Source: Macrostomum lignano
Lineage: Eukaryota
NCBI GenBank assembly: GCA_002269645.1
Contig: NIVC01001626.1
Span: forward strand, 62,001-126,000
Direction of reading: 5' to 3'
Length of the DNA stretch: 64,000 nucleotides
Position 1 is the stretch's first letter. Each line of letters starts with the position of its first letter. Under the pieces are notes generated by a model that was not told the DNA's origin, made no database searches, and worked only from the letters and a program-made list of their open reading frames with translations. The position numbers and the translations under genes were made by a program. Positions 1-64,000 of this stretch are shown one piece after another.

Positions 1-13089: not shown

Positions 13090-13535
13090 TCCCTTGATGG
13101 GTACATTGTCTATGGCGTAGAGTAGTTCTATGGCAGTGGGTGCTGCTGTCTTGATGGGTACATTGTCTATGGCTGCTTCTGTCTTGATGGGTATATTGTC
13201 TATGGCCCAGAGTAGTTCTATGGCAGTGACTGCTTCTGTCTTGATGGGTACATTATCTATGGCTGCTTCTGTCTTGATGGGTACATTGTCTATGGCCCAG
13301 AGTAGTTCTATGGCAGTGGCTGCTGCTGCCTTGATGGGTACATTGTCTATGGCCCAGAGTAGTTCTATGGCAGTGACTGCTTCTGTCTTGATGGGTACAT
13401 TATCTATGGCTGCTTCTGTCTTGATGGGTACATTGTCTATGGCCCAGAGTGGTTCTATGGCAGTGGCTGCTGCTGCCTTGATGGGTACATTGTCTATGGC
13501 CCAGAGTAGTTCTATGGCAGTGGCTGCTGCTGCAG
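13090..13535. repeat. Composite 33/57-bp minisatellite
   Basis: Alternating TTGATGGGTACATTGTCTATGGC and CCAGAGTAGTTCTATGGCAGTG blocks. Confidence 0.9.
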
Positions 13536-14094
13536 TGAAGTGGATTCTTAACTTGAATGGCTCAGTTATCAACCTGGCGAACAGAATAAAAGAGCAACAA
13601 ACGCAGGGGTAGCAGAGTAGACCAAGCTCCCCTCAGCCTGAGCTCCCTTAGCAGATTAGCGGCAATCGATGCTCAGAGGGATTTCACCACCGAAGAAAAG
13701 CAGACTATCGGTGGTCATCTGTGTTGCTCAAGTAGCAGTGGCCATTTGCTTAATTGCATTGCTGCTCACCCCACTGCACCCAACACGGCTCCCAGACTCC
13801 CACCCGCCACTGCAGCGGCCACACAGTCTGTCCAAAGTGGTGAAAAAACAAAATTAAAAATTCTCTAAATGGACCGTTTTGAATATTAAATTTCATTTTG
13901 CTTTAATAACTGATGCGCCAGCAGTGTGAGCTCTGACCCCGTCCTCACCACCGCACCCAGCTTCTCTGACTGGGCCTCTGGGCAGAGGGAACCGGATTTG
14001 ACTGCATGACATCCTATGAGTGCATGTTCTCCTGAGCACATGACACCCACATATAGACTCTGGCTATTTTATGGAAGTCTCATCCAAATACTTG

Positions 14095-14716
14095 TCCTCA
14101 TCCTCATCCTCATCCTCATCATCATCCTCATCCTTATCATCATCCTCATCCTCATCCTTATCCTCATCCTCATCCTTATCCTCATCCTCATCCTCATCCT
14201 CATTCTCATCCTCATCCTCATCCTCATCCTCATCCTTATCCTCATCCTCATCCTCATTTTCATCCTCATCCTCATCCTCATCCTTATCCTCATCCTCATC
14301 CTCATTTTCATCCTCATCCTCATCCTCATTCTCATCCTCATCCTCATTTTCATCCTCATCCTCATCCTCATTCTCATCCTCATCCTCATCCTCATCCTCA
14401 TCCTCATTTTCATCCTCATCCTCATCCTCATTCTCATCCTCATCCTCATCCTTATCTTCATCCTCATCCTCATCCTCATCCTCATCCTCATCCTCATCCT
14501 TATCCTCATCCTCATCCTCATCCTCATTCTCATTCTCATCCTCATCCTCATTCTCATCCTCATCCTCATCCTCATTCTCACCCTCATCCTCATCCGCATC
14601 CTCATCCTCATCCTTATCCTGATCCTGATCCTCATCCTAATTCTCATCCTCATTCTCATTCTCATTCTCATCCTCATTCTCATTCTCATCCTCATCCTCA
14701 TCCTCATCCTCATCCC
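14095..14716. repeat. (ATCCTC)n hexamer microsatellite
   Basis: Source of the IL/SS/MR pseudo-ORFs. Confidence 0.97.
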
Positions 14717-15609
14717 CATGCCGGGAACTCCCACTACTCTACTCATTTTCCTTCGAGCCGAGCGCTCAAAGCTGCATCCTTGGCCACATCTCGCCGTACG
14801 GCCCGTCAGTTCGGATCCCAGCAGCTCCGATATCTCCCAGCCTCACCGCAGATCTCGGGCCAATCCGCGCAGATCCCGCTCGACATCGCCGTGATGGTTG
14901 CCAGAAGAAGTTTCGCATCAGCTCCCTCCGAATTTGCCTCGGATCGCAGATTTGCCTTGGCAACTCAGTGCACTTTTGCAAGCTCAAATCGCTGGGCCAA
15001 GTCGGCAGTTCGCAGCGGGGCGCCGTCCCATCCCCCAATTCGTCAGCATGAAGATCTTCAACCAGAGTCCAGGAGGAGGCTACAGCCGACCTAGCATCAG
15101 CTTCCACTAGCTTCATCATCACTCCTGTTGCGGACTTCTGAGTTTCAAAGCACCCACAAGTTTATCGAGAAAATTTTCCATGAAATGCTACCCAATGCTA
15201 AATTTTCATGAAGTTCCAGAGAATCTGCACTCCAGACCCTGCTTCTAGGTGGCCTTGGCTCTCAAACTCGCTTCCCTAACTCGCTTAAGTCACTCGCTGG
15301 GTTGCTAATTTCTTGTTGGACGAAACCGCACAGGCCGGGGGGGGGGAGAGAGAAAGTCCTCGAACTCCGGGTTGTCAGGCCAGCTCAGATCGCTTGTTTA
15401 TCCATCGTGTCAGCCGTTTCTCGCTCAACTGTTCGTCCGACTTTCTCTTTGATATTGTGCACTGGAGTCCTGTCTCTGTTTTTGTGACTCCGTTTAGTGG
15501 AGCGGAATGGAATTGGGATGCCAGCTCAGGGCTTTGGACTAGTTGAGAAGTTGCCAGCGATAAGCGGGCTGGATAAGTCAGTTTAGGCCGCAGCTACGCA
15601 TGGGGAGCA

Positions 15610-16155
15610 GTTGTGTGTCAGGGTGGGCTGTTGTGTGTGTCAGGGTGGGCTGTTGTGTGTGTCAGGGTGGGCTGTTGTGTGCGTCAGGGTGGGCTGTTGT
15701 GTGAGTCAGGGTGGGCTGTTGTGTGAGTCAGGGTGGGCTGTTGTGTGAGTCAGGGTGGGCTGTTGTGTGTGTCAGGGTGGGATGTTGTGTGTGTCAGGGT
15801 GGGCTGTTGTGTGTCAGGGTGGGCTATTGCGTGAGTCAGGGTGGGCTGTTGTGTGTCAGGGTGGGCTATTGTGTGAGTCAGGGTGGGCTGTTGTGTGTCA
15901 GGGTGGGCTGTTGTGTGTCAGGGTGGGCTGTTGTGTGCGTCAGGGTGGGCTGTTGTGTGAGTCAGGGTGGGCTGTTGTGTGCGTCAGGGTGGGCTGTTGT
16001 GTGAGTCAGGGTGGGCTGTTGTGTGAGTCAGGGTGGGCTATTGTGTGCGTCAGGGTGGGCTATTGTATCAGGGGAGTCAGGGGAGTCAAGGGAGTTAGTG
16101 GAGTCAGGGGAGTCAGGGGAGTCAGGGGAGTCAGGGGAGTCAGGGGGTCAGGGAG
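15610..16155. repeat. G-rich 20-24-bp repeat (GTCAGGGTGGGCTGTTGTGT..)n followed by (GGGGAGTCA)n
   Basis: Periodic arrays read directly from the sequence. Confidence 0.93.
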
Positions 16156-16619
16156 GCATAGAGTCGTCAGTCAGGTTAAGTTCTGTTGCGAAGGTGTGCC
16201 AGCAACTACCCCTACTTACACTGCTTAGACCATACTGGGAGCCAAGTCGCACATTGATTCTTGACTTTATTTTTTTCTGTAAATCATTTGAACGCCATTC
16301 ATTTTCAACAGTATTGCAAGCCAGTTAGCAAAAAAGGCCTTCGCGTGAATAAGCAGTGATTCAGTCTGCGACGGACATCCTTCTCACCAGTCACGCTCAG
16401 AACCCCAGTCAGCAATCTTAAACTCAAAGCAGATAAACAAAGCAGCTTCTCTTTTGTCTTCGAAAAAAGTGAAAAGTGCACCGCCTCAGTTCCTTTCCAC
16501 TGACTGCAGACAATGCAGTGTTTTTAACCATATGTGGCTGGGCGTGGGCGGTCCATGGTTCTAAATTAACAAGCCGAAACTAAGGGTAGAGGCTGCACAG
16601 AGAGGGTCTTCTTAAAAGG

Positions 16620-16930
16620 AATTGCTCCCATCATTCAGGGTATTACTCAGATCCTTCAGGATACTACTCAGATCCTTCAGGAGAATTGCTTAGACACTTC
16701 AGACAAAAAAGCCCAGATTATTCAGGGTATTACTCAAATCCTTCATGGTTGTTCACTCAAATCTTTAAGGGTTGTTCACTCATATCCTTAAGGGTTGTTC
16801 ACTCAAATCCTTAAGGGTTGTTCACTCATATCCTTAAGGGTTGTTCACTCAAATCCTTAAGGGTTGTTCACTCATATCCTTCAGGGGTAGTACTCAAATA
16901 CTTCAGGGGTAGTACTCAAATCCTTCAGGT
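16620..16930. repeat. Degenerate ~23-bp repeat (TTCACTCAAATCCTTAAGGGTTG)n
   Basis: About 10 diverged copies. Confidence 0.8.
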
Positions 16931-17420
16931 TAGTTGCTCAGTAGGTACTGCAGAGTCAGTGCTTGGACCGCAAATGACTTCAGAAGAATTACTAAAAATG
17001 TCTTGTTGTGCGATTAAAGACGCAGAACGGTCAGCCTACCTGCATCCTGGAATCCCCGTGGGTACCCCGCCTCGGTAAAGCTGAGAGCGCAGCCCTGCAG
17101 CCACTCGCTCAGTCGGGTCGATGGCCGCCCGCTCTCCCCGTCTGTAACAGGCCTCCAGAGCCTCAAGCCTGAAGCAATCAATACTGAAGTGTATTTGCGG
17201 CGCCTAAAGAGTTGAGCCCGACTCGAGCTGCAAGATTAAGCACACAAATCTGACACTCGGGAAGCTGACCCGCCTGTCACCGAGTGCCGAGTTTTGATAA
17301 GCATTGAAAAACATGCCAGCCATTCACTCTGCTTGAGCCTGCTGGCTAGCATGTCAGCAAGTACTTTACACTTACAGTTCGAAGCTGCTTGCTGCCTTTG
17401 ATGACGGCTGGAGCATGCAG

Positions 17421-20405
17421 CACATCCACATGCACATCCACATCCACATCCACATCCACATCCACATGCACATCCACATCCACATCCACATGCACATCCA
17501 CATCCACATCCACATCCACATCCACATCCACATCCACATCCACATCCACATCCACATCCACATCCACATCCACATGCACATCCACATCCACATCCACATG
17601 CACATCCACATGCACATCCACATCCACATCCACATCCACATCCACATCCACATGCACATGCACATGCACATCCACATCCACATCCACATCCACATCCACA
17701 TCCACATCCACATCCACATCCACATCCACATGCACATCCACATGCACATCCACATCCACATCCACATGCACATCCACATGCACATCCACATCCACATCCA
17801 CATCCACATCCACATCCACATCCACATCCACATCCCCATCCACATCCACATGCACATCCACATCCACATCCACATCCACATCCACATCCACATGCACATG
17901 CACATCCACATCCACATCCACATCCACATCCACATCCACATCCACATGCACATGCACATGCACATCCACATCCACATCCACATCCACATCCACATCCACA
18001 TCCACATCCACATCCCCATCCACATCCACATGCACATCCACATCCACATCCACATCCACATCCACATCCACATGCACATGCACATCCACATGCACATCCA
18101 CATCCACATCCACATCCACATCCACATCCACATCCACATCCACATCCACATCCACATCCACATCCACATCCACATCCACATCCACATCCACATCCACATC
18201 CACATCCACATCCACATCCACATGCACATCCACATGCACATCCACATCCACATCCACATGCACATCCACATGCACATCCACATCCACATCCACATCCCCA
18301 TCCACATCCACATCCACATCCACATCCCCATCCACATCCACATGCACATCCACATCCACATCCACATCCACATCCACATCCACATGCACATGCACATCCA
18401 CATCCACATCCACATCCACATCCACATCCACATCCACATCCACATCCCCATCCACATCCACATGCACATGCACATCCACATCCACATGCACATCCACATC
18501 CACATGCACATGCACATCCACATCCACATCCACATCCACATCCACATCCACATGCACATCCACATCCACATCCACATCCCCATCCACATCCACATGCACA
18601 TGCACATCCACATCCACATGCACATCCACATCCACATGCACATGCACATCCACATCCACATCCACATCCACATCCACATCCACATCCACATGCACATGCA
18701 CATCCACATCCACATCCACATCCACATCCACATCCACATGCACATGCACATCCACATCCACATCCACATCCACATCCACATCCACATCCACATCCACATG
18801 CACATCCACATCCACATGCACATCCACATCCACATGCACATGCACATCCACATCCACATCCACATCCACATCCACATCCACATCCACATCCACATCCACA
18901 TCCACATCCACATCCACATCCACATCCCCATCCACATCCACATGCACATCCACATCCACATCCACATCCACATCCACATCCACATGCACATGCACATCCA
19001 CATCCACATCCACATCCACATCCACATCCACATCCACATCCACATCCCCATCCACATCCACATGCACATGCACATCCACATCCACATGCACATCCACATC
19101 CACATGCACATGCACATCCACATCCACATCCACATCCACATCCACATCCACATCCACATCCACATGCACATCCACATCCACATCCACATCCACATCCACA
19201 TCCACATCCACATCCACATCCACATCCACATCCACATCCACATCCACATCCACATCCACATGCACATGCACATCCACATCCACATCCACATCCACATCCA
19301 CATGCACATGCACATCCACATCCACATCCACATCCACATCCACATCCACATCCACATCCACATCCACATCCACATCCACATCCACATCCACATCCACATC
19401 CACATCCACATCCGCATCCCCATCCCCATCCACATGCACATCCACATCCACATCCACATCCACATCCACATCCACATCCACATCCACATCCACATCCCCA
19501 TCCACATCCACATGCACATCCACATCCACATCCACATTCACATCCACATCCACATGCACATGCACATCCACATCCACATCCACATCCACATCCACATCCA
19601 CATCCACATCCACATCCCCATCCACATCCACATGCACATGCACATCCACATCCACATGCACATCCACATCCACATGCACATGCACATCCACATCCACATC
19701 CACATCCACATCCACATCCACATCCACATCCACATGCACATCCACATCCACATCCACATCCACATCCACATGCACATGCACATGCACATCCACATCCACA
19801 TCCACATCCACATCCACATCCACATCCACATCCACATCCACATCCACATCCACATCCACATCCACATGCACATGCACATCCACATCCACATCCACATCCA
19901 CATCCACATGCACATGCACATCCACATCCACATCCACATCCACATCCACATCCACATCCACATCCACATCCACATCCACATCCACATCCACATCCACATC
20001 CACATCCACATCCACATCCGCATCCCCATCCCCATCCACATGCACATCCACATCCACATCCACATCCACATCCACATCCACATCCACATCCACATCCACA
20101 TCCACATCCACATCCACATCCACATCCACATCCACATCCACATCCACATCCACATCCACATCCACATCCACATCCACATCCACATCCCCATCCACATCCA
20201 CATCCACATCCACATCCACATCCACATCCACATCCACATCCACATCCACATCCACATCCACATCCACATGCACATCCACATCCACATCCACATCCACATC
20301 CACATGCACATCCACATCCACATCCACATGCACATCCACATCCACATCCACATCCACATTCACATCAACATCCACATCCACATCAACATCCACATCCACA
20401 TGCAC
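17421..20405. repeat. ~3-kb (CACATC)n hexamer microsatellite with CACATG/CCCATC variants
   Basis: The hexamer has no stop codon in any frame, hence the TS/HI/VD/MW pseudo-ORFs. Confidence 0.98.
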
Positions 20406-21029
20406 AGAAGAGCCGCATGCACTGCAGTCGCACCAGATGCCCCCTCAAGAAAGATGTGGTAACTTTTATTTTGACCTCGAATTCGTCAGCTTTCTCCGGC
20501 CGGAGGGGGGTCCCCAGTGGCTGAGGGGTGGAGTCTAGCGGAATGGGCGACGCTCGCCTCCCCGCTGCGTCTTCGGACCGCCCTGCAGCTAAGAGGGGCG
20601 GAGTCAAAAGTTTCCTGAAAGATCAGCGGAGTTACATGGAAGGTCGCAGCTCGAGACCCCGGAGCCACAGCAACATGCAGCGGATGTTTAGAAATGCTGG
20701 ATCAAATTTGATGAGGCAGTCTATTTGCATAATTGTCTTCTGCAAGGCACTGCATCACCGTATGAATTTGCAGAAGGCTCGACACATGCGTTCAGTGAAA
20801 TGCAGTTACAGCCAGCCGATCAAAATGGCGTCAACAAGTGGAATGAACTGCGGTATTCACGAGTCTTATGCATTGTTATGCATTTGAGCATGCATATGTT
20901 CGGTAGATACTACTGATGCTGAGATAAAGGTGTGACGTTTTGGGGATTATTTTTGGTATGATAAAATTGGAATTCGTCGAACTTTTATTCGACTATAAAT
21001 TGGAAGAGTAGACGGTGAGAATTCGCCAT

Positions 21030-21360
21030 GAAGTGTGAGATTTGACTATTACACCGTGAGATTTGACTTTGTGACAGTGACAGTTGACTGTGACAGTGAG
21101 ATTTGACAATTAAACTGTGAGATTTGACTCTGTCACCATGAGATCTGACTATTACACCGTGAGATTTGACTTTGTGACAGTGACAGTTGACTGTGACAGT
21201 GAGATTTGACAATTAAAACTGCGTAATTTGACTATTAGACTGTGAGATTCAAATATTAGACTGTGAGATTCAAATATTAGACTGTGAGATTTGAATATTA
21301 GACTGAGAGATTCGAATATTAGACTGTGAGATTCGAATGCTAGACTGTAAGATTTGACAG
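21030..21360. repeat. Degenerate TGTGAGATTTGAC-based repeats
   Basis: Partly duplicated blocks plus about five 21-bp ATATTAGACTGTGAGATTC(A/G)A units. Confidence 0.75.
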
Positions 21361-21777
21361 TAATGCTGAGATTTTACAATGAGACTTTTAGATTAGTGCA
21401 TACGCGCTTGTAGTAGACCGAACAGTGGGAATGGAGCAGTGTACTTTAAGCTCGCACCGTGGGACAGTGAGGCTGCTCTATGAACCTATCCGAACCGAAG
21501 TGTGCAGTGACCCGGGCCAAAGCAAACACGAAGTCCAGCAGACACTGAAAGCTTGACTTGAAAGAAGAACCGATGCAGTGTCGCCGAACCCCAGAAATGC
21601 AAACAGAGAAGACGCTAGATAAGGTGGGCCGGTGGCAGCGGTGCCTCCAGGCTCTGGCACTCACTACTTGTGAGTCACGTGACAGACTGAAGCAGGTTGG
21701 GGTGGAGAGCGCATCGGAATTCTGCGCACAACGGCGGAGTCCCGTGCAGACCCTGGCCCAGGCGGCAAACAGGCCAG

Positions 21778-22275
21778 GGCGCTTCCAGACACACAGAGAG
21801 TCAGAGGAAGAGTTGGAAAGCAGCTTCCCGGTTTTGCCAGGGCGCTTCCAGGCACACAGAGAGTCAGAGGAAGAATTGGAAAGCAGCTTCCCGGTTTTGC
21901 CAGGGCGCTTCCAGGCACACAGAGAGTCAGAGGAAGAGTTTTCAAACAGCTTCCCGGTTTTGCCAGGGCGCTTCCAGGCACACAGAGAGTCAGAGGAAGA
22001 GTTTTCAAACAGCTTCCCTGTTTTTCCAGGGCGCTTCCAGGCACACAGAGAGTCAGAGGAAGAGTTTTCAAACAGCTTCCCTGTTTTTCCAGGGCGCTTC
22101 CGGGCACAGAGAAAGTCAGAGGAAGAGTTGGCAAACAGCTTCCCGGTTTTGCCAGGGCGCTTCCGGGCACAGAGAAAGTCAGAGGAAGAGTTTTCAAACA
22201 GCTTCCCTGTTTTTCCAGGGCGCTTCCGGGCACAGAGAAAGTCAGAGGAAGAGTTGGCAAACAGCTTCCCGGTTG
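21778..22275 (+). repeat. 63-bp minisatellite, ~8 copies, inside a 283-codon ORF (21558-22409) of uncertain status
   Basis: The unit encodes RFQAHRESEEELESSFPVLPG, but other frames are also open. Confidence 0.9.
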
Positions 22276-22779
22276 CTTGGCTTTTCAATATTCTCTGGCA
22301 TTCGAATCAGAGAATGCCCTCCAGCTGCGTGCCACTGGACGAGCGAGCTGCCAATAATCCCAGCGGGTTGGGTTTCCGCACGCGGCTCCTGACCAAAATC
22401 TATTTTTAATATCGATTTTTTCGTAGCCCCTCCTCCGTCGAGGTTCTTCTCAGAACTGGCAACGGCTGCGCAACTCCTGCAGAGGCGCTGCCGCATTCTG
22501 CTGGCTGCCCCGACCAGCTGTCCCCGCGCCCCTGCCTGGAAACTGTCTCCACGTATTTTCACCCGCTCTCTCCCCTGTGGAAGCCCAGAAAAGGCAGATC
22601 AACTTCACGGGAAGGAAAGGATTCGAGTGCTGTTGCTATCCGCGCGGACACGCCCTGGATCTGAGATCGTGAGTTGCTTCTTCAACTGTTTTCTGCCTTT
22701 CCTGCCGTTTATGCTGCACAGGGAGCTTGATCACAGTGAGCACAGTGAGAATTGACTCTGAGAATTGTCTATACGACAA

Positions 22780-23062
22780 TGAGAATTGGCTATAGGACTA
22801 TGCGAATTGGCTATAGGACTATGAGAATTGGCTATAGGACTATGCGAATTGGCTATAGGACTATGCGAATTGGCTATAGGACTATGCGAATTGGCTATAG
22901 GACTATGAGAATTGGCTATAGGACTATGCGAATTGGCTATAGGACTATGAGAATTGGCTATAGGACTATGAGAATTGGCTATAGGACTATGCGAATTGGC
23001 TATAGGACTATGAGAATTGGCTATAGGACCATGAGAATTGGCTATAGGACTATGAGAATTGG
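22780..23062. repeat. 21-bp tandem repeat (TATG[A/C]GAATTGGCTATAGGAC)n
   Basis: About 13 copies. Confidence 0.96.
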
Positions 23063-23687
23063 CCATTTCAAGCCAGTAGAAAAGCACTGGCGGAAAGAAT
23101 CACAACTGCCAAACTGCACATTTTAACAATCATTTCCAAATTGCAGCTAGTAACTAAGCAGTTTCAAAGCGGGTCTCTCCTCTGCTCAACAGTTTTAAAG
23201 CAGACGTGAGAAATTGCAGAAAATTTGACCGAAAGAAACAAAAGAATCGGAAAAGTCAAGCTTTGAAAGAGTAACCGCTGGAGGGCAGGAAATGCTGCAG
23301 TTGTTAACTTTGACTGGCTTGACTTTCATGAAAGCAGAGTCTCTCGAGTGGGCGGAGATGCTGCGGTCCTCCCTCTCTCTCTGACGCCCCTCTACCCTTC
23401 ATTTCTCTCGGCATTTCCAACCGCAGCGCACACTGGCAGCCACCCCCCCCCCCCCTATTTCGAACTTGAAGCAGAGAGTGGCGGGGACTTCTCTTATCGC
23501 TCGCTGCACAGCCGCCTGCGGCAAAATTTCCATAGCGGGCAAGCGAGGCGGCAGGGGGGGGGGCCGTGGGAGGCGGGCACAGGAAGTCAAGCGGCCCGAA
23601 CAGATGTGTATTTATGAAGGAGTCGCTGGCAGCTGCAACTGCTTTCGCTATTCTCTGCAAACGAAATTTCCAGGTGGTGAAAAAACT

Positions 23688-26019
23688 ATGGCCGAAGCCG
23701 AAAACGCCAAGGAGATCGAACCCGCGACCGCCGCCGATGGGCAGCAGCAGCAGCAGGCGGGAGGCATCAGGCAGCGAATCCGCGGCCTGCTGAAGAGGAA
23801 GGACCGGCAGAAGCAGCAGAAGGAGCGGCCGGATGACGCGGTGAAGCTGGGCTGCGGCGGCCTGTTCCGCCGGAAGAAGCGGGCGGAGGCGGGCGATCAG
23901 GAGTCGCAGAAGCCGGCGGAGAAGCCGAAGAAAAGCGGCAAAGGCGGCGAAGTAAAGGTAGGCGAACTGGTTGCAGTTTACTTGAGCTCATTTCCTGCTG
24001 CATGAAGTTTTACTTTTTATGATCATATCGGAGCTTTGGCCAGCATGCATTTGCTCTGCTTGCTGATTGTACGAAGGGGCATTAGGGACATCAGAGACAT
24101 CAGGGACATCAGGGACATCAGAAACATCAGGGACATCAGGGACATCAGAAACATCAGGGACATCAGGGACATCAGAAACATCAGGGACATCAGGGACATC
24201 AGGGATATCAGAGACATTAGGGACATCAGGGACATCAGAGACAGTAGGGACATCAGAAACATCAGGGACATCAGAGACATCAGAGACATTAGGGACATCA
24301 GAGACATCAGAGACATTAGGGACATCAGAGACATCAGAGACATTAGGGACATCAGGGACAGAAACATTAGGGACATCAGGGACATCAGAAACATTAGGGA
24401 CATCAGGGACATCAGAAACATTAGGGACGTCAGGGACATCAGGGACATCAGGGACATCAGGGACATCAGGGACATCAGGGACATCAGGGACATCAGAGAC
24501 ATCAGGGACATCAGGGACATCAGGGACATCAGGGACATCAGGGACATCAGGGACATCAGGGACATCAGGGTCAGCAATGGCCGTAGAACTCAAATTTGCT
24601 TCTAGGAAGAGAAGCAGGAGGTGGAGCTGCAGCCGCAGCCGCAGCAGCCAGATGCGGCCTCAGCGTCAGCGGCAGAGCCGGAGACGTCAGCGCTGGAGCA
24701 GCCGGCATCGAAAGCGCCGGCGAGACCCGAGAATCCGCCAAGGCCGCTGGTTGAACTGGCGGCGAAGTCTGCGCCACAGCCGGACGAGGATGTCAGTGAG
24801 AAGACGGAAGAGAACGCAGCGGAAGAGAACGCAGCGGAGGAAGACAAGACGACAGTTCAGAACGGCCACGCTTTGGAGAGCGAGCCAGAGTCAGAAAATC
24901 AGCGACACGAAGAGGCGGAGCGGCAGTTCCAGCAGGCCTCGGTGGACATGGCGGACGTGACGCCGAAGCCGGGAGTGACAGTAAGGCCTTGAGGCAAAAG
25001 TGGCGATTGCTGCCGCAACGGGTATTAGCTGATCAATAGTTTGCTGACCGCAGTATTTCATAGCTACGAGTGTTTAATGCTTGCTTTTTTACTCGCCTCG
25101 GCTGCTGCTGTTTACTCAACTGGTGAAGGCCGCTTTTGTCGATAAGACCAATTATTGTTGACGGTTTATAGATATCAGCTGCGGGGTCAGGTTGGGGTCA
25201 AGCTGGGGAGAGGCTGGGGTCAGGCTACGGTCAAGCTGGGGTCAGGCTGGGGTCAGGCTGGGGTCAGGCTAGGGTCAGGCTAGGGTCAGGCTGGGGTCAG
25301 GCTGGGGGCAGGCTGGGGACAGGCTGGGGACAGGCTGGGGACAGGCTGGGGGCAGGCTGGGGTCAGGCTAGGGTCAGGCTAGGGTCAGGCTGGGGTCAGG
25401 CTGGGGGCAGGCTGGGGGCAGGCTGAAGTCAGGCTGAGCGAATGCTTGATACATGTATGAAACGCCAAGCAGTTCTACTCATAGTAGTGAAAGGAAGATA
25501 TGTAGATAAATCTTGTAAAAGCGCTGCCGTATATACAGGGGGATAAAAAGACTGCTGCTTACATTATTTCTGAGAGCGCAAACATTTGGCCATTTCTGCT
25601 TTCAGATTGAGCAGGGCCCGCACACGGAGATATGGTCCAGCATCATTAACAAGAGCTTCATCGGTACCGGAGCCTTCAAGCGAGCCGCGGTCTGCAGCCT
25701 GGAGTCTGGCGCCGTGCTGGCCTGCAACCCCGCTGACTTCACGCCCACCGTGCAGCAGGTGGCCGCCCTGCGCGAGAACTTCGACTGCCGCTCCGGCCTG
25801 TCCGCGGCCGGCTTCGGAGTGGCCGACACGGTGTACAGCCTGCTGGACGAGGCCGGCACCAAGGACATTCTGTGCGGCAGCGACGAATCGCGCGGCCAGA
25901 CGCTGCTGGTCTGCAAAACGAAGACGGCGCTGCTGGCGGCCGCGTGCCAGGGCGCCCCGGACCGCGCCGCCGACATGCTGGGCGACATGCGGCAGCACTT
26001 CATCTCGCAGGGGATGTGA
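23688..26019 (+). CDS. Profilin-domain protein A with a ~215-aa charged N-terminal extension; join(23688..23957,24606..24980,25606..26019), 352 aa
   Basis: GT-AG introns, all phase 0 (AAG|GTAGGC, TTCTAG|GAA, ACA|GTAAGG, TTTCAG|ATT). Exon 3 has the profilin pattern W..II...FIG.G..KRAAV.....G...A...F, L..GF......Y, IL.G, KTKTALL and M.QHFISQGM. Confidence 0.85.
24080..24572. repeat. 9-bp repeat (GACATCAGG)n in intron 1 of profilin gene A
   Basis: About 55 copies. Confidence 0.97.
25185..25437. repeat. 10-bp G-rich repeat (GGTCAGGCTG)n in intron 2 of profilin gene A
   Basis: About 24 copies. Confidence 0.95.
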
Positions 26020-26930
26020 GGGCTGCCCGACTGCAAGCGCCGAGTCTCAGTAAGACGCAGCAGCACTTCAAATCTATGGAAATATTTTTAGGCATTGGTG
26101 AGGAGGATTTCCAAGTTATTTTAGCACTAGAACTCACTTCCTGAGCATTCGAAAGTGAATTTTAAAAGTACAAATTTCAGTTTATGCTTAATCAAAAGTT
26201 TTCAAACGGTTAAAACTTAAACTGCAACTAATGCAGTTCCGGAAATCTTCCAATCCGATTGTAACATTAAAACAAATGTAGTTCTGCTGATTTGAAGTGT
26301 TCATCTGTCTCTGGACCCCGACTGGTTGACAGACAACATTGTGGCTTCCCATTGACGTGTCGAATGCATGATTATTAAATTTTCATCTGCATCATTAGCC
26401 TAGCAATGAAGCCGCGCTCTGCTGCGAATGCCAGTGGCGGATTTGGTTTTTACTGTTATCGTTTTATTTACGTAATAAATTTTTAACATTTTGTGTTTCT
26501 TTTGGCTCCAATTCAAACTGTCAGCAGATTTTTATGATTAGAGCAATCAGCTGATGATTTTGCTTTCCTAAAAAAACTAGGAATATTCGACTCTAGGATC
26601 CTACTTTTTGATTATAATATATCTGTACTCGATGGCTTATCAAATAAAAATTTACTTTTCCTGTCTCAAGCTTCCGATATTTTATTATCATTAAAGCGGC
26701 CCAGCTCTTCAGTCAGCTCTGGTGACTGACTCGTCAGATATTGACTTTTCTGCTGTAAATGCGCGCCCAATGACTGATTGGCAGTTACCCATATCATTAA
26801 CATAATGAGTTGCACCTGCGATTTTCAGCCAGATGCTATAAATAAATTGATATTTCAGCTGAAAAATGTCAATTTTTCAAAATGCAATTTCAGCTGAAAA
26901 ATACTCAACCCTTTGTTGTAATTTTCGTGA

Positions 26931-27407
26931 AATTCTCACTATGAGCAGGCCAGCTATTCTCACTATGAGCAGACCAGCTATTCTCACTATGAGCAGACCA
27001 GCTATTCTCACTATGAGCAGACCAGCTATTCTCACTATGAGCAGATCAGCTATTCTCACTATGAGCAGATCAGCTATTCTCACTATGAGCAGACCAGCTA
27101 TTCTCACTATGAGCAGACCAGCTATTCTCACTATGAGCAGACCAGCTATTCTCACTATGAGCAGACCAGCTATTCTCACTATGAGCAGATCAGCTATTCT
27201 CACTATGAGCAGACCAGCTATTCTCACTATGAGCAGACCAGCTATTCTCACTATGAGCAGATCAGCTATTCTCACTATGAGCAGACCAGCTATTCTCACT
27301 ATGAGCAGACCAGCTATTCTCACTATGAGCAGACCAGCTATTCTCACTATGAGCAGGCCAGCTATTCTCACTATGAGCAGGCCAGCTATTCTCACTATGA
27401 GCAGGCT
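26931..27407. repeat. 24-bp minisatellite (TATTCTCACTATGAGCAGACCAGC)n between the profilin paralogues
   Basis: About 20 copies. Confidence 0.97.
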
Positions 27408-27800
27408 ATAACTAATTAATCATTTAAGACGCAAATTATGTCATGCCATACCACATGCCCCTACGGGCCCATTGACCCGCAAGAATGATTGCGTCACGAC
27501 TGCGCTGACATATTGAAACGCATGAGTCACATGAGCAGGTTAGTATCAGCAGGTGACGCAATACCTTTGATAAGAATGCTTTGATAACGCAGCTCGTGGT
27601 GACCACACAGCCCAGACACCACGTGCTCTGCTTTCTATCAAGAGTTTTTGGCACGGTGGATTCCCGTGGCGACTCGCTTATTAGCAAGCTCAAGTTTATA
27701 AGGCCCGCTCCGGGCCGCAAGTATGCAGCAAGACAGCAGCTGGTTAACCAGCCAGAATCAATCAATGCTCAGCGGCTTCAGCTTCAGCTTCGATTTCACA

Positions 27801-29320
27801 ATGACTGAGCAGGGCCGCTACAGCAGCGGTGAGGTCGAACCTGAGACCGTCGGCGACGATCCGCCGCAGCAGCAGAGAAAGCAGGCAGCTGGAGGCGGCC
27901 TGAGGCAACGAATCCGCGACCTGCTGCTGAGGCGGAACCGCGACCGCAGGCGCAGGCAGCAGAAGGAGTGGCGGCCCGCTGACGACTCGGTGAAGCTGCT
28001 GGGCTTCTGCGGGTTGCTGCACCGGACGAAGCGCAGGGAGTCTGGAGCCGGCTGCATCAAGAAGCCGTCAGAGGTAGGTTGGAAGCCATTTTCCTGATTC
28101 GTCAACTTTTTGGCAACTTGCCAAGGCCAGCAAATTCATTAAAGCGATGCTCGCCCCTTGCTTCTAGGAGCAGGAGTTGGAAGATCGGCAGCAGAGTGAT
28201 TCGGCCACCAAGCCGGAGCTGTCATCGGAGCAGCCGGCGGCGTTGACAGCGCCAGCCCGACTGGAGAGTCCACCGCGGCCTCTGCTGGAGTTGGCAAAAA
28301 AAACACGGGAAGAGAAGACACCGGAAGAAAAGACACCGGAAGAGAAGACACCGGACAAGAAGACGCCGGAAGAGAAGACACCGGAAGAGAAGACACCGGA
28401 CAAGAAGACGCCGGAAGAGAAGACACGGGAAGAGAAGACACCGGAAGAGAAGACACCGGACAAGAAGACACTGGACGAGAAGACACTGAACGAGAAGAGG
28501 CCGGAAGAAAAGACACCGGACGAGAAGATACCGGACGAGAAGACACCGGACGAGAAGACAACGAAAGAAGAGACGCCCGAAAAGAAGACACCGGAAGCGA
28601 AAAAGAAGGCAACAGCGAAGAGCGGCTCCAAAAAGAAGACACCGAAGAAGAAGACAATTGAAAAGAAGACACCAGAAAATTCGATAACGGAAGAGAACAC
28701 CCCGGAAGACGCTGCAAGCATACCAGCCAAGCCAGAAGTAAGTGTAATACCCAAATGGAAACAGTTATTTACTTCTCAAGACTCAGGGCCCGCTAAATTC
28801 GAAGCTCAAAACCATTCTTAATGACGACAGCATTGAATTTCTCTGAATAAACTCTGGCACGCCAGAACTAAACAAAAACGATGACGTTTACCCGCGTCAG
28901 CCGCAGATGAACCTGGGCCCACACGCGGAGATGTGGTCCAGCATCATTAACAAGAGCTTCATCGGTACCGGAGCCTTCAAGCGAGCCGCGGTCTGCAGCC
29001 TGGAGTCTGGCGCCGTGCTGGCCTGCAACCCCGCTGACTTCACGCCCACCGTGCAGCAGGTGGCCGCCCTGCGCGAGAACTTCGACTGCCGCTCCGGCCT
29101 GTCCGCGGCCGGCTTCGGAGTGGCCGACACGGTGTACAGCCTGCTGGACGAGGCCGGCACCAAGGACATTCTGTGCGGCAGCGACGAATCGCGCGGCCAG
29201 ACGCTGCTGGTCTGCAAAACGAAGACGGCGCTGCTGGCGGCCGCGTGCCAGGGCGCCCCGGACCGCGCCGCCGACATGCTGGGCGACATGCGGCAGCACT
29301 TCATCTCGCAGGGGATGTGA
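27801..29320 (+). CDS. Profilin-domain protein B with a ~280-aa charged N-terminal extension containing EEKTP/DKKTP repeats; join(27801..28073,28168..28737,28907..29320), 418 aa
   Basis: Same exon structure and phases as gene A (GAG|GTAGGT, TTCTAG|GAG, GAA|GTAAGT, CCGCAG|ATG). Exon 1 is homologous to gene A (GGLRQRIR.LL, DD.VKL.G..GL..R.KR). AATAAA at about 29512. Confidence 0.85.
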
Positions 29321-29769
29321 GGGCTGTGCGGCAGATGTGGAAAAGAATAGATAAGACCATTCAACTTATTTTACGGTATTCGTTCGCATAAGTATCATTG
29401 CTGTTTTACTTCTCAGCTTTTATAAAGTAAAAGTAATGCGCTGTCTCATTTTATGAACGCATTAAAGATAATGTTGCTAATTTCAAAGGAGCTTTGCAAG
29501 GGCGCTGCTCAAATAAACGCATTCAACGTCAGGTGAGTCTACTTCAAAACTCATGACAAAGTATATTTGAAAATCCAGTGCGCACTTGGCCAAACTTTTC
29601 AAATTCCGGCATGCTTGTTTCGTACTTCCTTGACTCTGCTTTAATTAACCAAACAAGCAGAGATGTTAAACGAAAGGACATGTCTATGTTAAAATGCATC
29701 TGAGTGGGGTTTGAATAAAGCCGGGCAGAGCACATTATACAAAATCTCAACTGTCCCAATGCTGCTCAG

Positions 29770-32310
29770 ATGGGACTCATGAGGCCAATACCTGGCTCCG
29801 CTGTCTGCTGGCTGTTGGCTGCCTTGATATCCGGAGCAGCTGAAGCCGGGAGAACTTCCGTGGAACACCCTGGACTCTTCATCCTGCCCCTGTTTCGGCC
29901 GCCGAGTCCGCAGGAGAGGCGGGCGGTCCCGCATCCGGTAATCTGGAGCGCTCACGAAGCCGGCAGTCGCAGCCGGGCGATGCCAGCAGGCAGCCCAGCG
30001 GCCCTGGCCTGCCTACTCGATGGCCTCGGGACAAACGGCACGGCAGCGCTGGAGTCGCTCGAGTGGACGCTGGTGAGCGATGCCGGCCAGGTGACGCGGC
30101 ACAGCCTCCACGGCCAGGATGGAGACTTCCGGTTCCACCTGAGCGGGAAGCTGTTCACAGGCCGCTACAGCGCTCTATCAGGGTCCACTCTGATTGTCTC
30201 CTCCTTGCCTGCGCGGCTGCGAGTCGGCTGCCAGTACCGAGCTGCTGGCCTGAACGCCACCGTCAGGTCCGACTGGCTGCACCTGTGGGATGAGCGGGCG
30301 GAGGTCAAGAGATGGCGGAATGCCAACCTGCACTGCGATCGCACCGTCTACAAGACTCCGGACGGTCACGACCAGACTGCGCTCGCCGTTGCCTACAGCT
30401 GCCTCGGGCTCGGGGACACCCGGCTGCTAGAGACGGCAGTTGTCGCGATGTACGCAAAAGCCGGTAAAGCCGGAACCTGTTCGACCGAAGCCGCTTCTCG
30501 AGAGAGTAAGTTCAAGATTTTTTCGAACTCATCAGACTCGGGACCGAGCTTCTTTGGAGTCGCATTCGGGGGGCGCGTTCGATTCGGTTGGGCGCTGGGA
30601 GCGGGGGGCAGCGAGGCCAACGCGAGCGCTCAGTCAGGCCAGCTCGACCAGACGGAGACCTGCCTCTGCCTCATGCTGGATGCCACTCTGCCAAGCTCAC
30701 GGACTGTCCAGCTTCACTATTCTGTTCCCCAGGCAGCAGCCAGCGCCTCTGTGACCGTGCCGCCGCAGCAGCCGGTGCTCATTGTGCCAATCACTCACGG
30801 AGGCCTTCCCACGGAGGTGCAGCTGGACGAGCTGCTTGACCCGCTGCCTGAACGAACAGCGCCTTGTCCGCTCCTGTGCCTGCGGCCGGACGCTGCTGCT
30901 TGCTGGCACCGATGGGCGGGTCCGGGCCGGGCCGCCGCTCCCCGAAAACCCCCGGACTCGCAGCCGCTGTCGCTGCAGCTGCGTCACTCAGACAAGCAGG
31001 CGGCTGGTATTTGGACCTGCAGCGCCCAGTTTTACCCAGCTGCGTCTGTGTCGTACGCCGTCTCTTCAAAGCCGCGTCCTGCACTGCGCGACCCTCGACT
31101 GCCTCGCCGAACTGCGGTGCTGCAATCGCAGAGCGTCATCCTGAACTGCTCACTGCTCGGCCTGGCTCAGAACGCCAGCGCCGAGTTCGACATCTACGCT
31201 TCGATTGGTGCAGCAAACTTCAGTCTGCAGAAGTTTAAGCGCGCTTCGCCAGTCGGTGCCATCGAGCTCAGTGTTAACGTGTCAGCAATCTCGTCAGTCC
31301 CAACAGGCGCCATGCTTCTCCTGCGATGCCGGGGTGCGGAGCTCAGTGAGGGGCGCTCGATCGTTGACTATGCGACAGTGAACATTCTGCCCCAACCGGA
31401 GGTGAAGTCGCTGGATGCTTGTCCCGACTCTGGCGTGCCTTGCCAGGCGGACTGCCGGTCCCCTTTCGAGTCGCAGCTTCGCTCCCTCGGACTGTCCATC
31501 TCCTACTTGTTCTACATCTACAGCGAGTCCGGCCAGCTGGAGAGGACTTTTTCCAGCTCAGGCGTGCTGCCTGACGTCAGAAGCTCCGTGGCTGGAAGCA
31601 ATATTAAAGGCGTTTTAAAGCCGATTTGCCAGCAGTTTTTCCACCACATCAGCTCTCCACCAGGCCAAGCCTCAATTGGTTCAATCGGTGGCGCCTCAAA
31701 GCAGCTGGATGACTTGCTGAAGTTTAGTCCGGAACTTTGGGATCGGCCGCTATATGGGATGCCGCAGTCTGATGATTCGCAGGGGAACTCCAGGAAGAAT
31801 TCCACGGCTGAGAACAGGGCCGGCGTGTCTTCCATGATGTACGTCCTCATCAGCATCTTCGGGGTCGGCGGCCTGGCCATCTTCATGGCGGTCGGTATCG
31901 GCGTGAACGAGTGGAAGAAGGACGTTCGGAACGCCGACCCGACGCTGATCTCCGACGATCCCGCGCCGACCGACGGACAGAAGAGCGCCGTCACGGCCTC
32001 CTCCGGGGGCAAGCAGGCGGGCAGCAAGGTGGGACAAGGCAAGGCGCCACTCGGAGGGATGGGGGCCGCCCGTCAGGTGGATCAGAAAGCGGCTCAAGGA
32101 GGGATGGGGGCTGCTCGACAGGCGGATCAGAAAGTAGCTCAAGGAGGGATGGGGCCCGCTCAGCAGGCGTATCAGAAAGCGGCTCAAGGAGGGATGGGGC
32201 CCACTCAGCAGGCGTATCAGAAAGCGGCTCAAGGAGGGATGGGGCCCACTCAGCAGGCGGATCAGAATGCGGCTCCAGCGGCCAAGAACGCAACAGGTAA
32301 AACACCATAG
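29770..32310 (+). CDS. 846-aa type I single-pass membrane protein with diverged Ig-like ectodomain and 15-aa Gly/Gln/Ala cytoplasmic repeats
   Basis: 2.5-kb non-repetitive ORF. Signal peptide (CWLLAALISGAAEA), Ig-type strands (VGCQY, AAGIWTCSAQF, QSVILNCSL), several N-x-S/T sites, hydrophobic helix MYVLISIFGVGGLAIFMAVGIGV, then 5x GGMG.A.Q..QKAAQ. A possible donor (CAG|GTAAAA, ~32297) lies just before the stop. Confidence 0.8.
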   Translation: MGLMRPIPGSAVCWLLAALISGAAEAGRTSVEHPGLFILPLFRPPSPQERRAVPHPVIWSAHEAGSRSRAMPAGSPAALACLLDGLGTNGTAALESLEWTLVSDAGQVTRHSLHGQDGDFRFHLSGKLFTGRYSALSGSTLIVSSLPARLRVGCQYRAAGLNATVRSDWLHLWDERAEVKRWRNANLHCDRTVYKTPDGHDQTALAVAYSCLGLGDTRLLETAVVAMYAKAGKAGTCSTEAASRESKFKIFSNSSDSGPSFFGVAFGGRVRFGWALGAGGSEANASAQSGQLDQTETCLCLMLDATLPSSRTVQLHYSVPQAAASASVTVPPQQPVLIVPITHGGLPTEVQLDELLDPLPERTAPCPLLCLRPDAAACWHRWAGPGRAAAPRKPPDSQPLSLQLRHSDKQAAGIWTCSAQFYPAASVSYAVSSKPRPALRDPRLPRRTAVLQSQSVILNCSLLGLAQNASAEFDIYASIGAANFSLQKFKRASPVGAIELSVNVSAISSVPTGAMLLLRCRGAELSEGRSIVDYATVNILPQPEVKSLDACPDSGVPCQADCRSPFESQLRSLGLSISYLFYIYSESGQLERTFSSSGVLPDVRSSVAGSNIKGVLKPICQQFFHHISSPPGQASIGSIGGASKQLDDLLKFSPELWDRPLYGMPQSDDSQGNSRKNSTAENRAGVSSMMYVLISIFGVGGLAIFMAVGIGVNEWKKDVRNADPTLISDDPAPTDGQKSAVTASSGGKQAGSKVGQGKAPLGGMGAARQVDQKAAQGGMGAARQADQKVAQGGMGPAQQAYQKAAQGGMGPTQQAYQKAAQGGMGPTQQADQNAAPAAKNATGKTP

Positions 32311-32976
32311 TGGCCGCATGTTCTGGAATTCTGGCATCAGAGATGGCTTTAATTAAACTTGTATTCGAAGTAGAAACATTTGAGCATTCAACTACTCTAG
32401 GGGTGTTGGGTGATGGCTGGGCTCTTGTGGTGTCCTATTTTCACCTGTAAAATCTAAACTAACAGCTCTGCAACCAACCGCACTGATACGAGCGTACGCT
32501 TCTACCCTAAAATAACAAAACTTGTACGCGCACAGGTTGACGTGAAGTACGTTTAGTCAAACTGTGAAAACATGATCGGAAAATGTCATTTCTACCTGCT
32601 GTTTTTTGTCCGGAAACAAAATAAATTTTAACAGTACCTTGAGAACTATGCAAAAATATTTTTAGTTTATTTAATTTTTGAAACGCACAGGAATAAAAGA
32701 TGCGCTTGCTTTCTGTCTAAATATGAGTAGACCTCGCGTGGCTATTCCGGTCGCTTGAATAGGGTTTCCAAAATGTGTTAGTATATAGCTGTTAGAGTTA
32801 GACTAAACGTTTCTGGAATAAATTTTGAAATTTAGGAATCAAAAAAGTTTTACTACACAATAAGGCACAAAGTTCTCCGCACGAGATGAGACTTTTTGTG
32901 AGCACAGTGAAATCCGAGCCAAGTCAAGGATTACTAGAAGTGGTAACTTCTAGTGGTCCTTGAGCCAGGCAGCTAA

Positions 32977-33318
32977 TTAGCAACGGTGCCCGTACGATGG
33001 GTCGATCTTTCCGCAGCCGGAGCACTTGGTGTGGCTGCAGTTCGAGTCGATCCTGTGGCAGATGCGGCACTCGGTGTGGCTGCATCTCGAGTCGATCTTT
33101 CCACAGATGCGGCACTTGGTGTGCCGGCATTTCGAGTCGATGGCGCCGCAGACGCCGCACTTTGTGTGGTTGTGCCAGACAGGCGGGTCCAGCTGGCCGC
33201 AGATGCGGCACTTGTTGTGCTGCCGGTTGCAGTTCAGCCAGCCGCAGATCTGGCACGCGTGCCGACAGAATGTCGGAATTGCGGCTTGCCTCTGGCAGGT
33301 GTAGCACCAGTTCGACAT
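32977..33318 (-). CDS. 113-aa Cys/His-rich repeat protein (putative metal-binding), ATG at 33318
   Basis: Seven CxxC...(C/H)x(H/C)-type units, core period 15 aa (45 bp), with synonymous variation between units. A 66-bp 5'UTR intron is predicted (CAG|GTAAAC at 33386, AAGCAG| at 33321). Confidence 0.8.
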   Translation of the reverse strand: MSNWCYTCQRQAAIPTFCRHACQICGWLNCNRQHNKCRICGQLDPPVWHNHTKCGVCGAIDSKCRHTKCRICGKIDSRCSHTECRICHRIDSNCSHTKCSGCGKIDPSYGHRC

Positions 33319-33826
33319 GTCTGCTTTGGACAGTAAAGTGTTTAACTCAATTCTCAATTTTGTACGGTTGCTCTGCTTCAGTTTACCTGTCTGGACTAAA
33401 TAGCTAGTTTGCAGGGCGGGAGAGAATTATTTTATTCAAAACAATGGACGCAAAAGGACAGGGCTGGAGAGAGAAGTGGGATGGCGAGGGGTCTGTAACA
33501 GAGACGGCAATTGCCATCTCTAGCGTTGCCACGGCTTCGTCAAGCAACTGGAGCTTTGCCCACCAGCACAGGACTTGGCAGGGGAAGGGATTGCAGCCTT
33601 TGATCCTCTCCGATACGCCGGCCATCCCAGAAGGCATCAATCATTACAGGTGCTGCTGGCGATGAGGATAAACTCAGCAAATTCAATGAGGTGTGCAGTG
33701 CTTCAAGAGCCCCAATATATGTGTATGTTTGCCTTGCGTACAGTACGCACCGCCATGCACTTTACGAGTGCGGCCGTTCCCTTCACCAGCACACTGGTGG
33801 AGTGACGCTTTTTCACCGTTTGCAAT

Positions 33827-34784
33827 TGTAGTGAGCCGCTAGTTTAGTGTTTGGCGTCCCCCTTTGTCAGCAGTCTCCCTCGCCCTCGCCCAGGGTTGCT
33901 GTCTGCCGCTGGTCAGCTTCCCGCCCCTTTTTCCCGTTTGTTGCTGCCCTTGGCCTGTTCTGCCCTTCTGCGTCTCTGTTCTCAGCCCTCAGCTTCTCTG
34001 CTGTGGGCTGTCTCTGTTTCGTTTCCGTCCCGTTTTCCTCTGTCATGTGAGCAAGTCTCATGACAGATTCTGCGTTCTTCGAGTCCTAAAGTGCAGTAAA
34101 CATGTTTACTTCACTTTATCGGTCCTGTTTATCGGGAGAATCACGTGCTTTCGGACCCCTCCCTTCGCTAAGGAGAGGAGTGACTCATGTTGCTAAAAAT
34201 AGCAACTGAGTCACATCCGCGTGTACTCTGGCCGGAGACCTCAAGTGACGTCAGTTCTAAAAATAGAACGAGTCACGAGGTCTTGTGCACGGGAGATTCC
34301 CGGCTATAAATAGGACCCCTCTCCCCCTCGTTTCCGTCAAGGAGTCTGTTGTTCCTCGAGTTCTAAGTTCCTGAACTCCCGAGACTGAATGTCAGCCCGT
34401 CTGTGTGCGCTAAGTCCTCTTCTATTGGTCTGTCTGAGACCCTACTAAAGCAAACCCCAAGCCTACGAGAGGCTAACTCAGCCCTCCCTGTACCAACCAA
34501 GCCCGGCAGGTGCTGCTGACGAGACGCCTTGTACGTTGAACTGCAAATCTGCACCCGGTGCTGAGTTCGTTGACTTCGTTATTTCGTTCCGACGGGTAGC
34601 TCACCTTACCGAAGGCCGAGACCTGAAGGAACTGGTGGCAGCACTACCTACGCTACTGAGAGCTAAGAGAACTTCCCACTGAAGAGGCTCGAAACTTAAG
34701 GTAATCTTAAGTGCCTAAACCGGGAAGCAAACGGTGATCTACTTCACAATATAAATAAATGTCTATATGACTTTAGTCACTACA
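33827..34784 (+). mobile_element. Solo LTR-like sequence (958 bp), Ty3/gypsy- or BEL-type
   Basis: Perfect 8-bp terminal inverted repeat TGTAGTGA...TCACTACA, internal TATAAATA (34305) and AATAAA (34754). No matching TSD (GCAAT vs AGCTA), PBS or PPT seen. Confidence 0.62.
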
Positions 34785-35140
34785 AGCTAAGTATAGTTAT
34801 AACTTACTAATTATTCGAAATCTTAGCCAAATTCTGAGGTTTTCTCAAAGCTTTTCCGAACTGAGTGCTCCGCAGGCAGAAATTTCGTCAGTTGTTTTTG
34901 CTTTGAGGACGTCCTGTTTAAATAAATATGGGCTGGGCTCGGGCTGAGCCGTGTGTGGAGGGGGAGGGGGTGCTCACATACAATAGCCATTTGATGAACG
35001 CATGAAGTAAGAGTTTCTTGAGGCAGAAAGTTTTTTTCAAACTTGTACTCACAAAAACTGTGCAGAAGAAGCCAAGAGACCCAGAGACAGAACCCGGAGA
35101 AACGGCTCTTCTCCTAAGCACAAGTTTGAGCCCTCCGGAA

Positions 35141-35905
35141 AGCCTACAGTTGTCTGACAATGGGTTGGGAAAGAGTTGCTGCTCCAGCCAGCCTACAGTT
35201 GTCTGACAATGGGTTGGGAAAGAGTTGCTGCTCCAGCCAGCCTACAGTTGTCTGACAATGGGTTGGGAAAGAGTTGCTGCTCCAGCCAGCCTACAGTTGT
35301 CTGACAATGGGTTGGGAAAGAGTTGCTGCTCCAGCCAGCCTACAGTTGTCTGACAATGGGTTGGGAAAGAGTTGCTGCTCCAGCCAGCCTACAGTTGTCT
35401 GACAATGGGTTGGGAAAGAGTTGCTGCTCCAGCCAGCCTACAGTTGTCTGACAATGGGTTGGGAAAGAGTTGCTGCTCCAGCCAGCCTACAGTTGTCTGA
35501 CAATGGGTTGGGAAAGAGTTGCTGCTCCAGCCAGCCTACAGTTGTCTGACAATGGGTTGGGAAAGAGTTGCTGCTCCAGCCAGCCTACAGTTGTCTGACA
35601 ATGGGTTGGGAAAGAGTTGCTGCTCCAGCCTGCCTGTCTGACAATGGGTTGGGAAAGAGTTGCTGCTCCAGCCAGCCTACAGTTGTCTGACAATGGGTTG
35701 GGAAAGAGTTGCTGCTCCAGCCAGCCTACAGTTGTCTGACAATGGGTTGGGAAAGAGTTGCTGCTCCAGCCAGCCTACAGTTGTCTGACAATGGGTTGGG
35801 AAAGAGTTGCTATTCCAGCCAGCCTATAGTTGTCCGAGAATGGGTTGGGAAAGAGTTGCTACTCAAGCCAGCCTGTCTGACAATGTGTTGGGAAAGAGTT
35901 GCTAC
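35141..35905. repeat. 49-bp minisatellite, ~15 copies
   Basis: Unit AGCCTACAGTTGTCTGACAATGGGTTGGGAAAGAGTTGCTGCTCCAGCC. Confidence 0.97.
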
Positions 35906-36421
35906 TCCAGCCAGCTTCTTAAGATTAGCTTTCAGCCAAGCAAACCTGAATTCAAAACCACTAAAAAACGAGCCCACGAACGCAAGACCGAGTATGGCAG
36001 TTTGGAAAGGCCTTCGCAAGTATTGAATTTTAATCGTTTATTTTGATCATCGCGTGAACTGAGAATTACAAAGCTGCTAAACTGAAATAAGAGAGTGGCT
36101 TCATTGCTACTGGCATCTGTCATTAGGTATTGCTGGGAACTAGTTGGTTTTGGACAATGTAGCGAATTTGCTGCGGTGCATATACACGTATTAGTTTGAA
36201 TCACGAATTTTAGGGGTGAGTTTTTGTTCAGTCTTGTTTACCTGCAAAATTAAAGCTAGCAGGATCGCCATAGATACCTTACTATACGAGCGTACAGTGC
36301 GCTAAAAAGCGAGTTCAGGTCAACCTATTAACTAAAAATCAATCAGCTAGTTACATTTAACAGAGGCTTCTAAATTCCTTCCTACAAAATTTTCTGAGGA
36401 TCTGAGTTCTCAAGGCGACCT

Positions 36422-36886
36422 CTAGGCCGATGTTTCCTCGTCTTTTTCCAGCGGAGGTTTTTTAAAGTCGTTTTCATCACCTGCCACCTGCTCTTCTCTT
36501 GATGGACTTCTGGCAGCAGCGTCCTCGGCCGCAGCAGCTCGTTCTTCATCCGGCTTCTCCGGGCTTCTGGCAGCAGCGTCTTCAGCGGCAGCTCGTTCTT
36601 CATCCAGAATCCCTGGGCTCTTTTCTGCAGCGTTCTGAACATGAGCTTGGTCTTCCAGCAGCCTTCCATCAGCGTCGTCCCCTGCACTGGCGCGCTCTTC
36701 AGCCAGACCCGATTTACCTCCGGTGACAGAGTCTTCTGATCCCTTATGACTTCCGACTTTCACGGGATAATTCCCTCGATTTCTTGGAGCATCCATTGAA
36801 GAGATCGCGTCTTGCGTCTGAGCCGCGGAGGAATAGTACAGCTGGGTTAAAAGTACACCCAGAAACAGCGAGCTGTAGATCTTCAT
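36422..36886 (-). CDS. 154-aa secreted acidic, disordered protein
   Basis: From ATG 36886: signal peptide MKIYSSLFLGVLLTQLYYSSAA, then an E/D/A-rich region with an internal duplication (DEERAAA(A)EDAAARSP x2). No Cys. Confidence 0.7.
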   Translation of the reverse strand: MKIYSSLFLGVLLTQLYYSSAAQTQDAISSMDAPRNRGNYPVKVGSHKGSEDSVTGGKSGLAEERASAGDDADGRLLEDQAHVQNAAEKSPGILDEERAAAEDAAARSPEKPDEERAAAAEDAAARSPSREEQVAGDENDFKKPPLEKDEETSA

Positions 36887-37884
36887 CGCTTCAGCTTGAT
36901 TTCTTGGAAACAATTGCGTTCTGAATGAAGTCACCCGCTTGCTTACTCGCGACTGAAGCTGAAATAAACTCGTGCGCTCTCTGACCGACTGCTCGCCTTC
37001 GCTGTACAGACTCGAGTCTGCTCTGTCTATGGCCAGCATCGCGTTCGAGAAATTTCTGGCTAATGTTTTGTAAAGTACCGGTAGCTCGTACTTATGCGAA
37101 CGTACTTTTACTGGCCCATTTTTTGTGATTCTTCAATAGATCCACAGGACACAATGGAAGCCAGAGACAAGATTCTTCTGTAACGAAAGCTTCAAAACAA
37201 TTTTTCCTGTAAAAACTTGCGTCTAAAAGCTTATGCGTACTACTTACAGTAGCTGGAGAGCGCCATATTTATAGACAGCTCAGCTTTGTTGACTCAGAAC
37301 TTTCTTCCAGCATTACTGCTAAACATCTGTTCAGCCTAAAAGTACTCAAACCTAGGAGTGTTGGCGGCAGGTTACCCCTGCTAGAATAGCTTTGAGCTGC
37401 CAAGTCAAATGCAATGGAGAGCTTTAGAATCAAAGAGTCAAAAGCTGCCGAACAAACGCATCAAATTCGAGAGAGCCTGAAGTGTCGCAGCCTAAAAATT
37501 GTTGCTTTTAAAAAAATTAATGAACCCTATAAAGCAACAGAGAAGCTTGAGAAGCTACTGAGAATTTTTGTGGTATAAGAAAGCGTTAAAAGTGCGAGAC
37601 TTGAGCTATGCTTGATTACTTCAATAGGGGCAGCCCTTCGGCTCTAATACCGGTAGATGCTTTCAGTCGGAGGCAAATCCTTGTATAAATATTGATGGAG
37701 CAATGCTTGCTGCCATGATTGTATTCAGCTTCCCGGACCAAATATTGTTGAAATCCCTCTTAAAAAAGTCTCGGGCACTTTAAAAGAGCTACTTAGGGAG
37801 CTACTAACGGTAGTATGAACCGGCTTTAAGTTAAGTCATCAATCGCATATTGTTTTCTAACCCGATTTAGACCTTTACCAACCT

Positions 37885-38080
37885 TTTGTATACAACTCTG
37901 CATTGCTTCAGTTCACCCAGCTGTAAAATGGGTGCCAGCATTAGCTGGGGTAATTGAGCATGTGTGTGGCGACCCTCCCCCCAGTCCTTGGACTGAACAG
38001 CTGTACGCAGCCTTCAGATGCTGCGGCTGAGCTGTCGGTTGCATATCTGCTTATTAGCGCAGGTTAAATAAAAGAATTTA
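37885..38080 (+). mobile_element. CORE-SINE-like fragment (5' truncated)
   Basis: ACTCTGCATTGCTTCAGTTCACCCAGCTGTAAAATGGGTGCC resembles the CORE domain ending CTGTAAAATGGG. It has an A-rich tail, and no tRNA head was seen. Confidence 0.5.
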
Positions 38081-38574
38081 ACGCATTTACGAGTATTAAG
38101 ATACTATTTTAGTGACTCCGAATTCAAGAAAACAATAAATGAGATCTCATCCTGCTGCCTTTCCAAAAATGCGAACTGACTCAGTTTTTGTGTATTACAC
38201 ATCGCATGATGCTCTTTCGAAGCAATCCATTTTCCATGCTGCCATCGATTTATTTCTGTTGGGGCTTCACATTCCAAGTCACAGGGGGGGGGGTGGTCCG
38301 AGTTTTCCAGGCAAACAGCACGGAATCTCCATCTGTGTTTGACACAAATAACGACGAAATGAGAGCCTCCTCGCTCGCAGTTTGCCGAGAAACAACAGAA
38401 GGAATCGCTCCAGTCAGTCGCAATGGGCTCCTTGGGATGCCTTTTGCGAAAGAATCTCGGGAATGGATGACAGTTCAGGACTGCATCCTGACGGACAGCA
38501 GGTGAAGTGCAAACAAAACCCGGTTCAGTATCTATATAACAAACGCTTGATGCAATATACAGTGCAGCTGAAAG

Positions 38575-39674
38575 ATGGCTCCCGAATTGACAGGCTGCAT
38601 CTGTCTGCTGCTGCTGGTTGCCTGCGGCTCTGCCAGCGTCTGTCCGGAGTGCTCTGCGGTGTACGAACTGCTGACCAGCAGCTGCCCCGCGATTCCGCCT
38701 GGCACCGCGGCTGAGGCTTCGCCCAGCGAGCCGGAGTGCGTGCTCCGCTGCACCCTGAGAAGCGAGTGCCGCCTGTCCGTGTACCTGCGAGACACCGCAG
38801 CCTGCTACTCCCTGCCGGCGGTGGCGTCATCAACCACTTTGGATTGCGGCGCCTCCGGGATGGTTGTTCGCCGTAAGAAGATTTTGCCGTCGGCTGCACT
38901 GACAGCCCTGAGCTTCGCAACGCGGATCGTAATGTTCTACGACTTCAGGAAGGGCTTTGAAAACCTGGCCAACCCTGCCATACTGGTGGCAGAGCCAGTG
39001 AATATTCTGCTAAAGAATTCAATTGACGGAGTTCGCCTGAAAAACTCGACCAGCTCCTATGTGCGAGTGAGCACCCCGGGATTCTACCGGTACTTCTTGT
39101 ACGGACAAAAGTTCAGCATCTTCTTTCAGGGGAAGTTCTCGTCAGACTCTGCGTAAGTCGTTTCCGTGCATTGCTCTATCGAAGACTTCTAACAGATTAG
39201 AGAGGTATGATTAGGAAAACCAAAATATTTGATTCCAGAGACAAATGCATCAGCACCTTCACCGACATGGGCACTCGGCTCCATGACAGCCGCATCCATG
39301 CCCGATCCGATGGAGTGCTGGTAGCTGGCGTCCACTTTCTCAACGGCATGACCTACTCCTCGTCCTGGAGGAGCACTAATGCTCTCACAGTCGACTCCGT
39401 TGAGCGAACGATCACGTTTGGGATAAATTTCGAAGGAAATTCCTTCAGTGCTCAGGCGTATTTGAACGGCACTGTGCTGAGCAGAGCTGGAAGCGGTGGT
39501 GACAGCAACATCACTAAGAAAGAGCTTCTGAACATCCACGACTACCTGCTGCTCGGGCGCTGCACGGATGACTTCATGCAACCGTTGAATGGCTGGCTGA
39601 GGTGCTGGGGCTTCGTCACTGGCAACTTGGGCATCAGCCAGTTTGACCAGCTGAGCAGTCTCTGCAGAGCTTGA
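38575..39674 (+). CDS. Secreted PAN/apple + LamG/concanavalin-like jelly-roll protein; join(38575..39152,39239..39674), 337 aa
   Basis: Signal peptide, PAN pattern ECVLRC....EC..SVY......C, and a phase-2 intron (GC|GTAAGT ... TTCCAG|A) joining two ORFs in frame. The C-terminal half has LamG/pentraxin-like FYDF and LLLGRC...PLNGWLRCWGF...NL. TATA-like TCTATATAA at about 38532. Confidence 0.8.
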
Positions 39675-40571
39675 ACTCGATCAACTCAATGAAAGCTCAG
39701 CGACCGACACCGAGAAAAGGAAGGAGAAAGACAGGAACTGCCCCTCCCAAACCTTTTTATGGACACGTGCTGACAGTCTTTTCGATAATTATTGACAACT
39801 AGAAATTGACAACAAATTCCTAGAAATTTCAGAAATATACAGAAATCAGAGTTGGCACAACTACTTTTAGGTTCTTCATATGCATTCAAATTGCACTTTA
39901 GAGAAACGAAGTGCTGCGTTCTTGCACAGGAGACTTCTTTCAATCTTCAATGAAATCTCAGCTGGGCTGATCTTTTCAAGAGTGTGAGTTGTCGGGGAAG
40001 CGAAGGAACACTCTCAGCGAAGTGCTCTTTGGTTTGATTGATGCAGTCAGTCTTGGTGCCCTAGGCCTCACAATGCTGTGCGTGAAGATGAGGCGCAGGG
40101 GGAAGGGCAGGGTTATGAGCTGTGCGAGTGGTCAAAAGTGTCAGGCACATGTGAGCTACTGGCTCCCAATAGTTTTCGAAAGTGCACAACAAATAAAACT
40201 GCGAAATGAATTTCACTAGAAGCGAAATTCGCTTTAGGTAGTTTGTATTTTATCACACTTTAAAATTGAAAGTGAAAATCATTTTTTCCTGTCAATAATC
40301 AAACCAATGGTAAAAACCTTTTGCTGCAATACAATTGCTGGGGTAGCCGATTTAAGTGCAAAAAAGTAAATTTGGTAAGCGAAATCGCACAATGGCTCTG
40401 AAAATCTGCTTAAATCATTTGATGATGGTATGATCGCCTGAAGTACAGGTATTGTTAATCAATCATATTTTATGCATGCTTGGATAAATATATTTGGCTG
40501 CTGAGTTCAAGTTTAGCCTCATAAATCAATTCAATGAGTTCTCAACGGAAAAGAAGCTGTGGAGAAGCAGC

Positions 40572-41453
40572 TCAACTTTCTCGGGGCTCCGATGAACCGA
40601 AGCTTTCCTTGGCGCGCTCGCTTGTGGAGCCCTCGCTCACAGCCTCTGAATTGGCCTCACTCTTATTGAGCTTTACTTCAGCCAAAATCGGTGCGTGTGA
40701 GGTGTATTCAGCTTGTTTCTCCAGCATAATCTGCGTCCGTCCGAAGCTGACCTTCTGATTTCCCTGCTTCCTCTGCAGCAGTGCGAAGTTGTCGATTGTT
40801 CTGCCTCCCGTTGAGGTGCCGCCAGGTACATCGCTGGAGAGTGCCAGCTTAAACTCCAGATTCTCCTTTCCTTTTGCAGGCGTGTTATCGAACTTTTCAA
40901 GTATTTCATTCGGCTTCATGTTCCAGTCTCCGCCGATCATGACGGAGTCGACATCTTGACCATAACTCACTATCGCTTCGTGTAAAATCCCATAGGCTTT
41001 CTCCCTATTACTCTTGTGTGGCAGATGAACAGAAAAGTACATCAGGGTCATCCCAGTTTCTTTATGCTTTAGCTTGACAGCCAAATAGCGACCTTCTGCT
41101 GAGATGAAATAGTCCCCAGATTCCTTGTCTTTGCCACTTTCCTCAATCTCTTTCACAGCGAGCTGTTCCCAAACTTTTGGGTCAAACGCAGTCAGGATAT
41201 TTTCTTGCCCCTTGATGTTATCAACTTCGCAACTCCAATTTAATTTGGTCACAAATTCCCGACCAGCATTGATGCTGCTCAACTCAGAGACAGTCAGGAT
41301 GCTCAGCTGCTGTTCTGTTTCTTCCTGGACATCCTTCACCAGCTGCTCGAGACCTCTGGCAAGCTTGTCTCCCTGAAGTTTCTCCATGCGATTGGTCGCA
41401 TCAGCATTGATGGCCAAAGCGAAGAAGCTCGCCGAGTCTTTGCTGGCAGCCAT
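40572..41453 (-). CDS. Stand-alone endonuclease/exonuclease/phosphatase (DNase I-like, EEP) domain protein, 293 aa
   Basis: EEP motifs in the correct order: LAIN, TVSE, GRYLAV, SVHLPH, MIGGDWN, T..G.TIDN and SHAPI. The CDS is intronless, with a predicted 124-bp 5'UTR intron (AAG|GTTAGT at 41579, CTGCAG| at 41456). No adjacent RT. Confidence 0.85.
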   Translation of the reverse strand: MAASKDSASFFALAINADATNRMEKLQGDKLARGLEQLVKDVQEETEQQLSILTVSELSSINAGREFVTKLNWSCEVDNIKGQENILTAFDPKVWEQLAVKEIEESGKDKESGDYFISAEGRYLAVKLKHKETGMTLMYFSVHLPHKSNREKAYGILHEAIVSYGQDVDSVMIGGDWNMKPNEILEKFDNTPAKGKENLEFKLALSSDVPGGTSTGGRTIDNFALLQRKQGNQKVSFGRTQIMLEKQAEYTSHAPILAEVKLNKSEANSEAVSEGSTSERAKESFGSSEPRES

Positions 41454-42973
41454 TTCTGCAGAGAGAGACAGTGCTCACGCTAATACAACACATAGCCCTT
41501 AAATGTTTCACATGGCAATGAGCAATGCTTGCACTCAATAAGAATATGGAAAGCGAAAATAGCAAAAAATGAAACTAACCTTAAGATGCAGTTTTAACTT
41601 CACTTTGGCTTCTGCGAATTCTGCTTCAACTCGGATATTTTGGTGCAATGAAATAATAAGTTTTCTCTCAAGTGCGCAGCAGCTGCAACCCCTGCCATGG
41701 CTTTTAAAAGTTGTTCTGCGTACATTCTTTAATTCTTTAGATTCGAATCGCTTCAGGTTAGCAACTGGTGAGTGCTTTTCCTTCTGCACTCGCTACTGCG
41801 AAGATTTGAGTACAGGTAGCTTGGTCGACAGTGCGAGCTATTCGTACACGATTACAGGGTAGCAAGCCCGCGAGTACTTTGCTCTCCTAGACTCTGGCCT
41901 GCACAAAAAACATAAGTTCCCCCACAGAACCCGAGTTCGCACGCAATTGTTATTTTTTCCAATGACTGCAATAAACTCCAACTGTGACCCTTCAGCAGTG
42001 TACACGGACGGCGAAAGCAGAAAGCAAAATAAATGTCTACTGATGTCTACTGACATCAATCTGATGCCTGATGTCAAAATAAATAGCTTGTGTAACTGAA
42101 GGCTTTCTTAGCCGTCTGGTTCGGCAGTTCAAACACGCTGACGATTTCAATGCTTTGCGTCAGTCAAATCTGGTGTTGTTTTCCAACACCCCCGCATGGA
42201 TGCTGACGGTCACTGCTGGATTTCAACTGCTCCAGCATCATTTGTGAGGCAGATGCCAATAGTTCAAGTGGGGATGAGTGGCAGAAGGATTTACTAACGG
42301 GATATGAGTGGCTGACATGTCGCGCTCTATAGTCGATCTTGTCTTTACTGTTTGCTATTCCGGGACGTCCAAGGCTTGTTTGAAACAGCCGGTTGCCAAG
42401 GGCGCGGTTTGGTTGAAACACCTGCTGTGAGCTTATTCGCTGCAGTTCCAAGATTTCTTTGTCTAACATTTCATTTTGCAGCCAATACTTTGCCATAGGA
42501 GTAAAAACTGAGTTTGGATTGATTGACACGCGAGGCTGGCCCTACAAAGTGCTTGAGACCGAACTGGTAGCAACCCCATCAATCGGCTAGCGAAGGAACT
42601 TTTGCTCTGAACTTGACTATTTCTCACATTGACTGCATTCTATATTTATTCAAACTGGCCATGCGTTCCATTGGCTTTAAATTTCGAAGTTTAAACGCAA
42701 ATTTTACTCTAAGCTGCCCGGATGATCAGCAGCGGAAGCCTGACCCTGCCTGGCATGTAGCCAACGCAACGATTTGTGAAATTGTTATTTTGTTAATTTT
42801 GAACGCAAATAGGCACAAAACTGATTAAAGTCTTTAAAGATGGCTCCGTTGTTTGCTGCATTTTATAAGAAAAACTGCAACGCCGATGACCTCATCTGAA
42901 TGAACTGTGCAGTATCCGATCTGTGTGGTCAATTTAGCCATCATACAATGTACATTAGACATTATAATGTACG

Positions 42974-45900
42974 GTTTGCACCTGACTTAGCGTGCACCAG
43001 TGTCTGTAGCCTAAATGTGTTTGTACCTGACTTAGCGTGCACCAACCAGTGTCTGTAGCCTAAATGTGTTTGTACCTGACTTAGCGTGCACCAACCATTG
43101 TCTGTAGCCTAAATATGTTTGTACCTGACTTAGCGTGCACCAACCATTGTCTGTAGCCTAAATGTGTTTGTACCTGACTTAGCGTGCACCAACCAGTGTC
43201 TGTAGCCTAAATGTGTTTGCACCTGACTTAGCGTGCACCAACCAGTGTCTGTAGCCTAAATGTGTTTGCACCTGACTTAGCGTGCACCAACCAGTGTCTG
43301 TAGCCTAAATGTGTTTGCACCTGACTTAGCGTGCACCAACCAGTGTCTGTAGCCTAAATGTGTTTGCACCTGACTTAGCGTGCACCAACCAGTGTCTGTA
43401 GCCTAAATGTGTTTGTACCTGACTTAGCGTGCACCAACCAGTGTCTGTAGCCTAAATGTGTTTGTACCTGACTTAGCGTGCACCAGTGTCTGTAGCCTAA
43501 GTGTGTTTGCACCTGACTTAGCGTGCACCAGTGTCTGTAGCCTAAGTGTGTTTGCACCTGACTTAGCGTGCACCAACCAGTGTCTGTAGCCTAAATGTGT
43601 TTGTACCTGACTTAGCGTGCACCAGTGTCTGTAGCCTAAATGTGTTTGCACCTGACTTAGCGTGCACCAGTGTCTGTAGCCTAACTGTGTTTGCACCTGA
43701 CTTAGCGTGAACCAACCAGTGTCTGTAGCCTAACTGTGTTTGCACCTGACTTAGCGTGAACCAACCAGTGTCTGTAGCCTAACTGTGTTTGCACCTGACT
43801 TAGCGTGCACCAGTGTCTGTAGCCTAAGTGTGTTTGCACCTGACTTAGCGTGAACCAACCAGTGTCTGTAGCCTAAGTGTGTTTGCACCTGACTTAGCGT
43901 GAACCAACCAGTGTCTGTAGCCTAAGTGTGTTTGCACCTGACTTAGCGTGAACCAACCAGTGTCTGTAGCCTAAGTGTGTTTGCACCTGACTTAGCGTGC
44001 ACCAGTGTCTGTAGCCTAAGTGTGTTTGCACCTGACTTAGCGTGCAACCAGTGTCTGTAGCCTAAGTGTGTTTGCACCTGACTTAGCGTGCACCAGTGTC
44101 TGTAGCCTAAGTGTGTTTGCACCTGACTTAGCGTGCACCAGTGTCTGTAGCCTAAGTGTGTTTGCACCTGACTTAGCGTGAACCAACCAGTGTCTGTAGC
44201 CTAAGTGTGTTTGCACCTGACTTAGCGTGAACCAACCAGTGTCTGTAGCCTAACTGTGTTTGCACCTGACTTAGCGTGAACCAACCAGTGTCTGTAGCCT
44301 AACTGTGTTTGCACCTGACTTAGCGTGCACCAGTGTCTGTAGCCTAAGTGTGTTTGCACCTGACTTAGCGTGCACCAGTGTCTGTAGCCTAAGTGTGTTT
44401 GCACCTGACTTAGCGTGCACCAGTGTCTGTAGCCTAAGTGTGTTTGCACCTGACTTAGCGTGCCAACCAGTGTCTGTAGCCTAAGTGTGTTTGCACCTGA
44501 CTTAGCGTGCACCAGTGTCTGTAGCCTAAGTGTGTTTGCACCTGACTTAGCGTGCACCAGTGTCTGTAGCCTAAGTGTGTTTGCACCTGACTTAGCGTGC
44601 ACCAGTGTCTGTAGCCTAAGTGTGTTTGCACCTGACTTAGCGTGCACCAGTGTCTGTAGCCTAAGTGTGTTTGCACCTGACTTAGCGTGCACCAGTGTCT
44701 GTAGCCTAAGTGTGTTTGCACCTGACTTAGCGTGCACCAGTGTCTGTAGCCTAAGTGTGTTTGCACCTGACTTAGCGTGCACCAGTGTCTGTAGCCTAAG
44801 TGTGTTTGCACCTGACTTAGCGTGCACCAGTGTCTGTAGCCTAAGTGTTTGCACCTGACTTGCGTGCACCAGTGTCTGTAGCCTAAGTGTGTTTGCACCT
44901 GACTTAGCGTGCACCAGTGTCTGTAGCCTAAGTGTGTTTGCACCTGACTTAGCGTGCACCAGTGTCTGTAGCCTAAGTGTGTTTGCACCTGACTTAGCGT
45001 GCACCAGTGTCTGTAGCCTAAGTGTGTTTGCACCTGACTTGCGTGCACCAGTGTCTGTAGCCTAAGTGTGTTTGCACCTGACTTGCGTGCACCAGTGTCT
45101 GTAGCCTAAGTGTGTTTGCACCTGACTTAGCGTGCACCAGTGTCTGTAGCCTAAGTGTGTTTGCACCTGACTTAGCGTGCACCAGTGTCTGTAGCCTAAG
45201 TGTGTTTGCACCTGACTTAGCGTGCACCAGTGTCTGTAGCCTAAGTGTGTTTGCACCTGACTTAGCGTGCACCAGTGTCTGTAGCCTAAGTGTGTTTGCA
45301 CCTGACTTAGCGTGCACCAGTGTCTGTAGCCTAAGTGTGTTTGCACCTGACTTGCGTGCACCAGTGTCTGTAGCCTAAGTGTGTTTGCACCTGACTTAGC
45401 GTGCACCAGTGTCTGTAGCCTAAGTGTGTTTGCACCTGACTTGCGTGCACCAGTGTCTGTAGCCTAAGTGTGTTTGCACCTGACTTAGCGTGCACCAGTG
45501 TCTGTAGCCTAAGTGTGTTTGCACCTGACTTAGCGTGCACCAGTGTCTGTAGCCTAAGTGTGTTTGCACCTGACTTAGCGTGCACCAGTGTCTGTAGCCT
45601 AAGTGTGTTTGCACCTGACTTGCGTGCACCAGTGTCTGTAGCCTAAGTGTGTTTGCACCTGACTTGCGTGCACCAGTGTCTGTAGCCTAAGTGTGTTTGC
45701 ACCTGACTTGCGTGCACCAGTGTCTGTAGCCTAAGTGTGTTTGCACCTGACTTAGCGTGCACCAGTGTCTGTAGCCTAAGTGTGTTTGCAACTGACTTGC
45801 GTGCACCAGTGTCTGTAGCCTAAGTGTGTTTGCACCTGACTTGCGTGCACCAGTGTCTGTAGCCTAAGTGTGTTTGCACCTGACTTAGCGTGCACCAGTG

Positions 45901-48575
45901 TCTGTAGCCTAAGTGTGTTTGCACCTGACTTAGCGTGCACCAACCAGTGTCTGTAGCCTAAGTGTGTTTGCACCTGACTTAGCGTGCACCAGTGTCTGTA
46001 GCCTAAGTGTGTTTGCACCTGACTTAGCGTGAACCAATCAGTGTCTGTAGCCTAAGTGTGTTTGCACCTGACTTAGCGTGCAACCAGTGTCTGTAGCCTA
46101 AGTGTGTTTGCACCTGACTTAGCGTGCACCAGTGTCTGTAGCCTAAGTGTGTTTGCACCTGACTTAGCGTGAACCAACCAGTGTCTGTAGCCTAAGTGTG
46201 TTTGCACCTGACTTAGCGTGCACCAGTGTCTGTAGCCTAAGTGTATTTGCACCTGACTTAGCGTGCACCAGTGTCTGTAGCCTAACTGTGTTTGCACCTG
46301 ACTTAGCGTGCACCAGTGTCTGTAGCCTAAGTGTGTTTGCACCTGACTTAGCGTGCACCAGTGTCTGTAGCCTAACTGTGTTTGCACCTGACTTAGCGTG
46401 CACCAGTGTCTGTAGCCTAAGTGTGTTTGCACCTGACTTAGCGTGAACCAACCAGTGTCTGTAGCCTAAGTGTGTTTGCACCTGACTTAGCGTGCACCAG
46501 TGTCTGTAGCCTAAGTGTGTTTGCACCTGACTTAGCGTGCACCAGTGTCTGTAGCCTAAGTGTGTTTGCACCTGACTTAGCGTGCACCAGTGTCTGTAGC
46601 CTAAGTGTGTTTGCACCTGACTTAGCGTGCACCAGTGTCTGTAGCCTAAGTGTGTTTGCACCTGACTTAGCGTGCACCAGTGTCTGTAGCCTAAGTGTGT
46701 TTGCACCTGACTTAGCGTGCACCAGTGTCTGTAGCCTAAGTGTGTTTGCACCTGACTTAGCGTGCACCAGTGTCTGTAGCCTAAGTGTGTTTGCACCTGA
46801 CTTAGCGTGCACCAGTGTCTGTAGCCTAAGTGTGTTTGCACCTGACTTAGCGTGCACCAGTGTCTGTAGCCTAAGTGTGTTTGCACCTGACTTAGCGTGC
46901 ACCAGTGTCTGTAGCCTAAGTGTGTTTGCACCTGACTTAGCGTGAACCAACCAGTGTCTGTAGCCTAAGTGTGTTTGCACCTGACTTAGCGTGAACCAGT
47001 GTCTGTAGCCTAAGTGTGTTTGCACCTGACTTGGCGTGCACCAGTGTCTGTAGCCTAAGTGTATTTGCACCTGACTTAGCGTGAACCAACCAGTGTCTGT
47101 AGCCTAAGTGTGTTTGCACCTGACTTGCGTGCACCAGTGTCTGTAGCCTAAGTGTATTTGCACCTGACTTAGCGTGCACCAGTGTCTGTAGCCTAAGTGT
47201 GTTTGCACCTGACTTAGCGTGCACCAGTGTCTGTAGCCTAAGTGTATTTGCACCTGACTTAGCGTGCACCAGTGTCTGTAGCCTAACTGTGTTTGCACCT
47301 GACTTAGCGTGCACCAGTGTCTGTAGCCTAAGTGTGTTTGCACCTGACTTAGCGTGAACCAACCAGTGTCTGTAGCCTAAGTGTGTTTGCACCTGACTTA
47401 GCGTGCACCAGTGTCTGTAGCCTAAGTGTGTTTGCACCTGACTTAGCGTGCACCAGTGTCTGTAGCCTAAGTGTGTTTGCACCTGACTTGCGTGCACCAG
47501 TGTCTGTAGCCTAAGTGTGTTTGCACCTGACTTGCGTGCACCAGTGTCTGTAGCCTAAGTGTGTTTGCACCTGACTTGCGTGCACCAGTGTCTGTAGCCT
47601 AAGTGTGTTTGCACCTGACTTGCGTGCACCAGTGTCTGTAGCCTAAGTGTGTTTGCACCTGACTTGCGTGCACCAGTGTCTGTAGCCTAAGTGTGTTTGC
47701 ACCTGACTTGCGTGCACCAGTGTCTGTAGCCTAAGTGTGTTTGCACCTGACTTAGCGTGCACCAGTGTCTGTAGCCTAAGTGTGTTTGCACCTGACTTAG
47801 CGTGCACCAGTGTCTGTAGCCTAAGTGTGTTTGCACCTGACTTGCGTGCACCAGTGTCTGTAGCCTAAGTGTGTTTGCACTGACTTGCGTGCACCAGTGT
47901 CTGTAGCCTAAGTGTGTTTGCACCTGACTTGCGTGCACCAGTGTCTGTAGCCTAAGTGTGTTTGCACCTGACTTGCGTGCACCAGTGTCTGTAGCCTAAG
48001 TGTGTTTGCACCTGACTTGCGTGCACCAGTGTCTGTAGCCTAAGTGTGTTTGCACCTGACTTAGCGTGCACCAGTGTCTGTAGCCTAAGTGTGTTTGCAC
48101 CTGACTTAGCGTGCACCAGTGTCTGTAGCCTAAGTGTGTTTGCACCTGACTTGGCGTGCACCAACCAGTGTCTGTAGCCTAAGTGTGTTTGCACCTGACT
48201 TAGCGTGCACCAGTGTCTGTAGCCTAAGTGTGTTTGCACCTGACTTGGCGTGCACCAACCAGTGTCTGTAGCCTAAGTGTGTTTGCACCTGACTTGCGTG
48301 CACCAGTGTCTGTAGCCTAAGTGTGTTTGCACCTGACTTGGCGTGCACCAGTGTCTGTAGCCTAAGTGTGTTTGCACCTGACTTAGCGTGAACCAACCAG
48401 TGTCTGTAGCCTAAATGTGTTTGCACCTGACTTAGCGTGCACCAGTGTCTGTAGCCTAAGTGTGTTTGCACCTGACTTAGCGTGCACCAGTGTCTGTAGC
48501 CTAAGTGTTTGCACCTGACTTGGCGTGCACCAGTGTCTGTAGCCTAAGTGTGTTTGCACTGACTTGCGTGCACCA
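42974..48575. repeat. ~5.6-kb satellite of a 45-bp monomer (44- and 49-bp variants), roughly 120 copies
   Basis: Unit GCACCTGACTTAGCGTGCACCAGTGTCTGTAGCCTAAGTGTGTTT; source of the HAKSGANTLRLQTLV ORFs. Confidence 0.98.
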
Positions 48576-49436
48576 GTAGCCTAATGTGTGCAGTTAGCGA
48601 CAGTGTCTGCCTGGGTTCAGACTTCAACACCAGTAGCAATGTTTTGCTACGCGGAAGTTCTCCATGTTGCTGCAGCTTCACATTTCGTGGCGCACCTGCA
48701 CTCAAAGTCTCTCTAAGTGTTTGCAAACAGCAACAATTTAGCTGTGGCAGACTTCACTGAAGCCAGTCAACATAAGTCTGTTGCAAGTTCCAGGTTAGCC
48801 GTCGCAGACTCCGGCAGATGAAGCTAGTTTCAAGCATAGTCTCATTATCGCCAAGTTGCCAGGGACTGTCCGCTTTGTCTTAAGCAGCAGGAGCCATTGA
48901 CAGTGCTCCAACCCTCAAGGCCCAAAATATTTGCTGAGCTTGGGTTTTTTGCGTTCTCCAACTCAAAAAGCATTCAAAGCGAAATTTGCAATTTGCCAAG
49001 GGTTGGCGGGTTGTGGAGTTTTTGGCCTACGTATCTGGAGAATACTCATCATTTCGGGACTCAATACTCACTTCAATACTCACTTCAATTAAAGTACGGC
49101 GGGAACTTTAATTGGCAGGGAAGCTCCGGTGCTGGTGCAAGACTTGACGCTGCTTGAACTCAGGAATTTTGAAATCAGATGATTCTGTCCTTGAGTTTCT
49201 CTCGGCAGCTTGCAGAGCGGCTTCAATGCACGAATATTCAATTCGACCAGCCTCCAACTCTCTGATCCAAGCCTGTGATTGGCTCTCATATTCTGAGTCT
49301 GAATCTTTGTCAAACTGGAGCACATCTCCAATCCAGGAGCCAGATTGAGAACACCATGCACGCCATCCCTAGCAACCATCTCTATTAAAGCAGCTGCAGA
49401 TGAAGGAATCGTATGCGCATTGCGCAGGACGGAAAG

Positions 49437-51914
49437 ATGGCGAAGCAATTGACTGTCCGTTATGTCTTCTATCTGCTGCTTTTGGTTTGCTGCGGCACTG
49501 AAGCTGCCTGCGAACAGTGCTCTGCCGTGTTTGAGCTGCGGACCAGCGACTGCCCGACCGCTCCTTTTGCGACTGCTCCTGTTGCGGCTCAAAGTGAGTC
49601 GGAGTGCGTGCTGCGCTGCACTCTCAGCCCCGAGTGCCGGCTGTCCGTGTACCTGACTGACAGTGCCGAATGCTACAGCCTGCCGGCAGCCGCTCTGACA
49701 GCTGATGGACCATCGACTGCATTGACGACACAATCCATCGAACCACCGACGACGGCTACTACTACAACACCGAGTACTACGACTACCACACCGACTACGA
49801 CAACTACCACACCAACTACTACTACCACACCGACTACTACCACGACACCGACTACTACTACGACTACCACACCGACTACAACGACTACCACACCGACTAC
49901 TACAACAACGACCACACCCACTACTACGACGACTACCACACCGACTACTACGACGACTACTACACCGACTACGACTACCACATCGACTACGACGACTACC
50001 ACACCGACTACGACGACTACCACATCGACTACGACGACTACCACACCTACAACTACGACGACTACACCGACTACAACGACGACTACTACACCGACTACGA
50101 CTACCACACCGACTACTACGACGACTACCACACCGACTACGACTACCACACCGACTACAACGACTACCACACCGACTACTACTACTACGACCACACCCAC
50201 TACTACTACGACTACCACACCGACTACTACTACCACACCGACTACGACGAATACACCGACTACAACGACTACTACACCGACTACTACGACGACGACTACA
50301 CCGACTACAACGACTACCACACCGACTACTACAACGACACCGACTACTACGACTACCACACCTACAACTACGACGACTACACCGACTACAACGACTACCA
50401 CACCGACTACAACGACTACCACACCGATTACTACAACGACACCGACTACTACGACTACCACACCTACAACTACGACGACTACACCGACTACAACGACTAC
50501 CACACCGACTACAACGACCACCACACCGACTACTACAACTACCACACCGACTACAACGACTACCACACCGACTACTACGACTACCACACCGACTACAACG
50601 ACGACTACGACACCTACAACCACGACTACCACACCAACTACAACGACTACTACCTCACCGAGTACTACGACTACGATACCGACTACTACTACAACGACCA
50701 CATCCACTACTACTACGACTGCCACACCGACTACTACGACTACCACACCTAAAACTACGACTACCACACCGACTACCACGACTGCCACACCGATTGCTAC
50801 GATTACTACAACACCGACTACTATGACTACCACACCGACTACTACAACTACCACACCGACTACTACAACTACCACACCGACTACTACGACAACTACCACA
50901 CCGACTACTACGACGACCAAACCGACTACAACGACACCCACTACAACGACTACCACACCGACTACTACTACCACCACACCGACTACTACTACCACCACAC
51001 CGACTACTACAACTACCACACCGACTACAACGACGACTACGACACCTACAACCACGACTACCACACCGACTACAACGACTACCACCCCGACTACTACGAC
51101 GACCACACCGACTACTACGACCACCATACCGACTACTACGACGACTACCACACCAACTACTACGACGACTACCACACCGACTACAACGACTACCACCCCG
51201 ACTACTACGACTACCACACCGACTACAACGACTACCACACCGACTACTACGACGACCACACCGACTACAACGACGACCACACCGACTACTACGATCACCA
51301 TACCGACTACTACGACGACTACCACACCGACTACAACGACGACCACACCGACTACTACGACCACCACACCGACTACTACAACTACCACACCGACTACAAC
51401 GACGACTACGACACCTACAACCACGACGACCACACCGACTACAACGACGACCACACCGACTACTACGACCACCACACCGACTACTAGAACTACCACACCG
51501 ACTACAACGACGACTACGACACCTACAACCACGACTACCACACCGACTACAACGACTACCACCCCGACTACTACGACGACTACCACACCAACTACTACGA
51601 CGACTACCACACCGTCTACAACGACGACCACACCGACTACTACGACCACCATACCGACTACTACGACGACTACCACACCAACTACTACGACGACCACCAC
51701 ACCGATTACTACGACTACCCCACTGACTACTGCGACTACCACACCGACTACTACGACGACGACTGCACCGACTACGACGATTACCACACCGAATACCACT
51801 GAGACTACACCGTTTATTACAGCGCCTTCGTCTCCTATGATGACGTCATTTGTAATTAATTTGCCTAACAACTGCGGCTCAAGAATGGTTGTCCGCTGGA
51901 AGCTGGCCCCCTAG
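49437..51914 (+). CDS. Secreted PAN/apple-domain mucin (Thr/Pro-rich), 825 aa from ATG 49437
   Basis: Signal peptide and PAN domain clearly paralogous to 38575 (CSAV.EL.TS.CP; ECVLRCTL..ECRLSVYL.D.A.CYSLPA), with the same GAAAGATGG start context. The ~2.1-kb PTTTT region varies at third positions while keeping Thr. It ends CGSRMVVRWKLAP*. Confidence 0.85.
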   Translation: MAKQLTVRYVFYLLLLVCCGTEAACEQCSAVFELRTSDCPTAPFATAPVAAQSESECVLRCTLSPECRLSVYLTDSAECYSLPAAALTADGPSTALTTQSIEPPTTATTTTPSTTTTTPTTTTTTPTTTTTPTTTTTPTTTTTTTPTTTTTTPTTTTTTTPTTTTTTTPTTTTTTTPTTTTTSTTTTTTPTTTTTTSTTTTTTPTTTTTTPTTTTTTTPTTTTTPTTTTTTTPTTTTTPTTTTTTPTTTTTTTPTTTTTTTPTTTTTPTTTNTPTTTTTTPTTTTTTTPTTTTTTPTTTTTPTTTTTTPTTTTTTPTTTTTTPTTTTTTPITTTTPTTTTTTPTTTTTTPTTTTTTPTTTTTTPTTTTTTPTTTTTTPTTTTTTPTTTTTTTPTTTTTTPTTTTTTSPSTTTTIPTTTTTTTSTTTTTATPTTTTTTPKTTTTTPTTTTATPIATITTTPTTMTTTPTTTTTTPTTTTTTPTTTTTTTPTTTTTKPTTTTPTTTTTTPTTTTTTPTTTTTTPTTTTTTPTTTTTTTPTTTTTTPTTTTTTPTTTTTTPTTTTTIPTTTTTTTPTTTTTTTPTTTTTTPTTTTTTPTTTTTTPTTTTTTPTTTTTTPTTTITIPTTTTTTTPTTTTTTPTTTTTTPTTTTTTPTTTTTTTPTTTTTTPTTTTTTPTTTTTTPTTRTTTPTTTTTTTPTTTTTTPTTTTTTPTTTTTTTPTTTTTTTPSTTTTTPTTTTTIPTTTTTTTPTTTTTTTPITTTTPLTTATTTPTTTTTTAPTTTITTPNTTETTPFITAPSSPMMTSFVINLPNNCGSRMVVRWKLAP

Positions 51915-52177
51915 TGAGCATGCAATGTTCTGCAGCCAGGACTCGATGACGAATTAAGCGGCGGAATGGCTTGATGGACAAACTGCAAAAGTGATTCATT
52001 TTGTTTTAATCTTGATACAATACGCTCGTAATATATTTATTCTGATGAAAAACTTCTCACAAGTAGTATATCCCTAATTTTCTAATGCTCTTACAGAAGA
52101 TGATAAAAATATACACTTTTAATTGTCGGCTTTACGGTTTTTCCCGACTCGTTGACTGCACGCGAATGAAATCATAA

Positions 52178-55100
52178 GCTGTGTGCGTGAGCTGTGTGTG
52201 CATGAGCTGTGTGTGCATGAGCTGTGTGTGCATGAGCTGTGTGTGCATGAGCTGTGTGCGTGAGCTGTGTGTGCATGAAGTGTGTGTGCATGAGCTGTGT
52301 GTGCATGAGCTGTGTGTGCATGAAGTGTGTGTGCATGAGGTGTGTGCATGAGCTGTGTGTGCATGAGCTGTGTGTGCATGAGCTGTGTGTGCATGAGCTG
52401 TGTGTGCATGAGCTGTGTGTGCATGAGCTGTGTGTGCATGAGCTGTGTGTGCATGAGCTGTGTGCGTGAGCTGTGTGTGCATGAGGTGTGTGTGCATGAG
52501 CTGTGTGTGCATGAGCTGTGTGTGCATGAGCTGTGTGTGCATGAGCTGTGTGTGCATGAAGTGTGTGTGCATGAGCTGTGTGTGCATGAGCTGTGTGTGC
52601 ATGAGGTGTGTGTGCATGAGCTGTGTGTGCATGAGGTGTGTGTGCATGAGCTGTGTGTGCATGAGGTGTGTGTGCATGAGCTGTGTCTGCATGAGCTGTG
52701 TGTGCATGAGGTGTGTGTGCATGAGCTGTGTGTGCATGAGCTGTGTGTGCATGAGGTGTGTGTGCATGAGCTGTGTGTGCATGAGCTGTGTCTGCATGAG
52801 CTGTGTGTGCATGAGGTGTGTGTGCATGAGCTGTGTCTGCATGAGCTGTGTGTGCATGAGCTGTGTGTGCATGAGCTGTGTGTGCATGAGCTGTGTGTGC
52901 ATGAGCTGTGTGTGCATGAGCTGTGTGTGCATGAGCTGTGTGTGCATGAGCTGTGTGTGCATGAGGTGTGTGTGCATGAGCTGTGTGTGCATGAGGTGTG
53001 TGCATGAGGTGTGTGTGCATGAGCTGTGTGTGCATGAGCTGTGTGTGCATGAGCTGTGTGTGCATGAGCTGTGTCTGCATGAGCTGTGTGTGCATGAGCT
53101 GTGTGTGCATGAGGTGTGTGTGCATGAGCTGTGTGTGCATGAGGTGTGTGTGCATGAGCTGTGTGTGCATGAGCTGTGTGTGCATGAGCTGTGTGTGCAT
53201 GAGGTGTGTGTGCATGAGCTGTGTGTGCATGAGCTGTGTGTGCATGAGGTGTGTGTGCATGAGCTGTGTGTGCATGAGGTGTGTGCATGAGCTGTGTGTG
53301 CATGAGCTGTGTGTGCATGAGCTGTGTGTGCATGAGCTGTGTGTGCATGAGCTGTGTGTGCATGAGCTGTGTGTGCATGAGCTGTGTGTGCATGAGCTGT
53401 GTGTGCATGAGCTGTGTGTGCATGAGGTGTGTGTGCATGAGCTGTGTGTGCATGAGGTGTGTGCATGAGGTGTGTGTGCATGAGCTGTGTGTGCATGAGC
53501 TGTGTGTGCATGAGCTGTGTGTGCATGAGGTGTGGGTGCATGAGCTGTGTGTGCATGAGCTGTGTCTGCATGAGCTGTGTGTGCATGAGGTGTGTGTGCA
53601 TGAGCTGTGTGTGCATGAAGTGTGTGTGCATGAGCTGTGTGTGCATGAGGTGTGTGTGCATGAGCTGTGTGTGCATGAGGTGTGTGTGCATGAGCTGTGT
53701 CTGCATGAGCTGTGTGTGCATGAGCTGTGTCTGCATGAGCTGTGTCTGCATGAGCTGTGTGTGCATGAGCTGTGTGTGCATGAGCTGTGTGTGCATGAGC
53801 TGTGTGTGCATGAGGTGTGTGCATGAGCTGTGTGTGCATGAGCTGTGTGTGCATGAGCTGTGTGTGCATGAGCTGTGTGTGCATGAGCTCTGTGTGCATG
53901 AGGTGTGTGTGCATGAGCTGTGTGTGCATGAGCTGTGTGTGCATGAGGTGTGTGCATGAGCTGTGTGTGCATGAGGTGTGTGTGCATGAGCTGTGTGTGC
54001 ATGAGGTGTGTGTGCATGAGCTGTGTGTGCATGAGCTGTGTGTGCATGAGGTGTGTGCATGAGCTGTGTGTGCATGAAGTGCGTGTGCATGAGCTGTGTG
54101 TGCATGAGGTGTGTGCATGAGCTGTGTGTGCATGAGCTGTGTGTGCATGAGCTGTGTGTGCATGAGCTGTGTGTGCATGAGCTGTGTGTGCATGAGGTGT
54201 GTGTGCATGAGCTGTGTGTGCATGAGCTGTGTGTGCATGAGGTGTGTGTGCATGAGCTGTGTGTGCATGAGCTGTGTCTGCATGAGCTGTGTGTGCATGA
54301 GGTGTGTGTGCATGAGCTGTGTGTGCATGAGCTGTGTGTGCATGAGGTGTGTGTGCATGAGCTGTGTGTGCATGAGGTGTGTGTGTATGAGCTGTGTGTG
54401 CATGAGGTGTGTGCATGAGCTGTGTGTGCATGAGCTGTGTGTGCATGAGGTGTGTGTGCAGAAGCTGTGTGTGCATGAAGTGTGTGTGCATGAGGTGTGT
54501 GTGCATGAGCTGTGTGTGCATGAGCTGTGTGTGCATGAGCTGTGTGTGCATGAGCTGTGTGTGCATGAGGTGTGTGTGCATGAGCTGTGTGTGCATGAGC
54601 TGTGTGTGCATGAGCTGTGTGTGCATGAGCTGTGTGTGCATGAGCTGTGTCTGCATGAGCTGTGTGTGCATGAGGTGTGTGTGCATGAGCTGTGTCTGCA
54701 TGAGCTGTGTGTGCATGAGCTGTGTGTGCATGAGCTGTGTGTGCATGAGCTGTGTCTGCATGAGCTGTGTGTGCATGAGCTGTGTGTGCATGAGCTGTGT
54801 GTGCATGAGGTGTGTGTGCATGAGGTGTGTGTGCATGAGCTGTGTCTTCATGAGCTGTGTGTGCATGAGGTGTGTGTGCATGAGCTGTGTGTGCATGAGG
54901 TGTGTGTGCATGAGCTGTGTGTGCATGAGCTGTGTCTGCATGAGCTGTGTGTGCATGAGGTGTGTGTGCATGAGCTGTGTGTGCATGAGCTGTGTGTGCA
55001 TGAGCTGTGTGTGCATGAGGTGTGTGTGCATGAGCTGTGTGTGCATGAGGTGTGTGTGCATGAGCTGTGTGTGCATGAGGTGTGTGTGCATGAGCTGTGT

Positions 55101-56935
55101 CTGCATGAGCTGTGTGTGCATGAGGTGTGTGTGCATGAGCTGTGTGTGCATGAGCTGTGTGTGCATGAGGTGTGTGTGCATGAGCTGTGTGTGCATGAGC
55201 TGTGTCTGCATGAGCTGTGTGTGCATGAGGTGTGTGTGCATGAGCTGTGTCTGCATGAGCTGTGTGTGCATGAGCTGTGTGTGCATGAGGTGTGTGCATG
55301 AGCTGTGTGTGCATGAGCTGTGTGTGCATGAGCTGTGTGTGCATGAGCTGTGTGTGCATGAGCTGTGTGTGCATGAGGTGTGTGTGCATGAGCTGTGTGT
55401 GCATGAGGTGTGTGCATGAGGTGTGTGTGCATGAGCTGTGTGTGCATGAGCTGTGTGTGCATGAGCTGTGTGTGCATGAGCTGTGTCTGCATGAGCTGTG
55501 TGTGCATGAGCTGTGTGTGCATGAGGTGTGTGTGCATGAGCTGTGTGTGCATGAGGTGTGTGTGCATGAGCTGTGTGTGCATGAGCTGTGTGTGCATGAG
55601 CTGTGTGTGCATGAGGTGTGTGTGCATGAGCTGTGTGTGCATGAGCTGTGTGTGCATGAGCTGTGTGTGCATGAGCTGTGTCTGCATGAGCTGTGTGTGC
55701 ATGAGCTGTGTGTGCATGAGGTGTGTGTGCATGAGCTGTGTGTGCATGAGGTGTGTGTGCATGAGCTGTGTGTGCATGAGCTGTGTGTGCATGAGCTGTG
55801 TGTGCATGAGGTGTGTGTGTGTGCATGAGCTGTGTGTGCATGAGCTGTGTGTGCATGAGGTGTGTGTGCATGAGCTGTGTGTGCATGAGGTGTGTGTGCA
55901 TGAGCTCTGTGTGCATGAGCTGTGTGTGCATGAGCTGTGTGTGCATGAGGTGTGTGCATGAGGTGTGTGTGCATGAGCTGTGTGTGCATGAGCTGTGTGT
56001 GCATGAGCTGTGTGTGCATGAGCTGTGTGTGCATGAGCTGTGTGTGCATGAGGTGTGTGCATGAGCTGTGTGTGCATGAGCTGTGTGTGCATGAGCTGTG
56101 TGTGCATGAGCTGTGTGTGCATGAGCTCTGTGTGCATGAGGTGTGTGTGCATGAGCTGTGTGTGCATGAGCTGTGTGTGCATGAGGTGTGTGCATGAGCT
56201 GTGTGTGCATGAAGTGTGTGTACATGAGCTGTGTGTGCATGAGGTGTGTGTGCATGAGCTGTGTGTGCATGAGCTGTGTGTGCATGAGGTGTGTGCATGA
56301 GCTGTGTGTGCATGAAGTGCGTGTGCATGAGCTGTGTGTGCATGAGGTGTGTGCATGAGCTGTGTGTGCATGAGCTGTGTGTGCATGAGCTGTGTGTGCA
56401 TGAGCTGTGTGTGCATGAGCTGTGTGTGCATGAGGTGTGTGTGCATGAGCTGTGTGTGCATGAGCTGTGTGTGCATGAGGTGTGTGTGCATGAGCTGTGT
56501 GTGCATGAGCTGTGTCTGCATGAGCTGTGTGTGCATGAGGTGTGTGTGCATGAGCTGTGTGTGCATGAGCTGTGTGTGCATGAGGTGTGTGTGCATGAGC
56601 TGTGTGTGCATGAGGTGTGTGTGTATGAGCTGTGTGTGCATGAGGTGTGTGCATGAGCTGTGTGTGCATGAGCTGTGTGTGCATGAGGTGTGTGTGCAGA
56701 AGCTGTGTGTGCATGAAGTGTGTGTGCATGAGGTGTGTGTGCATGAGCTGTGTGTGCATGAGCTGTGTGTGCATGAGCTGTGTGTGCATGAGCTGTGTGT
56801 GCATGAGGTGTGTGTGCATGAGCTGTGTGTGCATGAGCTGTGTGTGCATGAGCTGTGTGTGCATGAGCTGTGTGTGCATGAGGTGTGTGTGCATGAGCTG
56901 TGTGTGCATGAGGTGTGTGTGCATGAGCTATGTGA
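52178..56935. repeat. ~4.75-kb 15-bp satellite (GCATGAGCTGTGTGT)n with 13-bp variants and a 2238-bp higher-order duplication
   Basis: Rare variants recur at a 2238-bp offset (GCAGAAG at 54461 and 56699; ORF starts 53817/56055 and 54409/56647). Confidence 0.97.
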
Positions 56936-57071
56936 GTCCACACAATGAAACAATAAAAGTCCCTGCGCTCTCTCACTAGGCCTGGCTGAACTAAATTCCA
57001 TGATAGTTTATTTGTCTTGTCAGTCCTGAATTTACAAATGTCGTTGAGCAGAAAACAGAGGAAATGGTGGT

Positions 57072-57299
57072 TCATCGTTGAAGCCCTTTCAGCCGCTGGA
57101 GTGCCCGTTTGACTTGCAGCAGGTTGGCCTCAGCCTTGGCCAGGTCGCTGTGAATTTGCTGCATCGCAGCCCGGGCGGCTGAGGCGTCGGTGCGCGGGTC
57201 AGTGGGAGCTGGCGGTAGCAGCCGCAGGACGGTCCAGATGCCGGCGATGTAAAAGTACAGGACAGCCAGCAGAAGAGCAGCCCGATGGCGCCGATTCAT
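57072..57299 (-). CDS. 75-aa signal-anchor (type II) protein with C-terminal coiled coil
   Basis: MNRRHR basic N-terminus, hydrophobic AALLLAVLYFYIAGIWTVL, Pro-rich linker and heptad IHSDLAKAEANLLQVKRALQRL. GC-rich codons. Resembles a Golgi enzyme stem but ends in TGA. Confidence 0.5.
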   Translation of the reverse strand: MNRRHRAALLLAVLYFYIAGIWTVLRLLPPAPTDPRTDASAARAAMQQIHSDLAKAEANLLQVKRALQRLKGLQR

Positions 57300-57314
57300 C
57301 CGCAAGCGGGAGAG

Positions 57315-58148
57315 ACAGAGCGGCTGAAGCGGGGGAAACAAAGCGGCTGAAGCGGGGGAAACAGAGTGGATGAAGCGGGGGAAACAGAGCGGCTGAAGCG
57401 GGGGAAACAGAGTGGCTGAAGCGGGGGAAACAGAGTGGCTGAAGCGGGGGAAACAAAGCGGCTGAAGCGGGGGAAACAGAGTGGATGAAGCGGGGGAAAC
57501 AGAGCGGCTGAAGCGGGGGAAACAGAGCGGCTGAAGCGGGGGAAACAGAGCGGCTGAAGCGGGGAAACAGAGCGGCTGAAGCGGGGGAAACAGAGTGGCT
57601 GAAGCGGGGAAACAGAATGGCTGAAGCGGGGGAAACAGAGCGGCTGAAGCGGGGGAAACAGAGCGGCTGAAGCGGGGGAAACAGAGCGGCTGAAGCGGGG
57701 GAAACAAAGCGGCTGAAGCGGGGGACAACAGGGTGGCTGAAGCGAGCGAGGGACAACAGGGTGGCTGAAGCGAGCGGGGGACAACAGGGTGGCTGAAGCG
57801 AGCGGGGGACAACAGGGTGGCTGAAGCGAGCGGGGGACAACAGGGTGGCTGAAGCGGGGGACAACAGGGTGGCTGAAGCGGGGGACAACAGGGTGGCTGA
57901 AGCGGGGGACAACAGAGTGGCTGAAGCGGGGGAAACAGTGTGGCTGAAGCGGGGGAAACAGAGTGGCTGAAGCGGGGGAAACAGAGTGGCTGAAGCGGGG
58001 GAAACAGAGCGGCTGAAGCGGGGGAAACAGAGCGGCTGAAGCGGGGGAAACAGAGCGGCTGAAGCGGGGGAAACAGAGCGGCTGAAGCGGGGGAAACAGA
58101 GTGGCTGAAGCGGGGGAAACAGAGTGGCTGAAGCGGGGGAAACAGAGC
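57315..58148. repeat. 23-bp minisatellite (GCTGAAGCGGGGGAAACAGAGCG)n
   Basis: About 36 copies, with a variant block at 57720-57910. Confidence 0.96.
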
Positions 58149-58738
58149 CACATGGCACAAAGAAAGCGAGTAAAACCTAAAAAGCTTCCAATTTACCTGC
58201 TGATACTCAAGGACTTCACCGTCCCGATGAAAACTGGGCGATCCAATTCAAATTTTCAAAGCTGAGGGCATTAAAAGAATTCTGTAATCTGCCGTGACTG
58301 TAAATGCGATTGGGGCTCCTCCGGCTGGCCGCATGCAGGCAGTGTCGCGTCAGCTCAACCGACTCTGCTGAGCGCCACGGCTTGCACACAGCACAGCTGT
58401 TTGTCTCTGATCCCCGGGCACAAAAACTTTTCTTTCTCTCATTCTGCCTTCTACTTTTTGGCTGAAAATTGGGACATTGTTGGAATTCTTGGAAGTTGTG
58501 CGCGAAGCTCCCCTGGCGGTAATCTGTTTCGGCAGGTATCGAGTGGCCGGGAAGACCGAGACTGCTCCGCTCTGCTTGCCGAGACAACAGTTGGGCGACC
58601 TCCGCCCCGGCTGCAGACGGGGGATCTCGGGGATTAGTGAAGATCTTGAGTACCTCTGTAGGACAACTCAGGCCAGCTCTGAGGTCAGCTGGGATTGGGA
58701 CTCTTAGACTTTCAAGCTCTGGAGCTGCTATCGAAAAG

Positions 58739-59940
58739 GCTATGCCCTACTGAAGCTGCTGTCACACAGGCTATGCCCTACTGAAGCTGCTGTCACACAG
58801 GCTATGCCCTACTGAAGCTGCTGTCACACAGGCTATGCCCTACTGAAGCTGCTGTCACACAGGCTATGCCCTACTGAAGCTGCTGTCACACAGGCTATGC
58901 CCTACTGAAGCTGCTGTCACACTGGCTATGCCCTACTGAAGCTGCTGTCACACTGGCTATGCCCTACTGAAGCTGCTGTCACACAGGCTATGCCCTACTG
59001 AAGCTGCTGTCACACAGGCTATGCCCTACTGAAGCTGCTGTCACACTGGCTATGCCCTACTGAAGCTGCTGTCACACAGGCTATGCCCTACTGAAACTGC
59101 TGTCACACTGGCTATGCCCTACTGAAGCTGCTGTCACACAGGCTATGCCCTACTGAAGCTGCTGTCACACAGGCTATGCCCTACTGAAGCTGCTGTCACA
59201 CAGGCTATGCCCTACTGAAGCTGCTGTCACACTGGCTATGCCCTACTGAAGCTGCTGTCACACAGGCTATGCCCTACTGAAACTGCTGTCACACTGGCTA
59301 TGCCCTACTGAAGCTGCTGTCACACAGGCTATGCCCTACTGAAACTGCTGTCACACAGGCTATGCCCTACTGAAGCTGCTGTCACACTGGCTATGCCCTA
59401 CTGAAGCTGCTGTCACACAGGCTATGCCCTACTGAAACTGCTGTCACACAGGCTATGCCCTACTGAAGCTGCTGTCACACTGGCTATGCCCTACTGAAAC
59501 TGCTGTCACACAGGCTATGCCCTACTGAAGCTGCTGTCACACAGGCTATGCCCTACTGAAACTGCTGTCACACAGGCTATGCCCTACTGAAACTGCTGTC
59601 ACACTGGCTATGCCCTACTGAAGCTGCTGTCACACAGGCTATGCCCTACTGAAGCTGCTGTCACACAGGCTATGCCCTACTGAAGCTGCTGTCACACAGG
59701 CTATGCCCTACTGAAACTGCTGTCACACAGGCTATGCCCTACTGAAGCTGCTGTCACACAGGCTATGCCCTACTGAAACTGCTGTCACACTGGCTATGCC
59801 CTACTGAAGCTTCTGTCACACTGCCTATGCCCTACTGAAGCTGCTGTCACACAGGCTATGCCCTACTGAAGCTGCTGTCACACAGGCTATGCCCTACTGA
59901 AGCCACACTGACTATGCCCTACTGAAGCCACACTGGCTAT
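58739..59940. repeat. 31-bp minisatellite (GGCTATGCCCTACTGAAGCTGCTGTCACACA)n
   Basis: About 38 copies. Confidence 0.98.
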
Positions 59941-60284
59941 TCTCGCTAGTAACCAGTGCAAGCAGTCACTAAGCACAAAGCTGCTCAACATTTGAATGAG
60001 TGCTGCCGAGTCTGATGCACAATAAAACTTGAGAACTGAAAAAGCTGAGACTGGATGAGCGGTGCTGTACTCTGCTCTGTCTGCTCAGCCAGTTTGAGTC
60101 TCTATAAATGTGCCCAAGCAGAGTTTTTTCTTCTCCCTCAGCCCTTTCCTTGTTTTGCGCAGACAGAGCGACAGAAGAGAGAGTCTGCGTCAAATTCTGA
60201 GTTCGAGTTTGGGGCTCGCCATTTGACTAAGGTAAAAAATGCTCATTCTGATATTTTGGTTTGATGATTTTTAGTACCGCATTC

Positions 60285-60722
60285 ACCTCTCACCTTTGCC
60301 ACCAGTGTGAGACTCTCGCCTCTCACCTTTGCCACCAGTGTGAGACTCTCGCCTCTCACCTTTGCCACCAGTGTGAGACTCTCACCTCTCACCTTAGCCA
60401 CCAGTGTGAGACTCTCGCCTCTCACCTTTGCCACCAGTGTGAGACTCTCGCCTCTCACCTTTGCCACCAGTGTGAGACTCTCACCTTTGCCACCAGTGTG
60501 AGACTCTCACCTCTCACCTTTGCCACCAGTGTGAGACTCTCGCCTCTCACCTTTGCCACCAGTGTGAGACTCTCACCTCTCACCTTAGCCATTAGTGTGA
60601 GACTCTCACCTTTGCCACCAGTGTGAGACTCTCACCTTTGCCACCAATGTGAGACTCTCACCTCTCACCATTGCCACCAATGTGAGACCCTGACCTCTCA
60701 CCTTTGCCACCAGTGTGAGACT
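60285..60722. repeat. 33/26-bp minisatellite (CCTCTCACCTTTGCCACCAGTGTGAGACTCTCG)n
   Basis: About 14 copies. Confidence 0.94.
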
Positions 60723-60780
60723 CACCACACCTCCCGAGATCCCAAATCTCAAATCCCCCACGGTCACTCCAGCCACTCTG

Positions 60781-61661
60781 ATGTCCGCCGCCGTCGCCCA
60801 CCAGTCGCCGCTGCCGCCGCGGCTGCGCATCGGCCGCAAGAAGCCGCACTGGCTGCTGGCCGACTCGCCGTCCGCCGCCGAAGTCGACGACCCGCTGGCG
60901 GCGCTGCGACGCTGGCTGGCCGGGCTAAGCGACAGCCAGGTGTCCCTGCTGGCCGTGTCCGACTTCGACTCCGAGTTCCGTCGCGACCTGGAGCTCCGCC
61001 GCCGAACCTCCGGCCGGCCGGCAACCTCGGTGGCCGTCAGAACCCGCCGCCCGCGTCCGTCCGATTCGTCAGCCAGCTGGAGAGCGCGGCAAGCGGCTCG
61101 GAAAGCGACGAGGACGAGACGGAGCTCGACGCGGTGAGTTCGGTGTCCGACACCGAGGCGGCACCGCGGATGCCGCGGTCGTCGCTGTTCAAGGTTTCCG
61201 ACTGCCTACCAGTCGACGAGGCGTCGAAGACGCGCGCTCTGAGCACCCTGAGGGCCGTCACCGGCGCCGGCGACCCGAAGATGTCGGTGGTGTCGCGTCG
61301 GTTCTGCGACTCCGCCTGGCCGCGAACGCCGGCCGACTTCGCGAGGCCGCGCAGCGTCGCCTACGGGCAGAACCTCCGCGTGCACCCCGACCTGGCCGGC
61401 GCCATCCGGACGAGCATCCTGGAGGCCCGGCCGGCTTTCGAGTGCGTCAGCGCGGCTGGCCTCGCCGAGCTGGACAGGCGGCTGCCGAGCCTCGCCAAGA
61501 CGCGGCACGACGAGTGGTGGACTGGCTGGAAGAAGCCGGCTGAGGGCGCAGCTGCCCGCTCAGACTTTTTGAACAGAACACGATCGCATTGGAAGCTAGT
61601 CCGACAGGGTGCGGGTTCGAATCCCACCGCCCGCCGGCAGTTTGCATGGGGGGCAGAGTAG
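60781..61661 (+). pseudogene. GC-rich hypothetical protein with an apparent frameshift near 61000-61040 (real pseudogene or assembly error)
   Basis: Coding-like G/C third-position bias lies in one frame for 60781 to ~61010, then in another (…SESDEDETELDAVSSVSD…HDEWWTGWKKP…). The last codons run into the B-box repeat. Confidence 0.5.
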
Positions 61662-62050
61662 CTCAAACCCGGGTTCGAATCCCACCGCCCGCCGGCAGTT
61701 TGCATTGGGGGCAGAGTAGCTCAAACCCGGGTTCGAATCCCACCGCCCGTCGGCAGTTTGCATTGGGGGCAGAGTAGCTCAAACCCGGGTTCGAATCCCA
61801 CCGCCCGTCGGCAGTTTGCATTGGGGGCAGAGTAGCTCAAACCCGGGTTCGAATCCCGACCCCGTCGGCAGTTTGCATTGGGGGCAGAGTAGCTCAAACC
61901 CGGGTTCGAATCCCACCGCCCGCCGGCAGTTTGCATTGGGGGCAGAGTAGCTCAAACCCGGGTTCGAATCCCACCGCCCGTCGGCAGTTTGCATTGGGGG
62001 CAGAGTAGTTCAAACCCGGGTTCGAATCCCACCGCCCGCCGGCAGTTTGC
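61610..62050 (+). repeat. 58-bp tandem repeat, 8 copies of a tRNA T-arm/Pol III B-box (GGGTTCGAATCCC), probably SINE-head derived
   Basis: B-box at 61613, 61671, 61729, 61787 and onward to about 62018. The units also contain A-box-like GTAGCTCAA. Confidence 0.88.
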
Positions 62051-62514
62051 ATAACGTCCTACTAAGTAGTTGGGTAGTTGGTTGGGCTTGAGTAGTAAGT
62101 AGCTACTATGTAGAAATTTCTGTAATTTTGCGTACTCTTTACCTGTAATTGTAAATACGAGCAGACTGACTCGCAAAGCGAACTTAAAAGAAACGAATGA
62201 TGAGCAGGCATTCTGAAGCGAATGTCGTTAATCGTCTTTATTCGCCTTTATTCTCTGACTGCTTTCACTGTGTTACAGAAGCGAATATTCTCTAGCTAGG
62301 CTCGGTTCTGAAACCAGATATGCAGTATCAGTATTTGGTGCATCAATAGCAGCAAAATGTAAGAATAAAATCTGTTTGAGTCATAGAAAGGCTCAGGGAA
62401 GCGCTGTTCGAGTTCATTCAGAATGGCGGTCGAGCTTTTTGTTTCTGTAGCAAAAATAAACAAATTTTCTACTGATAAATTTCAAACTGCACTTTCGAAG
62501 AACTGGTTCGGGTT

Positions 62515-63400
62515 TTCTTGGGACTGACCAAAAACATTCCATCTATGAGTGATGACCAACAAGCATTCCACCTATGACTGATGACCAACAAGCATTCCAC
62601 ATATGACTGATGACCAACAAGCATTCCACCTATGACTGATGACCAACAAGCATTCCACCTATGACTGATGACCAACAAGCATTCCACCTAATGACTGATG
62701 ACCAACAAAGCATTCCACCTATGACTGATGACCAACAAGCATTCCACCTATGACTGATGACCAACAAGCATTCCACCTATGACTGATGACCAACAAGCAT
62801 TCCACCTAATGACTGATGACCAACAAGCATTCCACCTAATGACTGATGACCAACAAGCATTCCACCTAATGACTGATAACCAACAAAGCATTCCACCTAT
62901 GACTGATGACCAACAAAGCATTCCACCTATGACTGATGACCAACAAGCATTCCACCTATGACTGATGACCAACAAAGCATTCCACCTATGACTGATGACC
63001 AACAAGCATTCCACCTATGACTGATGACCAACAAGCATTCCATCTATGACTGATGACCAACAAGCATTCCACATATGACTGATGACCAACAAGCATTCCA
63101 CATATGACTGATGACCAACAAGCATTCCACATATGACTGATGACCAACAAGCATTCCACATATGACTGATGACCAACAAGCATTCCACATATGACTGATG
63201 ACCAACAAGCATTCCACACATGACTGATGACCAACAAAGCATTCCACCTATGACTGATGACCAACAAGCATTCCACCTATGACTGATGACCAACAAAGCA
63301 TTCCACCTATGACTGATGACCAACAAGCATTCCACCTATGACTGATGACCAACAAGCATTCCACCTATGACCGATGAACTGATGACCAATAAGCATTCCA
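62515..63400. repeat. 29/30-bp minisatellite (ATGACTGATGACCAACAAGCATTCCACCT)n
   Basis: About 29 copies. Confidence 0.96.
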
Positions 63401-63625
63401 GCTATGACCAACAAGCACCCTACGCTCGATGACCAATAACATTGTCACCAGGGGTTCGCAGATGCATGCATTGCTCCTATAAGGGTGCCAGGCAGGTTAG
63501 ATGTGTACAGGAAAGGTCGAAGTGTGGCAAGACGTCTCTCCCATAATCCCATGAAGTTAGGACCTTGCCTGGTTGCCCAGGCTGTGCTTAAGAGTACACA
63601 GCATACAGTACAATACAGCTCGTCT

Positions 63626-63889
63626 TCAGATCGGCGGTTCGAGTCTGCACAGCAATCTTAAACCGTCTGCGGCTGACGAATTGACGGACTCAGTTGCTGC
63701 GACCGTCGGCTCGGCCAGCGTTTCATCGGCGGCGGGGGGAGGGCGACCGGCGGTCTGGTAGATTGGGCAGAAGGCGCCTTCGGGGCAGGCGCACAGCACA
63801 GCGCCACGCACCGCCCGGCCGGCCGGGCCCGCGGGCTCGAAGTAGCAGGGCGAACCCTGCTGGCAGACCGGCTGCAGGATGGTGGCTTT
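63626..63889 (-). CDS. Terminal exon of a gene extending beyond the right edge; six-Cys module (PVC-x5-C...C-x-CP-x4-C...C)
   Basis: Acceptor CTCCAG at 63892-63890 in frame; GC-rich. Cys spacing resembles the Argos/giant-lens or scoloptoxin-11-like disulfide module. Confidence 0.55.
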   Translation of the reverse strand, partial: KATILQPVCQQGSPCYFEPAGPAGRAVRGAVLCACPEGAFCPIYQTAGRPPPAADETLAEPTVAATESVNSSAADGLRLLCRLEPPI

Positions 63890-63898
63890 CTGGAGATC

Positions 63899-64000
63899 CA
63901 TGCTCTGGACTAACCAACTCACCACCCAGCATGCTCTGGACTAACCAACTCACCACCCAGCATGCTCTGGACTAACCAACTCACCACCCAGCATGCTCTG
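63899..64000. repeat. 31-bp repeat (CATGCTCTGGACTAACCAACTCACCACCCAG)n, runs off the right edge
   Basis: At least 3 copies. Confidence 0.9.

What the first reader, a model, noticed from the sequence alone, without database searches (positions are those of the whole stretch)
23688..29320. Tandem pair of giant profilins: profilin domain fused behind 215-280 aa of charged, disordered sequence
Seen: two three-exon genes with matching phase-0 splice sites join an E/K/Q/P-rich N-terminal region to a complete C-terminal profilin domain (352 and 418 aa). Known: canonical profilins are single-domain proteins of about 125-140 aa, and their N- and C-terminal aromatics form the poly-L-proline site. Here W3 is kept, but the Y6 position is I, the W31-equivalent is L and the terminal Y is M. 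That resembles the loss of polyproline binding in vertebrate profilin-4. Inference: a lineage-specific tethered profilin family, possibly acting in sperm or cilia through lipid binding rather than formin/VASP delivery.
Basis: partly seen in the sequence, partly recalled or inferred. Interest (0 to 1): 0.8.

Follow-up and report, generated by a model that had tools for sequence, protein, structure and literature searches.

The report
Tandem long-tailed profilin genes, flatworm
Two neighbouring genes of the flatworm Macrostomum lignano encode a real but very divergent profilin domain behind a long, mostly disordered tail; they belong to a small undescribed profilin subfamily, which is unusual for this normally single-domain actin regulator but is not a new kind of system.

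Summary
The window is Macrostomum lignano scaffold NIVC01001626.1. Both three-exon genes exist, with GT-AG introns in phase 0, and give 352 and 418 aa. The C-terminal 137 aa pass Pfam Profilin (47 bits, cut-off 25). The predicted structure superposes on Acanthamoeba and S. pombe profilin (TM 0.88-0.89).

RNA-seq-derived GenBank models confirm the fusion for gene 1. Exon 2 is an optional cassette: the model at this locus is exon 1 + exon 3 (227 aa). Gene 2 has no GenBank model.

New points:
- A third paralogue has the same exon layout, and all three genes sit in three homeologous loci.
- Relatives with basic N-terminal tails occur in Opisthorchis and in unidentified marine and metagenomic eukaryotes.
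- The family is a separate clade, not PFN4.
- The two profilin exons are kept identical by gene conversion (393 nt without a difference).
- Exon 1 carries a conserved basic-hydrophobic motif under purifying selection (dN/dS 0.29).
- The profilin domain itself is acidic.

The poly-proline site is systematically altered (Y6 to I and W31 to non-Trp in 10/10 members). Actin binding cannot be judged from sequence. Membrane tethering through the basic tail is my preferred mechanism, but it is inferred. Sperm or cilia expression is untested.

The parts
23688..23957 (+). Gene 1 exon 1 (90 aa, net charge +9, pI 10.0). Identical to exon 1 of GenBank model BOX15_Mlig020979g1.
   Evidence: dN/dS against the congener transcript L001 is 0.29.
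23760..23882 (+). Conserved basic-hydrophobic motif of gene 1, residues 25-65: GGIRQRIRGLLKRK...VKLGCGGLFRRKKR.
   Evidence: Conserved in gene 2, the congener protein P0004 and gene 3 (P0008). Basic + hydrophobic windows are enriched over shuffles. AF2 predicts only a low-confidence helix at 27-45.
24075..24570 (.). 9-bp minisatellite (55 copies) filling intron 1 of gene 1.
24606..24980 (+). Gene 1 exon 2: optional cassette, 125 aa, acidic (net -20), phase 0-0. Contains the PARPENPPRPLVELAAK and ERQFQQASVDM islands.
   Evidence: Included in paralogue models P0001 and P0002; skipped in P0003, the model at this locus. Charge. pLDDT is below 50 apart from a weak helix at 187-207.
25183..25436 (.). 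11-bp minisatellite (23 copies) in intron 2 of gene 1.
25606..26019 (+). Gene 1 exon 3: the whole profilin domain (137 aa) plus the stop codon. No ATG lies upstream of the domain within this exon.
   Evidence: Pfam, 47 bits. PDB profile hits. AF2 pLDDT 81-94 and Foldseek TM 0.88-0.89.
25633..26025 (+). Gene-conversion tract: 393 nt identical to 28934-29326 in gene 2.
   Evidence: The same locus-specific substitutions are shared by both exon 3 copies in homeolog L003.
26932..27404 (.). Intergenic 24-bp minisatellite (19.7 copies). The array is much longer in homeolog L003.
27801..28073 (+). Gene 2 exon 1 (91 aa, net +9, pI 10.6). Alternative in-frame ATGs at 27723 and 27765.
   Evidence: 43/78 aligned residues are identical to gene 1 exon 1; dN/dS 0.60.
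28168..28737 (+). Gene 2 exon 2 (190 aa). Holds the PARLESPPRPLLELAKK island, then about 20 copies of a 15-bp / 5-aa repeat (EEKTP/DKKTP) at 28303-28601.
   Evidence: Repeat number differs in L003, and that copy has a frameshift near the 3' end.
28907..29320 (+). Gene 2 exon 3: profilin domain starting with ATG, plus the stop codon. Alternative in-frame acceptor at 28901.

Best explanation
These are two tandem paralogues of a small, highly divergent profilin subfamily. In this subfamily a complete profilin fold is permanently attached to an N-terminal tail.

Shown:
- Each gene has three coding exons. Exon 1 is a basic segment with two clusters of hydrophobic plus Lys/Arg residues and a conserved Cys. 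Exon 2 is a fast-evolving, low-complexity spacer (acidic in gene 1, an EEKTP repeat in gene 2) that can be skipped without changing frame. Exon 3 is the whole profilin domain.
- Gene 1 is expressed as the fusion.
- The architecture predates the split from a third M. lignano paralogue. It recurs in relatives from other organisms.
- The two profilin exons are homogenised by gene conversion.

Inferred mechanism:
- The profilin domain has a remodelled poly-proline groove (Y6 to I, W31 to non-Trp) and an acidic surface. I therefore do not expect it to work as a free carrier that hands actin to formins or VASP.
- Instead, the basic-hydrophobic exon 1 motif places it on an acidic surface. The most likely target is the cytoplasmic face of membranes, in a MARCKS-like electrostatic manner, perhaps helped by acylation of the conserved Cys.
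- The optional exon 2 spacer sets the reach or masks the charge.
- Whether the domain still binds actin cannot be told from sequence.

My confidence is about 0.9 for what the genes are and about 0.3 for the membrane-tether mechanism.
For: Identity of the domain:
- Pfam Profilin, 47 bits against a cut-off of 25.
- Family profile against PDB: Acanthamoeba profilin E = 5e-15, then yeast and plant profilins.
- AF2 domain pLDDT 81-94. Foldseek: 1acf TM 0.88 at rmsd 2.0, 3d9y TM 0.89.

The fusion is real for gene 1:
- GenBank models are built from RNA-seq (PMC5730564). They include exons 1+2+3 (P0001, P0002) and exons 1+3 (P0003).
- Gene 1 exon 3 has no start codon before the domain.
- An intronless 934-nt contig from another run encodes an exon-1-like segment plus profilin, joined at the same point.
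- Gene 3 (P0008) has the same three exons, and its exon 3 also starts at IEQ.

Selection: dN/dS is 0.29 for exon 1 and 0.25 for exon 3 against the congener.

Family architecture:
- The N-terminal tails of P0014, P0015, P0016 and P0035 have net charge +5 to +10, while the three of their domains computed (P0014, P0015, P0035) are acidic (pI 4.5-4.9).
- Basic + hydrophobic windows number 59 against 16.4 expected from shuffles.
- P0035 has a complete N-terminus, MGNKSSS, which fits the N-myristoylation pattern.

Poly-proline site: Y6 to I in 10/10 members and W31 to non-Trp in 10/10, whereas both are invariant in six canonical profilins.

Gene conversion: 393 identical nt with unalignable flanks, and shared locus-specific changes in L003.
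Against: - I found no expression, localisation or binding data.
- The M. lignano proteins start MAEA or MTEQ, so they cannot be N-myristoylated.
- The helical hydrophobic moment of the motif is no higher than in shuffles (P 0.16-0.9).
- AF2 gives the tail pLDDT below 50 apart from weak helices, with no sign that it docks on the domain.
- I chose the window criteria for the basic + hydrophobic test after seeing the sequences.
- The same basic clusters would also fit a nuclear localisation signal or a calmodulin site.
- W3 and H133 are retained, and PFN3 still binds poly-proline with half a site (PMC2694148). Residual poly-proline binding is therefore possible.
- Gene 2 lacks a transcript-based model. 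Its exon 2 is frameshifted in one homeolog.
Confidence: 0.6

Rival explanations
1. Conventional profilin with a localisation tail. The domain still binds G-actin, and perhaps proline-rich ligands weakly. The tail only concentrates a normal profilin activity at a particular site.
For: - The fold is intact and close to the actin-binding Acanthamoeba and yeast profilins.
- W3 and H133 are kept.
- Apart from R74, the human actin-contact residues also vary in the true actin-binding yeast, Acanthamoeba and Drosophila profilins. R74 itself is S in Drosophila and Q in Arabidopsis. Their absence here therefore proves little.
Against: - Y6 and W31, invariant in all six canonical profilins, are replaced in all 10 family members.
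- R74, K125 and R88 are D, D and C in gene 1.
- The chain continues N-terminally right at the poly-proline groove. From my own knowledge, N-terminal tags are known to impair poly-proline binding. Only the title of Nejedla 2017 was seen, in a reference list.
- A canonical 130-aa profilin exists in flatworms and does bind poly-proline and actin (FhProfilin, PMC7727368).
Confidence: 0.3
2. Nuclear or nucleic-acid-associated profilin-like protein. The KRK...RRKKR clusters act as a bipartite nuclear localisation signal or as a nucleic-acid-binding segment.
For: Two Lys/Arg clusters lie about 25 residues apart in exon 1. Gene 2 exon 2 gave a weak, sub-threshold Pfam hit to the histone-H1-like family HC2, driven by composition.
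Against: - The clusters are always paired with aromatic or aliphatic residues and a Cys.
- One relative has an N-myristoylation-type start, which points to membranes.
- The HC2 hit is below its cut-off (29.5 against 40).
Confidence: 0.1
3. Gene 2 does not make the 418-aa protein. It is either a decaying duplicate whose profilin exon is kept intact only by gene conversion from gene 1, or it is expressed from exon 3 alone (ATG 28907, 137 aa), for example by spliced-leader trans-splicing.
For: - None of the three loci has a GenBank model for gene 2.
- Exon 3 starts with ATG.
- Exon 2 is frameshifted in L003.
- dN/dS of exon 1 against gene 1 is relaxed, at 0.60.
- Trans-splicing is common in this species (PMC5730564).
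Against: - The ORF and all splice sites are intact in two of the three homeologs.
- Between homeologs, exon 1 shows 3 synonymous and 1 non-synonymous change.
- The basic motif and the PPRPL island are conserved with gene 1.
- The GenBank annotation deliberately dropped transcripts that overlap repeats, which could explain the missing model.
- The frameshift sits in an A-rich run of a long-read assembly and would be harmless if exon 2 is skipped.
Confidence: 0.25
4. The pair is one transcription unit that makes chimeric or two-domain proteins: gene 1 exon 1 spliced to gene 2 exon 3, or read-through past the gene 1 stop into gene 2.
For: Older UniRef models of M. lignano include a 904-aa protein with both profilin domains (P0006). 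They also include a 273-aa protein that joins gene-1-type exon 1 to a gene-2-type exon 3 start, MNLGPHAEMW (P0007).
Against: - Those models come from an earlier, more fragmented assembly, and their evidence is unknown.
- The RNA-seq-guided GenBank models end gene 1 at its own stop.
- Identical exon 3 copies make read placement ambiguous.
Confidence: 0.05

Closest known systems
Canonical single-domain profilins (Acanthamoeba profilin I/II, S. pombe Cdc3, S. cerevisiae Pfy1; Pfam PF00235)
   Same: Same fold and Pfam family. These are the best sequence and structure matches. Shared core motifs are W3, the LVGTG turn and the TPxE/Q helix start.
   Different: - A tail of 90-280 aa precedes the domain.
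- Y6 and W31 of the poly-proline platform are replaced in every member.
- R74 is replaced.
- The domain is acidic.
- The family forms its own clade with 100% bootstrap.
Vertebrate profilin-4 (PFN4)
   Same: A divergent profilin with a degenerate poly-proline site. PFN4 is described as closer to lower-eukaryote profilins, and it does not bind actin or poly-proline in vitro (PMC2694148).
   Different: Not an orthologue.
- The family HMM scores PFN4 at 25-42 bits, below Acanthamoeba at 57.
- The PFN4 HMM scores the family at 8-25 bits, below canonical profilins at 39-79.
- Family + PFN4 group together in only 30% of bootstraps.
- PFN4 has also lost W3, keeps R74, is basic (pI 8.7) and has no tail.
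FhProfilin of Fasciola hepatica (130 aa)
   Same: A flatworm profilin.
   Different: It has the canonical size and binds poly-L-proline and actin but not phosphoinositides (PMC7727368). It probably represents the housekeeping flatworm profilin, not this family. I did not have its sequence for a direct comparison.
MARCKS / GAP-43-type basic effector segments (works-like comparison only)
   Same: Clusters of Lys/Arg mixed with Phe/Leu/Ile, a nearby Cys, and an N-myristoylation-type start in one relative.
   Different: No sequence homology. The M. lignano proteins have no myristoylation signal. Membrane or calmodulin binding is untested. My knowledge of MARCKS is from memory, not from a tool.
Heimdallarchaeota profilin with a disordered N-terminal extension (recalled from memory, not checked here)
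   Same: A precedent for a profilin whose N-terminal extension lies next to the poly-proline site.
   Different: That extension is archaeal and short (tens of residues), with no basic-hydrophobic motif that I know of. It is unrelated in sequence.

Membership tests
Profilin (PF00235) | Sequence match to the family HMM above the curated cut-off | tested here: met
   47 and 46.9 bits against a cut-off of 25, covering profile positions 2/3-127 of 127.
Profilin (PF00235) | [quoted passage not shown] | tested here: met
   AF2 domain pLDDT 81-94, with helix-strand-helix order as in profilin. Foldseek gives TM 0.88-0.89 and rmsd 1.9-2.0 to 1acf and 3d9y.
Profilin (PF00235) | Aromatic poly-L-proline platform (W3, Y6, W31, H/Y133, Y/F139) | tested here: not met
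   Gene 1 and gene 2 have W, I, L, H, M. Y6 to I and W31 to non-Trp hold in 10/10 family members, whereas both are invariant in 6/6 canonical profilins. This is a functional hallmark, not the Pfam definition.
Profilin (PF00235) | Binding of G-actin | not testable with these tools
   The human contact residues R74, R88, K90 and K125 are D, C, S and D here. Most of these positions also vary in true actin-binding yeast, amoeba and fly profilins.
Profilin (PF00235) | Stand-alone protein of about 125-140 aa | tested here: not met
   352 and 418 aa, or 227 aa without exon 2. Gene 1 has no start codon at the domain.
Profilin-4 (PFN4) orthologue group | Closer to PFN4 than to other profilins | tested here: not met
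   HMM cross-scores. NJ bootstrap for family + PFN4 is 30%, and the grouping is absent from the base tree.
Profilin-4 (PFN4) orthologue group | Complete loss of the poly-proline aromatic residues except Y133 | tested here: not met
   W3 is retained in 8/10 members and is F in the other two. F139 is retained in several. PFN4 description from PMC2694148.
Profilin-4 (PFN4) orthologue group | Spermatid-specific expression | not testable with these tools
   No expression data were found in the text or supplements of the Macrostomum papers searched.
Tandem duplicates under concerted evolution (gene conversion) | A tract far more similar than the rest of the duplicated genes, with locus-specific shared substitutions | tested here: met
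   Exon 3 is 98.3% identical, with 393 nt identical in a row, while exon 1 is 68% identical and the introns are unalignable. In L003 both exon 3 copies share the same four changes relative to the window.
Basic-hydrophobic membrane-binding segment (MARCKS-like) | Clustered Lys/Arg with aromatic or aliphatic residues and few acidic residues | tested here: met
   59 qualifying 15-residue windows against 16.4 in shuffles across 8 tails. The criteria were chosen post hoc.
Basic-hydrophobic membrane-binding segment (MARCKS-like) | Lipid anchor (N-myristoyl or S-acyl) and actual binding to acidic membranes | not testable with these tools
   Only relative P0035 starts with MGNKSSS. The M. lignano proteins start MAEA or MTEQ. 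Cys56 is invariant in the alignment, but acylation cannot be predicted here.

The most novel reading that the evidence does not exclude
A conserved, previously undescribed class of profilin-derived proteins in flatworms and some other marine invertebrates. In this reading the profilin fold has given up poly-proline binding, and possibly actin binding. It is held at membranes by a basic-hydrophobic, sometimes acylated, N-terminal segment. It would then act as a membrane-bound adaptor with a new ligand, and an alternatively spliced spacer would tune its reach.
Probability: 0.2. Interest if true: 0.6.

Novelty: new variant of a known kind. Interest (0 to 1): 0.35.

Why it matters
Profilin is one of the most uniform actin regulators. 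It is almost always a free protein of 125-140 aa whose two termini form the poly-proline site. A conserved subfamily that buries the N-terminus in a long tail, and that replaces the two most conserved aromatic residues of that site, shows the fold can be reused for something else. PFN4 suggests the same in vertebrates, but this would be an independent case.

M. lignano allows RNAi and transgenesis, so the function is directly testable. The locus is also a clean example of exon-limited gene conversion in a recently polyploid genome. That has a practical consequence: probes or RNAi triggers against the profilin exon cannot distinguish the two genes in this window.

Tried and rejected
1. PFN4 orthology. 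I obtained a validated PFN4 set. I rejected orthology on HMM cross-scores and the NJ tree.

2. WH2-like reading of IRQRIRGLLKRK. The spacing does not fit the LLxxIxxGxxLKKV pattern as I recall it, and other family members lack an LKKV-type end. I dropped it (by eye).

3. Amphipathic-helix claim. The hydrophobic moment is no higher than in shuffles, so I describe the motif only as basic-hydrophobic.

4. Docking of the tail on the domain. AF2 of the long and short isoforms gives pLDDT below 50 for the tail, except about 51-61 for the weak exon 2 helix (residues 187-207) of the long isoform.

5. Known domains in the tail. Pfam at E up to 1 finds none in gene 1. In gene 2 it finds only sub-threshold compositional hits to HC2 and Extensin.

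6. Literature and expression.
- No paper pairs Macrostomum with profilin in a relevant way.
- The gene IDs appear in no main text.
- Supplements of five Macrostomum papers had no hit, and a sixth paper had no supplements held.

7. Wider sampling.
- The profile search with the word index returned only 5 proteins.
- P0009 and P0017 from the representative search are repeat proteins and spurious.

8. Big ORFs elsewhere in the window. Most are artefacts of tandem repeats.

9. tRNA scan of the window: none found.

Full report
**Where we are.** Window 13688-36019 is 100% identical to Macrostomum lignano scaffold NIVC01001626.1 of assembly GCA_002269645.1 (locus L004). This is a free-living flatworm with a recently duplicated, repeat-rich genome. 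The window is full of micro- and minisatellites.

**The observation.** Joining the proposed exons gives open reading frames of 352 aa (gene 1: 23688-23957, 24606-24980, 25606-26019) and 418 aa (gene 2: 27801-28073, 28168-28737, 28907-29320). All introns are GT-AG and in phase 0.

The last 137 aa of both genes pass Pfam Profilin at 47 bits against a cut-off of 25. They match Acanthamoeba profilin in the PDB. A profile of the wider family matches Acanthamoeba, yeast and plant profilins down to E = 5e-15.

AlphaFold2 models give the domain pLDDT 81-94. Foldseek superposes the full-length model on 1acf and 3d9y with TM 0.88-0.89 at about 2 A. The tail is below pLDDT 50 except for two weak helices, at residues 27-45 and 187-207.

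**Is the fusion real?** The GenBank gene models of this assembly derive from genome-guided RNA-seq assembly, and transcripts that overlapped repeats were filtered out (PMC5730564).
- Two homeologous loci carry models with exons 1+2+3: P0001, 399 aa, partial; and P0002, 373 aa.
- The model at this locus, BOX15_Mlig020979g1 (P0003, 227 aa), is exon 1 joined directly to exon 3.
- Exon 2 is therefore an optional, frame-neutral cassette.
- Gene 1 exon 3 has no ATG before the domain, so the domain cannot be made on its own.
- A 934-nt intronless contig from another sequencing run (82% nucleotide identity) encodes an exon-1-like segment fused to the profilin domain at the same junction. It is most likely a transcript of a congener.

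Gene 2 is less secure.
- It is present in all three homeologous loci, but none carries a GenBank model for it.
- Only an old merged 904-aa model (P0006) covers it.
- Its exon 3 starts with ATG.
- In locus L003 its exon 2 carries a frameshift in an A-rich run.

**A family, not a pair.** An exhaustive phmmer search found only 17 hits at E <= 0.001. The real relatives are:
- a third M. lignano gene type (P0008 and two homeologs, 413-415 aa, 48% identical in the domain);
- Opisthorchis viverrini T265_01883;
- two unnamed MetaClust (UniParc UPI) entries of unknown organism;
- a TARA ocean scaffold;
- several metagenome or read-archive contigs.

The third M. lignano gene has the same three-exon layout, and its exon 3 begins at the same IEQ. 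P0014, P0015, P0016 and P0035 also carry N-terminal tails of 60-150 aa. The ORFs of P0015 and P0035 are complete, with stop codons upstream.

**Relation to known profilins.** I obtained validated PFN4 sequences. I checked my typed human PFN1 and yeast Pfy1 against the PDB.
- The family HMM scores Acanthamoeba at 57 bits, yeast 47, fly 45 and PFN4 25-42.
- The PFN4 HMM scores canonical profilins at 39-79 bits and the family at only 8-25.
- In a neighbour-joining tree the family has 100% bootstrap support and PFN4 99.8%. The two group together in only 30% of replicates.

The family is a separate, more divergent clade and not PFN4. Flatworms also have a canonical 130-aa profilin that binds poly-proline and actin (FhProfilin, PMC7727368).

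**Binding sites.** The key poly-proline residues are W3, Y6, N9, W31, Y/H133 and F/Y139 (PMC2694148). Gene 1 and gene 2 have W, I, K, L, H and M at these positions. Y6 to I and W31 to non-Trp hold in all 10 family members, whereas both residues are invariant in six canonical profilins.

The site is only partly lost, however. PFN3 still binds poly-proline with half a site.

The human actin-contact residues R74, R88, K90 and K125 are D, C, S and D here. Most of these positions also vary in actin-binding yeast, amoeba and fly profilins, so actin binding cannot be decided from sequence.

The basic residues proposed for PIP2 binding (R74, R88, R135) are absent, and the domain is acidic with pI 5.0. 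PFN1 and PFN4 have pI 8.5 and 8.7. Lipid binding by the domain itself is therefore unlikely.

**The tail.**
- Exon 1 is basic (net +9, pI 10). Exon 2 of gene 1 is acidic (net -20). Exon 2 of gene 2 is about 20 copies of a 15-bp EEKTP/DKKTP repeat.
- Exon 1 contains GG(I/L)RQRIR.LL.R(K/R) and VKL.G.CG.L.R.KR. Both are conserved between genes 1 and 2 and the congener. Gene 3 has recognisable versions, GGFRFFWKKKK and GCGGLFKRKTR.
- Its dN/dS against the congener is 0.29, similar to 0.25 for the profilin exon.
- Across eight tails, windows that combine at least 5 Lys/Arg, at least 4 hydrophobic residues and at most 1 acidic residue number 59, against 16.4 in shuffles. I chose these criteria post hoc.
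- The helical hydrophobic moment is not significant.
- One relative starts MGNKSSS, which fits the N-myristoylation pattern.

Together with the acidic domains, this suggests that the tail supplies a basic-hydrophobic targeting segment. The most likely target is acidic membranes. A nuclear signal or a calmodulin site are alternatives.

**Concerted evolution.** Exon 3 of the two genes is 98.3% identical over 423 bp, while exon 1 is 68% identical and the introns do not align. All seven exonic differences lie in the first 27 nt, and the next 393 nt are identical. In the diverged homeolog L003, both exon 3 copies share the same four locus-specific substitutions. Gene conversion has therefore acted within each locus since the genome duplication.

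**Verdict.** These are real genes with a real profilin fold and an unusual but conserved architecture, belonging to an undescribed divergent subfamily. I file them as a new variant of a known kind. The sperm, cilia and lipid reading remains speculation. My preferred mechanism is a profilin fold tethered by a basic N-terminal motif, with an optional spacer. It is inferred, at about 0.3. No paper mentions these genes.

Noticed in passing
window 29770-32310 (+): Single-exon 846-aa ORF immediately downstream of gene 2, annotated as a gene in GenBank. It has a signal-peptide-like start, one transmembrane-like segment near the C-terminus, and a tail of AQGGMG..QQA.QK repeats. No Pfam hit. An 833-aa counterpart sits at the same place in homeolog L003.
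   Followed up: partly
window 49413-51914 (+): 833-aa ORF with a signal-like start, a PAN domain (24.7 bits, cut-off 21.4), and then about 700 aa of Thr/Pro mucin-like repeats encoded by a 21-bp tandem array.
   Followed up: partly
window 1-1724, 17421-20406, 42974-48577, 52180-56934 and many more: The window is dominated by tandem arrays: (TATC)n, a 3-kb (CACATC)n, a 45-bp unit x 122 copies, and a 15-bp unit x 319 copies. Most long ORFs on both strands here are artefacts of these repeats.
   Followed up: yes
window 26932-27404; L003 about 12940-14520: The 24-bp minisatellite between the two profilin genes has about 20 copies here but spans about 1.6 kb (12940-14520) in the homeologous locus L003. 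The intron minisatellites also differ in length between homeologs.
   Followed up: partly
L002 12022-12434; L003 15289-16019: Homeolog L002 lacks one nucleotide at the last codon of gene 1, which gives P0001 a different C-terminal end (…ISQGCEGCPTASAESQ). Homeolog L003 has a frameshift near the end of gene 2 exon 2. Either could be a long-read assembly error or a real lesion.
   Followed up: partly
window 26013-26019 and 27776; proteins P0006, P0007: Older UniRef models splice from a GTGAGG that overlaps the gene 1 stop codon into the gene 2 leader, giving a 904-aa two-profilin protein. Another joins gene-1-type exon 1 to a gene-2-type exon 3. The evidence behind these models is unknown.
   Followed up: partly
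window 61612-62052: 58-bp tandem repeat whose unit contains GGTTCGAATCC, which resembles a tRNA T-arm. ARAGORN finds no tRNA in the window. It may be a tRNA-derived repeat.
   Followed up: partly
window 24805-24838; P0002: A 15-bp repeat encoding EENAA in gene 1 exon 2 is expanded in homeolog L003 (protein of 373 aa instead of 352). The spacer exon changes length by repeat slippage.
   Followed up: partly

What the first reader, a model, noticed from the sequence alone, without database searches (positions are those of the whole stretch)
40572..41453. Orphan DNase I-fold (EEP) gene with CdtB/APE-like motifs, no reverse transcriptase and an altered SDH motif
Seen: an intronless 293-aa EEP domain with a predicted spliceosomal 5'UTR intron, which argues for an integrated host gene. 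The metal-binding Glu (VSE), GDWN and the terminal His are present, but SDH reads TSH. No RT ORF lies on either side. Known: EEP domains occur in LINE ORF2 APE endonucleases and in bacterial enzymes. CdtB toxins have similar motif strings (WMIxGDFN, T..SG.TLDY, SDH.P) and have been horizontally acquired by insects. Inference: a domesticated retrotransposon endonuclease or a horizontally acquired nuclease/phosphatase sitting among secreted-protein genes. There is no signal peptide.
Basis: partly seen in the sequence, partly recalled or inferred. Interest (0 to 1): 0.7.

Follow-up and report, generated by a model that had tools for sequence, protein, structure and literature searches.

The report
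Divergent DNase-I-fold hydrolase gene in flatworm
This is an intact host gene of the flatworm Macrostomum lignano for a small intracellular DNase-I-fold (EEP) enzyme from an unstudied, patchily distributed eukaryotic family; it is not a transposon remnant or a bacterial-toxin relative, so it is mildly interesting rather than remarkable.

Summary
The ORF is real: window 40572-41453, minus strand, 293 aa. The window is Macrostomum lignano contig NIVC01001626.1.

A confident AlphaFold model (pLDDT 89.9) matches EEP enzymes at Foldseek probability 1.0. TDP2, DNase I and nocturnin rank top, all at only 12-16% identity.

It is not an orphan. An exhaustive HMM search finds 86 related clusters. Named members come from Euglena, Gloeochaete, Mantoniella and Lapot transcriptomes; the rest are environmental eukaryotic contigs.

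All canonical catalytic residues are conserved (N16, D18, E57, E84, H143, D176, N178, D221, H253). The "SDH" Asp is Ser or Thr in 47 of 67 full-length members and Asp in only 3, so "TSH" is a family hallmark, not a lesion.

No RT, no further copies in the window, no signal peptide. A second copy lies in a collinear duplicated segment. It has lost its first ATG; dN/dS between the copies is about 0.5.

The LINE-endonuclease and CdtB readings are not supported. Horizontal acquisition is neither shown nor excluded.

Best reading: a Mg2+-dependent phosphodiesterase, probably acting on nucleic acid, with altered metal coordination. Substrate unknown. Interest is low to moderate.

The parts
40572..41453 (-). 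Single-exon CDS, 293 aa plus stop: EEP (DNase-I-fold) catalytic domain at residues about 7-265, then a disordered tail
   Evidence: ORF list. Identical to the called gene on M. lignano NIVC01001626.1. AlphaFold2 pLDDT 89.9, pTM 0.86. Foldseek EEP hits at probability 1.00.
41456..41579 (-). Predicted 124-nt spliceosomal intron in the 5'UTR (donor AAG|GTTAGT, acceptor CTCTCTCTGCAG|AA followed by ATG). The acceptor could alternatively serve spliced-leader trans-splicing.
   Evidence: Sequence reading and script. About 99% identical in the paralogous locus L001. Not verified with RNA data.
41580..41714 (-). Putative non-coding first exon; the 5' limit is unknown. The alignment to the paralog is interrupted by an indel at 41714.
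   Evidence: Alignment of window and L001. Inference only.
41388..41414 (-). Motif I, A-I-N16-A-D18-A-T-N-R22: first-strand Asn plus Asp (the N-x-D seen in APE1 and TDP2) and a family-specific Arg
   Evidence: Of 90 aligned sequences, N16 is present in 71, D18 in 73 and R22 in 60; most of the remainder are gaps in partial sequences.
41274..41294 (-). Motif II, T-V-S-E57-L-S-S: metal-binding Glu
   Evidence: E in 82 of 90. Aligned to the Glu of DNase I 'LIQEV' and of 3g6s 'GMQEV'.
41202..41204 (-). E84 codon: acidic residue predicted to pair with H143
   Evidence: D or E in 68 of 86 non-gap members. Aligned to the Glu of DNase I 'KERYLFLF'; its identity as DNase I Glu78 is from my own knowledge.
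41076..41093 (-). G-R-Y123-L-A-V: family-conserved G-[KR]-Y strand
   Evidence: G in 74, K or R in 82, Y in 79 of 90.
41013..41033 (-). S-V-H143-L-P-H-K147: second catalytic-site His and a conserved Lys
   Evidence: H143 is invariant in 90 of 90; P145 in 83; K147 in 70. Aligned to the DNase I 'ALHSAP' His and the 3g6s 'NTHFDH' His.
40920..40934 (-). G-G-D176-W-N178: the canonical GDxN motif
   Evidence: G175 in 89, D176 in 88, N178 in 88 of 90. Aligned to GDFN of DNase I, 3g6s and the TDP2-like P0091.
40785..40823 (-). G-G-T213-S214-T-G-G-R-T-I-D221-N222-F: a 'TT' phosphate-contact-like motif, plus the Asp predicted to pair with the terminal His
   Evidence: T213 in 71, T or S at 214 in 75, D221 in 80, N222 in 81 of 90. 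The 'TT' aligns to DNase I 'DTTAT'.
40686..40706 (-). Y-T-S252-H253-A-P255-I: terminal catalytic His. The Asp of the canonical S-D-H is Ser here.
   Evidence: H253 in 81 and P255 in 81 of 90. Among 67 full-length members, position 252 is S in 31, T in 16 and D in only 3.
40575..40658 (-). Acidic, Ser-rich, disordered C-terminal tail (residues 266-293). In the paralog it is expanded by 25 codons of SEGAT repeats.
   Evidence: pLDDT 44-78 in the last three 10-residue blocks. Composition. Indel.

Best explanation
The locus is a bona fide nuclear gene of Macrostomum lignano. It encodes a small, stand-alone, intracellular enzyme of the endonuclease/exonuclease/phosphatase (EEP, DNase-I-like) superfamily.

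The gene belongs to a previously uncharacterised, highly divergent subfamily. That subfamily is scattered among microbial eukaryotes (Euglenozoa, Glaucophyta, Chlorophyta, Rhizaria and many environmental eukaryotic contigs).

Shown:
- The fold.
- Conservation of the whole catalytic constellation.
- The family-wide replacement of the 'SDH' Asp by Ser or Thr.
- The host-gene status.

Inferred mechanism: a divalent-metal-dependent phosphodiesterase.
- E57, with D18 of the N-x-D motif, holds the metal. S252 replaces the usual third acidic ligand, so coordination is probably looser or water-mediated.
- The D221-H253 pair and the E84-H143 pair act as in DNase I: one activates water and stabilises the transition state, the other acts as the acid.
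- N16, D176 and N178 position the scissile phosphate.
- R22, K/R122, Y123, K147 and T213/S214 contact substrate phosphates.

The most likely substrate class is a nucleic-acid phosphodiester, that is DNA or RNA end-processing or nicking in the manner of TDP2 or DNase I. The exact substrate is unknown.

The gene is not derived from a LINE endonuclease or from a CdtB toxin.
For: Identity and host status:
- The gene is called on a 258-kb M. lignano contig.
- A second copy, 91% identical over the aligned part, sits on a 639-kb contig whose flanks are collinear at 94-97% identity.
- A conserved GT-AG 5'UTR intron is predicted.
- Only one copy is present in the window.

Fold:
- AlphaFold2 with a 90-sequence alignment gives pLDDT 89.9.
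- Foldseek against PDB gives probability 1.00. Top hits are TDP2 (E 3e-12, TM 0.57/0.69), DNase I, nocturnin, bacterial EEPs, CNOT6L, synaptojanin 5-phosphatase and EEPD1.

Sequence:
- In a profile search of PDB, 25 of the 26 listed hits are EEP enzymes, and the Glu, His, GDFN and TT motifs align in register with DNase I.
- hhalign of the family profile to P0091 gives 96.5% probability and E 1e-9. P0091 carries a precomputed PF03372 domain, and all 12 of its significant PDB hits are TDP2.

Family:
- 86 clusters at E <= 0.001.
- Catalytic columns are invariant or nearly so.
- Taxon labels are all eukaryotic.
- The nearest outgroup gene lies in a GC-rich, gene-dense eukaryotic contig and appears to contain an intron.

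Nucleic-acid hint:
- One member (P0052) carries an N-terminal CCHC zinc knuckle. All five PDB hits to it are zinc knuckles, the best being TUT7 at E 0.003.
- The 'TT' motif aligns to the DNA-contacting DTTAT of DNase I.

Constraint:
- The ORF is intact and every catalytic residue is kept in both copies.
- dN/dS is 0.51 (Fisher p = 0.045).
Against: - No biochemical or expression data exist for any member.
- Fold similarity to TDP2, DNase I, nocturnin, inositol 5-phosphatase and CCR4-type enzymes is about equal (TM 0.5-0.7, 12-16% identity). The substrate therefore cannot be read from the nearest neighbour; nocturnin, for example, acts on NADP(H) and the 5-phosphatases act on lipids.
- The Asp of SDH matters in TDP2 and DNase I. 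This is my own knowledge of those enzymes; a mouse Tdp2 D358N mutant structure appears. Ser or Thr there may mean reduced or different chemistry.
- Evidence for purifying selection between the two worm copies is only marginal.
- The second copy has lost its first ATG.
- The zinc-knuckle fusion is seen in one distant member only.
- The Pfam EEP model does not hit the protein in the precomputed tables.
Confidence: 0.6

Rival explanations
1. Same enzyme, but the gene entered the Macrostomum lineage by horizontal transfer from a microbial eukaryote. It was then domesticated (5'UTR intron, host composition) before the segmental or whole-genome duplication that produced the two copies.
For: - The only named animal carrying the family is M. 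lignano. All other taxon labels are protists or algae.
- The best non-flatworm relatives are only 31-40% identical.
- The CDS is intronless.
Against: - Most family members are unlabelled environmental or Logan contigs, and some could be animals.
- The NJ tree is star-like, so the worm genes do not nest inside any donor clade.
- MMETSP and EukProt transcriptome labels can reflect contaminants (my own knowledge).
- A family present in four or more eukaryotic supergroups is equally compatible with ancient origin and repeated loss.
Confidence: 0.3
2. It is an EEP hydrolase that does not act on nucleic acids. It could be a lipid phosphodiesterase or phosphatase, or a small-molecule phosphatase, like neutral sphingomyelinase, inositol 5-phosphatase or nocturnin.
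For: - Nocturnin, synaptojanin 5-phosphatase and SMPD2 appear among the fold and profile hits at scores close to the nucleases.
- The worm protein has no nucleic-acid-binding accessory domain.
Against: - The best sequence bridge to canonical EEPs is a TDP2-type protein.
- Top Foldseek ranks are TDP2 and DNase I.
- The TT motif aligns with the DNase I DNA-contact motif.
- One member has a CCHC knuckle fusion.
- There is no membrane anchor or hydrophobic loop.
Confidence: 0.2
3. It is a catalytically impaired pseudo-enzyme, a binding protein that uses the EEP scaffold, because the SDH Asp is lost.
For: - S252 replaces the Asp.
- The sister copy has lost its start codon.
- dN/dS of about 0.5 is fairly relaxed.
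Against: - Every other catalytic residue is invariant or nearly so across members sharing about 20-35% identity. That is hard to explain without catalysis.
- The Ser/Thr is itself conserved in 47 of 67 members, suggesting a functional replacement.
Confidence: 0.1
4. It is a domesticated or truncated non-LTR retrotransposon (LINE) APE-type endonuclease.
For: - LINE ORF2 proteins begin with an EEP domain of similar size (my own knowledge).
- An L1-type endonuclease chimera (2v0r) appears among the marginal profile hits at E 0.039.
Against: - There is no RT ORF or remnant in the flanks.
- There are only two copies, in collinear segments.
- The strand motif has His, not the Tyr-x-Pro-Asn of APE/L1 enzymes (plus my own knowledge).
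- L1 endonuclease is absent from the Foldseek top 50.
- Relatives are single genes in protists without RT.
Confidence: 0.03
5. It is a horizontally acquired CdtB-type genotoxin subunit, as reported for some insects.
For: - There is a sub-threshold hit to the NCBIfam CdtB family model (E 0.026) over residues 138-245.
- It shares generic GDxN, TT and terminal-His motifs with CdtB.
Against: - The score is 13.7 bits against a cut-off of 189.
- CdtB chains rank below DNase I, nocturnin, ExoIII and TDP2, at E 0.44-0.98, and are absent from the Foldseek top 50.
- There is no signal peptide.
- There are no cdtA or cdtC neighbours.
- All relatives are eukaryotic.
Confidence: 0.02

Closest known systems
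Tyrosyl-DNA phosphodiesterase 2 (TDP2/TTRAP)
   Same: - Best Foldseek matches (E 3e-12, TM up to 0.70 on the target).
- The family profile links to a TDP2-type protein at 96.5% hhalign probability.
- Shares N-x-D in the first strand, the metal Glu, a His in the middle strand motif, GDxN and a terminal His.
   Different: - Only 12-14% identity.
- No detectable hit with the single sequence; the profile gives E 0.06.
- The SDH Asp is Ser.
- No N-terminal UBA-type extension.
- Family-specific R22, G-[KR]-Y and H-L-P-H-K motifs.
- Not an orthologue.
DNase I
   Same: - Same fold (Foldseek E 1e-11).
- The profile alignment puts E57, E84, H143, D176/N178 and the TT motif on the DNase I metal Glu, the His-partner Glu, the second catalytic His, GDFN and DTTAT. 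This suggests a two-His active site.
   Different: - Intracellular: no signal peptide.
- No evidence of DNase I disulfide or Ca2+ sites.
- Profile E-value only 0.03.
- The SDH Asp is replaced.
Nocturnin and CCR4/CNOT6L deadenylase-type EEPs
   Same: Comparable fold scores (E 3.5e-11 to 1.2e-10) and marginal profile hits (E 0.043).
   Different: - No leucine-rich or other accessory region.
- A different motif set.
- Nothing that specifically ties the family to them.
Bacterial EEP proteins of unknown function (PDB 3g6s, 3mpr, 3l1w)
   Same: - 3g6s is the best profile hit (E 0.011), aligned from the first-strand Asn through GDFN.
- Similar size, single domain.
   Different: - These are bacterial and have canonical motifs.
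- Their function is equally unknown, so they add no mechanistic information.
LINE ORF2 APE-type endonuclease and bacterial CdtB
   Same: Same superfamily and generic motif order.
   Different: - No RT, not repetitive, and His instead of Tyr-x-Pro-Asn (against LINE).
- Far below the CdtB model cut-off, no signal peptide, no partner subunits (against CdtB).
- No CdtB sequence was fetched or typed; only library models and PDB hit tables were used.

Membership tests
EEP (DNase-I-like) superfamily | Four-layer alpha/beta-sandwich fold | tested here: met
   AlphaFold2 pLDDT 89.9. Foldseek probability 1.00 to many EEP structures, with 181 chains at E <= 0.001.
EEP (DNase-I-like) superfamily | Conserved catalytic set: first-strand Asn, metal Glu, GDxN, Asp-His pair with a terminal His | tested here: met
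   N16, E57, D176/N178, D221 and H253 are invariant or nearly so across 90 sequences and lie in register with DNase I and 3g6s.
EEP (DNase-I-like) superfamily | Asp in the terminal S-D-H motif | tested here: not met
   S252 in the worm protein. Among 67 full-length members: S 31, T 16, D 3.
EEP (DNase-I-like) superfamily | Match to the Pfam model PF03372 | tested here: inconclusive
   The precomputed Pfam column is empty for P0001-P0004. However, the family profile aligns to a PF03372-bearing protein at 96.5% hhalign probability, and one source names the paralog 'Endonuclease/exonuclease/p...'.
TDP2 | Sequence-level orthology to TDP2 | tested here: not met
   phmmer against PDB finds nothing at E <= 10. 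Profile E is 0.06-1.3 for TDP2 chains. Identity is 12-14% in the structural alignments.
TDP2 | Catalytic Asp preceding the terminal His (mouse D358) | tested here: not met
   Ser at position 252.
TDP2 | N-terminal ubiquitin-association domain (metazoan TDP2) | tested here: not met
   The catalytic fold's first strand starts at residue 7, so there is no N-terminal extension.
TDP2 | 5'-phosphotyrosyl-DNA phosphodiesterase activity | not testable with these tools
   Needs an enzyme assay.
DNase I family | Two-His active site with acidic partners (Glu-His and Asp-His) | tested here: met
   E84 and H143 align to the DNase I Glu and His. D221 and H253 are conserved. Their pairing is inferred, not measured.
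DNase I family | Secreted protein with a signal peptide | tested here: not met
   No hydrophobic N-terminus.
DNase I family | Significant sequence similarity | tested here: inconclusive
   Profile E 0.03. Foldseek E 1e-11 at 14% identity.
CdtB (cytolethal distending toxin subunit B) | Score above the curated cut-off of the NCBIfam CdtB model | tested here: not met
   13.7 bits against a cut-off of 189, covering residues 138-245 only.
CdtB (cytolethal distending toxin subunit B) | Signal peptide and adjacent cdtA/cdtC-type partner genes | tested here: not met
   No signal peptide. Flanking ORFs have no family hits.
Non-LTR retrotransposon APE-type endonuclease | Reverse transcriptase downstream in the same element | tested here: not met
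   No RT-like ORF within about 15 kb. Flanking ORFs have no NCBIfam hits. Caveat: NCBIfam is a prokaryote-oriented library, so a badly degraded LINE RT could be missed.
Non-LTR retrotransposon APE-type endonuclease | Many dispersed genomic copies | tested here: not met
   Two proteins in the M. lignano annotation, lying in collinear segments. One copy in the window. The whole genome could not be searched at DNA level.
Non-LTR retrotransposon APE-type endonuclease | Tyr-x-Pro-Asn strand motif typical of APE1, ExoIII and L1-EN | tested here: not met
   The position is the invariant His of S-V-H-L-P. The APE motif itself is from my own knowledge, not from a tool.

The most novel reading that the evidence does not exclude
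The worm gene is the first animal representative of an undescribed EEP subfamily, defined by N-x-D-x-[ST]-N-R, G-[KR]-Y, H-L-P-H-K, TT...DN and [ST]-H-x-P. In this subfamily a conserved Ser or Thr has replaced the canonical metal-ligand Asp. That would imply a distinct metal stoichiometry or a substrate class not yet seen among EEP enzymes. The flatworm lineage would have obtained the gene from a microbial eukaryote.
Probability: 0.2. Interest if true: 0.5.

Novelty: new variant of a known kind. Interest (0 to 1): 0.3.

Why it matters
The EEP superfamily supplies many DNA-repair, RNA-decay, signalling and toxin enzymes, and small active-site changes have repeatedly produced new substrate specificities.

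This family is invisible to the Pfam model and has no studied member. It systematically lacks one canonical acidic residue, so it is a reasonable candidate for a new specificity. Macrostomum lignano has RNAi and transgenesis, which makes it a tractable organism for asking what the family does.

If horizontal origin were shown, it would add a eukaryote-to-animal transfer case.

As it stands, this is one more uncharacterised hydrolase. It is worth a line in an annotation and a cheap enzyme screen, but it is not a surprise to a specialist.

Tried and rejected
1. Single-sequence searches: PDB phmmer found nothing. NCBIfam gave only sub-threshold noise, including CdtB at 13.7 bits.
2. AlphaFold2 with the 3-sequence alignment gave pLDDT 39 and was unusable. 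It was repeated with 90 sequences.
4. The word-indexed profile search with A3 was capped at 8000 candidates and returned only 7 proteins.
5. The viral structure library gave giant-virus and phage EEPs at the same distance as PDB (10-17% identity). There is no closer viral relative, so a viral origin was dropped.
6. The idea that the family is transposon-borne arose because one 90% cluster has 39 members. Those copies lie once per roughly 17-kb repeated unit in an unidentified eukaryote. No RT or transposase ORF is present, and the rest of the unit is low-complexity sequence. The idea was rejected as evidence for a mobile element, although intron-containing genes could have been missed.
They were replaced by a scan of the ten longest flanking ORFs, which gave no hits.
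8. Accessory-domain readings:
   - The HTH-like N-terminus of P0109 was not supported (best E 0.12, an IS21 transposase model).
   - The SAP-like repeats of P0046 were not supported.
   - Only the CCHC knuckle of P0052 was supported.
9. Literature: there is no paper mentioning Mlig009936. Nothing relevant came up under Macrostomum plus horizontal gene transfer.
10. The tRNA-like 58-bp array at 61612-62052 contains no tRNA gene according to ARAGORN.

Full report
**What is there**

- Window 40572-41453 (minus strand) is an uninterrupted 293-aa ORF from ATG to stop.
- The identical protein is a called gene on Macrostomum lignano assembly GCA_002269645.1, contig NIVC01001626.1, which is 258 kb long. 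The window is therefore flatworm nuclear DNA.
The canonical S-D-H reads T-S-H. I checked the coordinates by reverse-complementing the printed DNA.

**Gene model**

- A 124-nt GT...AG interval lies at 41456-41579 (AAG|GTTAGT ... CTCTCTCTGCAG|AA-ATG), immediately upstream of the start codon.
- An in-frame stop precedes the ATG whether or not this interval is removed.
- The interval is almost identical in the paralogous locus.
- It is a prediction. M. lignano uses spliced-leader trans-splicing (my own knowledge), so the same acceptor could serve trans-splicing instead.
- The protein has no hydrophobic segment (maximum 19-residue Kyte-Doolittle mean 0.74). It ends in an acidic, Ser-rich tail.

**Fold**

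- The single sequence finds nothing in PDB. In NCBIfam it finds only noise, including a 13.7-bit match to the CdtB model, whose cut-off is 189.
- A 3-sequence alignment gave a useless model (pLDDT 39).
- An exhaustive HMMER search of 1.84 billion cluster representatives found 86 relatives at E <= 0.001, 26 of them at E <= 1e-10.
- With 90 aligned sequences, AlphaFold2 gave pLDDT 89.9 and pTM 0.86. Only the last 28 residues or so are disordered.
- Foldseek against PDB returns EEP enzymes only, at probability 1.00: TDP2 (E 3e-12), DNase I, nocturnin, three bacterial EEPs of unknown function, CNOT6L, synaptojanin 5-phosphatase and EEPD1.
- All of these are at 12-16% identity and TM 0.5-0.7. No CdtB or L1 endonuclease is among the top 50.
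- The viral library gives giant-virus EEPs at the same distance.

**Sequence link to canonical EEPs**

- In a profile search of PDB, 25 of the 26 listed hits are EEP enzymes, each at marginal E (0.011-1.3).
- The printed alignments place the family's Glu, its acidic residue 84, the invariant His143, GDFN and the TT motif on the corresponding DNase I residues.
- hhalign of the family profile against P0091 gives 96.5% probability and E 1e-9.
- P0091 carries a precomputed PF03372 domain, and all 12 of its significant PDB hits are TDP2.
- Fold and sequence therefore agree. This is a deep EEP branch whose nearest characterised neighbours are the TDP2 and DNase I types.

**The family**

Conserved columns in the worm numbering, as counts of 90 aligned sequences unless stated:

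| Position | Count |
|---|---|
| N16 | 71 |
| D18 | 73 |
| R22 | 60 |
| E57 | 82 |
| D/E84 | 68 of 86 |
| G121 | 74 |
| K/R122 | 82 |
| Y123 | 79 |
| H143 | 90 |
| P145 | 83 |
| K147 | 70 |
| G175 | 89 |
| D176 | 88 |
| N178 | 88 |
| T213 | 71 |
| T/S214 | 75 |
| D221 | 80 |
| N222 | 81 |
| H253 | 81 |
| P255 | 81 |

- Most of the shortfall from 90 at N16, D18 and R22 is gaps in partial sequences.
- At position 252, the Asp of S-D-H in other EEPs, 67 full-length members have Ser 31, Thr 16 and Asp only 3.
- The precomputed Pfam column is empty for the members listed.

**Who carries it**

- Taxon-labelled members come from transcriptomes of Lapot gusevi, Mantoniella beaufortii, Euglena gracilis and Gloeochaete wittrockiana.
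- The rest are environmental or Logan contigs.
- The worm protein's best outgroup clade (P0003/P0088, P0124, P0007; 35-40% identity) includes a gene on a GC-rich (66%) gene-dense contig. That contig's neighbouring ORFs end in what I read as MYND-type zinc fingers. The EEP reading frame there is restored by removing a short GT...AG interval.
- The relatives are therefore eukaryotic nuclear genes.
- A neighbour-joining tree is star-like and resolves no donor clade.

**Copies in the worm**

- A second protein (BOX15_Mlig009936g1, 296 aa) lies on another contig. Its flanks are collinear with the window at 94-97% identity, including the adjacent 45-bp satellite.
- This is a segmental or whole-genome duplicate, not a transposed copy.
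- In that copy the first codon is ATA instead of ATG. The annotated protein therefore starts at Met23 and lacks the N16/D18/R22 motif. Its tail carries 25 extra codons of SEGAT repeats.
- dN/dS between the copies is 0.51 (Fisher p = 0.045).
- dS is 0.04 in codons 1-165 but 0.20 in codons 166-265. This indicates a mosaic history, most simply gene conversion of the 5' part.
- tblastn finds no other copy in the window.

**Surroundings**

- The gene sits in about 7 kb of unique DNA between tandem arrays (35141-35915 and 42974-48577).
- Flanking ORFs are secreted or mucin-like. 38575-39156 and 49413-51914 share a signal-like N-terminus and a Cys-rich domain at 66% identity, and the latter continues into a Thr/Pro repeat.
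- No ORF resembles RT. The ten longest flanking ORFs hit no NCBIfam model.

**Mechanism**

- Shown: the fold and the conservation of the catalytic constellation.
- Inferred from established EEP enzymology (DNase I, APE1, TDP2):
  - A divalent metal is held by E57 and D18.
  - The Asp221-His253 and Glu84-His143 pairs act on the scissile phosphate and the water.
  - N16, D176 and N178 position the phosphate.
  - S252 replaces the third acidic ligand, so metal binding is probably weaker or water-mediated.
- A nucleic-acid substrate is favoured by four things:
  - the TDP2 and DNase I neighbours;
  - the TT motif aligning to the DNase I DNA-contact motif;
  - several conserved basic residues;
  - a CCHC zinc knuckle fused to one member.
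- This is suggestive only. Nocturnin and the 5-phosphatases score almost as well.

**Verdict on the interpretation**

- The LINE-endonuclease reading fails on RT, on copy number and on the strand motif.
- The CdtB reading fails on the model score, the signal peptide, the partner genes and the ranking.
- Horizontal acquisition from a microbial eukaryote remains possible but undemonstrated.
- The EEP identity is already implied by one source's name for the paralog, "Endonuclease/exonuclease/p...".
- What is new is the delimitation of the family and its Ser/Thr-His hallmark.
- I found no publication on the gene.

**Side observation**

- In one unidentified eukaryote a family member is present once per roughly 17-kb repeated unit, with 39 near-identical proteins.
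- Those copies read Lys where the catalytic His should be.
- No transposon genes were seen in the unit.

Noticed in passing
L001 9935-10891 (paralogous locus on M. lignano NIVC01000386.1), compared with window 40572-41453: The sister copy has ATA in place of the first ATG, so its annotated protein starts at Met23 and lacks the first catalytic motif. Its C-terminal tail has 25 extra codons of SEGAT repeats.
   Followed up: yes
window 40659-40958 (codons 166-265) versus 40959-41453 (codons 1-165): Synonymous divergence between the two worm copies is five-fold higher in the 3' third of the catalytic domain (dS 0.20) than in the 5' two-thirds (dS 0.04). The intron and UTR are about 99% identical. 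This is a mosaic history that suggests gene conversion.
   Followed up: partly
window 42974-48577: A 45-bp tandem array of about 123 copies at 96% identity lies directly beside the gene. It is also present at the paralogous locus.
   Followed up: partly
window 38575-39156 (+) and 49413-51914 (+): Two ORFs on either side of the EEP gene share a signal-peptide-like N-terminus and a Cys-rich domain (66% identity over 74 residues). The second continues into about 700 residues of Thr/Pro mucin-like repeats.
   Followed up: partly
window 1-1724, 17421-20406, 52180-56934, 57304-58147, 58719-59903 and others: The window is unusually rich in long tandem arrays: TATC x425, CACATC x498, a 15-mer x319 and about thirty more. 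These create many long spurious ORFs on both strands.
   Followed up: no
window 61612-62052: A 58-bp tandem repeat contains GGTTCGAATCC, which resembles a tRNA T-arm. ARAGORN finds no tRNA gene there, so it may be a tRNA-derived satellite or SINE remnant.
   Followed up: partly
L006-L009 (ENA ERZ25068633, contigs up to 1.34 Mb; EEP gene at 10001-10714 in each): In an unidentified eukaryote the family member occurs once per roughly 17-kb repeated unit, with 39 proteins at 90% identity or more. The units are 90-97% identical and otherwise low-complexity. These copies have Lys where the catalytic His is expected.
   Followed up: partly
L010 6513-7311 (Logan SRR33270676, 8.3-kb contig, GC 66%): The closest outgroup gene is split into 168-aa and 88-aa calls. 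Removing a short GT...AG interval (for example 82 nt) restores one ORF that aligns end to end with P0088. By my reading of the sequences, neighbouring ORFs end in MYND-type zinc fingers. The source is a compact GC-rich eukaryote of unknown identity.
   Followed up: partly
Proteins P0010, P0013, P0018, P0020 (N-termini) and P0052 (residues 2-18): Four family members begin with a Cys-rich motif, M-x-C-x-C-C-G...G-C-S-C...H-x-C, of unknown nature. P0052 begins with a classical CCHC zinc knuckle, and its PDB hits are TUT7, Air2 and retroviral nucleocapsid knuckles.
   Followed up: partly
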